In this document: positions 1 to 64,000 of the stretch, piece after piece
Layout of the letters: the number at the start of each line of letters is the position of its first letter
Position numbering within the stretch: the stretch's first letter is position 1
Origin: Kangiellaceae bacterium
Lineage (GTDB): Bacteria; Pseudomonadota; Gammaproteobacteria; Enterobacterales; Kangiellaceae
Assembly: GCA_965230335.1 (NCBI GenBank)
Contig: CBDDKS010000006.1
Location: 1,569,321-1,633,320 of the forward strand
Reading direction: 5' to 3'
Length of the DNA: 64,000 nt
Program-made: the position numbers and the translations under genes
The notes under the pieces: model-generated
Seen by the model: the letters and a program-made list of their open reading frames with translations, nothing else
What the model was told of the DNA's origin: nothing
Database searches by the model: none

Positions 1-962
1 CTACGGGATCTTATCCTTATCGTCCTGACAATATTGATTTTGAACATCCCAGAGTGTTCGACTCTGATAAAATTCTTACACTGAAAAATACACCCAAGAA
101 AATTCTGATTTATGGTGCAGGTGTTATTGGCAGTGAATACGCATCTATTTTTAAAGGTTTGAGTTGTAAGGTTGAATTAGTTAATCCAGGTAATAAATTG
201 TTGAGTTATATGGATGATGAAATTTCGGATGCGTTAAGTTATCACTTTCGAAGACAAGGTGTGCTTATCAGGCATAATGAGTCCTTTAGTGCTTTAGAAA
301 CGCATGATGATAAAGTGACACTGATATTAGAAAGTGGCAAAATTTTAAATGCTGATATTTTTCTATGGGCTAATGGAAGAGCAGGCAATACTGAGAAGCT
401 TAATTTGTCCGCTGCAGGGTTAGAAGCCAATAAGCGGGGTTGTTTGGAAGTTAATCAGTTCTATCAGACATCTGTCGATCATATTTATGCTGTAGGTGAT
501 GTTATTGGTGCGCCAGCATTAGCCAGCGCATCGTATGATCAGGGGCGCTGTGCCTCTTCTCAAATTGTTGATAAGGAACATCCATTTTTGATCGATGATA
601 TTCCGATTGGTATTTATACGATTCCAGAGATTAGTAGTGTTGGAAAAACAGAGACAGAATTAACTTTGGCAAAAGTACCTTATGAAGTGGGTAAGGCCTA
701 TTTTAGAGATACGGCAAGAGCACAAATTACAGGCGAAGATACGGGTGTTTTGAAGTTGTTATTTCATCGTGAAACTTTAGAGTTATTAGGTATCCATTGT
801 TTTGGTAATCAAGCAGCTGAGATTTTACATATTGGACAAGCCATTATGGCCCAAAAAGATGGTGGCAATACCATTGAATACTTTGCAACACATACCTTTA
901 ATTATCCAACAATGGCAGAAGCTTACCGTGTTGCAGCGCTTAATGGATTAAATCGTATTTAG
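1..962 (+). CDS. sthA: Soluble pyridine nucleotide transhydrogenase, C-terminal part. The gene runs off the 5' window edge.
   Basis: The reading frame is open from nt 3. The translation [25 protein letters not shown]...[11 protein letters not shown] follows the SthA/UdhA pattern (HPR-[VI]-[FY]-DSD-x-IL). The C-terminal dimerisation region has [14 protein letters not shown]. Confidence 0.85.
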
Positions 963-1024
963 TGAATGTGTCGATATAAATGTATAAATAATGAAATTTT
1001 AAGAAAACGGGTTGAGTAAAAACT

Positions 1025-1255
1025 ATGCTTGAGGAATTCGCCGGTGGACTATTTCGTATTATTGGCAAGTTTTTTGGTTATATATTATTGGATTTACTTT
1101 TTGAAATAGCTATTAGAGGTACAGGATATTTTATAGTTAACCTATTTTCACCATCAAAATCAAAGATAAACCCAGATGGTTTTCTAGTCATTTTTGTTGG
1201 ATTCTCATTCTGGATTATAATAGCAATACTTTCGTATATACTTTTTAAACAATAG
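1025..1255 (+). CDS. Small hydrophobic hypothetical protein (76 aa, 2 predicted TM segments).
   Basis: ORF only. Hydrophobic composition. It sits 12 nt upstream of the photolyase gene. Confidence 0.3.
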   Translation: MLEEFAGGLFRIIGKFFGYILLDLLFEIAIRGTGYFIVNLFSPSKSKINPDGFLVIFVGFSFWIIIAILSYILFKQ

Positions 1256-1266
1256 CAAAATATAAT

Positions 1267-2670
1267 ATGATTCACGTTGTTTGGTTTCGTCAGGATTTAA
1301 GAATTACCGATAATCCAGCTTTAAAAAAAGCAGCCGATTTAGGGAAAGTTTTGCCAATTTATATTTTGGACGATATGAATGATGCTGTTTTTAATATGGG
1401 TGAGGCAAGTAAAGTATGGTTATATCATGCATTACAAGATTTAAATAAAAGTTTGTCAGGTCATTTACAATGTTTTTCTGGTGATTCTAAAAAGATATTA
1501 CTCAGTTTGTGTGAAGAATATGATGTTGCTGGTGTTCATTGGAATCGCTGTTATGAACCTTGGCGTATTTCGTGTGATGAAGACATTAAACAGTCTTTTA
1601 AAGAGAGCAGTATTTCAGTTCATAGTTACAATGGCAGTTTATTGTGGGAGCCCTGGGATATTTTAAAAGCAGACAAAACGCCTTATAGAGTATTTACACC
1701 TTATTTTAATCGAGGTTGTTTACAAGCAGAATCACCTCGTAAACCAATAGCCAGGGCAAAAAAGATCATCTTTTGCAAAGATAAGTTGAATTCTATTTCT
1801 ATAGATGATTTGGGGCTTTTGCCAGAGATAGTCTGGTATGACTCTATAGAGTCCCATTGGGACATCAGCGAACAGGGTGCAGTAAAGGGATTAGACAAAT
1901 TTCTGGAAAATGGACTATCTGATTACAAAGTGGGACGTGATTTTCCGGGTAAACAACACGTTTCCAGATTGTCGCCTTATTTACACTTTGGTCAAATTTC
2001 TCCCCATCAGGTTTGGTATGCTGCTTCCCGCTGTGGAAGTGATGAAAATATGGAATATTTTCTAAGAGAGTTAGGTTGGCGAGAGTTTTCTTACTCATTG
2101 CTTTATCATTTTCCTACTTTACCTTCAGAAAACTTTCAGACTAAATTTAATCAATTTCCTTGGTGTGACAATGAAACATTGTTAAAAGCATGGCAAATGG
2201 GGCAAACGGGGTATCCGATTGTGGATGCAGGTATGCGAGAGTTATGGCAAACAGGCTATATGCATAATCGTGTAAGAATGATTGTTGGTTCATTTCTTGT
2301 AAAAAATTTATTATTACATTGGCGACATGGTGCGGCATGGTTTTGGAATTGTCTGGTTGATGCCGATTTGGCCAATAATAGTGCAAGCTGGCAATGGGTT
2401 GCTGGGTGTGGTGCTGATGCAGCACCTTATTTTAGAATTTTTAATCCGATGACACAGGGTGAAAAGTTTGACCCAGATGGTGAATATACACGTCATTATG
2501 TACCAGAATTAAAAGCCGTACCGGATAAATATTTGTTTAAACCCTGGTTAGCATCTAGTGAGTTATTAAATAATGCAGGTGTTGTCATAGGAAAGGATTA
2601 TCCTCATCCAATTGTTGATATCAAAGAATCCAGATTAAAGGCATTAGAAGTCTTTCGTTCATTATCTTGA
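1267..2670 (+). CDS. phrB: Deoxyribodipyrimidine photolyase (CPD photolyase).
   Basis: The N-terminus VWFRQDLRITDNPAL matches the photolyase N-terminal domain. The FAD-binding region has WREFSYSLLYHFP, GYMHNRVRMIVGSFLVKNL and WQWVAGCGADAAPYFRIFNP. The length is 467 aa. Confidence 0.9.
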   Translation: MIHVVWFRQDLRITDNPALKKAADLGKVLPIYILDDMNDAVFNMGEASKVWLYHALQDLNKSLSGHLQCFSGDSKKILLSLCEEYDVAGVHWNRCYEPWRISCDEDIKQSFKESSISVHSYNGSLLWEPWDILKADKTPYRVFTPYFNRGCLQAESPRKPIARAKKIIFCKDKLNSISIDDLGLLPEIVWYDSIESHWDISEQGAVKGLDKFLENGLSDYKVGRDFPGKQHVSRLSPYLHFGQISPHQVWYAASRCGSDENMEYFLRELGWREFSYSLLYHFPTLPSENFQTKFNQFPWCDNETLLKAWQMGQTGYPIVDAGMRELWQTGYMHNRVRMIVGSFLVKNLLLHWRHGAAWFWNCLVDADLANNSASWQWVAGCGADAAPYFRIFNPMTQGEKFDPDGEYTRHYVPELKAVPDKYLFKPWLASSELLNNAGVVIGKDYPHPIVDIKESRLKALEVFRSLS

Positions 2671-2969
2671 TCTGAGCTTTTATAAGCTGAAAATATTTTT
2701 TATGTCATTTATATGATATAAATTAATGTAATATAGATGTGCTACTATTAAAGCTTACAGGGTTAGAGTGCCGAGTTATTTAATTAGCCAGATTAACGTT
2801 TGTTCTAAGGAGAAACTATGAAACTTATCATTATAACGGTTACTTTCTATCGTTAAATTGCTTTTCAAAAGAGGAAAAAAAATTTCTTACACAAATCTTA
2901 GAGCCTACTGGTGGAAAAATTGTAAAGCCTAAGGATTGGTATTTTAAATAAAATAAATTGAGGTAAACG

Positions 2970-3602
2970 ATGAATTTAATATTAGAACCTTACAAAAATC
3001 AGATAGTAAGGTGGCCGCAAGAAGGTTGCCATATATTGGCGCAATTTACAGGAGAGTATGTAGTGGTGTATCAGGCTTATCGACCAGAAATTGGACACTT
3101 TGCTGTAAAAAATCAACATTTTGGTGGAGAGTTTAGTTTTAATCGAATGAGTTGGATTAAACCAAATTTTCTATGGATGATGTTTCGGAGTGGTTGGGCT
3201 ACAAAAATAGATCAAGAGGTTATTTTGGCAATTTACTTAAAAAAAGATTTTTTTAATCATGTTCTTGAAAATGCGTATCCATCAAGAAATGTTCTCGGTT
3301 TAGAAAAAACAGAGTGGGATAAGAAAATAGAAACAACTCATGTTCGTTTACAATGGGATCCAGATCATGATCCAACAGGACGTCCTTTGGAAAGAAAAGC
3401 TATTCAATTAGGTTTGCGAAGAACGTTTTTATTACCATTTAAAGGTGATGGTATTGTTAAAATAGAGAATATTTCAGATTTTGTCTATGAACAACGACAA
3501 CATGTAGAGTCATTAAGGTTTGATGAACTGATACTGCCTAAGGAAGAGCTTTATGAAGTGAATGATACAGTACGTTCAAATTTGTTAATGGATATTTTTT
3601 AA
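2970..3602 (+). CDS. DUF4291-family protein.
   Basis: The 210-aa protein carries the motifs RMSWIKPNFLWMMFRSGWATK and QWDPDHDP, which I recall as DUF4291. It is adjacent to the photolyase gene. Confidence 0.5.
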   Translation: MNLILEPYKNQIVRWPQEGCHILAQFTGEYVVVYQAYRPEIGHFAVKNQHFGGEFSFNRMSWIKPNFLWMMFRSGWATKIDQEVILAIYLKKDFFNHVLENAYPSRNVLGLEKTEWDKKIETTHVRLQWDPDHDPTGRPLERKAIQLGLRRTFLLPFKGDGIVKIENISDFVYEQRQHVESLRFDELILPKEELYEVNDTVRSNLLMDIF

Positions 3603-3657
3603 AGTTACATTAAGAAAAAAGAGTGTGATATATATTTAATAGTTGAGAGTAGTGATC

Positions 3658-4434
3658 ATGAATCCTATAAAAACCAATCAAGCATCCTGGAACAAAAGAA
3701 CAGAAATTCATGTAACTTCTGATTTTTATAATGTTGATGGCTTTTTAAAGGGTGGCAATACACTAAATAAGATTGAGCTATCAGAGGTGGGTGATGTTGC
3801 TGGTAAAACACTGCTGCATCTTCAGTGTCATTTTGGTTTAGATACATTATCCTGGGCAAGATTGGGTGCCCAGGTAACGGGTGTTGACTTCTCACCTGTT
3901 GCTATTGAATATGCTAATAAAATTAAGAAACAGGCAAATCTAGAGGGAAACTTTATTTGTTCAGATATTGATAGTTTTGGGAAGCATGGGAAAGAGCAAT
4001 ATGATGTGGTGTTTACCTCTTATGGCGTACTTTGTTGGTTGCCTTGTTTAATTACTTGGGCTGAAACCATTGCAAATCATTTAAAGCCGGGTGGTTTGTT
4101 TTATATGGCTGAATTTCATCCGGCATATGATTTAGTCTCGGGTTTTTCTTATTTTTATAAAAAAGATCCTTATGTTGAAAAAGAAGGTACTTATACAGAA
4201 AATGACACAGGTGAAAAATTAACATTGGTCACTTGGACTCATGCACTTAGTGATGTCGTTAATGCTTTAATTGAGGTGGGTATAGAAATCATACACTTGA
4301 ATGAATATCCTTATAGTCCCTATAACTGTTTTGACAATATGATTGAAGGTGAAAAAGGTCAATTTTATATTCATCACTTAAAAGCAGAAGTACCTTTGGT
4401 TTATAGTATTAAGGGACGGAAAAATAACTCATGA
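3658..4434 (+). CDS. Class I SAM-dependent methyltransferase.
   Basis: Motif I-like segment LHLQCHFGLDTLSWARLGAQVTGVDFSP and motif II region YDVVFTSYGVLCWL. The ATG at 3658 is preceded by GAGAG. The ORF track's TTG at 3643 is less likely. Confidence 0.7.
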   Translation: MNPIKTNQASWNKRTEIHVTSDFYNVDGFLKGGNTLNKIELSEVGDVAGKTLLHLQCHFGLDTLSWARLGAQVTGVDFSPVAIEYANKIKKQANLEGNFICSDIDSFGKHGKEQYDVVFTSYGVLCWLPCLITWAETIANHLKPGGLFYMAEFHPAYDLVSGFSYFYKKDPYVEKEGTYTENDTGEKLTLVTWTHALSDVVNALIEVGIEIIHLNEYPYSPYNCFDNMIEGEKGQFYIHHLKAEVPLVYSIKGRKNNS

Positions 4435-4600
4435 AGGATAAAGTTATGCAACAGATGGAATTGAATCAAGTCAATCGCTTTAAGCCATATTTTTATAGAC
4501 GTTGTCTTTTAATTTTTGTACACTGTTTGTGTTGACTAAAACCTGTCTTCACTGACACTTGCCTTTCATAGGGAAGCATTAACAATCGATAAGGACGTTT

Positions 4601-6118
4601 ATGAATCTATCACATATTTATTCCAGAGCCGGTGTAGGCATTGCTGCACCTTTAATTACTATTGAAACTCATTTATCTAATGGCTTACCAGCGTTATCCA
4701 TTGTGGGTATGGCTGAAACGGCTGTGCGAGAAAGTAAAGATCGTGTGCGTAGTGCTTTACTGAATACGCAACTCAACTTTCCAACACGACGCATTACCAT
4801 TAATTTGGCGCCAGCAGACTTACCCAAAGAAGGCTGTCGCTTTGATTTGGCCATTGCATTGGGTATTTTATCAGCATCAGATCAAATTCCTGTGGATGAT
4901 TTAAGTCGTTATGAGTTTGTTGGTGAACTAGCACTTTCGGGAGAGTTGCGTCCTATTCGGGGTATTTTACCAGCGGCTTTGGCAGCGAAAAAAGCCGGAC
5001 GTATTTTGGTATTACCTGAAGGTAATGCAGAAGAAGCGGCTCTGGCAAAAGGAGAACAGCGTGTTGCCAGACATATTCTGGATGTTGTTGCTCATTTATG
5101 TTCGCAAAAATTGTTGCCTGAAAATACTCATCAAATCAGCTCAGATAATGAGCAAGCATCAGCAGATATTAATGAGGTACGAGGGCAGTATGCTGCAAAA
5201 CGTGCTTTGGAGATTGCCGCAGCAGGTCAGCATAATTTATTGTTTATTGGTCCACCAGGTACCGGAAAAACCATGCTGGCAAAACGTTTATCGGGTATTT
5301 TGCCACCACTGAGTGATGAACAGGCTGTGGATGTGGCAGCGATAGCATCAATCAGTGGGTTATCAGATATATCCAAATACTGGAAGCAGAGGCCTTTTAG
5401 AGCGCCCCACCATACGGCTTCTGCAGCAGCACTGATTGGTGGTGGCAGTCATCCTAGACCGGGAGAAGTATCACTGGCCCATCACGGAGTTTTATTTTTG
5501 GATGAACTGGCAGAATTTGATCGCAAAGTGTTGGAGGTATTAAGAGAACCTTTGGAGTCTGGGCATGTGATTATTTCACGTGCTGCCCGTCAGGCAGAAT
5601 ATCCTGCTGAATTTCAACTTATTGCTGCGATGAATCCTTGTCCCTGCGGTCATTTTGGTAATCCCCGAGGCCAATGCCGGTGTACACCAGAACAGGTTCG
5701 CCGATATTTGTTGAAATTATCCGGGCCATTTCTTGATCGCATTGATATGCATATTGAAGTACCTTTGATTCAAAAGTCAGATTTTATAAAGCCTGTAGTA
5801 GATGAACACAGAGAGTCATCATCTGAAATTGGTATCCGAGTCACAAAAGCTCGTCGTCAACAATTGAACCGCCAGGATTGTTTAAATGGAGGGCTGGAAG
5901 CAGCACAATTGGAAGAACATTTACATATTGAAGAAGAAGCTCATGAATTTATGCTGGATGTTCTGGAAAAATTGAACTTATCTGCCAGAGCTTATCATCG
6001 TATTTTGCGGGTTGCCCGAACCATTGCTGATTTAGAGAGTGCCGAGCAGGTGACTATGTCACATATTTCCGAGGCGATTAGTTATCGAAAAATAGAGCGC
6101 TTTATGCAGCAGGTTTAA
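4601..6118 (+). CDS. comM: YifB/ComM family Mg-chelatase-like AAA+ ATPase.
   Basis: N-terminal Lon-like domain. Walker A LFIGPPGTGKT and Walker B VLFLDELAEF. A CPCG...C..C zinc motif is present. The length is 505 aa. Confidence 0.9.
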   Translation: MNLSHIYSRAGVGIAAPLITIETHLSNGLPALSIVGMAETAVRESKDRVRSALLNTQLNFPTRRITINLAPADLPKEGCRFDLAIALGILSASDQIPVDDLSRYEFVGELALSGELRPIRGILPAALAAKKAGRILVLPEGNAEEAALAKGEQRVARHILDVVAHLCSQKLLPENTHQISSDNEQASADINEVRGQYAAKRALEIAAAGQHNLLFIGPPGTGKTMLAKRLSGILPPLSDEQAVDVAAIASISGLSDISKYWKQRPFRAPHHTASAAALIGGGSHPRPGEVSLAHHGVLFLDELAEFDRKVLEVLREPLESGHVIISRAARQAEYPAEFQLIAAMNPCPCGHFGNPRGQCRCTPEQVRRYLLKLSGPFLDRIDMHIEVPLIQKSDFIKPVVDEHRESSSEIGIRVTKARRQQLNRQDCLNGGLEAAQLEEHLHIEEEAHEFMLDVLEKLNLSARAYHRILRVARTIADLESAEQVTMSHISEAISYRKIERFMQQV

Positions 6119-6360
6119 TGTGATGTTGCTGCTCTTCATCCCGAATTCAGGTTACTCCAGGTTATTTCAGAGAGATAAAATGTTCTAGAGTACACAAATC
6201 TGTCGATAAAATTTACATTTGAGGTTTAAAGAAAATAAATAAAGTCCATAACTTATTGAATAATAACAAAAATATGTTTTTGGCCTTTTTCTTGCTTATG
6301 GACTAAGACTTATTGCGAACTTAATATCGCTAAACATAAATTAACTCTAGAGAGAAAGGC

Positions 6361-6558
6361 ATGGACTTAACACAATTTCCTGGGAAGCCGGGCAAGTATC
6401 GATTTAAGATAAGTTCCTGGACACCAACATTAACAGTGAATGTTTTTAAAAATTCATTAAATCAAAATGATGGTTGGCGATTACGTTGTGGTGCTCTGAT
6501 TATGAATCCAGAGCGGTTCTTAAATCAAAAAAGCTGGGAAGGACCTATTAACTACTAG
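6361..6558 (+). CDS. Hypothetical small protein (65 aa).
   Basis: ORF with a strong SD (GAGAGAAAGG) 6 nt upstream of the ATG. It is followed by a hairpin terminator at about 6624-6650. No recognisable domain. Confidence 0.25.
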   Translation: MDLTQFPGKPGKYRFKISSWTPTLTVNVFKNSLNQNDGWRLRCGALIMNPERFLNQKSWEGPINY

Positions 6559-6667
6559 CATTTTTTGATTGGTACTTGATACTCAGGGAACGATTCTTTT
6601 AAAATTCGATTTATTCTTAAAAAAAGACCTCAGTTTGTGGTCTTTTTCTTTTTTTGGGGAATAACCA

Positions 6668-8680
6668 ATCCATCAGTTAAACGAACAACAGCATGCAGCT
6701 GTCACGTCAATTGCTGAGCCTTTGTTGGTATTGGCCGGTGCAGGCAGTGGAAAAACCAGTGTTATTACCGCAAAAATTGCCCACTTAATACAGCGCTGTG
6801 ATTATAAGGCATCTCATATTGCTGCGGTGACTTTCACCAATAAAGCAGCACGTGAAATGCGAACACGTGTTGATCAATTATTGGGTAAAAAAACAACAAA
6901 AGGATTAAGTGTTTCCACATTTCATCGTTTGGGTTTGAATATTATTCGTCGTGAATATCAGCATTTAAATTTCAAACAGCATTTTACTATTTTTGATGAT
7001 CAGGATACGTCCAGTTTGTTGAAAGAACTGGGGCATTTGGATAATGCAGGCGATAAGTTAGAACTATCCCAACATCAACAAAAAATATCCCATTGGAAAA
7101 ACCAATTTATTACACCCGATCAAGCCATTGCTCAAGCGATTAACCAAGAGGATTTGACCGCAGCTAAATTATTTGCCGCATATGATAGAAATATGCGAGC
7201 CTATAATGCGGTTGATTTTGATGATTTGATTCGTTACCCCGTTGCTTTATTGCAGGAATACAAAGCGTTACGGGAAAAATGGCAAAATAAAATTCGTTAT
7301 TTACTGGTTGATGAATATCAGGATACCAATAGCTGCCAATATGAATTGATTAAATTAATTTGTGGAACACAAGGTATGATGACGGTAGTTGGTGATGATG
7401 ACCAATCTATTTATTCATGGCGGGGTGCTCAACCGGAAAACTTAAAACAATTAAAAATGGATTATCCAAATTTAAATATTATCAAGCTGGAACAAAATTA
7501 TCGTTCCTGTGGGCGTATTTTACATACCGCTAATATATTAATTCAAAATAATGATCATCTATTTGAAAAAAAACTTTGGTCACAAAAAGAATATGGAGAG
7601 CCTATCCGAGTATTAGTAGCAGAGAATGATAATGATGAGGCCAATCGTGTTGTTACAGAAATATTGGCGCATCAGTTAAGAGCTGGTACAAGATTTCAGG
7701 ATTACGCTATTTTGTATCGGGGTAATCATCAATCTAAATTTTTAGAAAAAATATTGGTTGAAAAACAAGTGCCTTATAAAGTCAGTGGCAGTACATCCTT
7801 TTTTGCGCGCAGTGAAATAAAAGATATCATGGCCTACCTTCGATTATTAATTAATCTGGATGATGATAATGCCTTTTTAAGAATAGTAAATCGTCCAAAA
7901 CGGGAAATAGGACCAACCACTCTGGAAAAATTAGGTGCTTATGCTCAAGAGCGACATATCAGTTTATTTAGTGCCTGTTTTGAATTAGGTTTGGAACAGC
8001 ATCTTTCTGGAAAAGGATTAGCCGCCATAAAACGATTTGCAAAAATGATAACGATTGCCAGTGATAATTTACAAAGAGGTAATAGTTTTGCCGTTATTCA
8101 GGATTTAATTCAATCTATTGATTATCAAACTTGGTTGTATGAACAGGCTTCCAGTCCTGTTGCTGCAGAATTTAAATGGGGTAATGTTCAACAATTATTA
8201 TCCTGGATAGAGCAAGGCATTGACAATAATCAGCAGGAAGATAATCCGGTTGCGGTCACGATCAATCGTTTGCAGCTTAGGGAAATGATTGAAAATAATG
8301 AAGAGGAAGAGCAGGACAACCAAGTACAATTAATGACATTACATGCTTCCAAAGGATTAGAATTCCCACATGTTTATCTTGTTGGTATGGAAGAAGAATT
8401 ACTGCCTCATCTAACCAGTATCGAAGAAGAGAATATTGAAGAGGAACGCCGTTTAGCTTATGTAGGCGTGACACGGGCACAACAAACGCTAACCTTAACC
8501 TATGCCCAACAAAGAAAGCGATATGGACATTTACATAATACAGAACCGAGTCGCTTTTTAATGGAGCTTCCTAAAGACGATCTCATTTGGGAAGGCCAGA
8601 ATACTACAGAGATATCAGAAGAACAGATACGAGAGAAAGGCCGGGAACAATTGGATAAACTGAGAAAAATGTTGATATAA
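6668..8680 (+). CDS. rep: ATP-dependent DNA helicase Rep (UvrD/PcrA superfamily 1). The start codon is probably the non-canonical ATC at 6668. The ORF track's TTG at 6722 would cut off the conserved N-terminus.
   Basis: The in-frame upstream translation [30 protein letters not shown] aligns residue-for-residue with the E. coli Rep N-terminus ([29 protein letters not shown]). A stop (TAA) lies at 6662-6664, and TGGGGAA is 7 nt before the ATC. Helicase motifs [16 protein letters not shown] and [10 protein letters not shown]... are present. Confidence 0.85.
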   Translation: [670 protein letters not shown]

Positions 8681-8730
8681 ATTTCATATAAAAGTGACGC
8701 ATTTGGAGTATAATTTAGTTATACTCATTA

Positions 8731-8785
8731 GGGTCTGTTGCTCTTTTACAGGTTAAGCCTGTAAAAGAGCAACAGACCCTATTTG
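8731..8785 (+). terminator. Perfect 22-bp-stem hairpin (loop TTAAG) followed by TATTTG. Probable rep terminator.
   Basis: GGGTCTGTTGCTCTTTTACAGG / CCTGTAAAAGAGCAACAGACCC at 8731-8752 and 8758-8779. Confidence 0.5.
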
Positions 8786-8822
8786 TAATGCTTAAAATAC
8801 TCTTTTTTAATTGATTGATAAC

Positions 8823-9392
8823 ATGAAGAAAAACGAAACACAAAAAACAGATTTCTGGCAATTCAGTCTTGACTTTTATAAAGATAAAGATGTAAAAAAT
8901 ACCTGTTTGATTCTTCAAAATGAATACCAGTTCCAAGTAAATATTATTTTATTCTTACTTTGGTATTCAGCTAGTTATCATAAAATGCTGTCTAAAGAAC
9001 AAATACAGGAACTGATGCTGATTGTTGAACAAAAAGTATTATTGACAGATGAGTTCAGATCGTTTCGTAGGGATTTTTGGCAAAAATTAAATAAAGCGGG
9101 TGAGCCCTTACCATCAGAGTCCATCAAACAGGCATTAGTGGACGTCGAGATAAGCCTGGAAGCAGAAATACAGAGTACTATCATTGAGCATATGGCTTCA
9201 GAATTGCAGGATAATCATGCTAAGTCTTCCACACATTCAAACTATATAGAGCTTGATTTTATTGCCAGCGAAAATTTAGAAAGATATTTTTATCTTATTC
9301 ATCCAGGCACGCATGATCAAAACATCTGGACTGCATTACAAATTTTGGTTTCACATTTGGCAATTATGCTAGACAACGACTCAGCAGCTTAG
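8823..9392 (+). CDS. Conserved hypothetical protein, TIGR02444-like.
   Basis: The N-terminal FWQFSLDFY...CLILQNEYQFQVNIILFLLWYSA pattern matches what I recall for TIGR02444. ATG at 8823. Confidence 0.45.
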   Translation: MKKNETQKTDFWQFSLDFYKDKDVKNTCLILQNEYQFQVNIILFLLWYSASYHKMLSKEQIQELMLIVEQKVLLTDEFRSFRRDFWQKLNKAGEPLPSESIKQALVDVEISLEAEIQSTIIEHMASELQDNHAKSSTHSNYIELDFIASENLERYFYLIHPGTHDQNIWTALQILVSHLAIMLDNDSAA

Positions 9393-9572
9393 GAATTGTT
9401 ACTTTTTTTTATTTAAATCTCAAAGAATGGAATCGTTATTTTGTGTAAAGACAATAATTTTTTGTAACAAATTCTCTCTTTTATATTCATTCGTATTTGC
9501 TATTGTGTAGACGTTGAGTTTTTCTCAATATATTCAACTTAACTTAATTCTACCCATTTGAGGAGTTTACAC

Positions 9573-10169
9573 ATGAAACAATTAATCACTGCTGTTGTAT
9601 TAAGTTTAATGGCAAGTATCAGTTTTGCTGGTGTTAAAGCGGGTCAAAAAGCACCTGACTTCACTTTAACCGATACCCATGGTAAAACACATTCATTATC
9701 AGATTTTAAAGGTAAATACACAGTTATTGAGTGGACAAATTATGACTGTCCTTTTGTTAAGAAGCACTACAAAGAAGGGCATATGCAGAAATTACAGAAA
9801 GAGCTTACTGCAAAAAATATCGTTTGGTTATCTGTTAATTCTTCAGCAAAAGGTAAGCAAGGTCAGTTTTCTGATCATGAAGCGAACAATCGAATGGAAA
9901 AAATGAATGCGAAACCTACTGCATATTTACAAGATATCAGTGGTAAAGTCGGTAAACTTTATAGTGCAAAATCAACACCACAAATGTTTGTATTAGATAA
10001 AAACCATAAAGTGGTTTATGCTGGTGCAATTGATAGCATTCGTTCAGCAAAAACAAAAGATATTTCTAAAGCAACTAACTATGTTAAGCAAGCATTAAAT
10101 GAAGTTATGAATGGACAGAAAGTTTCTGTCGATTTTACACCGTCTTATGGCTGCTCTGTAAAATACTAA
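9573..10169 (+). CDS. Secreted thioredoxin-fold (redoxin-family) protein.
   Basis: Signal peptide MKQLITAVVLSLMASISFA. The motif APDFTL.D..GK...LSDFKGKYTVIEWTNYDCPFV is typical of redoxin/AhpC-TSA-like proteins. GAGGAG lies 7 nt upstream of the ATG. Confidence 0.6.
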   Translation: MKQLITAVVLSLMASISFAGVKAGQKAPDFTLTDTHGKTHSLSDFKGKYTVIEWTNYDCPFVKKHYKEGHMQKLQKELTAKNIVWLSVNSSAKGKQGQFSDHEANNRMEKMNAKPTAYLQDISGKVGKLYSAKSTPQMFVLDKNHKVVYAGAIDSIRSAKTKDISKATNYVKQALNEVMNGQKVSVDFTPSYGCSVKY

Positions 10170-10187
10170 TTAAAAAGTATTTCATTA

Positions 10188-10226
10188 AAACCCTATGATT
10201 TATTTTAAATCATAGGGTTTTTTATT
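10188..10226 (+). terminator. Rho-independent terminator.
   Basis: AAACCCTATGATT-loop-AATCATAGGGTTT followed by TTTTATTTG. Confidence 0.6.
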
Positions 10227-10302
10227 TGTTTCCATCGAAGTTTATTGGTAGTCTAAATAACCTCGAATAGATGATCAAACATTTATAAATGTGAGGCAGA
10301 CT

Positions 10303-11355
10303 ATGCAATATCAAAAATTAGGAAGTAGTGACATCAATGTATCTGAAGTATGTTTGGGAACAATGACATTTGGGGAGCAAACAGATTTAAGCGATGCTCA
10401 CCAACAAATGGATTATGCTTTTAATCAGGGTGTGAATTTTTTTGATACAGCTGAGATGTACGCTGTACCTCCTAAGCCACAAACTCAAGGAGCAACAGAG
10501 GAAATCATGGGCAAATGGTTTGCAAACAATTCAGAAAAACGTGAAAAGATTATTGTGGCTACAAAAATTGCCGGTCCTGGTGTTTCCTGGATTAGAGAAG
10601 GTGCGCCTATTTCAGCAGAATCTATTTTTATGGCAGTTGAACAGTCTCTCGCCAGACTGCAATTGGATTATATTGATTTATATCAACTACACTGGCCTAA
10701 TCGAACAAGTCCTCATTTTTCAAAGCATTGGCCGGGAATGGTTGATCATAGTCAGGTTGATACAGAGAAAGCACGCTCTGAAAAACGAGAAATCTTACAG
10801 GCATTGGATGAATGTATAAAGGCTGGAAAAATACGTTATGTTGGTTTATCCAATGAAACACCTTGGGGTATTAAGGAATATCTTCAGATTGCCAGGCAGT
10901 ATAATTTACCTGAAGTTATTTCAACACAACATGAATTTAGTTTATTGCACCTAAAGGATATTCCTTATGTACTGGAAACCTGCGTTCTGGATAACGTGGC
11001 TTATTTACCCTGGTCACCATTAGCGGGTGGTGCTTTAACTGGAAAATATCGTCATGGTCAACGACCAGAAAATTGTCGTTGGTCTATGTCACAGCGTAAT
11101 GGTTTATTTCGAGATACAACAAGAACAGAATCTGCTATTGATGCTTTTTATGAAGTGGCGGCCAAGCACCGTATGACATTGACTGCACTATCACTTGCCT
11201 GGGTTTATCAATATCCAGGTGTGGCCTCTACCATTATTGGAGCCAGTAATATTACACAATTACATGAAAATCTGGCGGCATATGATATTGAGTTAACGAA
11301 AGAGATATTAAAGGATATCGATGCTGTTATTCGGCAGTTTCCTTTGCCTTTTTGA
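10303..11355 (+). CDS. tas: NADP(H)-dependent aldo-keto reductase, Tas-like.
   Basis: Throughout its length it resembles E. coli Tas (MQYHRIPHSSLEVSTLGLGTMTFGEQ...). Shared segments include MQYQKLGSSDINVSEVCLGTMTFGEQ, LYQLHWPNR and GKIRYVGLSNET. Confidence 0.85.
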   Translation: MQYQKLGSSDINVSEVCLGTMTFGEQTDLSDAHQQMDYAFNQGVNFFDTAEMYAVPPKPQTQGATEEIMGKWFANNSEKREKIIVATKIAGPGVSWIREGAPISAESIFMAVEQSLARLQLDYIDLYQLHWPNRTSPHFSKHWPGMVDHSQVDTEKARSEKREILQALDECIKAGKIRYVGLSNETPWGIKEYLQIARQYNLPEVISTQHEFSLLHLKDIPYVLETCVLDNVAYLPWSPLAGGALTGKYRHGQRPENCRWSMSQRNGLFRDTTRTESAIDAFYEVAAKHRMTLTALSLAWVYQYPGVASTIIGASNITQLHENLAAYDIELTKEILKDIDAVIRQFPLPF

Positions 11356-11526
11356 GTAAAATAGTCTGACTCAGTTATATGTAGTTGAGGTTATTCACAT
11401 CTTTTTTCAAACCATTTGAATATAGAGATAAATTTTTAAATAATTTAAGACAAAAGGATTTATTTTTGACAGTTTTTGTGATTCTGACTAAGTTTAAATA
11501 AAAGAGCATACTTTTTTGTCATTTTG

Positions 11527-12117
11527 ATGACAAAAATATTAATTTATAAGGTTGGTTTTATGGCGTTAATCAGTAAGTTTATTTTTTTAAGTGGTTTACT
11601 GTTGTTTATATCAACGGGGATAGCATATCAGGATAATAAAAAAATATTGGATAAAAGTGATACAAGCTTACGGAAAACGAACTTATCACTATTAACAAAA
11701 ACAAATAGATTAATAAAAAAGGACAGATTACATGTTTTACAAAAGGAAACACAGCAGCTCTTAAAACAAAATACAAACTATCATTGGAGCAAATTTAATA
11801 AATGGCAAATACCCTATAAAAATATTTCAAATGCACATTTGTTGGATATGGTTTATACCGAGTTGATGAAAATAAAACGGTCTTATACTTCTGCAGAAAT
11901 ATTAACGATAAAAATTATTAATCATTCAGATAATAAAAGGTCGGTATTATCAGAAATTATGATTACACTTGAAAAGGAATCATCAGGTATTAAAGAAACA
12001 CAAGTCATTTTATCAAAAATACGTCATCACGAATTTAATGGAACGATTTTAAAATCTGAACAAAAAGATTTGATATTAACATCATCCATAACACGCTTTG
12101 TTACAGCAACTAAGTAA
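11527..12117 (+). CDS. Hypothetical Lys-rich protein with an N-terminal hydrophobic segment.
   Basis: ORF only. No domain recognised. Confidence 0.35.
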   Translation: MTKILIYKVGFMALISKFIFLSGLLLFISTGIAYQDNKKILDKSDTSLRKTNLSLLTKTNRLIKKDRLHVLQKETQQLLKQNTNYHWSKFNKWQIPYKNISNAHLLDMVYTELMKIKRSYTSAEILTIKIINHSDNKRSVLSEIMITLEKESSGIKETQVILSKIRHHEFNGTILKSEQKDLILTSSITRFVTATK

Positions 12118-12176
12118 TATAATCTGAATTCTGGATAATATAAGTTAAATAAGATAGTATTTAGATGAGATAATAT

Positions 12177-12761
12177 TTAATGGGTTGGATGTTTTTTCTC
12201 AATAATTTGGCAATTATTAATTTCATTGGCTTGCAATCGATGACGAACCGATTCGGCTTTACGTTTCTTTAAAAAGGGACCTAATTGTACCCGATGCCAT
12301 TCTCCCTGGTTATTGGAAATCACAATTTCTGCGTTAAAACCGGATAATGCAATTTTTGCTTTTAAGGATTCAGCACGTTCTTTTTTTCTAAAAGAACCAC
12401 AGGGCATCATATAAAATTTATTAGAAGATTCATTTGTTTTAAGTTGATCTTTAGGAATGGTAACTTCCTGACTTTGTAAAATATCATGATACTCATACTC
12501 TAATGGTGATAGCTGATCTTCTGTGATGATCTCTTCTTGATTATCAGTGGGTACTTTATTGTCGGGTAATGTGTTGATTTGTTCAGGTTGTGACTTTTGA
12601 ATAACTTCAGGTCGCCACTTTAAATAAATTAAAAAGGCAATTAGCAAGCCAATAATGATGCCTGTACTTAATATTAAAGGCAAAGACAGTGGTTTTTGTT
12701 TTTTTGTTGCACCACTTCGTTTTCGCCTTTTGGTCTTTTGTTTAGAATAATCTCTTGACAT
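12177..12761 (-). CDS. SPOR domain-containing membrane protein (DedD/FtsN-like).
   Basis: N-terminal TM segment. The C-terminal SPOR-like segment is YMMPCGSFRKKERAESLKAKIALSGFNAEIV...WHRVQLGPF. It lies downstream of argS on the same strand. Confidence 0.65.
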   Translation of the reverse strand: MSRDYSKQKTKRRKRSGATKKQKPLSLPLILSTGIIIGLLIAFLIYLKWRPEVIQKSQPEQINTLPDNKVPTDNQEEIITEDQLSPLEYEYHDILQSQEVTIPKDQLKTNESSNKFYMMPCGSFRKKERAESLKAKIALSGFNAEIVISNNQGEWHRVQLGPFLKKRKAESVRHRLQANEINNCQIIEKKHPTH

Positions 12762-12792
12762 AATAGTGAATAAAATTTCCAGATAATGGATA

Positions 12793-14496
12793 TTACATAC
12801 TTTCAGGGGCAGAGATACCTAACAGATCCAAACCATTGGCTAAAATTTGTTTTGCTGCACAGATTAAACACAAGCGAGCTTGACATAGTTCATGATCATC
12901 CATAATCCATCGATGTTCAGTATGTTCATTGCCAGCCTGGTAATAACTATGAATGTCTGTAGCCAGTTCTCTCAGATAATGTGCAACACTATGAGGTTCG
13001 TATTGAATTGCAGCCTGGCGAACCAGTGTTTGATATTGTCTCAATCGATCCAATAATTTTATTTCAGCATCTAACGTGAGTTTGCTTAAATGTAAATAAC
13101 CGGTATCTTTATTGAAAGCAATATTGTGCTCCGGTAGTTTTCTAAATGCACTACAGATACGTGCATGAGCATACTGAATATAGTACACAGGATTTTCATT
13201 GGTTTGTGAACGTGCCAAATCAATATCAAAAGTGAGCTGTGAATCGGGTCTTCGGGCAACAAGAAAATAACGGGTTGCATCACATCCCACTTCATCAATT
13301 AAATCACGTAAAGTAACATAACTGCCGGCGCGTTTAGCAATTTTCACTTCTTCTCCACCACGCATCACGGTAACCATTTGATGTAAGACATAAGAAGGAT
13401 AACCTTGAGGAATATCTTTTTCTAATGCCTGCAGGCCAGCTCTGACACGTGTAATAGTACTATGGTGGTCGGCGCCCTGCTCATTAATAACGGATTTAAA
13501 ACCTCTTTGCCATTTATTTAAATGATAGGCGACATCAGGTACAAAATAAGTGTAATGTCCATCTGCTTTACGCATAACACGATCTTTATCGTCACCAAAT
13601 TCGGTTGTTTTTAACCAGAGAGCCTGGTCTTTTTCATAAGTATGACCATTATCCATCAATGTTTTAACAATCGATTCAACGGAACCATCTTTATAGAGAT
13701 CAGATTCCAGAAAATAAACATCAAAATCTATAGAGAATGCCTTAAGATCCAAATCCTGTTCATGTCTTAAGTAGGTAACAGAAAACTCCTGGATAGCTTG
13801 CAAGTTATCGATATCGCCTTGAGCAGTGATGTGTTTATCAACCGATTCGACGGTATCCTTTTTAAGATAAGATTGAGCTATATCAGCAATATAATCACCT
13901 TTATACCAGTCATCCTGCCATTGTGCAGAATCTGGTGTTATATCTTTGCAACGTGCCTGAACAGATAAGGCCAGGTTTTTAATTTGTTGTCCGGCATCAT
14001 TATAGTAAAATTCTCTTGTGACATCCCAACCACTGTTTTGGAGTAAACGGCAAATGGAATCACCTATAACAGCACCACGACCATGTCCAACATGTAATGG
14101 TCCAGTAGGGTTTGCTGAAACAAACTCCACTTGTATGGGCTGTTGTTGGCCATCCTGGTTTTTTCCATAATCACAGCCAATCTCCAGGATATCTTTTATA
14201 ATTTGTGTTTGTGCAGATTGGGATAAAAAGAAATTAATAAAACCAGGACCTGCAATTTCAGTTTTATCAAGAATATCGGCATCCTTAATAGCATTGATGA
14301 TTTCCTGAGCCATATCACGTGGCGCATAGCCTGCTTTCTTTGACAGCATCATAGCCAGATTCGTTGCAAAATCACCATGTGATTTTTCCTTAGTATAGTT
14401 TAAATGAATCTCTACAGAGAGATCTTCAGGCAATATGTTGTCTTGTTTCAGTTGCTTTACAGCATCTTCAAGTAATTTTTGTAAGATAGATTTCAT
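12793..14496 (-). CDS. argS: Arginine--tRNA ligase.
   Basis: HIGH motif (PTGPLHVGHGRG). N-terminal Arg-tRNA-synthetase domain. DALR anticodon-binding tail. The length is 567 aa. Confidence 0.95.
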   Translation of the reverse strand: MKSILQKLLEDAVKQLKQDNILPEDLSVEIHLNYTKEKSHGDFATNLAMMLSKKAGYAPRDMAQEIINAIKDADILDKTEIAGPGFINFFLSQSAQTQIIKDILEIGCDYGKNQDGQQQPIQVEFVSANPTGPLHVGHGRGAVIGDSICRLLQNSGWDVTREFYYNDAGQQIKNLALSVQARCKDITPDSAQWQDDWYKGDYIADIAQSYLKKDTVESVDKHITAQGDIDNLQAIQEFSVTYLRHEQDLDLKAFSIDFDVYFLESDLYKDGSVESIVKTLMDNGHTYEKDQALWLKTTEFGDDKDRVMRKADGHYTYFVPDVAYHLNKWQRGFKSVINEQGADHHSTITRVRAGLQALEKDIPQGYPSYVLHQMVTVMRGGEEVKIAKRAGSYVTLRDLIDEVGCDATRYFLVARRPDSQLTFDIDLARSQTNENPVYYIQYAHARICSAFRKLPEHNIAFNKDTGYLHLSKLTLDAEIKLLDRLRQYQTLVRQAAIQYEPHSVAHYLRELATDIHSYYQAGNEHTEHRWIMDDHELCQARLCLICAAKQILANGLDLLGISAPESM

Positions 14497-14792
14497 TCAT
14501 CAAATCGTAAATAGGTAAAATAACTATTATGCTTGATTCTTGATAAAATTTCGAGCACAAAAGTTTTCTATCTTAAAGAATAAGTTGGGTATGGATGTGT
14601 AAACCTAATATCAAAGCACTACGTCTACCCATGGAGTATCCAAGAATGCCTGTTTTGGTGGTGATGATAGGTATAATTTAAGAGGTTCCAGGTAATGTGG
14701 CAAGATGTGATTCAACTTTAATGTATCATCATTTCTCATTATGATAAGCTTTCAATATCTGTGCTCATTGAGGTTATGAGAGATTTTCAATC

Positions 14793-15932
14793 ATGGTGCC
14801 ATTAGAAGACAATAATCCATTAAATGAAAAGCGACAAGAGATTGATCAACTGGATAAAGCCCTTGTCGAATTATTGGTAAAACGTAGCCAGTTGGTCAAA
14901 GAAGTTGCCGATATTAAAAGTCAGTCAAGCCGGCGTCTTTATGAACCAGAACGTGAAGATGAGTTGATTTCCCAACGTCGGCAAGAAGCATCAAATTCCA
15001 ATTTATCACCGAAGTTAATTGAAGATTTATTAAGACGTGTTATGCGGGATTCTTATCAACTGCAATCACAACAAGGTTATGCAAAAGTCACATCGAATTG
15101 TGAAGAAGTAGTCATTATTGGTGGTCAAGGTGCGTTAGGTCAGTTATTTGTTCATTTATTTACTCATTCGGGTTATCAGGTACATATTGTAGAAAAGGAT
15201 AATTGGCACCAGGCAGAAGATTATTTTGCCAGAGCCGGTTTGGTCATTGTTGCTGTTCCCATTGAAATAACGTCGTCTGTCATTAAAAAATTGACCAAAT
15301 TACCTAAAGATTGTGTTCTGGCAGATTTAACCAGTATCAAACAACAGCCTCTTAAAGACATGCTCTCTGTTCATTCGGGTCCTGTTGTTGGATTACATCC
15401 CATGTTTGGACCGGATATTCACCATTTGGCGAAGCAGTTGATTATTGTTTGTGAAGGGAGATTCGCACCGGCTTACCAATGGTTAATTGAACAACTGAAA
15501 ATTTGGGGGGCCCATTGTTATGAGACATCGGCAGACAGTCATGATAAGGCGATGGCCAGTATCCAGTCTTTACGACATTTTACAACCTATGTGTATGGGC
15601 TGTATTTATTTCATCAGGAGTTGAATGTTAAAGAATTATTGGATATGAGCTCACCAATTTATCGTCTGGAATTAACTATGGTAGGCCGATTATTTGCACA
15701 AAACCCAGAGCTTTATGCAGATATATTAATGTCATCAGAAAATAATCTGGCTTTGGCAAAACAATTTTATAATACGATGGGAGAAGTCATTCAGTTAATT
15801 GAAACAAAAGATAAAAAACAATTTGTGGATAATTTTAATAAAATAAACGAATGGTTTGGCGCATTTACACAGATATTTTTGGAAGAAAGTAGAGAGTTAT
15901 TACAGATGGCAAAAGATAGAGAACATGAATAA
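14793..15932 (+). CDS. tyrA: Bifunctional chorismate mutase / prephenate dehydrogenase (T-protein).
   Basis: N-terminal AroQ chorismate mutase helix ([33 protein letters not shown]). Rossmann fold GGQGALGQ. Prephenate dehydrogenase domain. Confidence 0.9.
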
Positions 15933-15989
15933 TTAATCTTAGTTCTGGATAAGAAAAGCTGCTCAGTGTTAAAAGATAAACAGCCCCTA

Positions 15990-16022
15990 AAAAAGCCCTA
16001 AAAATATTTAGGGCTTTTTTAG
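15990..16022. terminator. Bidirectional rho-independent terminator between the convergent tyrA and PstS-like genes.
   Basis: AAAAGCCCTAAA-loop-TTTAGGGCTTTTTT. Confidence 0.65.
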
Positions 16023-16045
16023 AGTTTTTTTACGGTATAAGTTAG

Positions 16046-16507
16046 TTAGAATTTAAATAAAACTTTTACACCTTCAGGTAGTTTTTTTGCTGTTTCAGAA
16101 TCAACAATACCTAATCCACCTTCATATTTAGCAATCAACTTTAATAGCATATTGGTTGATTTTACATTTCTTGGCGGTGTTTCCCCCGTCTTTTGTTTTA
16201 GGCCTAACCAATGTCGGGCTACAGCAGCAGAATCCATTTTTAATATATTTTTATTAAAAGCGGATGTTTCTGTACTACCTTTACCTCTATCAAAAGCATT
16301 TACTTTCTTGCCATTCGGCCAGGAAGAGGTTTGCTTTAAGAAGAGTTGCTTGACTTGATTTTTCATTACGGATGCATCAGCAGAATAATTATTGGATGCG
16401 TTCACAACGACGGCATAGGATTCTGAAAAAGCAGGTGATACGTAAAAGCTTAATACAAATAAAAAGCAAACTACAGAAAGGACTTTATAAGGACTATTCT
16501 TGATCAT
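16046..16507 (-). CDS. Short secreted PstS-like (PBP superfamily, phosphate-binding-like) protein.
   Basis: Signal peptide. The 153-aa size and the motifs YAVVVNASN...VKQLFLK...SWPNG and GGLGIV resemble short PhoT/PstS-family periplasmic domains. Confidence 0.45.
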   Translation of the reverse strand: MIKNSPYKVLSVVCFLFVLSFYVSPAFSESYAVVVNASNNYSADASVMKNQVKQLFLKQTSSWPNGKKVNAFDRGKGSTETSAFNKNILKMDSAAVARHWLGLKQKTGETPPRNVKSTNMLLKLIAKYEGGLGIVDSETAKKLPEGVKVLFKF

Positions 16508-16517
16508 GTCATTCTCC

Positions 16518-17825
16518 TTAGAAGCTTAACGTAGCAGAAAATTGTAAAATATTAACATCAGCAGAACCGGCATTAAATATAATGCTAGGTGTGCTGCTGT
16601 CGTTGTCGTCGTCAAATAAAGTCATACCCTCATCAATAGAGCGTACGGCATAAGTCGCTCTTAAACGCACATTAGGTAATGGTGTGTAATTAACACCAAA
16701 CATATTTTCTGTTTGATCACCAAATCCAGTGCCATTATCCAAAAAGTCGTATCGGTAGAAAATAGTCCATTCATTGGTTAGGCGCCAGGCTGGTTGAGTG
16801 TAATAGGCTTCTCTATCCAAGCCAGCATCTTCAGAGGTTGTAAAAAATTCTGTTTTCCATACCAGTTTACCTTTATCAATTAAGAAATCGATACCCGACA
16901 TAGTATAGCCCGTACTGGATGCTGCTGTTCGGTCACCCTTTGAGGCATTAATACCTATGGTCATTCCGGGTTGATCTAAGGTATAAGCTAAACGACCACC
17001 AAAAATTTGTTCGCCAGTATTACCTGCAAATTCAGAAACATAAAGATTGTATTGAATCGAGTTACCATTATTCTGGAAGTTTTTACCATGTATTTGCGCA
17101 CCGTTCACAAAATTAGGAAAAATCGTTTGTCCACCAAAGGGTCGTAAAAATAGAGGTTGTTCTGTATCTAACAGCACGGCAGGAAAATGTTCAATATTGA
17201 TAATGCCGTGTGGTGTAATGAAACGGCCAAATTGAAAATTTAACAAGTCGTTATGTTTATAGTTTGCCCAAGCGATAACTTGAGGTGTCTTACCAACTTG
17301 ACTAAAGGCTGGTTGTCTTCGTAGTCCTGGGTCAGTAAAATTCACACCAGATTCACGAATAAATGCCTGTGCAATAAAGGCCGACCATTTTTCACTGAAA
17401 TCGACACGCACCAGTAATTCAAAAATATTTCTGTTGAAAGACTGTGCACTACCATCTTCACCGTCAGCATAAGTAAAAGTTGAATGTAAAAAACCACCCA
17501 TATCCACACTCATACCCTCAAAGGCGTTGATGACATCTCGACTGCCAACACGTTCATCTACATCATAAACAGCTTCCTCAATTTCGTCGATTCGATCAGG
17601 ATCTGTTTTTGATTCCAGTTGTTTGACTTTTTCTTTCAGCGCTTTAATGTCTTTATTGAGTTGTTCTACTTCTTTCTCAATTTGTTGGTTTGCATAATTA
17701 GGCATTGAAACAAAAGGTATCGATATTAAAAATAATATACTTAATATCCAGTATTTCTGATGGTTCAGTTGCCCTCGGAATATACTATTGACTGTATATT
17801 TTGGTGTTAAACACGGTTTTCTCAT
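16518..17825 (-). CDS. Outer-membrane porin with an N-terminal coiled-coil, possibly a phosphate-selective OprO/P-like porin.
   Basis: Probable ATG at 17825, giving a signal peptide (the track's TTG at 17891 adds 22 aa). Coiled coil QQIEKEVEQLNKDIKALKEKVKQLESK. Beta-strand-rich body with a C-terminal aromatic end (...SATLSF). It is co-oriented with the PstS-like gene. Confidence 0.5.
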   Translation of the reverse strand: MRKPCLTPKYTVNSIFRGQLNHQKYWILSILFLISIPFVSMPNYANQQIEKEVEQLNKDIKALKEKVKQLESKTDPDRIDEIEEAVYDVDERVGSRDVINAFEGMSVDMGGFLHSTFTYADGEDGSAQSFNRNIFELLVRVDFSEKWSAFIAQAFIRESGVNFTDPGLRRQPAFSQVGKTPQVIAWANYKHNDLLNFQFGRFITPHGIINIEHFPAVLLDTEQPLFLRPFGGQTIFPNFVNGAQIHGKNFQNNGNSIQYNLYVSEFAGNTGEQIFGGRLAYTLDQPGMTIGINASKGDRTAASSTGYTMSGIDFLIDKGKLVWKTEFFTTSEDAGLDREAYYTQPAWRLTNEWTIFYRYDFLDNGTGFGDQTENMFGVNYTPLPNVRLRATYAVRSIDEGMTLFDDDNDSSTPSIIFNAGSADVNILQFSATLSF

Positions 17826-18084
17826 AGGATGCTCACTCTTTCTAATTGTTGATTTACAAAGGTGCACAGTAATTATAGATATGTTGTACAAAAATATAAT
17901 TTTTTATGAAAATTTAACGCACAATTCGATACCGATTTATCTGATATTTTGATAAAGCGATATTTTGTAATATCAATATCGCTTTTATAACAGTGATTAA
18001 AAAGTGGTCTATACTTTGATTAAGGTCATCTTATATTGAGTTTATAAACTACATAGCTTTTGTAGGATATTAAAACATGTCGTT

Positions 18085-20331
18085 ATGAAACTAAGAGCAA
18101 AAACGCTTTTACAGTTTAATTTGGGTTTATTGTTGCTCATCATACAGGCACTGATAGTGGGTTACTTTATTAATATAAGTAAACTGTCATCAGTCAAAGT
18201 TAATAATACGCTTGCTATAAAAGTACTTCTTGAAAAGCAGCATGAGAATTTAAACAATATGGAAATAGAACTGAATGATTTGGAATCGGCAAATAATATT
18301 TCTGAAAAAATAGATATCATTAATGTTTATTGGCAGGAAGCAGATAAAAATCATATTGAATTTATCTCAAAAGATGGATTGTTTGAAACATTTAGTTTTT
18401 CTTCTGAATTTAAAAATGAAAAAGGGGATGATTTTAAAGTATTTAATCCAGAAACTTATAAAGATAAATTTGCCAAATTTAAATCCGAATATGAAAGATT
18501 TCTAAATTTAAAACAATCAAAGGCAGATGAATTAGATATATTAGAACAAGGCTTTATATTACTGGAGGAAATTAGCACAGTGAGTCAAGAAATCAATCTT
18601 GCACAAATTAATATTCAGGAGTCATTGAAATCAGCGTTAGATGAACAAAATAAAAATCTGGATATACCCATAGAAGCTTCTTATATTGTGTGTTTAATTG
18701 CGGGTATTATCATCTCTTTTATGGGATGGTTATTTTCCAAAAAATTAACTCGTCCCATAGAATCATTGGATAATAGTCTAAAAGAAATTGCAGATGGAAA
18801 AATAGATGGTAAACAATTAGATGTTTTATCAAAGGATGAGCTAGGCAGCTTGGCAACATCCTATAATAAAATGCAGAAAAATCTTCAGGAAAGAATTGAA
18901 AGTGATAAAAAGATTGCCAGAGAAAATCAAAGAGTTTTAGAGGCGCTTAATAAAGCAACAGCTAATATTGTATTAACTGATAATGAAGGTCAAATTATTT
19001 ATTATAATCTGGCGGCAAAGTTACTTTTTGAAAATACAAAAGTATCTTTCGAGTTAAATAATAGAGATTTTGATCCTGATTCATTAAAAGGTATGTCGAT
19101 TAATTCACTATGTGAGCAGTTTGTAGTTCAAAATATTTCATGTGAAACTATTAGAGAATTTTCAATTGGTGAGCATTCTTTTAAAGTCATTGCTAATCCT
19201 GTGTTGAATGCATCAGAAAAATTAATTGGCGTTATTTTTGAATGGCAGGATAGAACAGTAGAAATCTGTATAGAGCAGGAAATACAATCTATAGTAAAAG
19301 CTGCATCATCTGGCAATTTAACGCAACGTATTCATTTAGATGATAAAGAAGGGTTTTTCCATATACTGGGAGAGAATGTGAATATGCTGGTTAATGTTAT
19401 GGAAAAAATAACCAAAGATACCATTAATATTTTTGAATCATTAGCATCAGGAAATCTTAAAGAAAAAATAAAGGATGATTATAAAGGTGCTTTTGAAAGA
19501 ATAAAAAATAATGCTAATGCAACAATTTTTAAACTAACTGGTGTGGTTAATAAAATTCAACAGACATCAGATGTTGTGCATATTGGTGCACGTGACCTTG
19601 CCGTCAGCAATACCAATTTAAGTGACCGCACTGAACAACAGGCTGCCAGTCTTGAAAGAACAGCCAGTCGCATGGATGAGATTTCATCTATGGTACAGAA
19701 AACATCACAGCAATCCAGCCATGCTAATAACCTGGTTCTAGCTGCTCAGGAATATGCAACAGATGGTAATGAAGTGATTACAAGTACTATTGATGCCATG
19801 GAACAAATTAATTTATCCAGTGGAAAAATTTCAGAAATTATTGGCGTGATTGATGATATTGCATTTCAGACTAACTTATTAGCACTCAATGCTTCAGTTG
19901 AAGCGGCAAGAGCTGGAGAAGAAGGTAAAGGCTTTGCTGTGGTTGCAGGCGAGGTTCGTAACTTATCGGGTAGAAGTGCAAACGCTGCTAAAGAAATTAA
20001 GTTACTCATAGAAGACAGTATAGAAAAAGTAAAAGTGGGTTCTGATTTTGTTAATCAATCCAATAATGTATTAAATGAAATTATAGGAAGTATAGAAAAT
20101 ATAACAGAAATCGTTCGTGATATTTCTTCTTATGCACAGGAACAATCCATAGGTATTATCGAAATTCATGATGCTATTGAAAAGCTGGAATCATTAACTC
20201 AGCAAAATGCAGCTATGGTTGAAGAGGCTGCTGCAGCAAGTCATGAGATGGGAGAGCAGGCACAAGTACTAAATCAACTAGTGGATTTTTTCACGATAAA
20301 TAGTAAAAATAAAAAAATAGTCAATATGTAA
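18085..20331 (+). CDS. Methyl-accepting chemotaxis protein with two TM segments, a HAMP domain, two PAS-like modules and an MCP signalling domain.
   Basis: TM at about aa 10-30 and about aa 195-215. HAMP (LDNSLKEIADGKIDGK...LGSLATSYNKMQ). Highly conserved MCP signalling segment IDDIAFQTNLLALNASVEAARAGEEGKGFAVVAGEVRNL. Confidence 0.85.
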   Translation: MKLRAKTLLQFNLGLLLLIIQALIVGYFINISKLSSVKVNNTLAIKVLLEKQHENLNNMEIELNDLESANNISEKIDIINVYWQEADKNHIEFISKDGLFETFSFSSEFKNEKGDDFKVFNPETYKDKFAKFKSEYERFLNLKQSKADELDILEQGFILLEEISTVSQEINLAQINIQESLKSALDEQNKNLDIPIEASYIVCLIAGIIISFMGWLFSKKLTRPIESLDNSLKEIADGKIDGKQLDVLSKDELGSLATSYNKMQKNLQERIESDKKIARENQRVLEALNKATANIVLTDNEGQIIYYNLAAKLLFENTKVSFELNNRDFDPDSLKGMSINSLCEQFVVQNISCETIREFSIGEHSFKVIANPVLNASEKLIGVIFEWQDRTVEICIEQEIQSIVKAASSGNLTQRIHLDDKEGFFHILGENVNMLVNVMEKITKDTINIFESLASGNLKEKIKDDYKGAFERIKNNANATIFKLTGVVNKIQQTSDVVHIGARDLAVSNTNLSDRTEQQAASLERTASRMDEISSMVQKTSQQSSHANNLVLAAQEYATDGNEVITSTIDAMEQINLSSGKISEIIGVIDDIAFQTNLLALNASVEAARAGEEGKGFAVVAGEVRNLSGRSANAAKEIKLLIEDSIEKVKVGSDFVNQSNNVLNEIIGSIENITEIVRDISSYAQEQSIGIIEIHDAIEKLESLTQQNAAMVEEAAAASHEMGEQAQVLNQLVDFFTINSKNKKIVNM

Positions 20332-20481
20332 TTTTTACCATTTAAATTTTCAATTAACCTCATACAAATAATTTCATATAAATAAAGGTTGTTTCAATTT
20401 CATTTGATTGTTAATATCAGATGGAGTTGAGTAATTGCTTTTTTGTGCAGCTTTATTAAGAATTTTAGGAGATACTAAAAT

Positions 20482-20763
20482 ATGAATGAGACTGAAATGT
20501 ATGCAGCTCCAAAATCCGAGCTAGAAAATAATGAGTTGAATACTAAGAAGGCAAATTGGATTATTGTTGATTTGTCTTTTTGGTTAGCACACCTTGGATT
20601 TATATTTGGTATGATCATGATGGCTCCATCATCTGATAATGATAGTGCCATGTCTGTAATATCATTAATATTACTGATAACAGGAATGCTTTCAATGGTT
20701 GTATATTTTTTCGCAATTGGTATTTTTGGTGGGATTAAAAATATAATTATTAAAGTCGCTTGA
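20482..20763 (+). CDS. Small membrane protein (93 aa, 2 TM).
   Basis: ORF with an SD-like GGAG 8 nt upstream. Hydrophobic. Confidence 0.35.
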   Translation: MNETEMYAAPKSELENNELNTKKANWIIVDLSFWLAHLGFIFGMIMMAPSSDNDSAMSVISLILLITGMLSMVVYFFAIGIFGGIKNIIIKVA

Positions 20764-20804
20764 ATGCTTTATTTTATCTATTGGAATGATCTCATTCCTA
20801 ACTG

Positions 20805-21419
20805 CTAATCAATGGTTATTTTGTTGGATATAAATCGGCTTTTAAGGAAACGTCCATGAGATTCCAAACTGTCCATATCATTTTTATGAATATCTTCCAC
20901 AATATTTTTCATTTCCTGATCGAGGAGATTCAATTGTTCTATCAGCGTTTCTTTTGGAGTTTGATTATTTTTTCCATTATGAAACCTGGCATAGGCTCGT
21001 GGTAATTTTAAATAGCTTTCTAATGTTTCAGGCAGGTAACTGAGAGCGGTTTCTCTAATAGTGTAAGCTGCTTTATTGGTTTGATCCATTTCCAATAGTT
21101 TAGGTAAGACAATCTGTATGGAGTTGATGATATTTTCGACTTTGATAAGAATATCTTTTGCAACTTTGCTTTTTAATGTTTTTAATAAATCGTCCAGTGC
21201 TTTTCGGATATTATGAATATCGGCTTCTCGATTTAATACAAACTCATAGTTTTCAGGTTTAGGAAATATTAAAAAAACAGCCAGGTATAAACCAGGAACA
21301 ATAAAATACCAGTGTTTATCGATAATGCCTAAAAAGTAACAAAGCAGGCCTAGCAGACCAAATAGAGAAGCTACAATATTGGGCATTCCATAAAGATAAT
21401 ACAGAATGCGCTTTTTCAC
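20805..21419 (-). CDS. XpaC-like (5-bromo-4-chloroindolyl phosphate hydrolysis protein family) membrane protein. Last gene of the TelA operon.
   Basis: The 204-aa protein has two N-terminal TM helices and a helical soluble domain, the same size and topology as B. subtilis XpaC. It has a GTG start 2 nt after the stop of the upstream gene, with GAGGG upstream. Confidence 0.5.
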   Translation of the reverse strand: MKKRILYYLYGMPNIVASLFGLLGLLCYFLGIIDKHWYFIVPGLYLAVFLIFPKPENYEFVLNREADIHNIRKALDDLLKTLKSKVAKDILIKVENIINSIQIVLPKLLEMDQTNKAAYTIRETALSYLPETLESYLKLPRAYARFHNGKNNQTPKETLIEQLNLLDQEMKNIVEDIHKNDMDSLESHGRFLKSRFISNKITID

Positions 21420-21421
21420 GT

Positions 21422-22978
21422 TTATTGATACCCTCTGATTTTTTTAAATACAAAATGCAGGGATTGCTTTTTTGCATCAAATATCCGACCACCGGTTATG
21501 TTACTTAATTCATTCATTTCTACATCATTGCTGTCGCCAAATAAGATAGGAAAGGTTTTAATTCTTTGGGCTTCTTGAGGTAATCGTCGAAATATTTTTT
21601 TAAAGGTTTGAAAATTTATACCAGATTGATTTGAACCATCGGTTAATAATAATATGCTATAAAATTTTTCAGGATTTTCATTTTGTGCTTTAATGGCCAT
21701 TTTATAAGCTGTATCTAATGCGCTATAGATTGCAGTGCCTCCAAGTGCCTGTAAATGTTGAACATGGTTTCTTAATGACTGCATATCTGTGCTGTTATAA
21801 TCTGTATTTTGAATTTTAAAATCAACGGGATTAAATGCTTTGCTATTGAAAGGTATGATAGTAATAGTTTCCCGTGCACGAAAGCGTGAGAATTGCCCCG
21901 TTATTGATTGATCGGCACCAGTCAGGTTAGAAATAGACTGCTTAAGTAAATTAATATTTGACCCTTGCATAGAGCCACTGATATCGAGAACAAAAAAGGT
22001 ATGTGAAGGTTTCCTATGTTTGTCCAAATAAGCAAATAATAGTTTATCAATTTCAGATAAAGTTCTAGGGAAAGGTAATTCTACAAGTAATTGTTTTGGA
22101 AAGCGGGCATCAGGTTTTACTTTAGGATTAACAGGACGTCTTTGTGTGGTTTTCATAATCTGGTTTTGTAATTTTTCGGACATTAAACATTCAACCAGTT
22201 TATGAAAAGTTTTCTTTTTATTATTGTTTAACAGCATGAGTGGATAATCAGCCGTAATAATACCTTCTTGTGGATAAACTAGAATGAGTTTTTCTTTTAA
22301 ATTACCGCTTGCATTCAATTGCATTAATACAGATTCGTAGTTAATAATAGCATCCAGACGATCTTGTTCTCTGACATAAGATTCTGCCAACCAGCCTGAG
22401 CTACCCGCTGTTAGATCCTGCCCTTTAAAAAATTGTTTCAATGTTTTTTCATCTATAGAAGACAGATCAAAAGTGTCTTGGCTATTTGAAAATGCAGCAG
22501 CAACACCGACCAAGGCAGTAAAACCTGAGTTACTTGAAGCAGGATTTGTCATAGCATAACGCAATTGTCCTGTTGCTGCTTTATTGGCAATATCACGCCA
22601 GGTTAGATTTTTATTAGTATCCCAACCAAATTTTCTCGCTTGGCTTTCTTTAATTCCCATAACAACGGGAGACAGCATAATTTTATCTTGAGAAACAATT
22701 CGATTTCGTGTTTGTTCAAGTAATGTTAAATATTTTGCATGTGAAAACCAAGCTATATCATAAAGCTCTCCTCCAGCCAGTTTTTCTGCACCATCCAATG
22801 TTCCAATATATTGAAACTCTAATGTTGCATTAGCGCACTTCTGAATATCGTTTAATAAGGGCTTGATATCTTTTAATTCAGAGCCTGCCAATATAGAAAA
22901 ACTTTCTTTAGGCGTATCACTACAACTAAAGAGAAGACAAGAGAAGAAAAATACAGTAACAATATGACGTAAGACCAT
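21422..22978 (-). CDS. Lipoprotein with an N-terminal PBP-like (solute-binding-like) domain fused to a C-terminal vWA domain with an intact MIDAS.
   Basis: Lipobox LFSCS. MIDAS DISGSMQG...T(A)...LLLTDGSNQSG in the C-terminal 200 aa. The N-terminal approx. 280 aa are periplasmic-binding-protein-like. Confidence 0.75.
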   Translation of the reverse strand: MVLRHIVTVFFFSCLLFSCSDTPKESFSILAGSELKDIKPLLNDIQKCANATLEFQYIGTLDGAEKLAGGELYDIAWFSHAKYLTLLEQTRNRIVSQDKIMLSPVVMGIKESQARKFGWDTNKNLTWRDIANKAATGQLRYAMTNPASSNSGFTALVGVAAAFSNSQDTFDLSSIDEKTLKQFFKGQDLTAGSSGWLAESYVREQDRLDAIINYESVLMQLNASGNLKEKLILVYPQEGIITADYPLMLLNNNKKKTFHKLVECLMSEKLQNQIMKTTQRRPVNPKVKPDARFPKQLLVELPFPRTLSEIDKLLFAYLDKHRKPSHTFFVLDISGSMQGSNINLLKQSISNLTGADQSITGQFSRFRARETITIIPFNSKAFNPVDFKIQNTDYNSTDMQSLRNHVQHLQALGGTAIYSALDTAYKMAIKAQNENPEKFYSILLLTDGSNQSGINFQTFKKIFRRLPQEAQRIKTFPILFGDSNDVEMNELSNITGGRIFDAKKQSLHFVFKKIRGYQ

Positions 22979-23010
22979 AATAAGACTCTGTTGATTAAAA
23001 TGTTAACTAT

Positions 23011-24225
23011 TTATAAAGACAGAACATTTTCTGATGATAATGTTTTCATTTCTTCATTACGAACACGATCAACATAGGATTGTGCTTTTGTAATTTCACT
23101 GCTGAGTGTATCTACAGTTTGTTGCATATTATTTAATGCTTTCACTTTAAAGTCGGCCATCATATCCATGGTATCGTATATGTTTTGAAAAGCAGTTTTT
23201 AATTTATTTAATTCAACCGTTGAACTTGCAGCATCCTGCTGAATTTGTCCTGACTGTTGTTTCAGCATTTCAGAGGTGCCCTGGATTAAGTTGCTGGTTG
23301 TTTTATTTAAAGCTGTAATCTGGTCTAAAACAAGCTTCTGATTATTCAATGCGCTGGCCACCATAACGGCTGTTCTTAAAGCAGATACAGTGGTGGTGGT
23401 TGCCCGGTCAACACCTTTAATGAGTTCCAAATTATTTTTTCGTATCATATCCAATGCTAAGTATCCCTGAATACTAATTGCCTCTTGTGTTAGGAGGTCG
23501 GTAATTTTTTGTCGCACATAAAAGAGAAGTTCTTCTTTTATAATTCGGGATTTTTCTTTATCAGTAGTTTCTATTTCAGCAATTTTTTCTGTAAGTACTT
23601 TGTCGATTTCCTTGCCAATATAAGTATATTTTTTTAATTTTTGCATGATTTCCCATAAATTGGCTTTTTCCTGTTCAATCGTTGCATTATCTTTTTTTAA
23701 TTCATCCTGACTTCTATATAGTGTTTCTATGATGGCATTAATATGGGTTTGGGAAGATTGATATTTTGCAAAGTAATCACGAATTTTATTGCCAAAAGGA
23801 ATAAAACCAAATAATTTCTTAGGTGTGAATAAATCACCTTGTGATGATGGATCAAGATCTTCTACTTTTTGACGCAGTTCAACTAAAGCCTGACCAACCG
23901 TTGTGTTTTCTCCCGCAACTTGAGCGGTTAATACTTTTGTTGGACGATCAAGCATTCTATTGGAGGAACCCGCAGCATCATAAATCTCTTTTGTGCCCAT
24001 GGCATGTACAGCATTCAGCTTTTCTTTAAAATCGTCACTGTGTATATCTAAAGAAATAATGGCATTCACAAATTCATGTACTCGTTCATTGAGACTTTGT
24101 TTTTCGTCGTCATTGAGTGATACCATTTCATAGGCTTTTTCAGGTGCAACTGCTTTAACAGCTTCAGGTGGTGATAAGACAAGAGTGGTTTCGGATGAAT
24201 CAATAGTGCTATTTAATTGTTCCAT
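23011..24225 (-). CDS. telA: TelA-family (toxic anion resistance / KlaB) protein.
   Basis: 404-aa all-alpha protein. The segments KIRDYFAKYQSSQTHINAI and QGYLALDMIRKNNLELIKGVDRATTTT parallel conserved TelA/YaaN regions. GAGGA lies 7 nt upstream of the ATG. Confidence 0.7.
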   Translation of the reverse strand: MEQLNSTIDSSETTLVLSPPEAVKAVAPEKAYEMVSLNDDEKQSLNERVHEFVNAIISLDIHSDDFKEKLNAVHAMGTKEIYDAAGSSNRMLDRPTKVLTAQVAGENTTVGQALVELRQKVEDLDPSSQGDLFTPKKLFGFIPFGNKIRDYFAKYQSSQTHINAIIETLYRSQDELKKDNATIEQEKANLWEIMQKLKKYTYIGKEIDKVLTEKIAEIETTDKEKSRIIKEELLFYVRQKITDLLTQEAISIQGYLALDMIRKNNLELIKGVDRATTTTVSALRTAVMVASALNNQKLVLDQITALNKTTSNLIQGTSEMLKQQSGQIQQDAASSTVELNKLKTAFQNIYDTMDMMADFKVKALNNMQQTVDTLSSEITKAQSYVDRVRNEEMKTLSSENVLSL

Positions 24226-24269
24226 ATGGTATTCCTCATGTTATAGATTGAAGTATATTGTTTTCATAG

Positions 24270-25337
24270 TTAATATTGTTGTTCAATACGTTGGATCATA
24301 GCTTCAACGAATTCGTAAGCTGGAGGTTCAATAACATTAACCAGATTCTTACCAATTTTGATTTGATGTTTTATAATAAATTCATTGAAATATCCCGTAT
24401 TGCTGTTTCTGAAACCATGTTCAATAGCAAGCTTTTGTAACTCGATATCAGTTTCCAATATCTCTCCAAAACGATGACCATCTTCAGATAAACTGACTAG
24501 CACATGTTTGGTAAATAAAGAAGGTTCTGGGTACAGTAAAACCATATCAGAATAAATGCTGCCATCTTTTAAAGAGGCTTTATAAATAAATTGTGATTCA
24601 TAAATTAAAACCAAAGGTGCTTTCCCCATACCCATAACAAGATAATCATCAAAAGGTACAGCAGAGGAATACTCAATAAACCCCTGGCGTTTAAATAATT
24701 CTGAAACACTATGAATAATAGGGTCAATTTGTTCGTAGTTTTGTATAACGTTATTGTTATTTAACACGTAGCTGGCTAATGATAAATACATTGCAGCAGA
24801 ATTTGATTTACGAATATCTGTTGAATTAATTAATAATGCTTTGTTTACAGAGAAAGAGCTATTATTTTTTAAATCTTTCCAACGCATTTTTTTATTGAAA
24901 GCATCCAAGTAAGCTTTCATGTTTAACGTATAATAATGGCCTTTATTGGTTACCATTCCATTGTCTTGTAAAATGTTAACGATAGGCTGCCAGGAAGCGA
25001 TGGCAATAGGTGTAAAGAAAGGGTTATAGGATTTTGTATTTGAATTTTCTCTACGAATTTTTTCAGCAGCAGGTAATCCTGCTGGGAACGCATAATCGTA
25101 TTTTGTTAAATCAAAGCTGGTTGCAATTTGTCGAGAACCTGCTTTTTGATATTTTACTATAAATCCAAGCTTTTTAAGTCGTTTTTGAACTCTGGGATCA
25201 TCAAAAAAAGGGCGTTTTTCTGAACCAATGAGTCCTATGATTTCGACGGCTTTTTGTGATTGCAAAGAATCATATATTGCATAGCCAACGCCAGAGAGTA
25301 GCAAGATACTTAAAATAGGTCCCAAAATTTTTTTCAT
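24270..25337 (-). CDS. Secreted PBP-like protein, paralogous to the N-terminal domain of the vWA lipoprotein.
   Basis: Signal/anchor MKKILGPILSILLLSGVGYA. Over its first 60 aa the segment AVEIIGLIGSEKRPFFDDPRVQ...YQKAGS...TKYDYAFPAG shows loose pattern similarity (I-G/A-GSE, Y..G/AGS, YD) with SFSILAGSELKDIKPLLNDIQ...YIGTLDGAEKLAGGELYDIAW of the neighbouring gene. GAGGA RBS. Confidence 0.45.
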   Translation of the reverse strand: MKKILGPILSILLLSGVGYAIYDSLQSQKAVEIIGLIGSEKRPFFDDPRVQKRLKKLGFIVKYQKAGSRQIATSFDLTKYDYAFPAGLPAAEKIRRENSNTKSYNPFFTPIAIASWQPIVNILQDNGMVTNKGHYYTLNMKAYLDAFNKKMRWKDLKNNSSFSVNKALLINSTDIRKSNSAAMYLSLASYVLNNNNVIQNYEQIDPIIHSVSELFKRQGFIEYSSAVPFDDYLVMGMGKAPLVLIYESQFIYKASLKDGSIYSDMVLLYPEPSLFTKHVLVSLSEDGHRFGEILETDIELQKLAIEHGFRNSNTGYFNEFIIKHQIKIGKNLVNVIEPPAYEFVEAMIQRIEQQY

Positions 25338-25545
25338 AGATTCCTCAAAAAATGCGTTATATATTACAAAAGTACATTTTACCTCTTATTCTAAAAGAGA
25401 TCTAATTTATCAATAAAGTAAGGTTAACTATGAAAGAGCAGCAAGCTCTATATAAATCCATATATTTTATAGCAACATAAAGATAGTAACATATATTGGT
25501 TTTTCATATACAGCCTTCATAAAATTGTCATAAAAATGACTTTTT

Positions 25546-28500
25546 TTATGACTTCTTGTCTTTTGCAGATGATTGTTTCTCACTGGAATGAGTGATGCTG
25601 GGTTCAGATAATACCTGTTTAAGCTGTCCCACTTGATGTTCAATCTCACCCATTTTTTCATGTGTTTTTAAATCAATGTTCAATTTACCATCCATAATTT
25701 TAATTAAAGGTAATAAACTGTTTTGCATCGTATCGGTTAATGCTTCCAGTAAGGTTTTAATACCTGGAACCGGTTGATTAATGACTTCAACTTTTGGCTG
25801 TGGAAAGTCCATTGCTGTGACGAGTTTGTCAAAATGTTTAGATAGTTCTGAGAGCAGTTTTTTTGTCAACGCATCATCCAAAGTTTGACCCTGTGTTGAG
25901 TTTGTCTGTGATGATGACAGGATTTCTTTGAAATGTGCGATATTATTAACCAGTTCATGAAGCTGACGTACTATTTTTTCACCGGCTTCCATATTGCTGC
26001 CACCAATGGCCTTATTTTTTATAAATTCTTTTTTAATAGCTTCCCAGCGTTGCTTTTCATCGTTACTTAATATATTTCTTAATTCATTCAGTTTAAGTAG
26101 ATTTTCTTCGGTACTTTTTGTTAATAATTGTGCTTCGCCCTGATAATGATCACTGATCAATTGTTCAAGCTCATCATCTGTCATACTTGCAGAAATTTTT
26201 TCCGCAATTTTATTCATATTACGATAGGAGCCTTGCAATTTAAAAGGTGGTTCAGTTCGGTAGCGATCGTCCTGTGCACTGGAAGCAATGTAACATTGAT
26301 TCACTTTTGAAATAATAGATTGAATACTAAACAATTTATCTAAAATGTTGGTGATTTCTTTAATTTCTGAAAGGCTATATTGATGCTCTAATTCATTGGT
26401 TGATGTTTGCTGATTTTTTGTCATATCAATGAATCGATAAATGTCATCCATTGATCGTGATACCAGGGGAGCCAATATAGCATTTGAAGTCAGTGCATTT
26501 TCGATATAACTTAAATGGAAGATGTCATCCTGACCACCGAGTATATCGCCCAGGTTATAAATATCTGCACGATTAGCTAGCATATCAGGTATTTTAAAAA
26601 CATCACCTGATTCTGTATAAGGATTGCCTGCCATAACCACACAAAACTTTTTGCCTCGCATATCATATGTTTTCGCTTTGTTCTTCCAGACACCTTCGAT
26701 TCGTCTTGTACCATCACATAAAGATATGAATTGCTGTAAAAATTCAGGATTGGTATGTTGAATATCATCCAGATAGAGCATAACGTTATTGCCCATTTCA
26801 AAAGCCAGATTGAGTTTTTCAAGCTCTTGTCTTGCACTGCTGTTATCCGCCTGCTCTGGATCAACCGAAGTCGTATGATGTCCAATGGCTGGGCAGTTAA
26901 TACGCATAAAAATAAGTCCCAAGCGACTGGCAATGTACTCCATTAATGTTGTCTTACCATAGCCTGGTGGTGAAATCATAATAAGCAACCCCATCAAGTC
27001 CGTTCGTTTTTTGTCACCAACAGTTCCTAACTGTTTGGCAAGATTATCACCGATGATAGGTAAGTAAGCCTGATTAATGAGTTGATTTCTGACAAAAGAA
27101 GTTAAAGGCCGAGGAATAAAATCTTTAATACGCAAAGCATTTCTTTGTTCTTGAATCAGATGCTGTCTCATTTTTTGGAATTTATGATAGCCAGGCTCTA
27201 TAAAATGCTTATGGTAAGCAAGGCGTTCCAGATAATCATCCAATTCTATGGTCATGGTTTGTTGTTGAATACGAGGATGTTGGCCTAATAAATGCTCAAT
27301 ATTCAGTTGAATATCCAATTGTTGCACATCAAAAGCAAGATGTTGTTGTGTGTTCAATAGGGCAATCGCTTCAGGAAGGAAGCTTTTGTAGGATGTTTTA
27401 TTATGACTGATAATAAACGCATTCAACCATGCGGATGTCAATAGCCATTGTTTGCCAATATCACCATTGAGTGTTTTTAAAGCTTTCTGATAATCTTTCC
27501 ATAAATCCTGAGTTTCCAGATTGAGTTTAAAATCATGTACGATGGAGTCGGCATATTTTGAACTGACAAAATGACCCTGTTCTTTGCCAAGTTCGACCAC
27601 CAGATATTCAGAGGCCAGTTGAGATGTGGTTTCTTTAACTGATATATGGTGTTCTGTTGTAAATTCTTCCAGATGCGATGCGATTTCTTGATTAAGCTCC
27701 ATAATGGCAGTATTCGAAGAAAATATATTGGAAATTTTCTGTGCATTTCTTGCTCGAATAGGCCAGTTCTTACACATGGGTTTTTCTTTATGATTTGCCC
27801 AAAATACAACCGCAACTGCACGAGCTAAAGCAGGATATTTTAATGCACCAGAAGTATTATAAGCATCAATCAGTTTTTCCAATAAGAGTGCAGCATCATG
27901 ATCGTGAATACCTTTTTCATAGCCTTCCTGATATCGACTTACAATGTATTGGGAGATGAGTTGTTTCAGAGCCGATTTATCGGATACTGCATCAGTCAGT
28001 AATGACCACGTTAAATTCTCTTTATTTTCTAATGCCGATTGAATAATAGAGTAAGATAAATATTCTCCACGATAAATCTCTTCTGTTTCAGAATATAAAG
28101 ACAGATGCCAAAAGGGTTTAAGTTCATCAATTTCTGGGTGATTGATTTTTTCAAAAAAATCAGTTCCTGTTAAATGTACATAGAGTGCATCTTCACGATG
28201 GATGATAGTGACATCCAATTCTTGTGAATTGACAGAAAATTTATGTCGGGGGCCCAGTTTAATCACTTGCCCACCTTCTTCATAAATATCTGCTTTATCC
28301 CTCAGCATTTTTAAAGAAAGTTCTTTACTGGCTTTTAATTTTCCTAATAGCGTTTCTGCTTTTACGGTATCATCATAAGTTCTGAGTTTGTCACAAAGTT
28401 CATTAATTCTTAAAACCAAGGTATCTGAAGAGAAAAAAGTATTCAATTCATCCTGTGTATTCAGTTTTTTTGTTCTTCTTTGAATACTTTCTAAAACACG

Positions 28501-30858
28501 TGTGCCTGTATTAAATAAAGATTGAATTTTCTTTTGCTGTTCATCTAATAGAAATTGTTTATGAGATTCAAATGATTCAAAGATATCATCTCTTTTGGAT
28601 AATATTTCAGAAAGGTATTGTTCAGATTCTCCAAACTGGCTTTCTAGTTCGTCTAGCTGTATCAGTAATTTCGAGAGTTCTTCATCACATCGTTCCGGTG
28701 TTTTGCACAGATTCATGGCACTTTGAATACTTTGTTCTAACAAACGGAATCTTGCTGAAAACTGAGCACTGTTTTCCTTGGTGCGAAAGCTTTCTTGTTG
28801 ATTAATAAATACGGCTTTTTGTTGGTTAAGTCTGGCATAAAACTCGGAGATAGCATCTACAATGTGTGTCTGTATTGTTGCGTCTGTGACGGGTAAGCTG
28901 GATACGAGTTCTGATAATAAATCCAATCCTTCAGCCAATTGCTCCAGTTTGTTTATAAAGGGTTCGAGTTCTACTAATTTCTTGCAATGACCTGAGTCTT
29001 TAATAATATGTTCCAGTTCATCATGATAATGGACAAAGGCATTATCTTGTGAAAGAAATGCTAATGTTTTTTCATTGAGCTCTTTTTCTTTTTCTAATAA
29101 GGTTTGTTCCAGATCATGCACTTTGTTTAAATTAATATAACGGTATTCCTTAATGGTTAATAAATGTCCACGTTGTTCTTTGATTTTTTGTAGATGTTCC
29201 GCAAATAGTTGAGGAGAGTCCCAGGCGTCTGGTTGCAATTTATCTAATAATTCTTCTTGATCAGTTTCCGCTTCAAGGAGTTGTTTTTCTGAGTTTTCAC
29301 GAATATGTTTTACTTTTTCGTACTCATCGATAATAGACTCACAAGTCTGTGATACATCTTTTAAATCAGAAGCAATCGTTTCCAGTTCTTTGGATTTTAA
29401 CCAATAGTAATTATCAAAAATTTTTGAGCTGCGTTTTAAAACATCCTGAAAGTGTGTTGAAGAAACATCTTTTTTATCAACTAAACGAACAATAGCAAAT
29501 AGTTCAGAAATGCCACGCACCAATTCAGCATTACCAATTTTTCCATAAAAACTATCACTCTCTGATTGCTGACTGGCATACTCTTCTGAATAAAAAGGGG
29601 TTTGCCATATTTGTATAGGATGAATACGAGTGGCTTCTTCTTCGGCATAGAAAACAACTAATTTGCCATCTGGATAAATACCATAGCCATGACCAAAGAT
29701 AGGATTTTTCATACTTTGGTTAATTAAATTGTATGCAAATAAAGCAACAACATTGTGTTTAGGTTGGTAAAAGATAAAAAGTACATCTTCTCCATTGGGT
29801 GATTTAATCATTCTTTTAAATTTTAATCCATCATAATCATGATTAAATGTTTTGAACTCACTGGTTGTCAAAAAATAACCTTCAGGAAATATCAAACCAT
29901 GATCTTCAGGAAGTTGTATACAGGAATCACCAATAGAATCCAAACGTGTGACGGATTGATCTTTAGTATTAAAAATAAGGTAACGCCAATGTTCCTCTCT
30001 ATAAGGTTTTACCTTGATTAAAATTAATGCACCAACCTGACTATAGAAAAATTCGGCATCATCTAATGATTGTGTGGCATCATCGACTTCTTCTGTATAA
30101 ATACCTTCGCCATTATCTGTATTATCTTCTACCTTGATGGTTAAATGGTGATCTAATGTGTCTATAAAAACAGTATCGAGAATATTAATATGTGGATGAC
30201 GACCTTCAACGATATTTTTATGGTCACATTCTATCCATTCGAAATCATGTGTGGGAGGTAGTTGAATATCACGTTCACCTCGGTTATCGATATAATCAAT
30301 ACTACCATCCTGATGAATATTCCAACGAAATACCCGTATATCCGTTAACTTATCACCTATTTGAAATGCTGCCAGTAAGAGATTATCTTTTCGAACCAAC
30401 TGGGTTAAATAGGCATTTTTGTAATAAGAGTAGAGTTCTTTAAATTCTACTAAAAAAGTATCATTAACCAGAAAACTATCTTTTAAGGGTACATTAATCA
30501 GTTCAAACTTATTATCTACCGATTTAATATGATACAAAGAAAATACATCATCAATTTTGGTTTCTTTTCTTAAACCTAAGAAAACGTTATAGCCAAAAAG
30601 AATTTGGTTACCGATTTGTACCAGATCTCTTGCTTCACAATTATTATCTGTCCTTAAATTAATTCGAGACAAGATAGTCATATCCATATGTTGAAATTCG
30701 TTCAGTCTTTCCTGATTTAATTGTTCAATATGGTTATTTAATGTTTTGCCTTGTTGTTGCAATCTTTGAAAGATAACTTCGTAAGCACCACTTTCCGTTA
30801 CAGTATCATTGATGCTGGTATTCAGAGTACTGCTTTCTTGCTCTTGATTATCTGTCAC
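25546..30858 (-). CDS. Giant (1770 aa) protein with a MoxR/AAA_5-like AAA+ ATPase module near the C-terminus (about aa 1285-1440) and a 1280-aa N-terminal extension rich in coiled-coil.
   Basis: Walker A MISPPGYGKTTL. Walker B VMLYLDDIQH. Sensor-1 VVMAGNPYTESGD. Arg-containing LANRADIY. GTG start at 30858 with GGTGA 5 nt upstream and an in-frame stop 10 codons further upstream. The central approx. 500-1250 aa are strongly helical and coiled-coil. Confidence 0.8.
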   Translation of the reverse strand: MTDNQEQESSTLNTSINDTVTESGAYEVIFQRLQQQGKTLNNHIEQLNQERLNEFQHMDMTILSRINLRTDNNCEARDLVQIGNQILFGYNVFLGLRKETKIDDVFSLYHIKSVDNKFELINVPLKDSFLVNDTFLVEFKELYSYYKNAYLTQLVRKDNLLLAAFQIGDKLTDIRVFRWNIHQDGSIDYIDNRGERDIQLPPTHDFEWIECDHKNIVEGRHPHINILDTVFIDTLDHHLTIKVEDNTDNGEGIYTEEVDDATQSLDDAEFFYSQVGALILIKVKPYREEHWRYLIFNTKDQSVTRLDSIGDSCIQLPEDHGLIFPEGYFLTTSEFKTFNHDYDGLKFKRMIKSPNGEDVLFIFYQPKHNVVALFAYNLINQSMKNPIFGHGYGIYPDGKLVVFYAEEEATRIHPIQIWQTPFYSEEYASQQSESDSFYGKIGNAELVRGISELFAIVRLVDKKDVSSTHFQDVLKRSSKIFDNYYWLKSKELETIASDLKDVSQTCESIIDEYEKVKHIRENSEKQLLEAETDQEELLDKLQPDAWDSPQLFAEHLQKIKEQRGHLLTIKEYRYINLNKVHDLEQTLLEKEKELNEKTLAFLSQDNAFVHYHDELEHIIKDSGHCKKLVELEPFINKLEQLAEGLDLLSELVSSLPVTDATIQTHIVDAISEFYARLNQQKAVFINQQESFRTKENSAQFSARFRLLEQSIQSAMNLCKTPERCDEELSKLLIQLDELESQFGESEQYLSEILSKRDDIFESFESHKQFLLDEQQKKIQSLFNTGTRVLESIQRRTKKLNTQDELNTFFSSDTLVLRINELCDKLRTYDDTVKAETLLGKLKASKELSLKMLRDKADIYEEGGQVIKLGPRHKFSVNSQELDVTIIHREDALYVHLTGTDFFEKINHPEIDELKPFWHLSLYSETEEIYRGEYLSYSIIQSALENKENLTWSLLTDAVSDKSALKQLISQYIVSRYQEGYEKGIHDHDAALLLEKLIDAYNTSGALKYPALARAVAVVFWANHKEKPMCKNWPIRARNAQKISNIFSSNTAIMELNQEIASHLEEFTTEHHISVKETTSQLASEYLVVELGKEQGHFVSSKYADSIVHDFKLNLETQDLWKDYQKALKTLNGDIGKQWLLTSAWLNAFIISHNKTSYKSFLPEAIALLNTQQHLAFDVQQLDIQLNIEHLLGQHPRIQQQTMTIELDDYLERLAYHKHFIEPGYHKFQKMRQHLIQEQRNALRIKDFIPRPLTSFVRNQLINQAYLPIIGDNLAKQLGTVGDKKRTDLMGLLIMISPPGYGKTTLMEYIASRLGLIFMRINCPAIGHHTTSVDPEQADNSSARQELEKLNLAFEMGNNVMLYLDDIQHTNPEFLQQFISLCDGTRRIEGVWKNKAKTYDMRGKKFCVVMAGNPYTESGDVFKIPDMLANRADIYNLGDILGGQDDIFHLSYIENALTSNAILAPLVSRSMDDIYRFIDMTKNQQTSTNELEHQYSLSEIKEITNILDKLFSIQSIISKVNQCYIASSAQDDRYRTEPPFKLQGSYRNMNKIAEKISASMTDDELEQLISDHYQGEAQLLTKSTEENLLKLNELRNILSNDEKQRWEAIKKEFIKNKAIGGSNMEAGEKIVRQLHELVNNIAHFKEILSSSQTNSTQGQTLDDALTKKLLSELSKHFDKLVTAMDFPQPKVEVINQPVPGIKTLLEALTDTMQNSLLPLIKIMDGKLNIDLKTHEKMGEIEHQVGQLKQVLSEPSITHSSEKQSSAKDKKS

Positions 30859-30920
30859 CGGTTCACCTATTGATAAATCATTATTTGTTCAAAATAAAAA
30901 TATATTTACAGTATCATCAG

Positions 30921-30964
30921 GTGTTCTCAATTCATATGGTTAATAATATGGATATTGAGAACAC
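30921..30964. promoter_or_regulatory. Perfect 11-bp inverted repeat (GTGTTCTCAAT-N22-ATTGAGAACAC) in the 127-bp gap between flotillin and the giant ATPase gene. Operator or attenuator candidate.
   Basis: Read directly from the sequence at 30921-30931 and 30954-30964. The 22-nt spacer is itself partially palindromic (TCATATGG...TATGGATA). Confidence 0.4.
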
Positions 30965-30985
30965 TGATTCAAAACAGAATATGTA

Positions 30986-33016
30986 TTATTGATGATTTTC
31001 TGTATTGGTTTGATGGTCGATTTTTTCTGAGCCATTTCCGCCTAATATTTTTGAAAGAAGGGCAGAAATAATAGGGCTTTTCTCAAGAAAACCATCAACA
31101 GCATTTCCCATTCCTAATCCTTTTGCTAATTTATCAAAATAATCATTTTGACCACCAACAATATCAATATTAGCATTTTCCAATGCAGAAGCAATGACAT
31201 TTGCCTGCTCTCCTGCAACAATTTTGCTTGCATCGATATTGGCCAAGGCTTCTTTTAAATGAGCTTCCAATTTAATTTTAAACTCTTCAAATTCTTTAGC
31301 TTCGGGACTCATATTGTTCATGGCAGCAAATTTTTCTACCAACCCTTGTGCCTCTGATTTGGCTTTTTCTAAAATAATTTGTGCTTCAGCCAATCCTTTT
31401 TCTTTATCTGCTTTGGCTTCTGCAATACCTAACTGTTCTGTACCAACGGCTTCTGCTTGTAGTTTTTCTTCCAGGACTTTTGCTTCAGCCAGTCCTTCTT
31501 TTTCAAGTGCAGTTGCTTTTGATTCCTGTACTCTGGCTTCTGATAATCCGACTTCTTCTTTACCTTTTGCTGTCGCATTTAGTTTTTCCAGCATAATGGT
31601 CGCTTCTACTAAACCTTCTTTTTCATCTGCAAGTGCCTTGGCTTCTTTAACTTTTGCTTCGGCTAATCCTGCTGCGGCAAGTTGTGCCTGTTTACCTTCT
31701 GCCAGTTTTTTATCAGATTCTGACTTTTTCGCAGCGGCTTCCAATTCTGCCTGTGCCATCATATTAATTTCTTTAGCTCTATGTAATGCAGATTTTTCTT
31801 CCGCTTCGGCTCGCTTAATCTGATGAATCATAACTTCTTCAGCTTGTGCTTCGGCATCTAATATTTTAACTTGTTTTGAACGATCAGCTTCCGATACTTC
31901 TTTGACTTCTTTAATACGTTCTTCTTCTTCGGCAACCTTGCGTTCTACAGCGATACGTTCACTAATAGTGTTGGCAATAATTTTACGTTCTTCTTCCAAA
32001 TCTTTTTCTTTATTAATTTCTTCAATTTCAACATCTCTTTGACGACTGACAGCTTCTAACTGTTGAGCTTTTAATACTTTTTCTTTTTCTATAACAACGG
32101 CTCTTTCTTTATTTTGTCTGGCAACTTCCACTTGCCTTAAACGATTTTCTTCACGAACTTCAACCTGTTCTGCAACAGCAATACGTGCTTCTTCAGCTTT
32201 TAAATGTTCTTCGGATCGGACTTTTTCAATTTCCGCTTTCTCTCTTGCTTTAACGGTTTCAATTTCTCGTTCTTGCTTGGCTTCAGCATCAGCTTTTTGA
32301 CGTTCTAGAGCAAGTAAAGATTCTTTGGTTTCAACATTCTTTTTAGTGATCGCCAGCTCTTCATCTTTTTCCAGACGATTGGTTTGAATATTTTGTTCTG
32401 CAGTCACTTCAGTAATTCTTCGGATACCTTCAGAATCTAAAATATTATTAGGGTCCAGTTGTGACTTCGGTGTTTGCTCCAAGTAATCAATAGCCACGTC
32501 TTCTAAAACATAACCGTTTAGATCATCGCCAATAACATCAACAATTTTTTCTCTAAAAAGAATTCTATTTTCAAATAAATCCAAAAACACCATATTCTTA
32601 CCTACGGTCTTTAATGCTTCAGAAAACTTTGCATTAAATAATTCATTCACCGCGTCTTTATCAGAGGCTCTATCAACCCCAATGGCTTTGGCCACTTTTA
32701 AGACATCGTCCGGTGTTTCATTCACTCTAAGATAGAAAGCAACGGTAATATCGGCTCTTAAATTATCTTTACAAATCAAACCATCTTTACCTCGTCTATC
32801 AACTTCTAGTGTAATTAACGAAATTTTCATAATTTCCATTTTATGGATAACCGGAATAACAAAGGCACCTGTAAAGCTGACCTTGGGTTTATTAGAGGTA
32901 TTATTAACGATTAATGCATAGCCTTGAGATACTTTTTTATAACATCGAATAATGTATATAATAACAGCGAAAGTAATGAATGTTATAAAACCGATGATTA
33001 AATAAAGTGGTAACAT
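30986..33016 (-). CDS. Flotillin-like SPFH/Band-7 protein (YqiK-like) with an extended repetitive coiled-coil C-terminus.
   Basis: N-terminal TM segment. SPFH domain (VSFTGAFVIPVIHKMEIMKISLITLEV...). Long E/A/K-rich coiled coil with tandem approx. 22-aa repeats such as GLAEAKVKEAKALADEKEGL, GLSEARVQESKATALEKEGL and GLAEAKVLEEKLQAEAVGTEQLG. Confidence 0.85.
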   Translation of the reverse strand: MLPLYLIIGFITFITFAVIIYIIRCYKKVSQGYALIVNNTSNKPKVSFTGAFVIPVIHKMEIMKISLITLEVDRRGKDGLICKDNLRADITVAFYLRVNETPDDVLKVAKAIGVDRASDKDAVNELFNAKFSEALKTVGKNMVFLDLFENRILFREKIVDVIGDDLNGYVLEDVAIDYLEQTPKSQLDPNNILDSEGIRRITEVTAEQNIQTNRLEKDEELAITKKNVETKESLLALERQKADAEAKQEREIETVKAREKAEIEKVRSEEHLKAEEARIAVAEQVEVREENRLRQVEVARQNKERAVVIEKEKVLKAQQLEAVSRQRDVEIEEINKEKDLEEERKIIANTISERIAVERKVAEEEERIKEVKEVSEADRSKQVKILDAEAQAEEVMIHQIKRAEAEEKSALHRAKEINMMAQAELEAAAKKSESDKKLAEGKQAQLAAAGLAEAKVKEAKALADEKEGLVEATIMLEKLNATAKGKEEVGLSEARVQESKATALEKEGLAEAKVLEEKLQAEAVGTEQLGIAEAKADKEKGLAEAQIILEKAKSEAQGLVEKFAAMNNMSPEAKEFEEFKIKLEAHLKEALANIDASKIVAGEQANVIASALENANIDIVGGQNDYFDKLAKGLGMGNAVDGFLEKSPIISALLSKILGGNGSEKIDHQTNTENHQ
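31380..31720. repeat. Intragenic imperfect tandem DNA repeats (approx. 66-bp units) that encode the flotillin coiled-coil repeats.
   Basis: Recurring units of the form GCTTCTGC..AATCC(T/G)ACTT / TTCAGCCA(A/G)TCCTTCTTTTTC on the + strand. This also explains the spurious antisense ORFs at 31314-31823. Confidence 0.6.
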
Positions 33017-33047
33017 AAGGGTTTCCTTTAAGTGAGTTAGTGTGTTG

Positions 33048-33689
33048 TTAATCTAAAATGTTTTTTTCTTGAATGAGATAAATATTAGTTGATGCATCAT
33101 AATCATGGATGACAACGATATCGCCTTTACTAAAAGATTGATTGGTGTGCTTTGTTCTTACTTTGACTATCAGTGATGCACCATCTATGATACATTCGGC
33201 TTCACCAGTTTCTGAGTTAACTTTCAGCGATCGTATTTTACATTCTCGACCAATAAAAGATTTTTGACCTGAATCAGCATACAGTTTTCTAAAGACTTTT
33301 CTTAAGGGTTTAATAATTTGTGCTGTAATCGGTAATGAAAATGCAAAGCTACCAATTAAGACACCAGTACCTAAAACCCACTCTTTAATAAAACCTGAAC
33401 TCATCCAGTTTAATAGATAATGCATCAAGCTGAATGATATAATCCAGGAAACAAAAATAATGATTGTTAGTACAATCATTAACGGAACACCTGTTAATCC
33501 ACAAGAGACAAGAAAGGTTGCAGCACCTGAAATATCAGCACCCTCTGCTTCAATATCAATATCTATATCAAACAAGTCAAAATCGAATAGTCCCAGAGTA
33601 ACTAAAAACCAATAACCGATTAGTATCAATATCATGATCGTGTATACGACTGTTGGGTAATGACTTATTGTTTGTAAAAATGATTCCAT
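33048..33689 (-). CDS. YqiJ/NfeD-like membrane protein, the usual partner of SPFH/flotillin proteins.
   Basis: Three or four TM helices and a C-terminal soluble beta (OB-like) domain (KSFIGRECKIRSLKVNSETGEAECIIDGASLIVKV...GDIVVIHDYD). It is immediately upstream of the flotillin gene, as in E. coli yqiJK. Confidence 0.6.
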   Translation of the reverse strand: MESFLQTISHYPTVVYTIMILILIGYWFLVTLGLFDFDLFDIDIDIEAEGADISGAATFLVSCGLTGVPLMIVLTIIIFVSWIISFSLMHYLLNWMSSGFIKEWVLGTGVLIGSFAFSLPITAQIIKPLRKVFRKLYADSGQKSFIGRECKIRSLKVNSETGEAECIIDGASLIVKVRTKHTNQSFSKGDIVVIHDYDASTNIYLIQEKNILD

Positions 33690-33698
33690 TGAATCCTC

Positions 33699-34277
33699 TT
33701 AATGGTTATAGTGAATTTTTGAAGTGTTTTTCTTTTGATTGACGTACCAGGCACAAAAAACACCACTTAAAAAACCGAATATATGTGCTTCAAAACTAGT
33801 ATTATCCTGGAAATTGACTAATGTAAAAAACAGACCACCGTAAATAAATAAAGAGATTAAGGCAATTAATATACCTCGTATGGAACGATGAAACCAGCCA
33901 AAAGCAATAAGAAATCCCCAGTATCCCATGACTAAACCAGAAGCACCTATGTGTTCTGTGTCTGGGCGTCCAAATAACCATACCAAAATACCACCTATAA
34001 AAACAATGAAGGAAGTGGCAACAGGTAAATGCTTTGTTGAATAAACCAAGATACCCAAAATAAGTAGGGGTAAGCTGTTGGATATTAAATGTTGCATGTT
34101 GCCGTGTAGGAATGGCATAGTAATAATTCCAGTTAAACCATCGAGTTTACGTGGAATTAGTCCAGTAAGTTCATAGCCAAATACAATTTTTGAAATCTGA
34201 ATTAGCCATAAACAAACAATAAAAGCAATAAACCATTTTAGTTGAATACTATTTTTTTTCATCCTAGTTATTTCCAT
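33699..34277 (-). CDS. Rhomboid-family intramembrane serine protease.
   Basis: Six TM core with the catalytic GASGLVMGYWG (GxSG) and the downstream AHIFGFLSG histidine motif. Confidence 0.75.
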   Translation of the reverse strand: MEITRMKKNSIQLKWFIAFIVCLWLIQISKIVFGYELTGLIPRKLDGLTGIITMPFLHGNMQHLISNSLPLLILGILVYSTKHLPVATSFIVFIGGILVWLFGRPDTEHIGASGLVMGYWGFLIAFGWFHRSIRGILIALISLFIYGGLFFTLVNFQDNTSFEAHIFGFLSGVFCAWYVNQKKNTSKIHYNH

Positions 34278-34373
34278 AAACTAAACAACCTACTTTATAC
34301 CATATTTCATAAGCATTCGTCCAGAGAGTTGCTTTTCCTTAAATGTTAGATAGAAGAGATAAACAGGCTTTAA

Positions 34374-34745
34374 TTAGGCTTTTTTAAATAAAGCATTGCT
34401 GGGTTTTCTTTTTAGGCCGGCATCTTCGAGTTTTTTAAGATAATCAGTCCAATTTTTTTCGTAATTTTCTCCGAGCTCTTTTAGTGTACTCCATGTGTAT
34501 AAACCTGAATCATGACCATCGTCAAAATCAATTTTAACGGCATAATGACCAACAGGTTCAATATTGATAATTTGTACATCACTTTTTCCTGAAACCAGTT
34601 GCATAGGACCACCATGTTGACGCACTTCAGCGGATGGTGAAAATACACGTAAATATTCAGCAGGTAATTTATAAGAGATATTTTCAAAATCAACATTAAG
34701 AGTTTTTTGATGCTGGTGGTATTGAATGGTTTTTGGTGCGTTCAT
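34374..34745 (-). CDS. DUF971 (gamma-butyrobetaine hydroxylase-like N-terminal domain) protein.
   Basis: The 123-aa protein has the characteristic L.V.F.DG....Y....LR..CPCA-like core (YLRVFSPSAEVRQHGGPM...IEPVGHYAVKIDFDDGHDSGLYTW). Confidence 0.55.
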   Translation of the reverse strand: MNAPKTIQYHQHQKTLNVDFENISYKLPAEYLRVFSPSAEVRQHGGPMQLVSGKSDVQIINIEPVGHYAVKIDFDDGHDSGLYTWSTLKELGENYEKNWTDYLKKLEDAGLKRKPSNALFKKA

Positions 34746-34800
34746 CGGTCTATTATGTCAGATTATTACCTATCAGGATACTTTTTAATAGAGTTTCAGA

Positions 34801-34827
34801 TATGATGTTATTTTTAATAACATCATA
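34801..34827. promoter_or_regulatory. Perfect 12-bp palindrome TATGATGTTATT-TTT-AATAACATCATA in the divergent promoter region between the DUF971/rhomboid/flotillin block and the HTH-TPR regulator gene.
   Basis: Read directly from the sequence. It lies 56 bp upstream of the minus-strand DUF971 start and 124 bp upstream of the regulator start. Confidence 0.45.
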
Positions 34828-34950
34828 TCTTTACACAATGAATAACCAGACATTTAGTATTGATTTACTTTTGATCACAATAACAAAACTTTCTAAGTAA
34901 TCTCATCTTTAGTTTATAAAATATCTTGAAGATTAAGAGGACGATATTTT

Positions 34951-36258
34951 ATGGTAGATAACACTAAAACATATCAAGTCAACTCTTGTTTTCTAAAATA
35001 TAGAATGCAAGATAAACAATTAACGAATGATGCTTTGATTGCTAAATTTTTTGAAAAAAGTGAAAAGAAAATTGATCCTAGAACAATAACACGATGGAGA
35101 AATGAAAATCCAAAAATTTCAGAAAAAAATCTATATTTATTAACAGAAATACTAGATTGCAATCTGGAAGATTTGATTTATTTACATAATGATCAAATTT
35201 TTTTTGATATTGATAGAGAACGTTATGAGTTAGCTAAACAGTTTTCAGATACTTCTGCATTTTTAACATTATACGCATGGGGTGATTTAAAGAGTGGTAT
35301 TAATCTTATTACTTCCTTTTTAGTTCTTCCCGTACCTTTAAGTTGGGCTGAAAAAGTAAAGCTTTATTCTGCAGCCGCTTTTTTGCATTGCATGAATAAT
35401 GAGATAATTAAATCAAAAAAATATTGCTATATGATTTTGAAATGTGAAGATGATGAAAAATTTGTTGAAGCAAAAAAAATAGCTTATTTTATTTTGGGGC
35501 TTATTGAAATGTGTGATGCATTTTATGAAAAAGCAATGGATTATTATAATTTATCTTTAAACTATAATTCTTGTGTTAAAACAAAAAAAAATGAGTTTTC
35601 AGAGAAAGAAACAAGTAATTTTTATTATATTGATTTATTAAATAATATATTTATTGGTATCGTTATGAACCACCAAGGGTATTTGGAATCCAGCAAACAA
35701 CATTTTGAAAAATTTGTTACTGTGCTTAAAAAAAGTAATACGGTGTTAGAAACAACGATTTCATCTATGGGTCTATTCGGTTGGATCAATTTGTTAATTG
35801 AATTCGATGAAATTAAACAAGCAAAAAAAGAATTGATTGTTGCAAAAAGAATTGCAAGCAAACAGTATAATAATATATGTTTGTTAAAGTTTAATATGTT
35901 AGATGCATGGATAAAAATTAAAGAAAAGAAATATCAGGAAGCTCAAAAAGTGTGTGATGAAGTTATGAATATTTATCCTTTAAATTATCCTTCTTACAAA
36001 GCTTTTGAAATTGCAGCAATGGTATACAGAAAAAATAATGATATAGAAAAATTAAATTTTATACTTAACTTATCACTTGATAAATTTGATAACAAGCCAT
36101 GCATGTCTGGTATATATAAAGAGTTTGGTTTTTATTATATGCAACATAAAAATAATGAAAAAGCAGGATATTATTTTTCAAAAGCGCTTGATGCATATAA
36201 ACGGTCAGATGCTATGCCTAGATTTGATTTTTTAAAAACATGTATAGATTTGTATTAG
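34951..36258 (+). CDS. Transcriptional regulator with an N-terminal HTH (XRE-like) and a C-terminal TPR-like helical repeat domain.
   Basis: HTH region LTNDALIAKFFEKSEKKIDPRTITRWRNENPKISEKNLYLLTEIL. The C-terminal 300 aa are Tyr/Asn/Lys-rich helical repeats. It is divergently transcribed from the membrane block. Confidence 0.6.
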   Translation: MVDNTKTYQVNSCFLKYRMQDKQLTNDALIAKFFEKSEKKIDPRTITRWRNENPKISEKNLYLLTEILDCNLEDLIYLHNDQIFFDIDRERYELAKQFSDTSAFLTLYAWGDLKSGINLITSFLVLPVPLSWAEKVKLYSAAAFLHCMNNEIIKSKKYCYMILKCEDDEKFVEAKKIAYFILGLIEMCDAFYEKAMDYYNLSLNYNSCVKTKKNEFSEKETSNFYYIDLLNNIFIGIVMNHQGYLESSKQHFEKFVTVLKKSNTVLETTISSMGLFGWINLLIEFDEIKQAKKELIVAKRIASKQYNNICLLKFNMLDAWIKIKEKKYQEAQKVCDEVMNIYPLNYPSYKAFEIAAMVYRKNNDIEKLNFILNLSLDKFDNKPCMSGIYKEFGFYYMQHKNNEKAGYYFSKALDAYKRSDAMPRFDFLKTCIDLY

Positions 36259-36441
36259 ACTAATCTAAAATTCAATAAGGTTTTCTTTAGATAGAGTACT
36301 ATATCTTTTTATCGGACTATTTGTATAAACTGTTATTTTATTTGTATTAACATTATAAAGAGCGTTGACTCGGATTAGTTAAAGTGGTATTTATCCTTCA
36401 ATAAATGAGATGATTCTCTGGTTTAAAGGTTCATATATACA

Positions 36442-37125
36442 ATGAAAAAAAGTCTGCATGTTATTTTTATCATTTGGATGGTTATTTTTAGTGATCTGGT
36501 CTTTGCAAAAAGTACTTGCTATGGCACAACAGCCAATGGAAAGTTGGAAAATGCTGTTCAATTGCCAAAATCAGGGGATAATTTTATTGGATACAGTAAT
36601 TTTGCACGTTATTTAGGACGAACTTATGTGCATTCTGCGGTTAAAGACATCATGATAGAATCTTACCAAATGTTAAAAGATTCGATGCCGGATAAAGTGT
36701 ATAAGTATGCAGAAACCGGATTTAAAAAAGGAGGTAGGTTTAAACCACATAAAACCCATCAAAATGGATTATCTGTTGATTTTATGGTGCCTGTAATGAA
36801 TCAAAAGGGTCAATCTATTCATTTGCCAACACATATGATGAACCGTTATGGTTATGATATAGAATTTAATGCACATGGACTCTATGAGCATTTTAGAATA
36901 GATTTTGAAGCTATGGCTGAACATATATGGGCATTACATCTTGTTGCTCAGAAAAAAGGATATGGATTAAAACGTGTTATTTTTGATCTTAAGTTGCAAA
37001 AACATCTTTTCAATACCAAAAAGGGAAAGCTTTTAAAAAAACAGGTTGTGTTTTCAAAGAAGAAGGCATGGGTTCGACATGATGAGCACTATCATGTCGA
37101 CTTTGATATTCCCTGCAAAAAATAA
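36442..37125 (+). CDS. mepA: Penicillin-insensitive murein endopeptidase (peptidase M74).
   Basis: Signal peptide. LAS-type metallopeptidase motifs HQNGLSVDF and HDEHYHVDF. Size and pattern match E. coli MepA. Confidence 0.85.
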   Translation: MKKSLHVIFIIWMVIFSDLVFAKSTCYGTTANGKLENAVQLPKSGDNFIGYSNFARYLGRTYVHSAVKDIMIESYQMLKDSMPDKVYKYAETGFKKGGRFKPHKTHQNGLSVDFMVPVMNQKGQSIHLPTHMMNRYGYDIEFNAHGLYEHFRIDFEAMAEHIWALHLVAQKKGYGLKRVIFDLKLQKHLFNTKKGKLLKKQVVFSKKKAWVRHDEHYHVDFDIPCKK

Positions 37126-37256
37126 TCATCACCAGATTTAGTCATGTTATAGAATAGTAGACACAATTCATTGGTAGCTTTTAAAGAAAGGCTTTATAAA
37201 AAATATCATGGATGTTATGATAATTTTTTTATTTTTCACTGCCAGAGAACGCTATT

Positions 37257-37628
37257 GTGGACTATTCCCTGATTAAAATGCTCCATATGTCATTTGCCGG
37301 TTTATCTTTATTGGGATTTTTAATCCGTGGTTATTGGATGATAGTAGAATCTGATTTTTTAAATAAAAAACTAGTAAAAATATTGCCCCATATTATTGAT
37401 ACAGGGTTGCTTGTTACAGCGATTATTCTGGTTATGTTAAGTAGAATGTATCCTTTTACTGTCGATTGGGTAACATTGAAAGTAGTATTACTGATTGTTT
37501 ATATTATTTCTGGGACTATTGCATTAAAACGTGGAAAAAATAAACAACAAAGAATCATGGCTTTTGCTTTTTCGTTATTGGTTATTTTAAGTATTTTTGC
37601 TATTGCATCGATAAAGCCGCATTTTTAA
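37257..37628 (+). CDS. SirB2-family inner membrane protein.
   Basis: The 123-aa protein has four TM helices with the SirB2-like pattern (KMLHMSFAGLSLLGFLIRGYW...). The true start may be the internal Met. Confidence 0.5.
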   Translation: MDYSLIKMLHMSFAGLSLLGFLIRGYWMIVESDFLNKKLVKILPHIIDTGLLVTAIILVMLSRMYPFTVDWVTLKVVLLIVYIISGTIALKRGKNKQQRIMAFAFSLLVILSIFAIASIKPHF

Positions 37629-37904
37629 GTAAAACCTATAGCTATCATTGAAGCTAGGGCTGTATTCATAAATTACATAAATCATCTCGGATAAACATTT
37701 TGTGTGAGACATGTCTTACATGAATTTCAGTTTTCTCATAAAGATTTTCTTAAGATAGTTGATTAGACTAACGAAGTCATTCATACAGGTGATGAGTGAT
37801 ATTTCTTAGACTGATATCTTGTGTCTTGTATATCAATACAAGGAAGTTGTCTGGATATTAAGTTGTATGACATTCCATTTTCTCAATGTTAAAGGAGAAT
37901 TCCT

Positions 37905-40142
37905 ATGATCCAATTTGAGCAAGATTTAGAGTTTGATTTTGTTTTAAACGAAATTAAACAAGATGATGAGCTACCAGAAGCCTCGGTTTATATTGTTGAC
38001 AGTGACAATAAAGTGCTTGATAAACAAGATGTTTGTCATAAAAGTAAAATATTGTTACCTGCAAAAATTTTAAATGTAGCAAAAAAAGTTTTAATTACAC
38101 CACGCTCTGAAGAATTAAGTGATGATGTTTTGGCTTCTGCAAAAAAAATTAACAGAAAACAATTATTGCAGTTGTCATTAAATCAACAGGCACTTAATTT
38201 ACCAAGAAGAAATTGGATTACCTGGTTTCCATTGAATATCTGTGTATCTGGTAACGTAAGAAAGTGTTCATGGCGTCCATTTTTGGAACAATTGCAATTG
38301 AATACATTGCCTTTACAGCCATTAAGGTTGAATAAAAAGGTATCTTTAATTCAAAGTGCCAATCAATCTCTTGTCGCTCAAGCCAATACAAATATCTTAA
38401 GTCCCCTATTCAGACGATGTCGTCCAATCTGTGAAGGGATTGTTGAAGTATATGAGCGCATTTGTTGTGTCAAAATAAGAATCACACCTTCTATTATTGA
38501 TAAATTATGTCGATTGATTAAAGAGGGCTTACAGGAAGTTCCTGAAATACCCTTTCCTATTGATCCAGAAATTTATGAACAGGCACGATTTAGTGAACCC
38601 CCTTTACCTAAACATATTCAAGGTTTTTTTAAAGAAGGTGCTGCTGATGAGCTAAGAATCAATGGTGCGAATGATCTACAGGCACTTTCTTCTTTGTCTT
38701 TACCTGAAGCTGAAAAATATATTTTAGCCAGACCTTATTTGATACAAATTATTGAAAATTGTGGTCAGCCTGTTTTAAAAGGCGCGACTGCTATTGGAGA
38801 GGGTGGAGAGTTTAGTTTTTGTTATCCTGCTTTGCCTTATTTTTTCCCGGCCGGTTTTACACATTGTCGACGAGAAGTTGCCTTTAAGGTAACACAACTT
38901 TTAGAGACAGGTCCTCGTGTGATTTATAATGGTGTAGATGCCGGTATTTGGTTTGATCCTTTAGATGATATTACATTAACCAGTTATGATTACAGAGCCA
39001 TTGCCTGCGATTCACCAAATCCTGTGCCTGGTCCGGATGAAGCCTATGTTGCATTGGCTCGCATCGGTAATACAGATAGCGTGCATTTGGAAAGCCCTGA
39101 TCAACAATCAGAATTGTCTGTTGGAGATGGTTCACCATTATCCAATATTGCTGGTTTGGCATTTCCAGAGCCTAATTTAAATTTAGCCAAAGGCACCAGT
39201 AAAAACAGGAATTGGGGTGGTGTGTTACCCATCCGGTTGGATTTCTCCAAGAAAATGGCACTCACGAATGCCAGTCACTATCGCATCAGTATTGTGAAAT
39301 CCAATGCATCAGGACAGCCCATAGAAAGTACACGTGAATATTTGGATAGTGTGATTCATTGGTATTATAACGAGCCTGTTTTTGAAGGAGGCGTTTATAA
39401 AGCTAAAAAACGTAAAGTCACCTTAACGGATTCAGGTGATCCAACCTTCCATAAGATTCCTTATGATAATTTAATTCCCGCTGATTCAGCGTGGCGTGAT
39501 AATCAATATCATGCGTTCATTAATACCAATGAATTTGATGATCAACGTTATTTAATGACGGTGGAATTGTTTGATAATGCCTTTAATCGTGTTGTACCTA
39601 ATGGCACTGGTGGTGCAGGTGATGATCAGGAAAGCTTTACTTATCAAACCTGGAATATTGCAACAGAAACGACACCTGTCAATTATGCAGCATTAACTCA
39701 TGTTCTCTGGTGGGATAATCGTCCATTAACTGCGTTGATTGAAGATTTGCGTAAAAACGGTAATCCGAACAGTGCTGAGTGTCAATTTATGCAGAAAGAT
39801 CCCAGTAGTGCCGATGCACGATTTAGTGCAGGGTTCCGGGCTTTTCATGAACAGCATGGCCCAGGTATGCCGGACTTTTTATTAAATTGGCGTTTAAAGT
39901 GGAAACGAGGTTTAGGTGGCACAGAAACAACACTGGATGTAGGTGGTGAAAGTGTTGGCTTTGGATTAAATCCAGAAGAGAGTACTGATGAAAGCTTTAT
40001 CACCATGTTAGGTGGACATCAAAAATGTACATTTAGCTTAATGTTATTTGCTGCTGCAAAGACTTGGAATGGGAGTAGTTATTTGTATCCAAATGCATTA
40101 CGTGATGTTGCTTCCTTTGCTTTAGATGTGAGTTCCTCTTAA
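37905..40142 (+). CDS. Large orphan hypothetical protein (745 aa). No recognisable domain. Locally higher GC.
   Basis: Long ORF with coding-like composition. Cys-rich patch CRPICEGIVEVYERICCVKIRI. No signal peptide and no TM segment. GGAG-like AAAGGAG lies 9 nt upstream of the ATG. Confidence 0.6.
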   Translation: MIQFEQDLEFDFVLNEIKQDDELPEASVYIVDSDNKVLDKQDVCHKSKILLPAKILNVAKKVLITPRSEELSDDVLASAKKINRKQLLQLSLNQQALNLPRRNWITWFPLNICVSGNVRKCSWRPFLEQLQLNTLPLQPLRLNKKVSLIQSANQSLVAQANTNILSPLFRRCRPICEGIVEVYERICCVKIRITPSIIDKLCRLIKEGLQEVPEIPFPIDPEIYEQARFSEPPLPKHIQGFFKEGAADELRINGANDLQALSSLSLPEAEKYILARPYLIQIIENCGQPVLKGATAIGEGGEFSFCYPALPYFFPAGFTHCRREVAFKVTQLLETGPRVIYNGVDAGIWFDPLDDITLTSYDYRAIACDSPNPVPGPDEAYVALARIGNTDSVHLESPDQQSELSVGDGSPLSNIAGLAFPEPNLNLAKGTSKNRNWGGVLPIRLDFSKKMALTNASHYRISIVKSNASGQPIESTREYLDSVIHWYYNEPVFEGGVYKAKKRKVTLTDSGDPTFHKIPYDNLIPADSAWRDNQYHAFINTNEFDDQRYLMTVELFDNAFNRVVPNGTGGAGDDQESFTYQTWNIATETTPVNYAALTHVLWWDNRPLTALIEDLRKNGNPNSAECQFMQKDPSSADARFSAGFRAFHEQHGPGMPDFLLNWRLKWKRGLGGTETTLDVGGESVGFGLNPEESTDESFITMLGGHQKCTFSLMLFAAAKTWNGSSYLYPNALRDVASFALDVSSS

Positions 40143-40408
40143 TCTATCGTTTAAATAACCTGAAGCATATTGTTTTTCATAAGCCACCTTACTGCTTAGT
40201 TAGACAATATGCTTCATAGGGTTTATTTCTTAAATAGAAAAACCATTCTTATCAGTTTTTGAAGATTAGGTTTCATAAACATTCCATTGAAAATCTTATC
40301 AGCTTCTGTATTATATGGATTTAATTATTCAAATTAGCAATTTATCGGGATTGAGATGGCAGATACTATTACTTTAGTGTATTCAATCAATTGTTAGGTG
40401 CAGGAACC

Positions 40409-40723
40409 ATGAAAAGTAAACATGAGAAAAAAATAATTTCGGAGTATCGTAAAATTTGTGATAACCCGAACGCTCAAACTCGCGTTTACCATCGAATAGC
40501 TGTGATAGCCTTTGCTGTTGCATGGCTCTGTATATTTGCTTGTTTTTTTGGTTACTTTCAGAATTATGAGCCTGCCATTCATCTAGTTATTTTTGGTTTT
40601 GTAGGCGGAGTTACTCTGTGCCTAGGATTTTGGTTTAGTCAAATTGGTCCACAAGTAAAAATATTAGCACAACATATTTCTAAAGAATCGCTGGAAAAGC
40701 GTATCAATGAACTCAGTACATAA
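40409..40723 (+). CDS. Small membrane protein (2 TM).
   Basis: ORF. ATG at 40409 preferred over the track's TTG at 40391. Hydrophobic hairpin. Confidence 0.35.
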   Translation: MKSKHEKKIISEYRKICDNPNAQTRVYHRIAVIAFAVAWLCIFACFFGYFQNYEPAIHLVIFGFVGGVTLCLGFWFSQIGPQVKILAQHISKESLEKRINELST

Positions 40724-40767
40724 CAAGTGACTATAGCGACAGTCTGTTTTTATTTTACTAAAAAATT

Positions 40768-41064
40768 ATGAGTATTGATCTATACGAACTTGCTGATAGT
40801 GTTGAAACAGAACAGGATTTCCTGAATTTTGTACAAGCATTAATGGAAGATAAAGACGATGAAGAAAAAAAAGAAAAAGTTAAAACTAACTCACCTTGGG
40901 CAGCTGGAGCAAATGGTTGGGAAAATGGAAGTATAGTAGCGTTCCTGGATGCTGCGTTAGCTTGGGGGCAAGCTTCAATAAATGGCTTAGAGTTTTATAA
41001 TAAACCAGAAAACACTTGGAAAAGAGCGGCACATATATTACATGCAGGAAAGTTCTATGAATAA
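40768..41064 (+). CDS. Small acidic cytoplasmic hypothetical protein (98 aa).
   Basis: ORF. It is preceded by a junction motif that recurs after the neighbouring small ORFs. Confidence 0.4.
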   Translation: MSIDLYELADSVETEQDFLNFVQALMEDKDDEEKKEKVKTNSPWAAGANGWENGSIVAFLDAALAWGQASINGLEFYNKPENTWKRAAHILHAGKFYE

Positions 41065-41244
41065 CACTCATAACAAGTTACTGAAATTATAAAATAAAAA
41101 TCAGATAACCAATATAGAGAAGTATCTTACAAATTTAACTGTTCAATTCTTACAAAGATATCAAAAAATACTGTGATATCTACCATTGTACTTGTAAGAT
41201 ATTATTGATAAAGTGACTGTCTTTTTTTATTAATCTATCCTGAT

Positions 41245-41622
41245 ATGGAATTAGAAAAACGAATAATTGATGAATTTTCTCTAGAGGAAGTAGGTTTTCT
41301 AGAGGAATCATATATAAAAGAGAATACAGATTTACTTTGGGTTAAGGGAAACTTTGATCCGATGAAGTATGTACCCAACTATATATTATGGTGTCTTCGA
41401 AATAGGGATAGAGATGGTAATCTTGTAGCACATCATATAATTAGAACTTTATCCGAATACGGTAGAGCTAAAAATCCAAATAATGATTACCTAAATTTCA
41501 AATACAAATGTAGTCTTTCTCAGAAAGAACTGGTGATAGAATTCTTGAAATGGTCTAGATCCGGTTTAGTTTTGGCCGAGGAGGAAATTATAAATAGAGC
41601 TATAAAACAATGGCAAAAATAG
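41245..41622 (+). CDS. Small hypothetical protein (125 aa).
   Basis: ORF. Upstream motif GTGACTGTCTTTTTTTATT, similar to the motif upstream of the 40768 ORF. Confidence 0.4.
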   Translation: MELEKRIIDEFSLEEVGFLEESYIKENTDLLWVKGNFDPMKYVPNYILWCLRNRDRDGNLVAHHIIRTLSEYGRAKNPNNDYLNFKYKCSLSQKELVIEFLKWSRSGLVLAEEEIINRAIKQWQK

Positions 41623-41774
41623 ATAACAAAACTGTCTGTGAAAATTGTATCCCTTAGTTAAAAGGACTCTCGCCCGTAATAGTGGCTTTAAAAATTTCGA
41701 TATACCGAATGTCTGTAGATAGATGTTCTCTGCCTGTTGATTTAAATCATATTCTAACTTCTAAAAATGTCGTA

Positions 41775-42668
41775 TTAAGTCTGGTCAGATACATTTGAAT
41801 TTAACTTCTCTTCGATAAAAGTATCTTTTTCTTGCCATATTTGATTCAACCATTGTTGTATAGCAACGCGTGTATCCTGTTGACTCATATCACCAATAAG
41901 TTCAGATTCTAAGTTTCTTTTTTGAACGTATACTTGGATTTCCTTGACTTGTCCACACATAAAAGACCAAAAAGTTGGACGACCATGAGGGTAAACAATG
42001 GTTACATCAATAACACTATCAATATATTCACCCAGTAAAGAACATACAATACCAATACCACCAGATTTAGGTTTTAATAAATGTTGATAAGAGCTGTTTT
42101 GTCGTTTTTGTTTTTCTTTTGTAAAACGGGTGCCTTCAGCAAAATTCATAATGGATGTTGGAATATGCTCAAATTTCTTGCAGGCTTTTTTAGTTGTTTC
42201 AAAGTCTTTGCCTTTTTTATGTGGATTTTTTTTAAGATATTCTTTGGAATAGCGTTGCATAAAAGGAAAATCCAAAGCCCACCAGGCTATACCTATAATA
42301 GGTACCCAAATCAGTTCTTGTTTAAGAAAGAACTTTAAAAAAGGTATTTTTTTATTGAATACTTTCTGTAATACCAGAATATCTACCCATGATTGATGAT
42401 TGGCAATAACAAGATACCAATGTTTTAGGCTATAACTTTCATTATTATGGATATGAATATTTGTGGGTGTTGTGATGTTGATAATTAAAGTGTTGATTGA
42501 ACACCATAGAGAAACAAAATAATTTAAAATGGTATCCAAAAATTTTAATTTTATTAAAGGGGATATAATAAATTTTAATAAAGAAAATAGAAAAACGGGT
42601 ATACAAATAATCAGTGTATTGATAATGTATAAGGAAAAAGAAAATAAACCTAATATTGTCGACATCAT
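41775..42668 (-). CDS. Lysophospholipid/glycerol-phosphate acyltransferase family protein (PlsC-like).
   Basis: N-terminal TM segments. HX4D acyltransferase motif (NHQSWVDILVL) and FAEGTRF motif. It overlaps the speA stop by 1 nt. Confidence 0.75.
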   Translation of the reverse strand: MMSTILGLFSFSLYIINTLIICIPVFLFSLLKFIISPLIKLKFLDTILNYFVSLWCSINTLIINITTPTNIHIHNNESYSLKHWYLVIANHQSWVDILVLQKVFNKKIPFLKFFLKQELIWVPIIGIAWWALDFPFMQRYSKEYLKKNPHKKGKDFETTKKACKKFEHIPTSIMNFAEGTRFTKEKQKRQNSSYQHLLKPKSGGIGIVCSLLGEYIDSVIDVTIVYPHGRPTFWSFMCGQVKEIQVYVQKRNLESELIGDMSQQDTRVAIQQWLNQIWQEKDTFIEEKLNSNVSDQT

Positions 42669-44533
42669 TAATCTTCTAAATAAGTATAGCCATGCAAACC
42701 AGTTTTTAATTCTTCTAAATATTGCTTTTGAATATTTTTATTAAGTTGGCTTTTGGATAATTGTTGGTAGTACTGTTGAATTAAATCATCTGTATTAAAA
42801 TGGACAATCTCCAAAACATCCGATACTTTATCTCCCTGAGTGCATTTATGACTAATAAAAGCACCTTCTTTTTCTAATTCAATATCGATTGCATGAGTAT
42901 CACCAAATAAATTATGTAAGTCTCCCAGTATTTCCTGATAAGCACCAACCATAAAAATACCTAAGAGTGGTGAATTGGATTCAGAATATTCAGGAATCAT
43001 TAAACTGGTCTCAACATCTTTTTGATTAATGTAAGATTCAATACGACCATCAGAATCACAGGTAATATCTTTCACAATACCTCGATGACTTAGAGGTTTG
43101 TTCAAGTGTTGCAATGGCATGATAGGAAAAATCTGATCAACACCCCAGACATCAGGCAATGATTGAAATAATGAGAAGTTACAAAAGAGTTTATTCGCCA
43201 GTTTAAAATTCAGTTCATTAATAATTTTTATATGACCTGAAATTTCAGAAGATAATAAAGGCAATACTTTTCGACAGATAGCAAAATATAATTGTTCACA
43301 GCGAGCCAATTCTTGTAGATTAATTTTTTCATGGGTATAGAGCATGACGGCTTCATTTAAATAAAAGGAAGCACTATGATAGGCCTCAATAGCCGTTTCT
43401 GAATTTAACGATAGATAGTGATGCCATAGGTTTTGAATAATATGTGCATCGCGTTCATTTGCTGCTTTGGGTTCCAGCAAACCGGGTGGTTGTTCCTGAT
43501 CAATAATATTAGTGATTAAAACGGCGTGATGAGCGGTTAATGCCCGACCGGATTCTGTAACAATCTCAGGAAAATCAAGTTGATTGGTAGAAATAATTTC
43601 TGATAATGTTTGAATAATGGTATTGGCATATTCCTGCATGGAGTAATTAGTTGAACAATATGAAGATGACTGAGTACCTTCGTAGTCAACGCCTAAACCA
43701 CCCCCAACATCTAACACATCAATAGGAACACCCATACGACACAGTTCAGTGTAATAGCGACCACACTCTTTGATACCTCTGCGAATATCAGAGATTGTTG
43801 AAATTTGTGATCCCAAATGGCAATGCAGTAATTTTAAACTGTTGGTGTAGCCTGTTTCCTGAAGTTGGTTGATAAATTTTAAGAGTTGACTGGGCGATAA
43901 GCCAAATTTGGATTTCTCTCCTCCAGTATCCTGCCATTTACCTTTGCTAATAGCGTAAATACGAATTCTAACGCCCAGTTGAGGCACAACCTGCATATGT
44001 TGTGCTTCTTCAAGAATCATTTTTAGTTCATTGAGTTTTTCGACAACGATGAAAACACGACGTCCCATTTGCTGACCAATCAATGCAGTACGAATATATT
44101 CCTTGTCTTTATAGCCATTACAAATAACAAAGCTGTTATTTGGCATAGGTGTTCCTAAAATAGCCAATAGCTCAGCTTTGCTGCCTGCTTCCATACCAAA
44201 TCGATGTTGGCCATGTTGTGTTAAGGTTTTGACAACAGAGTGTTGTTGATTGACTTTGATAGGATAAACACAGGTATATTGATTTTGATAATTGAAATCA
44301 TGAATGGCCTGTGAGAAAGCATGATAAATTTCATCAAATCTTTCCCGCAAAATAGAATTAAATCGAAGCAGTAAAGGCAAAGACCAATCTTGTTGGTTTA
44401 GATAGTGAACAATATCCACGAGTTTCTTGGAACATTGTGGCGAATGTTTAGCAGTTACCCGAATGTCACCATCATCATCAACAAAAAAATATCCATCACT
44501 CCATTGTTGGATATTATGGCTATTTATTGTCAT
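42668..44533 (-). CDS. speA: Biosynthetic arginine decarboxylase.
   Basis: Strong similarity to the E. coli SpeA core (YPIKVNQQHSVV...EAGSKAELL, PLP-binding region). The length is 621 aa. Confidence 0.9.
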   Translation of the reverse strand: MTINSHNIQQWSDGYFFVDDDGDIRVTAKHSPQCSKKLVDIVHYLNQQDWSLPLLLRFNSILRERFDEIYHAFSQAIHDFNYQNQYTCVYPIKVNQQHSVVKTLTQHGQHRFGMEAGSKAELLAILGTPMPNNSFVICNGYKDKEYIRTALIGQQMGRRVFIVVEKLNELKMILEEAQHMQVVPQLGVRIRIYAISKGKWQDTGGEKSKFGLSPSQLLKFINQLQETGYTNSLKLLHCHLGSQISTISDIRRGIKECGRYYTELCRMGVPIDVLDVGGGLGVDYEGTQSSSYCSTNYSMQEYANTIIQTLSEIISTNQLDFPEIVTESGRALTAHHAVLITNIIDQEQPPGLLEPKAANERDAHIIQNLWHHYLSLNSETAIEAYHSASFYLNEAVMLYTHEKINLQELARCEQLYFAICRKVLPLLSSEISGHIKIINELNFKLANKLFCNFSLFQSLPDVWGVDQIFPIMPLQHLNKPLSHRGIVKDITCDSDGRIESYINQKDVETSLMIPEYSESNSPLLGIFMVGAYQEILGDLHNLFGDTHAIDIELEKEGAFISHKCTQGDKVSDVLEIVHFNTDDLIQQYYQQLSKSQLNKNIQKQYLEELKTGLHGYTYLED

Positions 44534-44599
44534 AGAAGTATCTTATGGCTTCTGTAAATTGTGTAGGAAACAGTGGAGCGGTAGATTACCAGATTATAA

Positions 44600-45067
44600 T
44601 TATTCTTTGCAGGCTTTTTTTATTTTTTGGCGCAATTGCTCAAAGTGGGCGAGGCGTTCTTTTTCATTCAAGGCATGACGTCCTTTCTCTTCAGAGTGTT
44701 TCCAGAGTATTTGAGAGCGTAGGGCTCTTTGTAGTTGATGTTGCAATTTTTTGCAGGTTGCGGCCTGCTCTTTTTGCTTTTCTGCGGCTTCTTGCTTTGA
44801 TTTCTTAATATGTTGCCGTCTTTCTTTTTCAGCATTCATCCATTTCATGGCATTATCAATCGATTCTTTGGAACGATTGGCATTGGAGGTGCTTGTCGGT
44901 TTATGAGATTTAATAGAAACGATAGAATATTTAATGTTAGGATCGCTGGGAGGCGTATCGCTGTATTTTACATTGCCGGACTTATCTTTCCAGGTATATA
45001 GTGGCAAATCTTTAGCTGTGCTAAAGTTACAGGTCAAAAAAAGAATGATTAAATATAATCTAAGCAT
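44600..45067 (-). CDS. DUF4124 domain-containing secreted protein.
   Basis: Signal peptide plus the DUF4124 signature LPLYTWKDKSGNVKYSDTPP. Basic coiled-coil tail. Confidence 0.7.
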   Translation of the reverse strand: MLRLYLIILFLTCNFSTAKDLPLYTWKDKSGNVKYSDTPPSDPNIKYSIVSIKSHKPTSTSNANRSKESIDNAMKWMNAEKERRQHIKKSKQEAAEKQKEQAATCKKLQHQLQRALRSQILWKHSEEKGRHALNEKERLAHFEQLRQKIKKACKE

Positions 45068-45219
45068 TTGATAATATTGAATTATTTTATAGATATATCA
45101 AATATAAATAGGTATGTTTACCTAATTAGTTTTCATGATATCTTCGTTTATCGAGTTTAGACTTTAAAGTGGCCAATCGCCAGTGTCTGTTACTCTTTCA
45201 TTCAATATCTTAAGAATAG

Positions 45220-45489
45220 ATGAAATATAACACTATGATCAAGCAAACAATGATTCAAGAATTGACAGATAAATTATCACAACTGTTTCCAGACAATATG
45301 AACGATATTCGGCAGGATATCAAACAACAGATTCATCAGTTGCTGCAATCCAGACTTAATGATTTAAATTTGGTCACTCGAGAAGAGTTTGATGTTCAGG
45401 TTAAAGTGCTACAGAAAACCCGAGCAAAGCTTCAAGAGCTGGAAACTCAGGTTTTTGAGTTAGAACGTCAATTGAATGAACACTCCTAA
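45220..45489 (+). CDS. ubiK: Ubiquinone biosynthesis accessory factor UbiK (YqiC/BMFP family).
   Basis: Approx. 85-aa coiled-coil protein. The pattern LVTREEFDVQVKVLQKTRAKLQELE matches UbiK. Confidence 0.6.
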   Translation: MKYNTMIKQTMIQELTDKLSQLFPDNMNDIRQDIKQQIHQLLQSRLNDLNLVTREEFDVQVKVLQKTRAKLQELETQVFELERQLNEHS

Positions 45490-45552
45490 ATATTAGGACA
45501 AGTCTTTTATGATGATTGATATGTTTTATTTGTTATTCCATGATACAAAAGT

Positions 45553-47484
45553 ATGTTAAGTTTTAATCAAGTCAGTTATTCGCAAGGATTAACCCCTCTG
45601 GTTGAAGATTTTTCGGCCACTTTTTTTGCAAATGAGAAAATAGGCATCGTCGGACCGAATGGATGTGGAAAATCCAGTCTATTTAAACTCATTTTACATG
45701 AACTGTCTTGTGATCAGGGTGAATTGTCTTTGTCTTCAGATTTACGTATTGCTCATGTTAGACAAGAAACACCAGGTTTGGAATTAACTGCACTGGATTA
45801 CACTTTGGATGGTGACCAATCATTACGTATGGCACAAAAAAAACTCAAACAAGCTGAAGAGAAAAATGATTCTCATCAAATGGCTATAGCACATGAGCAG
45901 TTAGAGATTGTTGGAGCTTATGATGCAGAAGCGAGAGCTTCACGTTTATTAAGTGGATTGGGTTTTGCTTCAGAAACAATGCATAAAAAAATCAAAGAAC
46001 TCTCAGGTGGATGGCGTGTTCGATTAAATTTAGCCCAAGCATTGATGAAACCTTCTGATATTTTATTATTGGATGAGCCGACCAATCATCTGGATTTAGA
46101 TGCTGTATTTTGGTTACAGGGTTTTTTAAAAAGTTATCAGGGCACGTTATTAATTATTTCTCATGATAGAGATTTTTTGGATGCTGTTATCCAGCGCACA
46201 TTATTTTTTTATAACAAGCAACTCACCGTGTATCAGGGTAATTATAGTCAGGCATTGCGTATTCGTTCTGAACAATTACAGTTGCAACAAAAGTTATATG
46301 ATAAACAACAGACAAAAGTAAAACATTTACAGTCTTTTATTGATCGATTTAAAGCAAAAGCCAGTAAAGCAAAACAAGCACAAAGTCGTGTAAAAGCTTT
46401 AGAGAAAATGGCTCAGCTAGAACAAGTGAAAACAAATCAGAGTTTTCAATTTGAATTTCTGCAACCAAAACATCAACCTGATCCACTGGTTACCCTGGAT
46501 AATGTAGATGTGAGTTATACTGATAATATAATTCTAAAAAATGTTCATTTATCTGTTCGCGTTGATAGTCGTATTGGTTTATTAGGGCGTAATGGTGCAG
46601 GTAAATCAACATTAATAAAAACTATTGCTAACCAAGGTGTCGATATTTCTGGATTACGCAGTGAGAGTCATCATTTAAATAGTGGTTATTTTGCACAACA
46701 TCAATTGGAACAGTTAAATCTTGAAAAAACACCCATGCAGGAATTGCATGCTATAAATCCGACAATGAGTGAACAGGATGCAAGAAATTATTTAGGACGT
46801 TTTGCATTCCAGGGTGATAAAGTATTTGAAACACTACAGGGTTTTTCTGGTGGAGAAAAGGCTCGATTGGTTTTAGCATTAATGATTTATCAAAAACCCA
46901 ATTTGATTTTATTGGATGAACCAACCAATCATTTAGATAGTGATATGCGAGATGCTTTAACCATGGCCATACAGAATTTTTCAGGTGCGGTTATTATGAT
47001 TTCTCATGATCGTTACTTATTAGATGCGACAGTTAATGAGCTGTATTTGATTAATAAGGGTTATGTAGAAAAATTTGATGGTAATACAGATGATTATTTA
47101 ACCTGGCTTAAAAGAAATCGATGGAGTAATGATCAAGTAGATAATCATGATAGTAGAGTGCCTGAAAATACAGCTGTTGATAAAAAAACGCAGAGACAAT
47201 TAGAGGCTAAGATTCGTCAACATTTATCGAGTTATAAGAAAAATCTAGATCAGATAGAGAAGAAAAATAAGATATTACAGGAAAAACTGGATAATATTGA
47301 AAGCGAATTATCGGATGTGTCTTTATATGAAGAAGATAGAAAAAAAGATTTAGAAGCTTATATACTACAGCAATCTCAACTTAAAAAAGAATTAGAAGAA
47401 GCTGAACAGGCTTGGTATGATGCACAAGAGCGCTACGACCATGAATGTTCAAAAATTAAAGAAGAAATGTCTATCACCTCATAA
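45553..47484 (+). CDS. ABC-F family ATPase with two ABC domains and a C-terminal coiled-coil (Uup/YheS-like).
   Basis: Two Walker A motifs (GPNGCGKS, GRNGAGKS). Two LSGG signatures (LSGGWRVR, FSGGEKAR). No TM segments. Charged coiled-coil tail. Confidence 0.85.
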   Translation: MLSFNQVSYSQGLTPLVEDFSATFFANEKIGIVGPNGCGKSSLFKLILHELSCDQGELSLSSDLRIAHVRQETPGLELTALDYTLDGDQSLRMAQKKLKQAEEKNDSHQMAIAHEQLEIVGAYDAEARASRLLSGLGFASETMHKKIKELSGGWRVRLNLAQALMKPSDILLLDEPTNHLDLDAVFWLQGFLKSYQGTLLIISHDRDFLDAVIQRTLFFYNKQLTVYQGNYSQALRIRSEQLQLQQKLYDKQQTKVKHLQSFIDRFKAKASKAKQAQSRVKALEKMAQLEQVKTNQSFQFEFLQPKHQPDPLVTLDNVDVSYTDNIILKNVHLSVRVDSRIGLLGRNGAGKSTLIKTIANQGVDISGLRSESHHLNSGYFAQHQLEQLNLEKTPMQELHAINPTMSEQDARNYLGRFAFQGDKVFETLQGFSGGEKARLVLALMIYQKPNLILLDEPTNHLDSDMRDALTMAIQNFSGAVIMISHDRYLLDATVNELYLINKGYVEKFDGNTDDYLTWLKRNRWSNDQVDNHDSRVPENTAVDKKTQRQLEAKIRQHLSSYKKNLDQIEKKNKILQEKLDNIESELSDVSLYEEDRKKDLEAYILQQSQLKKELEEAEQAWYDAQERYDHECSKIKEEMSITS

Positions 47485-47531
47485 AGTTATTAATATTATC
47501 CTTATTCATCAATAGAGCGATATAAAGAAAA

Positions 47532-48110
47532 ATGACAAACCCATTAGAAAAACAGAAAAAGTTACTAGAACATTCTGATTGCCTCTTTCAATATCAGGAT
47601 ATTCTAGGTGTTATTGATACGATGGCAGAAAGTATTAATCGTGATTTTCAAGATAAACATCCTATTGTCATTTGTATTATGAATGGTGGTTTGGTGTTTT
47701 CTGGTCATTTATTAACACGATTAACCATGCCATTAGAAGTCGATTATTGTCATGTAACACGATATAACAATTCAACAGAAGGTCAAAATCTATTATGGCG
47801 TGTGGTTCCTCATAATGATTTAAATGATAGAGATATACTATTACTGGATGATATTTTAGATGAAGGCTTTACATTACATGAATTAATAGAAAACTGTAAA
47901 AAAAATGGCGCTCGTTCAGTCACATCAGCCGTATTGGTGAATAAACAAAATGAACGCAGGCCCAATGAGTTTAATAATGCCAATTACAGCGGAATAACGG
48001 TACCTGACCGGTATGTTTTTGGTTTTGGTATGGATTATCATGGATTATGTAGAAATTTACCCAATATTTATGCTATCCATACAAAAGATGTATTAACAAA
48101 AGATGCTTGA
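47532..48110 (+). CDS. hpt: Hypoxanthine(-guanine) phosphoribosyltransferase family protein.
   Basis: Type I PRTase PRPP-binding motif ILLLDDILDEGFTL. Overall architecture collinear with E. coli Hpt. Confidence 0.75.
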   Translation: MTNPLEKQKKLLEHSDCLFQYQDILGVIDTMAESINRDFQDKHPIVICIMNGGLVFSGHLLTRLTMPLEVDYCHVTRYNNSTEGQNLLWRVVPHNDLNDRDILLLDDILDEGFTLHELIENCKKNGARSVTSAVLVNKQNERRPNEFNNANYSGITVPDRYVFGFGMDYHGLCRNLPNIYAIHTKDVLTKDA

Positions 48111-48304
48111 TGACTCGCAAAAACATATTATTTTAATTATGGCCATGCATCAGGAAGCAGAACCCATTATTAATGCATTACATTTACAAAGTGCACCGCA
48201 CTTGGAAGATATATTTTTGCCTACTTTGAAAGAACAAGCGCTACGAATTATTCACTATCTAGCCATATGAAGATATGTTTTCAACGTAACCAAGGGGAAA
48301 TATT

Positions 48305-48862
48305 ATGATGAACTGTACCAGTTGTCACCAGGGTGTATTACAAAATGATTACCTGGATGACTTGTTTCCTTGTTTTACCTGCAATCATTGTTCTGGAAAT
48401 CTGGTTTTCTTAAATGATTATTTGCGTTGGCTAGAAAATAATAATAACAAAGATGCTGTTAGTGATGTCGATACAGATGTTGAAGTCGATACAGATGATA
48501 CCAAGAAAGCAATACTTTGCCCCAAAACATCTCGAATAATGTTGAAGTATCGTATTTCTAAAGATAGTGAACATCGATTGGATCTAAGTCCATCCATTAA
48601 TGCGGTTTGGATGGATAAAGGTGAATGGATGTTATTAAAAAAAGCTGGTCTTGCTGGTAAACTCAATAAAATTTTTACTCATGTTTGGCAAAGAAAAATT
48701 AGAGAAGATGAAACTTCATCGACTTTAATTGCATTATATGAAAAAGAGTTTGGGGATCACTATACAGATATCAAAGCATTTAAAAAGATAATAGATTCTA
48801 TGAACAACAAATCGCAGGTGATTGCTTATTTAATTTCAGATGATCCTTATAAAATTGTTTAA
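48305..48862 (+). CDS. Zinc-ribbon (zf-TFIIB-like) domain protein with an acidic DVDTDVEVDTDD tract.
   Basis: Two CxxC-type pairs (CTSC...CFTCNHC and CP...) followed by the WMDKGEW pattern (C-P...G-[VI]-W-[LM]-D-x-G-E) seen in PF13453-type zinc ribbons. Confidence 0.4.
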   Translation: MMNCTSCHQGVLQNDYLDDLFPCFTCNHCSGNLVFLNDYLRWLENNNNKDAVSDVDTDVEVDTDDTKKAILCPKTSRIMLKYRISKDSEHRLDLSPSINAVWMDKGEWMLLKKAGLAGKLNKIFTHVWQRKIREDETSSTLIALYEKEFGDHYTDIKAFKKIIDSMNNKSQVIAYLISDDPYKIV

Positions 48863-48900
48863 TATAATTCATGAACTAAAAGATATTTCAGGTAAATAGA

Positions 48901-49305
48901 ATGAATGAACAGTATCGAGTAACTATGCAGTATGCCCATCATGAAGATTCAGAATATGATGTATTAGAAGAGTCCGTAACTGATGGATTATTAGACATCT
49001 TTCAATCGATAGATTGGGAAGGTGAAGCCATAAAAGCGAATACCATTCAAAAAGTATCACCTACGTTAACATTTGAATCTGATAACAAACGATTATGGTT
49101 TTCGGCGGTTTATGATGGGTCTTTGTCTTTTGTTTTAGATTGCCAGTTTTCTCAAGTTGTGAACAGTAGCTTTGGGTTAATCAATAGGAAAAAATTACTG
49201 AAACTTTATCATGATTCGTTACCTATTTCTCAGGTAGATCAAGCGATCGAACTGTTTATGAAAAATGATATAGATACGTTAAAGAAATTATACAAAACAT
49301 ACTGA
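48901..49305 (+). CDS. Hypothetical protein (134 aa).
   Basis: ORF only. Confidence 0.35.
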   Translation: MNEQYRVTMQYAHHEDSEYDVLEESVTDGLLDIFQSIDWEGEAIKANTIQKVSPTLTFESDNKRLWFSAVYDGSLSFVLDCQFSQVVNSSFGLINRKKLLKLYHDSLPISQVDQAIELFMKNDIDTLKKLYKTY

Positions 49306-49383
49306 TTTGAATGATACTCGGGTGCACAAAATAGATTATAAAATGATCGGTTAAATAGTGAGGCATAAACTGGAAGCAGAGAT

Positions 49384-49926
49384 ATGAATCATAAAAATAC
49401 ATTGTTTACCTTATTAATATTGTTTCTGTGTCATAGCTGGGTAGTGGCTGAAGAATTAGAAAGCGCTCTGCTATATGGAAAGCTATTGACTGAAGCCGTT
49501 AAAGGAAAAAATAAAGTCAGATTAAAGAAGTTACCGGAATATAAAAAAATCAAGCAATACCTTTCACAAAATAAATGTTCTAAATATAAATATAAAGCTT
49601 ATATCGTTGGACCAAAAGATAAACAGTTTTTATATTTGATTGGTAAAAGAGGTAAAAGTGTTATATTAGGTCGTCACTTTAAGGTACCTATTATTAACGG
49701 AGCAATTGATATAACGCATTTTGAAAAATCAACTAAAGGATGTTTAAATTTTGGTAAACCAAAGCCTGATGTTGCAGCATTAAGTGCGACCCATCTAAAA
49801 GCTTATCCCAATGAGTTTCATATTTTACAGTCTCAGTTATCAGGATTAACTTTTTATATTATTACAAATACAGGCACTTACTCTGTTAAAAAAGGAAAGA
49901 TTAAAAAACTTGAGGAGAAAGACTAA
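49384..49926 (+). CDS. Hypothetical secreted protein (180 aa).
   Basis: Signal peptide MNHKNTLFTLLILFLCHSWVVA. No recognisable domain. Confidence 0.4.
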   Translation: MNHKNTLFTLLILFLCHSWVVAEELESALLYGKLLTEAVKGKNKVRLKKLPEYKKIKQYLSQNKCSKYKYKAYIVGPKDKQFLYLIGKRGKSVILGRHFKVPIINGAIDITHFEKSTKGCLNFGKPKPDVAALSATHLKAYPNEFHILQSQLSGLTFYIITNTGTYSVKKGKIKKLEEKD

Positions 49927-49990
49927 CATTAGTCCTGAAAGTCAGCTCTCTTTTTGCAATCATTCAAAAAGAGAAGAAAAAAATAATTGT

Positions 49991-51328
49991 TTATAAAATA
50001 TATTGACTTAAATCAACATCATCCACCAAATCAGAAAGCTGCTGATTCACATAACTGGCATCAATGGTGAGATGTTCCTGGTTATCTGTTGCTTTAAATG
50101 AAATATCATCAAGCAGGCGTTCCATAACAGTGTGTAATCGGCGGGCACCAATATTTTCAGTTTTTTCATTCACTTCCCAGGCGATTTCAGCAATACGTTG
50201 AATACCATCATCAGAGAAAGTGATTTTTTGATTTTCGGTAGCCAATAAAGCAGTATATTGTTTGGTTAATGAGGCATCGGGTTCTGTTAAAATACGAACA
50301 AAGTCATCAACAGAAAGGGCTTTTAATTCAACTCGGATAGGTAAACGTCCTTGCAATTCTGGAATTAAGTCGGAAGGTTTTGATAAATGAAAAGCACCGG
50401 AAGCAATAAATAAAATATGGTCACTTTTTATCATGCCGTATTTTGTACTGATGGTACAACCTTCAACCAAAGGTAATAAATCTCTTTGAACACCTTCACG
50501 GGAAACATCGCCACCACTGCCTTCCTGGCGTTTAGCAACTTTATCAATTTCATCAAGAAAAACAATGCCATTTTGTTCAACGGCTTCTACAGCCCGGTTT
50601 TTTAAATCATCTAAGTTAATGAGTTTTTCTGCTTCTTCTTCACGTACTAATTTAAAAGCGTCTTTGACTTTTAATTTACGACGTTTTGTTTTTCCTTGAG
50701 ACATGCTTTGAAACATACCTTGTAATTGATTGGTCATTTCTTCCATACCGGGTGGTGCCATAATTTCTATGCCAACATTCACACCAGCCACTTCAATTTC
50801 AATATCTTTATCGTCCAAATCACCTTCCAGTAATTTTTTTCTGAATAATTGTCTTGTACTATTACTTTGCTCTAATGCGGTTTCTGTTTCTTCAAAGCTA
50901 CTGCGTGCGGGTGGTAGTAATGCATCAAGAATACGTTCTTCAGCTGCCAATTCTGCTTTGGGTTTGACGCTGTCGAGTTCTTGTTCTTTTAACATTTTAA
51001 AGGCTGCATCGACCAAATCTCTGACTATCGATTCTACATCCCGACCAACATAACCCACTTCGGTAAATTTAGTGGCTTCGACTTTAATAAAAGGTGCGTT
51101 TGATAAACGAGCCAGTCTTCTGGCAATTTCTGTTTTACCAACACCAGTAGGGCCTATCATTAAAATATTTTTGGGTGTGATTTCATTGCGAAGTTCTTCG
51201 CTTACCTGCATTCGACGCCATCTATTTCGAAGAGCAATAGCGACAGCACGTTTGGCATCGTTTTGTCCAATGATATGCTTATCTAGTTCGTGAACGATTT
51301 CTCTTGGTGTCATATGGTTGCTGCTCAT
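49991..51328 (-). CDS. hslU: ATP-dependent protease ATPase subunit HslU.
   Basis: Walker [16 protein letters not shown]. The I-domain and C-terminal region are conserved. The length is 445 aa. Confidence 0.95.
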
Positions 51329-51379
51329 ATTACAATTACTCTTATCAATAAAAATGTATTCGGATGAGTGGAGAATAAA

Positions 51380-51925
51380 CTAATCGTTTAATTCTTCGAT
51401 AGTGAGGTTATGGTTGGTGTAGACACAGATATCGCCAGCGATTTTCAGTGACTTTTCAACAACATCTTTGGATGATAGGTCCGTATTTTCTAAAAGGGCT
51501 TTTGCTGCGGACTGTGCGAAGGAGCCACCTGAACCTATGGCTAATAAACCATGTTCATTTTCAGGTTCAATCACATCACCAGTACCTGAAATAATAAATG
51601 AATGCTCTTTGTCAGCAACAATTAACAGAGCTTCTAATTTACGAAGCATGCGGTCAGTTCGCCAGTCTTTTGCCATTTCAACGGCAGCACGCATCATTTT
51701 TCCATGATGAAGTTCTAATTTCGCTTCAAAACGCTCGAATAAGGTAAAAGCATCAGCTGTGCCTCCTGCAAAACCTGCTAAAACTTTATTATGATATAGT
51801 CGACGCACTTTACGAGCGTTACCCTTCATCACAGTATTACCCATAGAAACCTGGCCATCACCACCAATAACAACATGGCCGGCGCGACGTACCGATAAAA
51901 TAGTGGTGCCTCGAAATTGCTGCAA
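51380..51925 (-). CDS. hslV: ATP-dependent protease subunit HslV.
   Basis: N-terminal TTILSVR after Met (catalytic Thr). 181 aa. It is immediately upstream of hslU. Confidence 0.95.
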
Positions 51926-52029
51926 AGGAAACTCCTTAAGACAGAAAAGCTGGTGAATTAGATAAATATGTATGACCTGAAGAGATCACACGTTGAAGTT
52001 ATATCGTGTGTGGCTTCAGGCAGTTGGGA

Positions 52030-52061
52030 TATATATAAGGCTATTCCCTGCTTTTTCAAGT
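52030..52061 (-). promoter_or_regulatory. Candidate sigma32 heat-shock promoter for hslVU (minus strand: CTTGAAA-N13-CCTTATAT).
   Basis: Minus-strand CTTGAAAAAGCAGGGAATAGCCTTATATAT lies about 110 nt upstream of the hslV start. This is a partial match to the CTTGAAA...CCCCATNT consensus. Confidence 0.35.
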
Positions 52062-52258
52062 AAAAGTTGGGTGTCATTTTTTGTAGGCTAAGAAAAGCTA
52101 TAAAAAATATAAGTATCTGTCTCTATAAAGCAAAAGAGTTTATCTCGAGAACAAGTTATTCAGTAATATCATAATTAATTAATACGCCAAACTCGTCTAG
52201 CAATGGTAAAATACTCTGCTGAAGTAAATTTAGTACACAAAAAGAGTTAGTTCGTTCA

Positions 52259-55108
52259 ATGAAACCTGTTGTTGGCCAAAGATGGATGAATTACTCCGAA
52301 CCCGAAATGGGTTTAGGGGTTATCCATGAAGTATTGGGTCGGCGAGTTGAAATAAACTTTCCTGCCATAGATGAAATCCGAGTTTATGCTATTGAAAACG
52401 CCCCTTTAAGTCGTATTCAATATGTTGAAGGAGACCAGTTATCTGATCAGGAGGATGTTGTTTATAAAGTTAAATCGATAGAAGAGTTACAGGGATTGCT
52501 GACTTACCTCTGCGAAGATGGTCAAGGTAGAGAAAAACAGATTCCAGAGCAGTCGCTCAGTCATTTTGTGCGTTTATCAACACCGCAGCAGCGGTTAAAA
52601 ACAGGGTTGTTTGATGATGATAGTGCTTATTATTTGCGTTTTGAAACCATGTTTCACTTGCACCACATACAGCAATCACCGGTTGGTGGCTTATTGGGTT
52701 CAAGAATAGATTTGATTCCCCATCAACTCTATATTGCACACCAGGTTGCGCAACGTTATGCACCCAGAGTATTACTGGCGGATGAAGTGGGTCTCGGTAA
52801 AACGATTGAAGCTGGCATGATACTGCATCACCAGATTTTTACCGGGCAAGCCAAGCGTGTATTAATTTTGGTGCCAGAAACCTTGCAGCATCAGTGGTTA
52901 GTAGAAATGCTGCGGCGCTTTAATTTGTTTTTTGCTTTATTTGATGAAGAGCGTATTAATGCCATTATTCAGGAGAATAAAACAGAGGGTGAATCTAACC
53001 TTTCTCTGAATCCTTTTGAAATGGAACAACAGATTATTTGCAGTCTGAATACGTTAACAGAGCATGCTGAATTTCAATCTCAATTATTATCAGCAGAGTG
53101 GGATTTGGTTGTCGTGGATGAAGCACATCACCTGGCATGGTCGGAAGAAGCGGTGAGTGATGATTATGCACTGGTAGAAAAGATTTCTAAAGTAAGTAAA
53201 GGTTTACTTCTGTTAACAGCAACCCCCGAACAAATTGGCATAGAAAGTCACTTTGCACGTTTACGGTTACTGGATCCTGCTCGTTTTTATAGTCTTGAGG
53301 AGTTTAAAAAGGAGCAAAATGACTTTTTACGTTTGGGTGATTTGGTTAAGAATGTTCAACAGCTGGATGCGCCTGATTTTTTGGAGGATGCACCAGACCA
53401 TTTTGTACAGGAACTTTGTGAACAACTTCCTAAAGATATTGATAAGGTTCATGAAGCGATAATGGACCCGGAAGGAAGGCAGTCTATTATTCGTCAAATG
53501 TTGGATCGGCATGGTACAGGTCGTGTTTTATTTCGAAACACCCGGCAGACGGTGAAAGGTTTTCCTGAAAGACAGCTTCATGAATATCCACTAGATCCAA
53601 CGGAAGTATTCCAGGAAAACAGCTCTGATATTTTTCCAGAAGTGAATTTGGATGAAGAGATTTGGTTGCAAGGCGATCCGCGTGTTGCCTGGCTTCAAGA
53701 GCAGCTCAGATGTTTACACAATGAAAAAGTATTGGTGATATGCCATTACGATAAGACAGCAAAGGCATTGGATAAATATTTAAATCGACAGGGTATTTTG
53801 TGTACTTCTTTTTATAGAGGCTTATCCTTGATCCAGCGGGATCGCGCAGCAGCTTATTTTGCTGATATGGATAACAACAGTGCGCAAGTGCTTATTTGTT
53901 CAGAAATTGGTAGTGAAGGGCGTAATTTTCAATTCTCCCATCATTTAATTTTATTTGATTTGCCGGATAACCCTGATTTACTGGAACAGCGAATTGGTCG
54001 TTTAGATCGTATCGGTCAACAGTCCAGCATCCAAATTCATGTACCTTATTTAAAGAATACAGCGCAGTCGGTGTTATTCCACTGGTATCATCAGGGATTA
54101 AATGCATTTGAAAAAAATAACCACGCAGCTCATGCATTATCTCTTTCATTAAATGAATCATTACAACGACATTTGCAGCAACCAGATGAAGAAATATCCA
54201 CTTTGATTGACGATACAAAACAAGCTTCGGAGGTTTTAGAAAAACAATTGGAGGACGGACGGGATTATTTATTGGAATTAAACTCATGTAATGGTTTGGC
54301 AGCTCATTATTTAGCGGATTTAATTCATCAGCAGGCAGATACGGATAAATTGTCTTCTTACTTATTTGCTTTATTTGATGAATTTGGGATGGATTATGAA
54401 GCCTATTCATCTGAAACCATGTTTGTTCGTCCTTCTAATGTCACAGCTGGTGAGTATTTTCCGGGTCTGAGTGAAGAAGGGCAAAGCATCACGTTAAACC
54501 GAGGCGAGGCATTGTGTCGCGATGATATGACTTTCGTAACATGGGAGCATCCATTAGTGACGGAGACGATGGCCGCTATTCAAGATGGCAGTTTAGGACG
54601 TGTTGTTGTTTCCACAGTACAGTTGAAAGGGCTAAAACCAGGCACTTTGATGCTTGAATCACTTTTCGTTGTTAACCACATTGCCCCTAAAATGTTGCAG
54701 TTACATCGTTATATGCCAATGAGCCCCATTCGCTTTTTGGTGGATGTAAAAGGAAAAGACTTATCTCAGATAATGCCACACGCAAAATTAAATGGATTTT
54801 GTGATTGGTTGAAAAAGCCTATTGCTCGTCAGGCAGTTGCAGAAGTTCGTCCACAGATTGACCAAATGATGACAACTTCACAACAATTGGCAGATGAAGA
54901 ATTGGTGCTTGTTAAGAACGAAGCGATTCAACGAGTCAAGCAGGGTATAGGGAGTGAGCTTGAGCGTTTAAAAAGTTTGCAGCAGATTAACTCATCTGTA
55001 AGAGATGAAGAAATTCATGTTTTGGAAGAACGCATCGCCACGTCATTGGAATACGTTGATAGAGCAACGTATCAATTGGATGCTGTCAGACTATTAATTA
55101 GCACTTAG
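52259..55108 (+). CDS. rapA: RNA polymerase-associated SWI/SNF-family ATPase RapA (HepA).
   Basis: LIPHQL.IAH...APRVLLADEVGLGKTIEAGMILH and VPETLQHQWLVEMLRRFNL are nearly identical to E. coli RapA. DEAH box VVDEAHHL. The length is 949 aa. Confidence 0.9.
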   Translation: MKPVVGQRWMNYSEPEMGLGVIHEVLGRRVEINFPAIDEIRVYAIENAPLSRIQYVEGDQLSDQEDVVYKVKSIEELQGLLTYLCEDGQGREKQIPEQSLSHFVRLSTPQQRLKTGLFDDDSAYYLRFETMFHLHHIQQSPVGGLLGSRIDLIPHQLYIAHQVAQRYAPRVLLADEVGLGKTIEAGMILHHQIFTGQAKRVLILVPETLQHQWLVEMLRRFNLFFALFDEERINAIIQENKTEGESNLSLNPFEMEQQIICSLNTLTEHAEFQSQLLSAEWDLVVVDEAHHLAWSEEAVSDDYALVEKISKVSKGLLLLTATPEQIGIESHFARLRLLDPARFYSLEEFKKEQNDFLRLGDLVKNVQQLDAPDFLEDAPDHFVQELCEQLPKDIDKVHEAIMDPEGRQSIIRQMLDRHGTGRVLFRNTRQTVKGFPERQLHEYPLDPTEVFQENSSDIFPEVNLDEEIWLQGDPRVAWLQEQLRCLHNEKVLVICHYDKTAKALDKYLNRQGILCTSFYRGLSLIQRDRAAAYFADMDNNSAQVLICSEIGSEGRNFQFSHHLILFDLPDNPDLLEQRIGRLDRIGQQSSIQIHVPYLKNTAQSVLFHWYHQGLNAFEKNNHAAHALSLSLNESLQRHLQQPDEEISTLIDDTKQASEVLEKQLEDGRDYLLELNSCNGLAAHYLADLIHQQADTDKLSSYLFALFDEFGMDYEAYSSETMFVRPSNVTAGEYFPGLSEEGQSITLNRGEALCRDDMTFVTWEHPLVTETMAAIQDGSLGRVVVSTVQLKGLKPGTLMLESLFVVNHIAPKMLQLHRYMPMSPIRFLVDVKGKDLSQIMPHAKLNGFCDWLKKPIARQAVAEVRPQIDQMMTTSQQLADEELVLVKNEAIQRVKQGIGSELERLKSLQQINSSVRDEEIHVLEERIATSLEYVDRATYQLDAVRLLIST

Positions 55109-55131
55109 TGTGTAAAGGGTATTGGATATAC

Positions 55132-55175
55132 AAACAGAATAGTTAGTAATAGGTTACTAACTATTCTGTTTCAAT
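55132..55175 (+). terminator. Perfect 18-bp-stem hairpin (loop TAGG) 24 nt after the rapA stop. Probable terminator.
   Basis: AAACAGAATAGTTAGTAA / TTACTAACTATTCTGTTT. The stem ends in TTT. The following tract is moderately T-rich. Confidence 0.45.
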
Positions 55176-55376
55176 AAACCTCTATATTTTTATGGAAAAA
55201 TATCTGATATATTAAAAATAACAGAGTGTAGAGACTTCCCACACCTCAATCACAGATAAATCACGATAATAAAATGATATTTGTTTTACATTAGTGACTC
55301 TTATCCAATAGCCAGTTGTTTAAAAGTGATGACTTTGATAACTGTGAGCAATATTAAACATTAAGGTTAATAGCTT

Positions 55377-56210
55377 ATGCGCGTTATTGATTATGTGAAG
55401 CAAGGGTGTCGTCTGAACGATCACTTTAAAGCCGTTGAAAAAAGAACTGAAACATTGGGACAAGTCAGAAAGAAAAGTTTTTTATGTATTCGCATTGATG
55501 GTATTGGTCTCAGCAAAAAATATCTTAAAAATAAGATCGAGGCCTATGAATTCGACAATTTACTGAATAAGGCTTTGAAAGATACTTATTATCGTTTAAA
55601 ACAGCAAAGCCGATTGAATGATAAAGAGTTCTTTTTATGTGCTTTGATTTGTTCAGATGAGCTGTCAATATTCATTAACAATCAAACGAATTTTTTTGAT
55701 GGTCGTTTATATAAAATCACCACAACAATAGCCTCAACTTTTTCGGCTTTTTTTACAAAATACTGTTTAAATGCAAGTTTAAATAATGCAGATAACACCA
55801 TTGTTCAAAGTGTAGAATCTTTTGATGGACGTCCTATTGAACTTAAAAATATACAGGAAGTGTATCAATATTTATTTCATCGTTATGCTATTTATATACG
55901 TAATTCTGCAACAAAAGTATTGCGTCTTGAAGGTGTGCCATCCTGTGAACTGTATAACGACATTAATTTTAATAATATTGATTATATCTGGAAGACCTTG
56001 GCAAAACTCAATAAAGACTGGAACCTTGATATCATACAGCAACACCCTGGTTTTTTTGTCCCCAATGGATTTGGTCAATTGAAATTACATAAGTTTGACT
56101 CTTTTGAAAAGTTTATTGAACAATCTTCACAACTTGTTATCGACAATACTAATCATGAGTCATTTAATCGGTCACAGACTTCCTTTTACCATGATCGATA
56201 TGCTTTTTAG
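55377..56210 (+). CDS. Thg1-like protein (tRNA-His guanylyltransferase family, 3'-5' nucleotidyltransferase).
   Basis: Thg1 hallmark segments in the right order: FLCIRIDGIGLSKKY (compare human Thg1 VVVRLDGRNFHRF), ICSDELSIF (GQSDEYSFVF) and ASTFSAFFTKY (ASQFASSYVF). The 277-aa length fits bacterial TLPs. Confidence 0.6.
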   Translation: MRVIDYVKQGCRLNDHFKAVEKRTETLGQVRKKSFLCIRIDGIGLSKKYLKNKIEAYEFDNLLNKALKDTYYRLKQQSRLNDKEFFLCALICSDELSIFINNQTNFFDGRLYKITTTIASTFSAFFTKYCLNASLNNADNTIVQSVESFDGRPIELKNIQEVYQYLFHRYAIYIRNSATKVLRLEGVPSCELYNDINFNNIDYIWKTLAKLNKDWNLDIIQQHPGFFVPNGFGQLKLHKFDSFEKFIEQSSQLVIDNTNHESFNRSQTSFYHDRYAF

Positions 56211-56385
56211 TTAATCTCATATGGCTTTTTAAAATGTTACAAAAAATATAAGAAGTGTTTAAAAAAAGCTTGTATTATTTATTGTTAATACTTTCAGGTG
56301 ACGCATCGTTTTATGTGGTCTAACGACCTGAATTTAAGTGGGAATAACCTGATATTGAATGAAAAGCTTATTTTGAGGCACACTT

Positions 56386-57573
56386 ATGAAAATACTAACA
56401 TCCTGTTTTTATACAATTTTTCTTGGTTTAGGTTTGTCGTGTCTAGTGTATGCGGCACCTAATGCAAATTCAAATAATCCTAATCATAAGGTGATCACCG
56501 ATCCAAAAACAAATCCAAAAGAGATTGGTTTGGTGCATTGGCATCGTTCTGTAGAAGATGGGTTGGCATTATCTAAAGAGCAGGATAAACCGGTATTTTT
56601 ATTATTTCAGGAAGTACCAGGATGCCAGGGCTGTCAGGATTTTGGCCATGGTCCACTGAACCATCCCTTAGTTGTTGAAGCGATAGAAGAATTATTCGTA
56701 CCCGTATTTATTTATAATAATAAAAAAGGTTATGACAGTGATGTGCTGAAGCAGTTTAATGAACCTTCATGGAATTATCCAGTCATTCGTTTTATTGATC
56801 ATGATGCTAAAGATATTATTAAAAAACAAAAATCAAGAACCTATACCAGTACACATTATTTAGTATCACGTATGATAGCTGCATTAGAATCAGCTAATAA
56901 ACCAGTCCCTGAATATCTTAAATTATTGGAAATAGAACAAAATGAAAAACGCCATAAAGAAGCAACATTTCAGATGGCTTGTTACTGGACAGGAGAATCT
57001 GTATTTGGCGGTTTGGATGGCGTTGTCAGCACAGTGTCAAGAATTGCTTACAAGCCTAAATTTTTAGAAGTGGTTGATGTGACTTATATACCAGAAGAAA
57101 TCAGTTATGAAACTTTGGTAAAACAGGCTATGAAGCAAAAGTGTGCTGATAAAATTTATGTGCATAATGATAAGCAGAAAAAAATAGCCACAGGATTATA
57201 TCCAGAAAATACTTTGGATATTTCTGTCGTGAGTCATGCTAAAGAAGCTAAAAAGACAGAACAGAAATATTATTTAAATTTACAAAAAAATCTATCGCTA
57301 CTTCCACTAACGACGACACAGGCAACCCGATTAAACAGTCTGGTTTCAAAATTAAAAAAGAATCATAAAAAAGAAAATAAAGAAATTTTTGATACTATTG
57401 CAAATTTATTGAGTAAACGCCAAATAGAATTGCTGAAAGAAATTGCGCAAGAAATAAAGTCAGGAAATACTAAACTTGCAACTGTAAAATTATTAAGACA
57501 AAAAGAAACATCTGGTGCATCATTAAATGATTATACAAAAACATTATATACGGCGTTAAAAAAAGAGAGTTAA
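56386..57573 (+). CDS. Secreted fusion of a thioredoxin-like domain (CQGC) and an MsrA-like domain.
   Basis: Signal peptide. Thioredoxin-fold-like region with VPGCQGCQ. Downstream ATFQMACYWTGESVFGGLDGVVSTVSRIAY parallels the MsrA active-site block (GCFWG.E..F..L.GV..T.VGY), with ACYW in place of GCFW. Confidence 0.45.
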   Translation: MKILTSCFYTIFLGLGLSCLVYAAPNANSNNPNHKVITDPKTNPKEIGLVHWHRSVEDGLALSKEQDKPVFLLFQEVPGCQGCQDFGHGPLNHPLVVEAIEELFVPVFIYNNKKGYDSDVLKQFNEPSWNYPVIRFIDHDAKDIIKKQKSRTYTSTHYLVSRMIAALESANKPVPEYLKLLEIEQNEKRHKEATFQMACYWTGESVFGGLDGVVSTVSRIAYKPKFLEVVDVTYIPEEISYETLVKQAMKQKCADKIYVHNDKQKKIATGLYPENTLDISVVSHAKEAKKTEQKYYLNLQKNLSLLPLTTTQATRLNSLVSKLKKNHKKENKEIFDTIANLLSKRQIELLKEIAQEIKSGNTKLATVKLLRQKETSGASLNDYTKTLYTALKKES

Positions 57574-57617
57574 ATAATGTGAGCTTTTCTTATCCAGAAA
57601 TCAGGTTAAGTAGGCAA

Positions 57618-57650
57618 TAAAAAAACCACCTTATGGTGGTTTTTTTATTT
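57618..57650. terminator. Bidirectional rho-independent terminator between the thioredoxin/MsrA-like gene and fadA.
   Basis: AAAAAACCACC-TTAT-GGTGGTTTTTTTATTTTT. Confidence 0.65.
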
Positions 57651-57664
57651 TTGAGTTGATAACG

Positions 57665-58840
<1,176 letters not shown>

Positions 58841-61015
58841 TTATTTTGCAGATTGAACAGAGTAGAAACTAGTGTTTTCTTCTACCATGGTTTGTAAACG
58901 TTTGGGGGGCTCATATGCTGCACCGAGCGATTGATATTTTTGAGCAGATTGACAGAGTGTATCCAAACCCAGATCATCAGCATACTTTAAAGCGCCGCCT
59001 CTAAAAGGTGGAAATCCTAATCCATAAACCAGACCCATATCGGCTTCTGCTGGTGACGCGATGATATTTTCATCCAAACAATGAATTACCTCAAAAATCA
59101 TAGGCAACATTAAGCGTTCGATAATCGTCTCTTTATCAAAAGTATCTTTTGTTGCGCCGATAATATCAAAGACACTATCGTCATTTTGTTTTTGGATTTT
59201 ACCTTTGCGATCTTTAACGTACTGATAAAACCCTTGTTTATTTTTTTGACCAAAGCGTTGTTCATTGGCTAATTGGGTAATGGGATCATTATCCAGTTGA
59301 GTCATGCGTTCAGGAAAACCTTCCTGCATCACATGAGTACAGTGTGTTGCTGTATCGATACCGACAACATCCAATAAATGAGCGGGGCCCATTGGCCAGC
59401 CAAAGTCAGTCATTACTTTGTCAATGGTTCTAAAATCAGCACCTTCCTGTAGTAGTTGGCTAAAACCACGGAAATAAGGAAAGAGTACACGATTGACAAA
59501 AAATCCTGGACAGTCATTCACAACAATAGGAGACTTTCCTATTGCTGCTGCGTAATGCACAACGGTTGCAATCGTTGCTTCAGATGTTTTTTCTCCACGA
59601 ATGATTTCAACCAGTGGCATTTTATGAACCGGGTTAAAAAAGTGCATCCCACAAAATTGCTGTGGACGCTTTAAATTTTTTGCCAGTAAATCAATAGAAA
59701 TGGTAGAAGTATTGGAAGTTAAAATGGCATCATCAGCAATAACAGATTCTACTTCCTGAAGAACTGCATCTTTTATTTTAGGATTTTCAACAATGGCTTC
59801 GACCACTAAATCAACATCATTAAATGCATCATAGCCCAATGTAGGACGAATATTATTTAAAGTTTTGGCCATTTTTGCTGTCGAGGTTTTTCCCAGTTGG
59901 ATGCCTTTTTGTAAAATATTCGTTGCTTCTGTTAAGCCAAGTTGTAAAGCATCTTCATTAATATCCTTCATAATGATGGGAATACCCTTGATGGCAGACT
60001 GGTAGGCAATGCCACCACCCATAATGCCTGCACCTAAAACACCACTGAGGTGAATTTGCTTGTTCGACATTTTGCCCGATTGTTTGGCTTTTTTCTTTAT
60101 CAGTTGGTCATTTAAAAATATCTGAACGAGTGAACTGGCTTGTGGCGATTGAGCAACATTGACAAAGGCTTCATGTTCAATTTTTAATGCGGCATCTCTG
60201 GAAAGTTGAGCACTTTCTTCAATGGTACGAATGGCTTCTAAAGGTGCCGGATAATGAGGTCCGGCTTTGGCACCCACCATGGCTTTTGCTGTATTGAAAG
60301 CCATGGCAGATTCGAGTTGATTTAATTTTAAAGGTGCTTGTTTTTCTGCACGTTTGTTTTTCCAGTCAAGTTTGTTGGATGCTGCATCAACAGCCATTTG
60401 AATGGCTGCAGTGGCGAGTGTATCCTGCTCAACAATGGCATCGATGGCACCTACTTTTAATGCCGCTTCGGTTTTTTGTGGTTTGGCAGTCGCAATCCAT
60501 TCAATGGCATTATCTGTACCTATTAAACGGGGTAGTCGTGTTGTGCCGCCAAAACCTGGAATCAAGCCCAGTTTGGTTTCGGGTAATCCAACAGAGGCAT
60601 CGGTTGAGCATAAACGGTAATCACAGGATAAAACCATTTCCATGCCGCCACCCAAACAAAAACCTTGTATAGCTGCAATGGTTGGGAAGGGGAGATCTTC
60701 AAAACCATTAAAAATGGCATTAGCTTGAGTTATCCAGGACAACAATTCATTGCGTGGCAAAGCAAATAATCCCAAGAACTCCGTAATATCAGCTCCAACA
60801 ATAAAAGCATTCTTACTACTGGTGACGATAGCAGCATCGATGTCATTCTTTCCATTGAGTACCTGAATGGTTTCCTGCAATTCTTTTAAGGTGATGGCAT
60901 CAAATTTATTAATAGATTCGTTTTGATTGTTAAAACAAACATTGGCGATATTCAGGTTCTTGGTGGATTGATCGTTTAATAACGAACATTGAATAGCTTG
61001 ACCTTCGTAAATCAT
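58841..61015 (-). CDS. fadB: Fatty-acid oxidation complex alpha subunit (enoyl-CoA hydratase / 3-hydroxyacyl-CoA dehydrogenase).
   Basis: N-terminal crotonase domain (NAFIVGADITEFLGLF). Central NAD-binding GAGIMGGGIA. The 724-aa protein is collinear with E. coli FadB. Confidence 0.9.
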   Translation of the reverse strand: MIYEGQAIQCSLLNDQSTKNLNIANVCFNNQNESINKFDAITLKELQETIQVLNGKNDIDAAIVTSSKNAFIVGADITEFLGLFALPRNELLSWITQANAIFNGFEDLPFPTIAAIQGFCLGGGMEMVLSCDYRLCSTDASVGLPETKLGLIPGFGGTTRLPRLIGTDNAIEWIATAKPQKTEAALKVGAIDAIVEQDTLATAAIQMAVDAASNKLDWKNKRAEKQAPLKLNQLESAMAFNTAKAMVGAKAGPHYPAPLEAIRTIEESAQLSRDAALKIEHEAFVNVAQSPQASSLVQIFLNDQLIKKKAKQSGKMSNKQIHLSGVLGAGIMGGGIAYQSAIKGIPIIMKDINEDALQLGLTEATNILQKGIQLGKTSTAKMAKTLNNIRPTLGYDAFNDVDLVVEAIVENPKIKDAVLQEVESVIADDAILTSNTSTISIDLLAKNLKRPQQFCGMHFFNPVHKMPLVEIIRGEKTSEATIATVVHYAAAIGKSPIVVNDCPGFFVNRVLFPYFRGFSQLLQEGADFRTIDKVMTDFGWPMGPAHLLDVVGIDTATHCTHVMQEGFPERMTQLDNDPITQLANEQRFGQKNKQGFYQYVKDRKGKIQKQNDDSVFDIIGATKDTFDKETIIERLMLPMIFEVIHCLDENIIASPAEADMGLVYGLGFPPFRGGALKYADDLGLDTLCQSAQKYQSLGAAYEPPKRLQTMVEENTSFYSVQSAK

Positions 61016-61199
61016 AATTTAATCTCTATTTGTGATTGTCTGGAATACACTAAAAATAACATAAGATGGTCTCTTGTCATCTTAGCATAGTGGTTAGAGT
61101 CTGTTTATCTTTTATAGTTTAAAAAGGCATGGGTATCGCTGTCATGTATCCTCAACCCATTTGAGGTTATAATAAGTATCAATAAGTCTTTATTTTGAG

Positions 61200-62747
61200 T
61201 TGTATGACATGACGAAGTTGCTATCCAAGCCCATGATGCTGATTATTCTTGATGGATGGGGGTATCGTGAAGAGATCTCGAACAATGCGATTGCAGCAGC
61301 TAATAAACCTAATTGGGATAAACTATGGCAGACGTGTCCCAGAACGTTGATATCTGGTTCGGGGCTGGATGTTGGGTTGCCCAGTGGACAAATGGGCAAC
61401 TCTGAAGTTGGACATCTGAATTTAGGATCAGGTCGGGTAGTTTATCAGGATTACACTCGTATCAGCCAATCACTGGAGCAGGGAGATTTTTATAACAATA
61501 CGGTTTTTATAGAGGCATTAAAAAGTGCTCAAGCAAACAATTCAAAGGTTCATATTATGGGATTACTGTCTCCAGGTGGCGTGCACAGTCATGAGGATCA
61601 TTTCTTTGCCATGCTCGAACTGGCTTTAAAACAGAATATTGCCAATATTGCCTGCCATGCTTTTTTAGATGGCCGTGATATGCCACCTCAAAGTGCGCGT
61701 CCTTCTTTAGAAAAACTACATCAATTATGTTCAAAGTCTGAATCAGCTCACTTGGCATCCATAAGTGGGCGTTACTATGCTATGGATAGAGATCAACGAT
61801 GGGATAGAATTGCATCAGTTTATAATATGTTGACTATAGGTGAAGCAGATTATCATTATGATGATGCCTTGATGGCATTAGAGGCCGCCTACGAGAGAGA
61901 AGAAACAGATGAGTTTGTTAAACCAACATTAATTGGCCATCAACATCGTATCCAGGATGATGATGTGGTAATTTTTATGAATTACCGTTCTGACAGGGCA
62001 AGGCAGTTATCTCGTGCTTTTATAGAGCCAGATTTTTCTGGATTTCAACGTCAACAAGTGCCTGCTTTATCACACTTTGTTTCTTTAACTCAGTATGCCG
62101 CAGATATCGCTTCAGAAGTGGCTTATCCACCCCTTGAGCATAAAAATGTATTGGGTGAATATTTGGCATCATTGAATTTGAAACAATTGAGAATGGCTGA
62201 AACAGAAAAGTATGCCCATGTGACTTTTTTCTTTAATGGCGGCAGAGAAACGCCGTTTAACGGTGAAGAACGGGAACTCATACCTTCGCCTGATGTTGCT
62301 ACCTATGACTTACAACCAGAAATGAATGCTTTTTTGGTAACAGATAAGTTGGTCGAAGCAATACAAGAGCAACAGTACGATGTGATCGTGGTGAATTTCG
62401 CAAACCCTGATATGGTAGGACACACGGGTAATTTTAATGCGGCAGTAAAAGCGATAGAAGCGGTTGATCTTTGTCTGGGTCGTATTATTGATGTATTAGA
62501 AGAAACAGGTGGCGAAGCCTTGATTACTGCCGATCATGGTAATGCAGAAAAAATGCAGGATCATGAGACAGGTCAAAAACATACAGCACATACTTCTGAA
62601 CCGGTTCCTTGTATTTATTTTGGTAGAAAAGCACAAACTATGATGAATGATGGTGTGTTAGCCGATATAGCACCAACATTATTACATATCATGGGGCTTG
62701 ATATTCCAGAAGAAATGACGGGCCGACCTTTATTTCAATTAATATGA
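61200..62747 (+). CDS. gpmI: 2,3-bisphosphoglycerate-independent phosphoglycerate mutase.
   Basis: [15 protein letters not shown] and catalytic region [15 protein letters not shown]-terminal ADHGNAE. The start may instead be the ATG at 61209. Confidence 0.9.
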
Positions 62748-63904
62748 TAGCCAATAATAAATTCTATCCTCTTTTTTTTCTTTTTATTCTCTGTTGTTCT
62801 TTTTCGAATAGTGCCCTTTGTGAAAAAGAAAAAGAGACCCGTCAAAAACTGGAATTAGTTAAAAAGAAAATTCAAGAACTACAAGTTCATCTTAAAAAAG
62901 ACAGAACACAACTGAACAAAACAACAAAACGATTACGGGATACCGAAAAAAAAATAAGCCATGCATCAAAGGCAATCACAAAAACCAAAAACAATATTAA
63001 AAAAGATGAAAAACAATTAATTCAACTAAAGAAAGAAGAAAAGGAATTACAACAAACGATCCAGAAACAACAAAAATTTTTAGCCAAACAAATTAAAACA
63101 GCCTATACATTAGGTAAAAAAGAATACTTGAAATTATTATTGAATCAGCAAGATGCTCAAAGTGTCAGTCGAACATTGACCTATTATCGTTATTTTAATC
63201 AGGCCAGAAGTCAGCAAATCGATGATTTGAATACCATCATTAGTAATTTACAGAATGTCAAAGATAATATTACAAAGAAAATAGTATCTTTGAAAACATT
63301 AAAAGAAAAACAATCCAAAGAATATTCAAAATTATTATCTCTTAAAAAAGAGCGGAAACAGGTTTTAAAACAATTAGCTCAACGTATTGAAAAGAAAGAT
63401 AAAAAACTAATTAACTTACATGAAACAGAAGAAGATCTGGAATCATTATTACATCAAATGGCTGAAGCATTGGAAGAAATTGAAGCCATAGAAAACATTG
63501 AACAGTTGGCAGGTCTGAAATCATTACAAGGTAAAATGAAAGTGCCTGTTAATGGCCAGTGGATACAAAGATTTGGACAAAGATTAAAACAAGGCTTAAA
63601 AAGTAACGGTATTCGCATTAAAGCAAAAGAAGGACTTCCCGTAAAAGCCATTTATAATGGCCGTGTTGTTTTTTCTGATTGGTTGAAAGGATTTGGTCTA
63701 CTAACTATTATTGATCACGGTAAAGGTTATATGAGTCTTTATGCCAACAACCAATCATTGTATAAAAATGTAGGTGAAGTCGTGAGGTCGGGTGAATTAA
63801 TAGCAACTGTTGGCCAAAGTGGTGGACAGCGTTCATCAAGTCTTTATTTTGAAATTCGATATCAAGGAAAAGCATTAAACCCAAAGAAATGGTTAAATAA
63901 TTGA
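62744..63904 (+). CDS. envC: Murein hydrolase activator EnvC-like (coiled-coil plus LytM/M23 domain).
   Basis: Signal peptide. A 250-aa K/E/Q-rich coiled coil. C-terminal M23 domain ([48 protein letters not shown]). It lies immediately after gpmI with a 4-nt overlap, the usual gpmI-envC arrangement. Confidence 0.8.
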
Positions 63905-64000
63905 TCACTGGTTTTTTTTAAAATAATCCATTGTTATGACTATTCAGACTTTCTTTTCTAAAAGTCTGCTCCCTTTTGCGAGACTATTAAAATAAATCTG

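Follow-up and report, generated by a model that had tools for sequence, protein, structure and literature searches.

The locus examined here raises the question of what a bacterial ATPase with one MoxR-like AAA+ module does with an N-terminal extension of about 1280 residues. The gene is present on the minus strand of the window, that is, the whole 64,000-nucleotide (64-kb) stretch of DNA that was analysed. The open reading frame (ORF) listing agreed with the first-pass annotation, which had described a 1770-aa ORF at 25546-30858 with a GTG start and without a usable upstream ATG. The GTG is the earliest possible start downstream of the preceding in-frame stop, and a Shine-Dalgarno-like AGGTGA was found 4 nt upstream of it. 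The earliest in-frame ATG is residue 57; a start there would cut off residues 19–56, which are invariant or nearly so among homologues. The DNA around the ORF contains about 34% GC, and a 5.3-kb ORF at this composition cannot be explained by chance. The possibility of a fusion artefact was examined with a negative result, because homologues of 1590–2036 aa with the same architecture are abundant; the N-terminal region of about 1280 residues is a true conserved extension. The gene and the parts of its product (residues in brackets) are as follows.

25546..30858, minus strand: giant AAA+ ATPase gene (DUF3686 + DUF7902 + AAA+), 1770 aa, GTG start at 30858, stop included
30685..30858, minus strand: disordered tip (1–23) and long N-terminal helix (1–58 together), AF2 model
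29593..30684, minus strand: beta-propeller of about seven blades, core of Pfam DUF3686 (59–422)
30175-30252, minus strand: conserved His/Asp-rich loop THDFEWIECDHKNIVEGRHPHINILD inside the propeller (203–228), from the translation
29389..29592, minus strand: helices closing the propeller module and leading to the stalk (423–490), AF2 model
28279..29388, minus strand: helical stalk (491–860), almost free of indels across phyla
28795-29043, minus strand: Pfam DUF7902, within the stalk (606–688)
27019..28278, minus strand: middle region (861–1280), AF2 model with pLDDT 87.5, invariant columns
27892-27924, minus strand: conserved GYEKGIHDHDA segment of the middle domain (979–989)
26539..27018, minus strand: AAA+ alpha/beta domain (1281–1440)
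26947-26970, minus strand: Walker A PPGYGKTT (1297–1304), from the translation
26764-26778, minus strand: Walker B LYLDD, with DD (1361–1365), from the translation
26656-26709, minus strand: pre-sensor-1 beta-hairpin, AF2 model
26620-26634, minus strand: sensor-1 MAGNP (1409–1413), from the translation
26563-26580, minus strand: arginine-finger candidate R1430
26179..26538, minus strand: AAA+ helical lid (1441–1560)
26215-26238, minus strand: invariant LQGSYRNM motif in the lid with the sensor-2 candidate R1546, from the translation
25549..26178, minus strand: C-terminal helices (1561–1770)

The extension had been regarded as unassigned. This was not the case, as two Pfam families cover parts of it: PF12458 (DUF3686) matched residues 40–485 over profile positions 2–448 of 448 (E 3.3e-186, 619.6 bits, cut-off 25) and PF25472 (DUF7902) matched the stalk (E 3.1e-22). 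Both families are named but uncharacterised, and the extension did not turn out to belong to a well-characterised family. The beta-rich start proposed earlier was recovered in the AF2 model over the first 420 residues or so (pLDDT 84), which contained helices at residues 6–55, about seven four-stranded blades at 61–419 and helices at 425–483. In this model the beta-propeller is clamped by helices, with the N-terminal helix packed on the post-propeller helices, and the His/Asp-rich patch pointed out earlier was confirmed within it. Residues from about 480 to 1250 had been read as helical and coiled-coil stretches. This held for residues 491–860, whose composition (52% E/K/Q/L/A/R, 3% P+G) favours helix, whereas residues 861–1280 were modelled as a small beta domain (865–905), followed by a globular all-helical domain, three strands and long pre-AAA helices. 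The G983, H985, D988, and A989 residues of the GYEKGIHDHDA segment were invariant. A profile of the middle domain (860–1285) found no solved relative among PDB sequences (best E 0.19), and a phmmer search of the PDB sequences with the whole protein gave nothing significant. The search of PHROGs gave generic AAA matches only. The C-terminal helices were conserved up to about residue 1650, beyond which length and sequence vary. No transmembrane (TM) segment was found in the TM analysis; the protein belongs to the DUF3686/DUF7902 giant AAA+ family and is soluble and cytoplasmic.

The single ATPase module with Walker A, Walker B and sensor-1 motifs was confirmed in full by translation, and homologues were found to keep both the extension and the Walker motifs. 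The K1302/T1303, D1364/D1365, N1412, R1430, and R1546 residues were invariant, and the AAA+ region, with a mean column identity of 77% across phyla, was the most conserved part of the protein. Judged from these residues and this identity, the ATPase looks active. The Walker B motif contains DD instead of the usual DE throughout the family, and ATP may accordingly be hydrolysed slowly or in the manner of a switch. At the position of pore loop 1, the loop PAIGHHTTSVDP is devoid of aromatic residues, a feature that speaks against a threading translocase of the classical kind.

The MoxR-like character assigned to this module was upheld in part. AAA_5 (PF07728) scored 31.0 bits, above its cut-off of 22, the generic AAA family (PF00004) scored 28.9 bits, also above its cut-off, and the motif pattern after Walker B fits the MoxR/AAA_5 layout. 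Structure comparison of the AF2 model placed the fold nearest to the MoxR remodellers CbbQ and NorQ, together with midasin and dynein. However, AAA_3 (PF07726, MoxR proper) reached only 14.4 bits against a cut-off of 27. A profile search against PDB sequences gave matches solely around Walker A, to classical AAA proteins and to RuvB. Like the MoxR class (CbbQ, NorQ, RavA), the giant ATPase has a beta-hairpin (1386–1399 in the AF2 model) ahead of the sensor-1 strand, and its segment NP-x-x-E-x-G...IPD-x-L-x-N-R, which follows sensor-1, parallels the MoxR signature. It differs from this class in its length (1770 aa vs about 300, stand-alone MoxR proteins being about 300–350 aa), in Walker B, in the lack of a conserved vWA/MIDAS partner, in the helix-2 insert, where the 18-residue beta-2/alpha-2 segment (1322–1339) was modelled as a loop and a short helix and not as a hairpin, and in its adaptor-like module, which is the N-terminal beta-propeller. 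A long helical linker between the motor and a protein-binding module is shared with midasin, whereas midasin and dynein contain six AAA+ modules per chain and the giant ATPase one.

A MoxR protein extended about fivefold had been considered unusual, which proved not to be so, as more than 4,800 protein clusters (90% identity) share the full-length architecture and the family was found at no fewer than 591 genomic loci. The window protein is one more member of this known, catalogued but uncharacterised family. It matches at full length, with PF12458, PF25472 and one C-terminal AAA+ module, and its length and its operon position behind YqiJ-like and flotillin genes are those of the family (1590–2036 aa); AAA_5, AAA, and DUF7902 in the precomputed Pfam set, along with the lengths, are common to the homologues. 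The nearest named members, from Pleionea and Aliikangiella, are 51–57% identical to it. Hosts of the family include Stenotrophomonas maltophilia, Proteus mirabilis, Myxococcus, Streptomyces megaplasmids, and pQBR103 in Pseudomonas fluorescens, and these hosts can be handled genetically. Our literature search found no experimental work on any family member, and no match for DUF3686, for 'DNA repair ATPase' with flotillin or for YqiK/YqiJ with an ATPase. A survey of SPFH proteins in P. aeruginosa does not cover the triad of YqiJ-like, flotillin and giant ATPase genes. A 2024 comparative genomics study listed the same operon independently and proposed a role in membrane dynamics (PMC11237479).

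Most of the functional information on the giant ATPase is carried by its neighbouring genes. The following were found upstream in the window.

30986..33016, minus strand: YqiK-type flotillin (SPFH), 676 aa, from hhalign vs E. coli YqiK, found in 78/80 loci
33048..33689, minus strand: YqiJ-like (short NfeD-type) protein, 213 aa, three TM segments, from hhalign, found in 73/80 loci
33699..34277, minus strand: rhomboid intramembrane protease gene (Pfam Rhomboid, E 3e-19)

The flotillin has a single TM segment at its N-terminus, together with a helical region rich in Ala and Glu, and sources name it 'flotillin family protein' or 'YqiK'. Pfam gave no match for it or for four homologues, and its profile found nothing among PDB sequences; its identity rests on the hhalign comparison with E. 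coli YqiK (probability 99.9, E 1.4e-32). The profile of the YqiJ-like protein matched E. coli YqiJ (hhalign probability 90.8, E 1.2e-6), and Pfam YqiJ_N matched the protein at E 0.027. The gene order on the minus strand is YqiJ-like (33689..33048), flotillin (33016..30986) and ATPase (30858..25546). For the comparison of neighbourhoods, only two peptide motifs from the ATPase region of the giant protein were used to choose loci, which kept the choice blind to the neighbours; the counts depend on crude ORF calling and refer to the best 80 of at least 591 loci. Among these best 80, the flotillin was directly upstream of the giant gene in 78 and the YqiJ-like gene was upstream of the flotillin in 73, with order and strand always alike. 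In both loci lacking the flotillin and in most of those lacking YqiJ, the sequence or contig ends shortly upstream of the giant gene. At least six phyla are represented among the 80 loci (Gamma-, Beta-, and Zetaproteobacteria, Myxococcota, Actinomycetota, Clostridia, and Acidobacteriota). The three genes form a conserved operon in which the giant ATPase comes third, behind the yqiJ-like gene and the yqiK-like flotillin gene. The topology of its products (none, one and three TM segments in the ATPase, the flotillin and the YqiJ-like protein, respectively) fits a cytoplasmic enzyme on a membrane-anchored scaffold. To our knowledge, E. coli and many other bacteria contain yqiJK and lack the giant ATPase, so flotillin needs no such ATPase in general.

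Around this core the neighbours vary, and all the variable ones are membrane or envelope-stress genes. YjfI (DUF2170, CesT/Tir-like) and PspA/IM30 were directly upstream of the triad in 22–23 of the best 80 of at least 591 loci, as in Aliikangiella and pQBR103. In the same 80, a PLD-family gene was found in 9 loci (downstream of the ATPase) and TelA in 5–6, and a rhomboid gene adjoined the giant gene in 9–11, as also in Pleionea and pQBR103. The TelA gene of S. maltophilia and the giant gene are coupled to each other by overlapping stop and start codons. The rhomboid, which in the window lies 9 bp upstream of the YqiJ-like gene, is a variable accessory of the system. Searches with PspA, YjfI, and PLD queries (phmmer) found no match within the 64-kb window; the window therefore holds the 'abbreviated' operon form also mentioned in PMC11237479. 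It differs from the fullest loci of the family in lacking the YjfI-PspA dyad and the PLD gene, and from the family in its upstream rhomboid and in a TelA / SBP-vWA module 208 bp downstream of the giant gene. The VWA protein of that module was considered as a classical MoxR partner and rejected.

21422-22978: VWA protein of the window, with a lipoprotein-type signal (LLFSC) and one N-terminal hydrophobic segment

As this signal and segment show, it is an exported lipoprotein; it belongs to a separate downstream module, and the family has no conserved vWA neighbour, a VWA gene being found once among the 147 genes flanking the ATPase downstream in the best 80 of at least 591 loci. The idea that a 355-aa downstream gene is a fourth, conserved part of the operon was likewise rejected, as the Pleionea gene at the same position is unrelated.

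On balance we favour, with some reserve, the reading that the giant ATPase uses ATP to remodel the membrane assembly of flotillin and YqiJ. We infer that its MoxR-class AAA+ modules would form a ring, from which every subunit would extend a helical stalk of fixed length tipped by the beta-propeller. The flotillin (SPFH) assembly, anchored with YqiJ in the inner membrane, would offer its cytoplasmic side as the docking site for the propeller and stalk. In response to envelope or membrane stress, ATP hydrolysis may assemble, open or disassemble the flotillin scaffold, or remodel its clients. The adaptor of other MoxR systems is a vWA/MIDAS module, which acts in trans or, in midasin, is carried on the tip of a long linker; in the giant ATPase the propeller, linked in cis, would replace it.

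Several other readings were weighed against this remodeller. In one, which we consider unlikely, the ATPase would disassemble or remodel bacterial ESCRT-III-type (PspA/YjfJ) polymers, while flotillin and YqiJ would be a membrane platform only. As with Vps4, the genes for an AAA+ ATPase and for a membrane-remodelling polymer occur together; in about 28% of loci this polymer is PspA, a protein of the ESCRT-III superfamily, and PMC11237479 placed the ATPase in a PspA-centred operon. For PspA in bacteria, a 2025 review says that a Vps4-like ATPase 'appears absent' (PMC7619361), which leaves this role vacant, and an SPFH protein is reported to link PspA to the membrane in B. subtilis (PMC8581546). 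However, PspA is not a constant partner: about 70% of loci, and the 64-kb window, have no adjacent PspA/YjfI, whereas flotillin and YqiJ are almost always there. The module is also MoxR-class and not of the classical Vps4 clade, and Pfam detected no MIT-like domain. The ruler or scaffold suggested by the first-pass annotation gained some support from the distance between a propeller motif and a motif at about residues 869–876, which was 459–462 aa in 61 of 69 loci, across phyla. A mainly static role, in which a stalk of nearly invariant length sets a distance or organises a flotillin microdomain and the ATPase is a nucleotide switch only, would also agree with the Walker B DD of all members and the absent aromatic pore loop. 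It is nevertheless rather improbable, as the AAA+ module is the best conserved part, its arginine-finger and sensor residues are invariant as expected of a working oligomeric ATPase, and rulers do not usually need a 280-residue motor.

An anti-phage or other conflict system acting at the membrane appears very unlikely. Coiled-coil-rich giant ATPases are common among defence systems, TelA and Ter genes are reportedly linked to phage and colicin resistance, and the PLD-family gene of some loci points the same way. Against this, PADLOC gave 0 matches for the ATPase and eight neighbours (9 proteins), no match was found among 50,697 phage records, and the 13 matching plasmid records of 72,556 were mostly megaplasmids or chromids. 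Moreover, the flanking genes are ordinary metabolic or regulatory genes and not defence islands, and the conserved core has no effector nuclease or toxin. We give hardly any weight to a DNA repair ATPase, although the inherited names (Pfam PF12458 'ATPase involved in DNA repair', RefSeq 'DNA repair ATPase') say so. The similarity of the Walker A region to RuvB is weak and local (E 0.004–0.7) and spans just about 45 residues round the P-loop; NCBIfam RuvB models matched residues 1282–1327 only, with 16 bits against cut-offs of 282–299. No DNA-binding, nuclease or helicase domain was detected by Pfam, NCBIfam or the PDB-sequence profile search. The conserved partners are all membrane proteins, and no repair or other DNA-related gene was found among the conserved neighbours in the best 80 of at least 591 loci. 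A spurious resemblance between the helical region and SMC or SbcC-type proteins is the probable origin of the name, an unsupported database mislabel that probably misleads, which is a point for annotation.

The proposed remodeller of the flotillin/YqiJ assembly resembles HflK/C-FtsH and other pairs of SPFH cage and AAA+ protein, as all of them show genetic coupling between an SPFH scaffold and an AAA+ machine at the inner membrane. FtsH is, however, a membrane-embedded, cage-enclosed AAA protease of the classical clade, whereas the giant ATPase is soluble, MoxR-class and without a protease domain, and its partners are a YqiK-type flotillin and a short NfeD-like protein. It is possible, though we suggest it only tentatively, that it is the first dedicated energy-consuming remodeller of a bacterial SPFH/flotillin cage, in which a cis-linked propeller on a fixed-length stalk replaces the vWA adaptor, and that it may also be the Vps4 counterpart for PspA/ESCRT-III polymers. 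For the energy-dependent step in the assembly, opening or recycling of bacterial flotillin/SPFH scaffolds, an obvious candidate is a widespread ATPase of about 1800 residues that is nearly always encoded with a YqiJ/YqiK-type flotillin pair and, in many loci, with PspA. If this is true, the flotillin microdomains of these bacteria would be actively regulated, ATP-dependent structures.

In the window, the giant ATPase gene was preceded on the same strand by a YqiJ-like gene and a YqiK-type flotillin gene, in that order (the triad), with a rhomboid gene upstream and a separate four-gene module downstream:

34277..33699, reverse strand: rhomboid intramembrane protease gene, ending 9 bp before the YqiJ-like gene
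33689..33048, reverse strand: YqiJ-like protein of 213 aa with three transmembrane segments, 31 bp before the flotillin gene
33016..30986, reverse strand: YqiK-type flotillin of 676 aa with one N-terminal transmembrane segment, 127 bp before the giant ATPase
25546..30858, reverse strand: giant ATPase ORF, 1770 residues, GTG start
20805-25337, reverse strand: four-gene module, 208 bp downstream of the giant ATPase
within 20805-25337, reverse strand: 355-aa protein, hydrophobic segment at the N-terminus
within 20805-25337, reverse strand: TelA (PF05816, E 3e-88)
within 20805-25337, reverse strand: 518-aa lipoprotein-like fusion of SBP_bac_11 and VWA, with an LLFSC lipobox
within 20805-25337, reverse strand: 204-aa protein with two transmembrane segments

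Weak similarity (E 2e-4) linked the 355-aa protein to the SBP half of the 518-aa protein. Two flanking genes seemed unrelated to the system. One (18085-20331, forward strand) encodes an Aer2-like methyl-accepting chemotaxis protein with several HAMP domains; the other (34951-36258, forward strand), divergent from the operon, encodes a 435-aa HTH_26 and TPR protein that could be a local regulator.

The GTG of the giant ATPase is the earliest start codon possible downstream of the preceding stop, and AGGTGA was found 4 nt upstream of it. Starting at the following in-frame ATG (codon 57) would remove residues that are invariant in the homologues, V20, A25, Y26, R32, and L33 among them, which gives the GTG start good support. 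Searching 5.8 billion proteins gave matches in over 4,800 clusters. Of these, the top 120 were all 1740-1814 aa long with an identical Pfam set, and their NCBI name was usually "DNA repair ATPase"; the nearest named relatives were those of Pleionea and Aliikangiella (Kangiellaceae), with 54-57% identity. With residues 1-490 as the query, a full HMMER scan yielded 676 clusters at 50% identity, whose complete members were 1590-2036 aa long and carried the domain at the N-terminus. The homologues in both searches keep one full-length architecture, which excluded a fusion of two genes. The Pfam matches were DUF3686 (E 3e-186) and DUF7902 (E 3e-22), followed by AAA_5 and AAA weakly. The first-pass annotation had described a MoxR-like core behind an unassigned, unusual extension of 1280 aa. 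The core and the conserved extension proved to be real, but the extension is catalogued, because DUF3686 and DUF7902 cover it and are shared across clusters, and the cluster count does not fit a rare protein. The operon had already been described by Ravi et al. (PMC11237479). The giant ATPase thus belongs to a known kind of protein. No family match was found in 50,697 phage records, and 13 of 72,556 plasmid records, mainly megaplasmids or chromids, contained the family.

In the AlphaFold2 model of residues 1-490 (pLDDT 84), a long helix (6-55) was followed by about seven four-stranded blades (61-419) and two helices (425-483), so that this region is modelled as a divergent propeller clamped by helices, without a close solved relative. 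The His/Asp-rich patch reported previously was confirmed at residues 203-228, as a conserved inter-blade loop in the model. The composition of the stalk (residues 491-860) favours helix, and the stalk was essentially indel-free in 36 diverse sequences; in 61 of 69 loci of various phyla, 459-462 residues separate the QxWxTP motif of the propeller from the motif at the start of the next domain. The model of residues 860-1770 (pLDDT 87.5) and the sequence alignments contained the following features:

Residues 865-905: small beta domain (AlphaFold2)
Between residue 905 and the AAA+ module: globular all-helical middle domain, then three strands and long helices (AlphaFold2)
Residues 979-989 (window 27892-27924): GYEKGIHDHDA segment, located in a loop within the helical middle domain
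K1302/T1303: Walker A, invariant
D1364/D1365: Walker B (residues 1361-1365, window 26764-26778), invariant in sets of 36 and 31 diverse sequences
N1412: sensor-1, invariant
R1430: arginine-finger position, invariant
R1546: sensor-2 position within LQGSYRN, invariant

The middle-domain profile had no match among PDB sequences. G983, H985, D988, and A989 of the GYEKGIHDHDA segment were invariant across phyla in the diverse sequence set, and the segment could bind a metal or a partner. The C-terminal helices turned variable past about residue 1650.

The AAA+ region was the best-conserved part of the protein (mean column identity 77% in 31 sequences from several phyla), and the motifs were located as first annotated: PPGYGKTT (1297-1304), LYLDD (1361-1365), and MAGNP (1409-1413). 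The module was modelled as a canonical alpha/beta domain with a helical lid and a pre-sensor-1 beta-hairpin (1386-1399). All the family members examined contained hhhhDD rather than hhhhDE in the Walker B motif. A Walker B DD is unusual among AAA+ ATPases, and it may lead to slow or regulated hydrolysis. In Foldseek, the module had its best target TM-scores (0.49-0.59) with CbbQ and NorQ. In sequence, the Walker A half resembled classical AAA proteins and RuvB. The fold can therefore fairly be called "MoxR-like", but the protein cannot be placed firmly in the MoxR family, because it scored below threshold with Pfam AAA_3 (the model for MoxR itself), is sixfold too long, and has neither a predicted helix-2 hairpin nor a vWA partner.

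Across genomes sampled at one per species, a scan with two peptide motifs, both taken solely from the ATPase region, detected at least 591 loci for the giant ATPase. Neighbourhoods were counted by crude ORF calling in the best-scoring 80 of these, which cover Gamma-, Beta-, and Zetaproteobacteria, Myxococcota, Actinomycetota, Clostridia, and Acidobacteriota. The flotillin gene was directly upstream of the giant ATPase in 78 of the 80 loci and the YqiJ-like gene upstream of flotillin in 73, with constant order and strand; in both flotillin absences and most YqiJ absences the available sequence or contig stops shortly upstream of the giant gene. YjfI (DUF2170) and PspA/IM30 were directly upstream of the triad in 22-23 loci, a PLD-like gene was downstream of the giant ATPase in 9, a rhomboid was adjacent to the triad in 9-11 (also in Pleionea and pQBR103), and TelA was near it in 5-6; of the 147 flanking genes, only one was a VWA gene. 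In Stenotrophomonas and Lysobacter, too, the giant ATPase is followed by TelA, with overlapping stop and start codons (in S. maltophilia such overlaps run from the giant gene through a 235-aa gene to TelA), which suggests a recurrent, though not universal, tie to the triad. The order in pQBR103 (P. fluorescens SBW25) was YjfI, PspA, rhomboid, YjfK/L/M/C-like, YqiJ-like, "SPFH domain-containing protein", and "DNA repair ATPase". No PspA, YjfI, or PLD was found in the 64-kb window; Ravi et al. (PMC11237479) noted abbreviated operon forms without PspA. The second PspA operon class of that study was found a few kb from the triad in Pleionea sediminis (17047-24018) and pQBR103 (43-5167), with YjfI, PspA, a spermine-synthase-like or glutathionylspermidine-synthase-like gene, and DUF350, and with DUF2491 also on pQBR103, which reinforces the envelope-stress context.

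The family profile of the 676-aa protein aligned with E. coli YqiK, a flotillin (hhalign probability 99.9, E 1.4e-32), and its homologues are annotated as "flotillin family protein" or "YqiK". A Pfam scan of this protein and four homologues gave no match at all, neither to Band_7 nor to Flotillin, and its profile did not match PDB sequences. With 7,941 matches at E <= 1e-5, a large YqiK-like subfamily appears to lie outside current Pfam coverage. Compared with E. coli YqiK (553 aa), its members carry about 100-170 extra residues, and the C-terminal 230 or so columns of the profile did not align to YqiK. A 169-aa Ala/Ser-rich ORF (31314-31823, forward strand), which lies antisense to the Ala/Glu-rich stretch of the flotillin gene, was rejected as a shadow ORF of this repetitive coding sequence; similar antisense ORFs cluster in 38 other loci. 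The 213-aa family matched E. coli YqiJ (probability 90.8, E 1.2e-6). Stomatins are cleavage targets of long NfeD proteases, and by analogy the rhomboid could cleave YqiJ or the flotillin anchor.

The best-supported reading, for which genomic context is the main evidence, is that of a cytoplasmic, membrane-proximal MoxR-class AAA+ machine partnering the YqiJ/flotillin assembly. Its anatomy, intact motifs, topology, and gene linkage are observed; we infer that it would form a ring and contact its partners directly. The propeller and the stalk of fixed length would act as an adaptor within the same chain, and the output would be ATP-driven remodelling of the scaffold or of its clients. For the PspA-bearing subset of loci, a Vps4-like role on PspA is plausible; a 2025 review (PMC7619361) stated that bacterial PspA appears to lack such an ATPase. 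The Walker B DD and the absence of an aromatic pore loop would also fit a largely static ruler that has a nucleotide switch. A role in defence has little support, and DNA repair has nothing in its support except the inherited name.

No experimental work on the giant ATPase was found in the literature. Its "DNA repair" annotation is misleading, and the protein is of interest mainly for this and for the role of a very large, highly conserved machine tied to bacterial flotillin.

Follow-up and report, generated by a model that had tools for sequence, protein, structure and literature searches.

The YqiJ-YqiK pair of Escherichia coli and the YuaF-FloT pair of Bacillus subtilis (SPFH2 flotillin plus NfeD-like protein; Hinderhofer et al. 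2009, PMC2636767) represent the canonical association of an NfeD-like gene with an SPFH gene. From comparative genomics, Ravi et al. (2024, mSystems, PMC11237479) described a larger PspA-associated operon of band-7/flotillin, YqiJ/YuaF and AAA+ genes, together with an 'abbreviated' form that lacks PspA. Among complexes of known structure, QmcA-YbbJ (8z5g) shows that an SPFH cage can have an NfeD partner, and HflK/C-FtsH (7wi3, 9cz2) that it can enclose an AAA+ enzyme. In mitochondria, the SPY complex joins SLP2/STOML2 (SPFH), PARL (rhomboid) and YME1L (AAA+) (PMC10818064).

We analysed a 64-kb window (the whole stretch of DNA under study) in which a flotillin gene lies between a rhomboid protease gene and a TelA gene set. 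We consider it probable that two distinct conserved modules meet in this region and are adjacent only here, the first of them a PspA-less flotillin cassette working by the mechanism proposed below.

Gene identities in the co-oriented block

The block begins with four minus-strand ORFs: a DUF971 (GBBH-like_N) gene (34745-34374, 123 aa; Pfam E=2.4e-25), 96 nt upstream of a rhomboid intramembrane serine protease gene (34277-33699, 192 aa; Pfam Rhomboid E=3.4e-19), a gene for a YqiJ/YuaF-like (DUF1449, NfeD-related) membrane protein (33689-33048, 213 aa) and a YqiK-type flotillin gene (33016-30986, 676 aa). The next ORF on this strand codes for a DUF3686 AAA+ ATPase of 1770 aa (30858-25546), and in all nine co-oriented ORFs cover 34745-20805 (13.9 kb). 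The first-pass annotation had reported the four genes, a distance of 127 nt from the flotillin gene to the next one, and a one-strand block of about 14 kb; ORF layout and gene identities bear this out, and the distance is exactly 127 nt. Its divergent 'regulator' gene on the flank exists on the plus strand (34951-36258), but its identity as a regulator comes down to a sub-threshold HTH_26 match (20.5 bits, cut-off 22), which Pfam accompanied with weak TPR matches. Neither this HTH-TPR gene nor the DUF971 gene was a conserved neighbour in any of 80 related loci; by gene order both are unrelated neighbours, outside the conserved cassette.

The flotillin opens with a TM helix, followed by the SPFH domain (about 26-185) and then by a long helical stretch, rich in E, A and K, that extends to about 615. 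As a single sequence it was recognised neither by Pfam Band_7 nor by a PDB sequence search. Its family profile matched human flotillin-1 (E=6e-6), and hhalign aligned it clearly with E. coli YqiK (99.9% probability, E=6e-32). An AlphaFold2 domain model of residues 1-230, built from a deeper alignment, reached a pLDDT of 97.4, and Foldseek with this model returned the flotillin cage 9bq2_B as the best match and SPFH cage proteins in all of the top 30 places, so that the fold is shared with HflK/C-FtsH and QmcA-YbbJ; the SPFH part of the full-length model was of low confidence. There are 7941 homologues, with 60-74% identity across classes. Unlike the E. coli and B. subtilis flotillins, the protein belongs to a compact family of its own that escapes Band_7, with only 1663 clusters at 50% identity and E<=0.001.

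Support for the 213-aa protein as YqiJ/NfeD-like is weaker. Pfam YqiJ_N stayed below threshold (E=0.027) and the PDB search gave no match. The assignment depends on the moderate hhalign match of its family alignment (A3) with E. coli YqiJ (90% probability, E=1.6e-6), on hydrophobic segments at 11-40, 55-94 and 105-123, and on the position of the gene directly upstream of an SPFH gene. The hydrophobic N-terminal part contains an acidic loop and is followed by a conserved soluble C-terminal domain of ~65 aa. Gene order and membrane anchoring are those of yqiJ-yqiK and yuaF-floT, and the canonical pair named in the first-pass annotation is indeed present in the window. The E. coli pair differs in what follows it: sibD/ibsD lie after yqiK, and there is no DUF3686 ATPase gene there.

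The flotillin-ATPase cassette and its rhomboid accessory

The order and strand of the YqiJ-like, flotillin and DUF3686 AAA+ genes were kept in 78/78 testable flotillin-anchored loci, and the same order appeared in all eight loci found independently through the ATPase, whose hosts were Actinomycetota, Deinococcota, Bacteroidota and several Gammaproteobacteria. The YqiJ-like gene stood directly 5' of the flotillin gene in 79 of 80 flotillin-anchored and 8/8 DUF3686-anchored loci. Judged by synteny, this three-gene arrangement is far beyond chance, whereas the adjacency of the DUF971 gene, the HTH-TPR gene and the TelA block is not. The link between flotillin and AAA+ ATPase is thus strongly supported at the level of gene order. 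In nine loci, unrelated cargo (transposases, NYN/PIN nucleases, GGDEF) is inserted between the two genes, and therefore co-transcription is not required; any tight stoichiometric coupling of the two proteins is hypothetical.

The components and order are identical to those of the operon of Ravi et al.: a multi-TM YqiJ-like protein, a flotillin with TM, SPFH and coiled-coil parts, and a giant AAA+ protein with N-terminal DUF3686/coiled-coil. Relatives of the window also carry the CesT-like (DUF2170)-PspA pair, with DUF2170 genes upstream in 57 and PspA_IM30 genes upstream in 60 of 80 cassette loci, and sometimes a PLD gene (PLDc_2, directly downstream in about 20 loci). The window differs in that the CesT/Tir-PspA pair and PLD are absent throughout its 64 kb, and in its directly upstream rhomboid and downstream TelA module, neither of which is mentioned in PMC11237479. 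By content and order, the segment 34277-25546 is a PspA-less, 'abbreviated' PspA-associated flotillin operon, with three core genes and an accessory rhomboid. Gene identities, folds, motif conservation and synteny are established directly here.

The third core gene codes for DUF3686 (40-485; E=3e-186), a helical region with DUF7902 (606-688; E=3e-22), a divergent AAA+ core (about 1280-1440; AAA_5 E=3e-7) and, at its C terminus, a helical extension; for DUF3686 itself, a beta-propeller fold is taken from the literature. Across 71 homologues there is almost no variation in Walker A (SPPGYGKTT), Walker B (YLDDIQ), the sensor Asn and an Arg. We found no hydrophobic segment in its 1770 aa and class the ATPase as soluble; in the PDB it was weakly similar to VCP-like ATPases. 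FtsH, by comparison, is an AAA+ protease of the classical clade with a membrane anchor; the DUF3686 ATPase is three times larger, with a very divergent core.

The 127-nt spacer (30859-30985) is typical of relatives, in which the median is about 120 nt. The first-pass annotation had the next operon begin 127 nt beyond the flotillin stop, but a gap of this size is the usual spacer within the cassette. It contains a perfect 11-nt inverted repeat (30921-30931/30954-30964) that would form a stem-loop of about -19 kcal/mol, and it folds with z=-2.65, none of 200 shuffles folding as well. No U-tract directly follows the stem, and a sigma-70-like match (30972-30943) overlaps it. Structure is common in the spacers of relatives too (z<-2 in 38/67), and only 5/68 resemble a terminator.

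The rhomboid has 192 aa from its first ATG, and the database copy (P0271) begins at Met6 (34262). Its motifs H-x4-H-x3-N, GASG and AHxxG are kept in 16 cassette-linked orthologues, and it is a short protein of the six-TM type that is apparently active. Rhombosortase identity was rejected (26 bits, cut-off 84). The gene lies upstream of the YqiJ-like gene in 12 loci, directly after the AAA+ gene in three Pseudomonas loci and after PspA in one (pQBR103), with L133 in addition; it is absent from most cassettes, and more distant homologues occur in unrelated contexts. The rhomboid-flotillin linkage that had been singled out at first therefore recurs, and its distribution marks the rhomboid as a facultative accessory that turns up repeatedly, in any of three positions.

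The TelA module and other readings of the region

Beyond a 208-nt gap from the ATPase gene, four genes (25337-20805, minus strand) code for p355 (membrane-anchored, SBP-like), TelA (Pfam TelA E=3e-88), a lipoprotein-like SBP-vWA protein (VWA plus SBP_bac_11) and p204 (a membrane protein of 204 aa); p355 is similar to the SBP portion of SBP-vWA (E=2e-4). Like the TelA/Ter stress-response sets of Anantharaman et al. (2012), as far as they are covered in PMC7824862, the module has a bona fide TelA and a vWA-domain protein. It differs from them in that it is unlinked to flotillin/AAA+ genes in the other loci examined, and we saw no TerB/C/D genes in the block.

The first-pass annotation had joined these genes with the ATPase gene into a 'TelA/AAA+ operon' and suggested a membrane-domain-associated complex; on such a model the whole 14-kb block would be one functional super-operon in which a flotillin scaffold organises a microdomain for a TelA/vWA/AAA+ complex. 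The nine genes are indeed co-oriented with short gaps, and neither the 127-nt nor the 208-nt gap showed a strong intrinsic terminator in a consensus scan. AAA+/vWA pairings are common in other systems. TelA and flotillin are both viewed as sub-membrane or envelope-stress proteins (PMC7824862). Against this, TelA, p355, SBP-vWA and p204 were missing beside the flotillin/AAA+ genes in 80/80 flotillin-anchored and 8/8 DUF3686-anchored loci, counts that cover loci beyond the window's own genus, the closest relative compared having ~74% flotillin identity. About 19-21 metagenome loci repeat the four-gene order with no flotillin or DUF3686 gene, and neither gene was found in any of 40 TelA loci, six of which have about 9-10 kb of flanking sequence upstream; the two blocks are thus at unlinked loci in relatives. 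In the nearest relative (73% TelA identity) the module lies beside a divergent neighbour and has an intergenic region of its own upstream, and none of the about 20 cassette loci without a nearby PspA pair has TelA in its place. SBP-vWA looks like an exported lipoprotein, whereas the ATPase is cytoplasmic. At the stop codon of the ATPase gene there is a weak AU-rich hairpin trailed by a U-rich stretch (25527-25552), and because of this hairpin and the 208-nt gap we place the module boundary there. A single super-operon is accordingly improbable: the earlier link between the flotillin pair and downstream genes stands for the DUF3686 gene and falls for the TelA set. By gene order, the TelA module is a separate, autonomous, envelope-associated operon that adjoins the cassette only in this genome among the loci compared.

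Two further readings concern the cassette itself. In Pfam, DUF3686 carries the description 'ATPase involved in DNA repair', NCBI labels homologues 'DNA repair ATPase' or 'DNA repair protein', and weak RuvB_N matches fall at the Walker A region, as if the giant protein were a repair enzyme whose adjacency to flotillin is mechanistically meaningless. We think this very improbable: the RuvB matches extend over no more than the ~45 residues of the P-loop and score 16-17 bits where the cut-offs are >27 and 280, the Pfam search of the ATPase gave no DNA-binding or nuclease domain, the literature searched contained no mention of DUF3686, and linkage to two membrane proteins in 86/86 loci, often with PspA too, points to a membrane-associated role. 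The cassette might instead be a horizontally spreading anti-phage or anti-invader system, in which the AAA+ protein would serve as sensor or effector while the membrane proteins would bring about abortive infection. Copies do lie on megaplasmids and chromids (pQBR103 and plasmids of Streptomyces, Deinococcus and Hymenobacter), and horizontal transfer could explain why flotillins of distant classes are still 60-70% identical. Some loci have nuclease and transposase cargo in the spacer and others an adjoining PLD-family gene, and PMC7824862 takes up Ter/TelA genes in connection with phage conflict. Nevertheless, PADLOC models matched 0/10 proteins, the very high sequence conservation and fixed gene order are unlike typical defence islands, and the steady partnership with PspA, CesT-like and polyamine (yjfKLMC) genes argues for envelope homeostasis (PMC11237479); a defence role seems unlikely to us.

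A putative membrane-remodelling cassette

For the flotillin cassette as a separate module, we propose that the flotillin, anchored by its one N-terminal helix, and the NfeD-like protein would together build an SPFH cage or patch at the inner membrane, on its cytoplasmic face. With its N-terminal DUF3686/coiled-coil part, the ATPase may dock onto this structure and would spend ATP on remodelling or disassembling the scaffold (and PspA polymers where encoded), or on extracting client membrane proteins. Where present, the rhomboid could cut transmembrane clients, or a subunit, inside the same microdomain. The structured ~120-nt spacer probably sets different expression levels or holds a separate promoter for the ATPase gene. 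Complex formation, the target of the ATPase and the substrate of the rhomboid are what we infer in this proposal.

The window may resemble the SPY complex in bringing together an SPFH scaffold, a rhomboid protease and an AAA+ ATPase, here by gene linkage alone. It differs in that the SPFH protein is flotillin-like rather than stomatin-like and the rhomboid accompanies a minority of cassettes. Because the DUF3686 ATPase has no protease domain, the analogies with SPY and with HflK/C-FtsH are loose.

Taken together, the cassette is widely conserved and already described, from comparative genomics only, with a putative role in membrane stress. The window adds a further member to this known system, with rhomboid and TelA neighbours that are absent from the prior description.

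Gene order in the window and in related loci

The minus strand of the window carries nine uninterrupted open reading frames from 34745 to 20805. They begin with a DUF971/GBBH-like_N gene (34745-34374, 123 aa, Pfam E=2.4e-25) and a rhomboid gene (34277-33699, 192 aa, Pfam E=3.4e-19), followed by the gene for a multi-TM, putatively YqiJ-like protein (33689-33048, 213 aa), the flotillin gene (33016-30986, 676 aa, one N-terminal TM helix) and a giant ATPase gene (30858-25546, 1770 aa) encoding DUF3686 (E=3e-186), DUF7902 and a divergent AAA+ core. The remaining four genes encode p355 (25337-24270, 355 aa, membrane-anchored), TelA (24225-23011, 404 aa, E=3e-88), an SBP-vWA protein with the lipobox-like N-terminus LLFSC (22978-21422, 518 aa) and the membrane protein p204 (21419-20805, 204 aa). 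Neither p204 nor p355 matched a Pfam family; p355 is distantly paralogous to the SBP portion of the SBP-vWA protein (E=2e-4). The intergenic gaps are, in order, 96, 9, 31, 127, 208, 44, 32 and 2 nt. Re-analysis of the ORFs thus reproduced the coordinates, the gene order, the 127-nt gap and the co-oriented 14-kb block of the first-pass annotation; its interpretation, in which flotillin and a TelA/vWA/AAA+ set form one membrane-domain complex, was supported only in part.

A divergent gene on the plus strand (34951-36258) gave only a sub-threshold match to HTH_26 and weak matches to TPR. Between it and the DUF971 gene lies a perfect 15-nt palindrome, AGATATGATGTTATT AAA AATAACATCATATCT (34798-34812 / 34816-34830), which is a candidate operator. 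An Rfam scan of positions 20000-37500 gave no match.

We compared this gene order with three samples of loci. Eighty genome loci were fetched via flotillin, and the order YqiJ-like gene, flotillin gene, DUF3686 ATPase gene was found on one strand in all 78 that reach far enough to test. An independent sample was fetched from the ATPase side at 36-50% identity (Streptomyces, Nonomuraea, Deinococcus, Hymenobacter, Halomonas, Proteus, Vibrio campbellii and the plasmid pQBR103), and the same triad was present in 8/8 loci. The synteny of the three core genes is therefore near-absolute across phyla. None of these 88 cassette loci contained TelA, p355, SBP-vWA, p204, DUF971 or the HTH-TPR gene. When 40 metagenome loci were fetched via TelA, the order p355-TelA-SBP-vWA-p204 recurred in about 19-21 of them, and flotillin, YqiJ and DUF3686 were found in none; six of the 40 reach about 9-10 kb upstream. 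In the nearest TelA relative (73% identity), the module begins after its own 660-nt intergenic region beside a divergent gene. The nearest relatives by flotillin, and the closest ones compared, were Pleionea/Aliikangiella of the Kangiellaceae, at 73-74% identity.

The linkage of flotillin with TelA/vWA that had been proposed from the window is thus at odds with related genomes, which carry the two blocks unlinked (0/80, 0/8 and 0/40 loci). The giant ATPase belongs with the flotillin block, and TelA with its neighbors is a separate operon. The sole Ter-related gene near any other cassette examined was a TerD-family gene on a Streptomyces plasmid (L122, 16137-16670), which lies on the opposite strand at a distance of about 4 kb from the flotillin and ATPase genes; its proximity is probably coincidental.

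Identity of the membrane proteins

As a single sequence, the 676-aa protein was not recognized by Pfam (even at E<=10), NCBIfam or a PDB sequence search, and the NCBIfam FloT model scored it at 18 bits, where the cut-off is 700. The Pfam/NCBIfam miss reflects the limited sensitivity of the models for this subfamily and is not evidence against homology. We found 7941 homologues, many of them named 'flotillin family' or 'YqiK', with 60-74% identity across Gamma-, Beta- and Zetaproteobacteria. A search with residues 1-200 against 1.84 billion cluster representatives returned a compact family of 1663 clusters, and divergent family members pass Pfam (P0246 and P0269 as Band_7, P0255 as Flot). A profile made from near-identical homologues (A1) found nothing in the PDB; the deeper 50-sequence profile (A2) found human flotillin-1 (9bq2_B, E=6e-6) across the whole SPFH domain. 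Alignment of the family with E. coli YqiK by hhalign gave 99.9% probability (E=6e-32).

Structure prediction pointed the same way. A full-length AlphaFold2 run with the shallow alignment left the SPFH region at pLDDT <50; the deeper A2 alignment solved this. The model of residues 1-230 reached a pLDDT of 97.4, and its best Foldseek match was the flotillin cage complex (9bq2_B, E=9e-10). SPFH cage proteins made up all of the top 30 matches (flotillin, prohibitin, HflK/C, stomatin, erlin and QmcA). The protein starts with a hydrophobic segment (residues 1-27), modeled as a helix at 2-25, and the full-length model places helices from 195 to 567, with moderate confidence. Taken together, the homologue names, the Pfam passes within the family, the profile, the hhalign result and the fold matches identify the 676-aa protein as a YqiK-type flotillin.

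The 213-aa protein likewise escaped Pfam, NCBIfam and PDB sequence search as a single sequence, and the profile of its family found no relative in the PDB. The Pfam model YqiJ_N stayed below its cut-off, with 15 bits in the window and at best 21 against 23 in relatives. The family alignment (A3) matched E. coli YqiJ in hhalign with 90% probability (E=1.6e-6, 150 columns). The protein has three hydrophobic stretches in its N-terminal part, the family shares a conserved C-terminal block (G..VR...G.A....GA.L...R....GD.V) that may correspond to the soluble, OB-like beta domain of YqiJ/YuaF (DUF1449, NfeD-related) proteins, and the gene lies directly upstream of the SPFH gene, with a gap of 31 nt in the window, in 79/80 and 8/8 loci. 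We consider the identification as YqiJ-like probable rather than proven.

The rhomboid protein contains HGNMQHLISN (H-x4-H-x3-N), GASG and AHIFG (AHxxG), which are kept in 16 orthologues, and it appears, judged by these motifs, to be catalytically competent. It is not a rhombosortase (NCBIfam TIGR03902, 26 bits against a cut-off of 84). Its start is ambiguous: the ORF runs from 34277, and an identical database protein (P0271, 187 aa) starts from Met6 (34262).

A rhomboid-flotillin linkage had been expected to be notable. It does recur, and not always at the same place. In 12 Kangiellaceae-like loci and one metagenome contig (L133) the rhomboid gene immediately precedes YqiJ, in three Pseudomonas loci it overlaps the 3' end of the ATPase gene, and on pQBR103 it comes right after PspA. 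Since three different positions are used, the rhomboid seems to have been recruited repeatedly. One further locus (L035) has a rhomboid 2.7 kb away on the opposite strand. Cassette-linked orthologues share 33-53% identity and keep the catalytic motifs, and most cassettes lack a rhomboid. We rejected a rhomboid subfamily dedicated to the cassette, as homologues with 37-41% identity are found in gene neighborhoods unrelated to it. The rhomboid is therefore a facultative accessory and not a core part of the cassette. Between PspA and rhomboid/YqiJ, Kangiellaceae-like loci also have a gene for a small, conserved protein (about 110 aa) that matches nothing in Pfam (L016 8239-8559, L046 8348-8737 and 14 others); it is absent from the window.

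The flotillin-ATPase spacer and the module boundary

The median spacer length across cassette loci is about 120 nt, so the 127-nt spacer in the window (30859-30985, minus strand) is the norm for the cassette. It contains a perfect 11-nt inverted repeat (30921-30931 / 30954-30964) with a 22-nt loop, has a minimum free energy of -25.1 kcal/mol (z=-2.65), and carries a sigma-70-like match (30972-30943) that overlaps the repeat. The spacers of relatives are structured as well, 38/67 having z<-2 against mononucleotide shuffles, which are a lenient control. We rejected the hairpin as an intrinsic terminator parting two operons, at least as a general explanation: no U-tract follows the stem in the window, and only 5/68 spacers are terminator-like.

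Nine loci carry an insert in this spacer, including L012 (12093-13993), L051/L055 (about 11.9-16.7 kb), L071, L040 and L041. The cargo comprises two PDDEXK_2 transposase genes, NYN and PIN nucleases, a methyltransferase, DUF4124, an alpha/beta hydrolase and a globin-coupled GGDEF protein. We weighed these genes as additional cassette components and rejected them as unrelated cargo; the spacer is apparently a hot spot for insertions. Because the cargo separates the two genes in nine loci, the ATPase gene can probably be expressed independently. We infer that the spacer is an expression-tuning element or promoter region and not a frontier between unrelated operons; it could act as an attenuator, RNA-stability element or operator.

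In the window, the 208-nt gap forms the boundary between the cassette and the TelA module. The stop codon of the ATPase gene is overlapped by an AU-rich 10-bp hairpin (25527-25536 / 25543-25552), which is followed by AAUUUUAU. Having fewer than three G-C pairs, the hairpin escaped a consensus terminator scan; it resembles a weak terminator and would fit a module boundary before the TelA genes.

Relation to known systems and possible function

We clustered the ORFs of the 80 flotillin-side loci and found further conserved neighbors: DUF2170/YjfI (57/80) and PspA/IM30 (60/80) upstream, and a PLD-family gene directly after the ATPase gene in about 20/80. The arrangement in these relatives is precisely that of an operon described by Ravi et al. 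2024 (PMC11237479), with CesT/Tir-PspA, YqiJ/YuaF and sometimes PLD, together with flotillin and AAA+; the authors also noted that 'abbreviated operons' without PspA occur, and reported a beta-propeller fold for the N-terminal domain of the ATPase. As in that operon, flotillin, the YqiJ-like protein and an AAA+ protein with an N-terminal DUF3686/coiled-coil part are encoded by adjacent, co-oriented genes in the window. Because DUF2170, PspA and PLD homologues are missing from the whole 64 kb, the window holds the 'abbreviated' form. The rhomboid and TelA, which both adjoin the cassette in the window, are unmentioned in PMC11237479. The window region is thus a further example of a system described so far purely computationally, with the rhomboid accessory as a modest new detail and the boundary against the TelA operon corrected.

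The locus on pQBR103 of Pseudomonas fluorescens SBW25 (L125, 1-12247) reads PspA, rhomboid, DUF2491, DUF350, DUF1190, glutathionylspermidine-synthase-like, YqiJ-like, SPFH, DUF3686 ATPase. The stretch up to the glutathionylspermidine-synthase-like gene includes the yjfJKLMC set; the megaplasmid carries a fused super-cluster. In the metagenome contig L133 (12381-17649), the ATPase is encoded by two genes with a few-base overlap (1039 aa, DUF3686+DUF7902; 718 aa, AAA+), either a natural split or a frameshift.

The Walker A, Walker B, sensor and Arg motifs of the ATPase are near-invariant, and the protein is soluble. In the mechanism that we propose, flotillin and YqiJ would form a cage or patch on the cytoplasmic side of the membrane; the ATPase would dock through its N-terminal part and remodel or disassemble this assembly or extract clients; and the rhomboid would cleave TM clients within the same membrane domain. 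Structural precedents among the SPFH fold matches are the QmcA-YbbJ and HflK/C-FtsH cages. An ESCRT-III/Vps4 precedent was argued in PMC11237479, and the mitochondrial SLP2-PARL-YME1L hub (PMC10818064) is a precedent for combining SPFH, rhomboid and AAA+. Unlike in these precedents, the cassette ATPase is no protease, and it has a strongly divergent AAA+ core. The rhomboid, where present, could be an integral subunit of a flotillin-YqiJ-AAA+ machine, the cassette a bacterial counterpart of the SLP2-PARL-YME1L hub, and the DUF3686 ATPase the long-sought ATP-dependent remodeller of SPFH/PspA assemblies. We regard this as a rather unlikely reading; if true, quality control of membrane proteins would involve an SPFH microdomain that joins intramembrane cleavage to extraction or remodelling driven by ATP. 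A still weaker addition is that the adjacent TelA module was recruited in this genome in place of the missing PspA pair. TelA as a general PspA substitute was rejected, being present in 0 of about 20 PspA-less loci.

A super-operon uniting flotillin with TelA/vWA is contradicted by the synteny seen from both the cassette and the TelA sides. That the cassette is a defence system is conceivable at a low level: carriage on plasmids and the cargo insertions speak for it, but PADLOC gave no match, and the architecture is fixed and highly conserved. A DNA-repair role for the giant ATPase derives from names only; we found no basis for the database name 'DNA repair ATPase', which we take to be wrong, and a literature search for DUF3686 found no mention of it.

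A role in organizing and repairing membranes is ascribed to bacterial flotillins and to PspA/ESCRT-III-like proteins. To our knowledge, experiments have not revealed a dedicated ATP-driven partner for either of them. The giant AAA+ ATPase, whose gene is locked to a flotillin/NfeD pair in several phyla, offers an obvious candidate for such a partner. Experiments on a 'TelA/AAA+ complex' would begin from the wrong unit. The pQBR103 cluster offers a genetically tractable place for testing the system, and the recurrent but facultative rhomboid gene provides a testable tie between intramembrane proteolysis and bacterial SPFH scaffolds.
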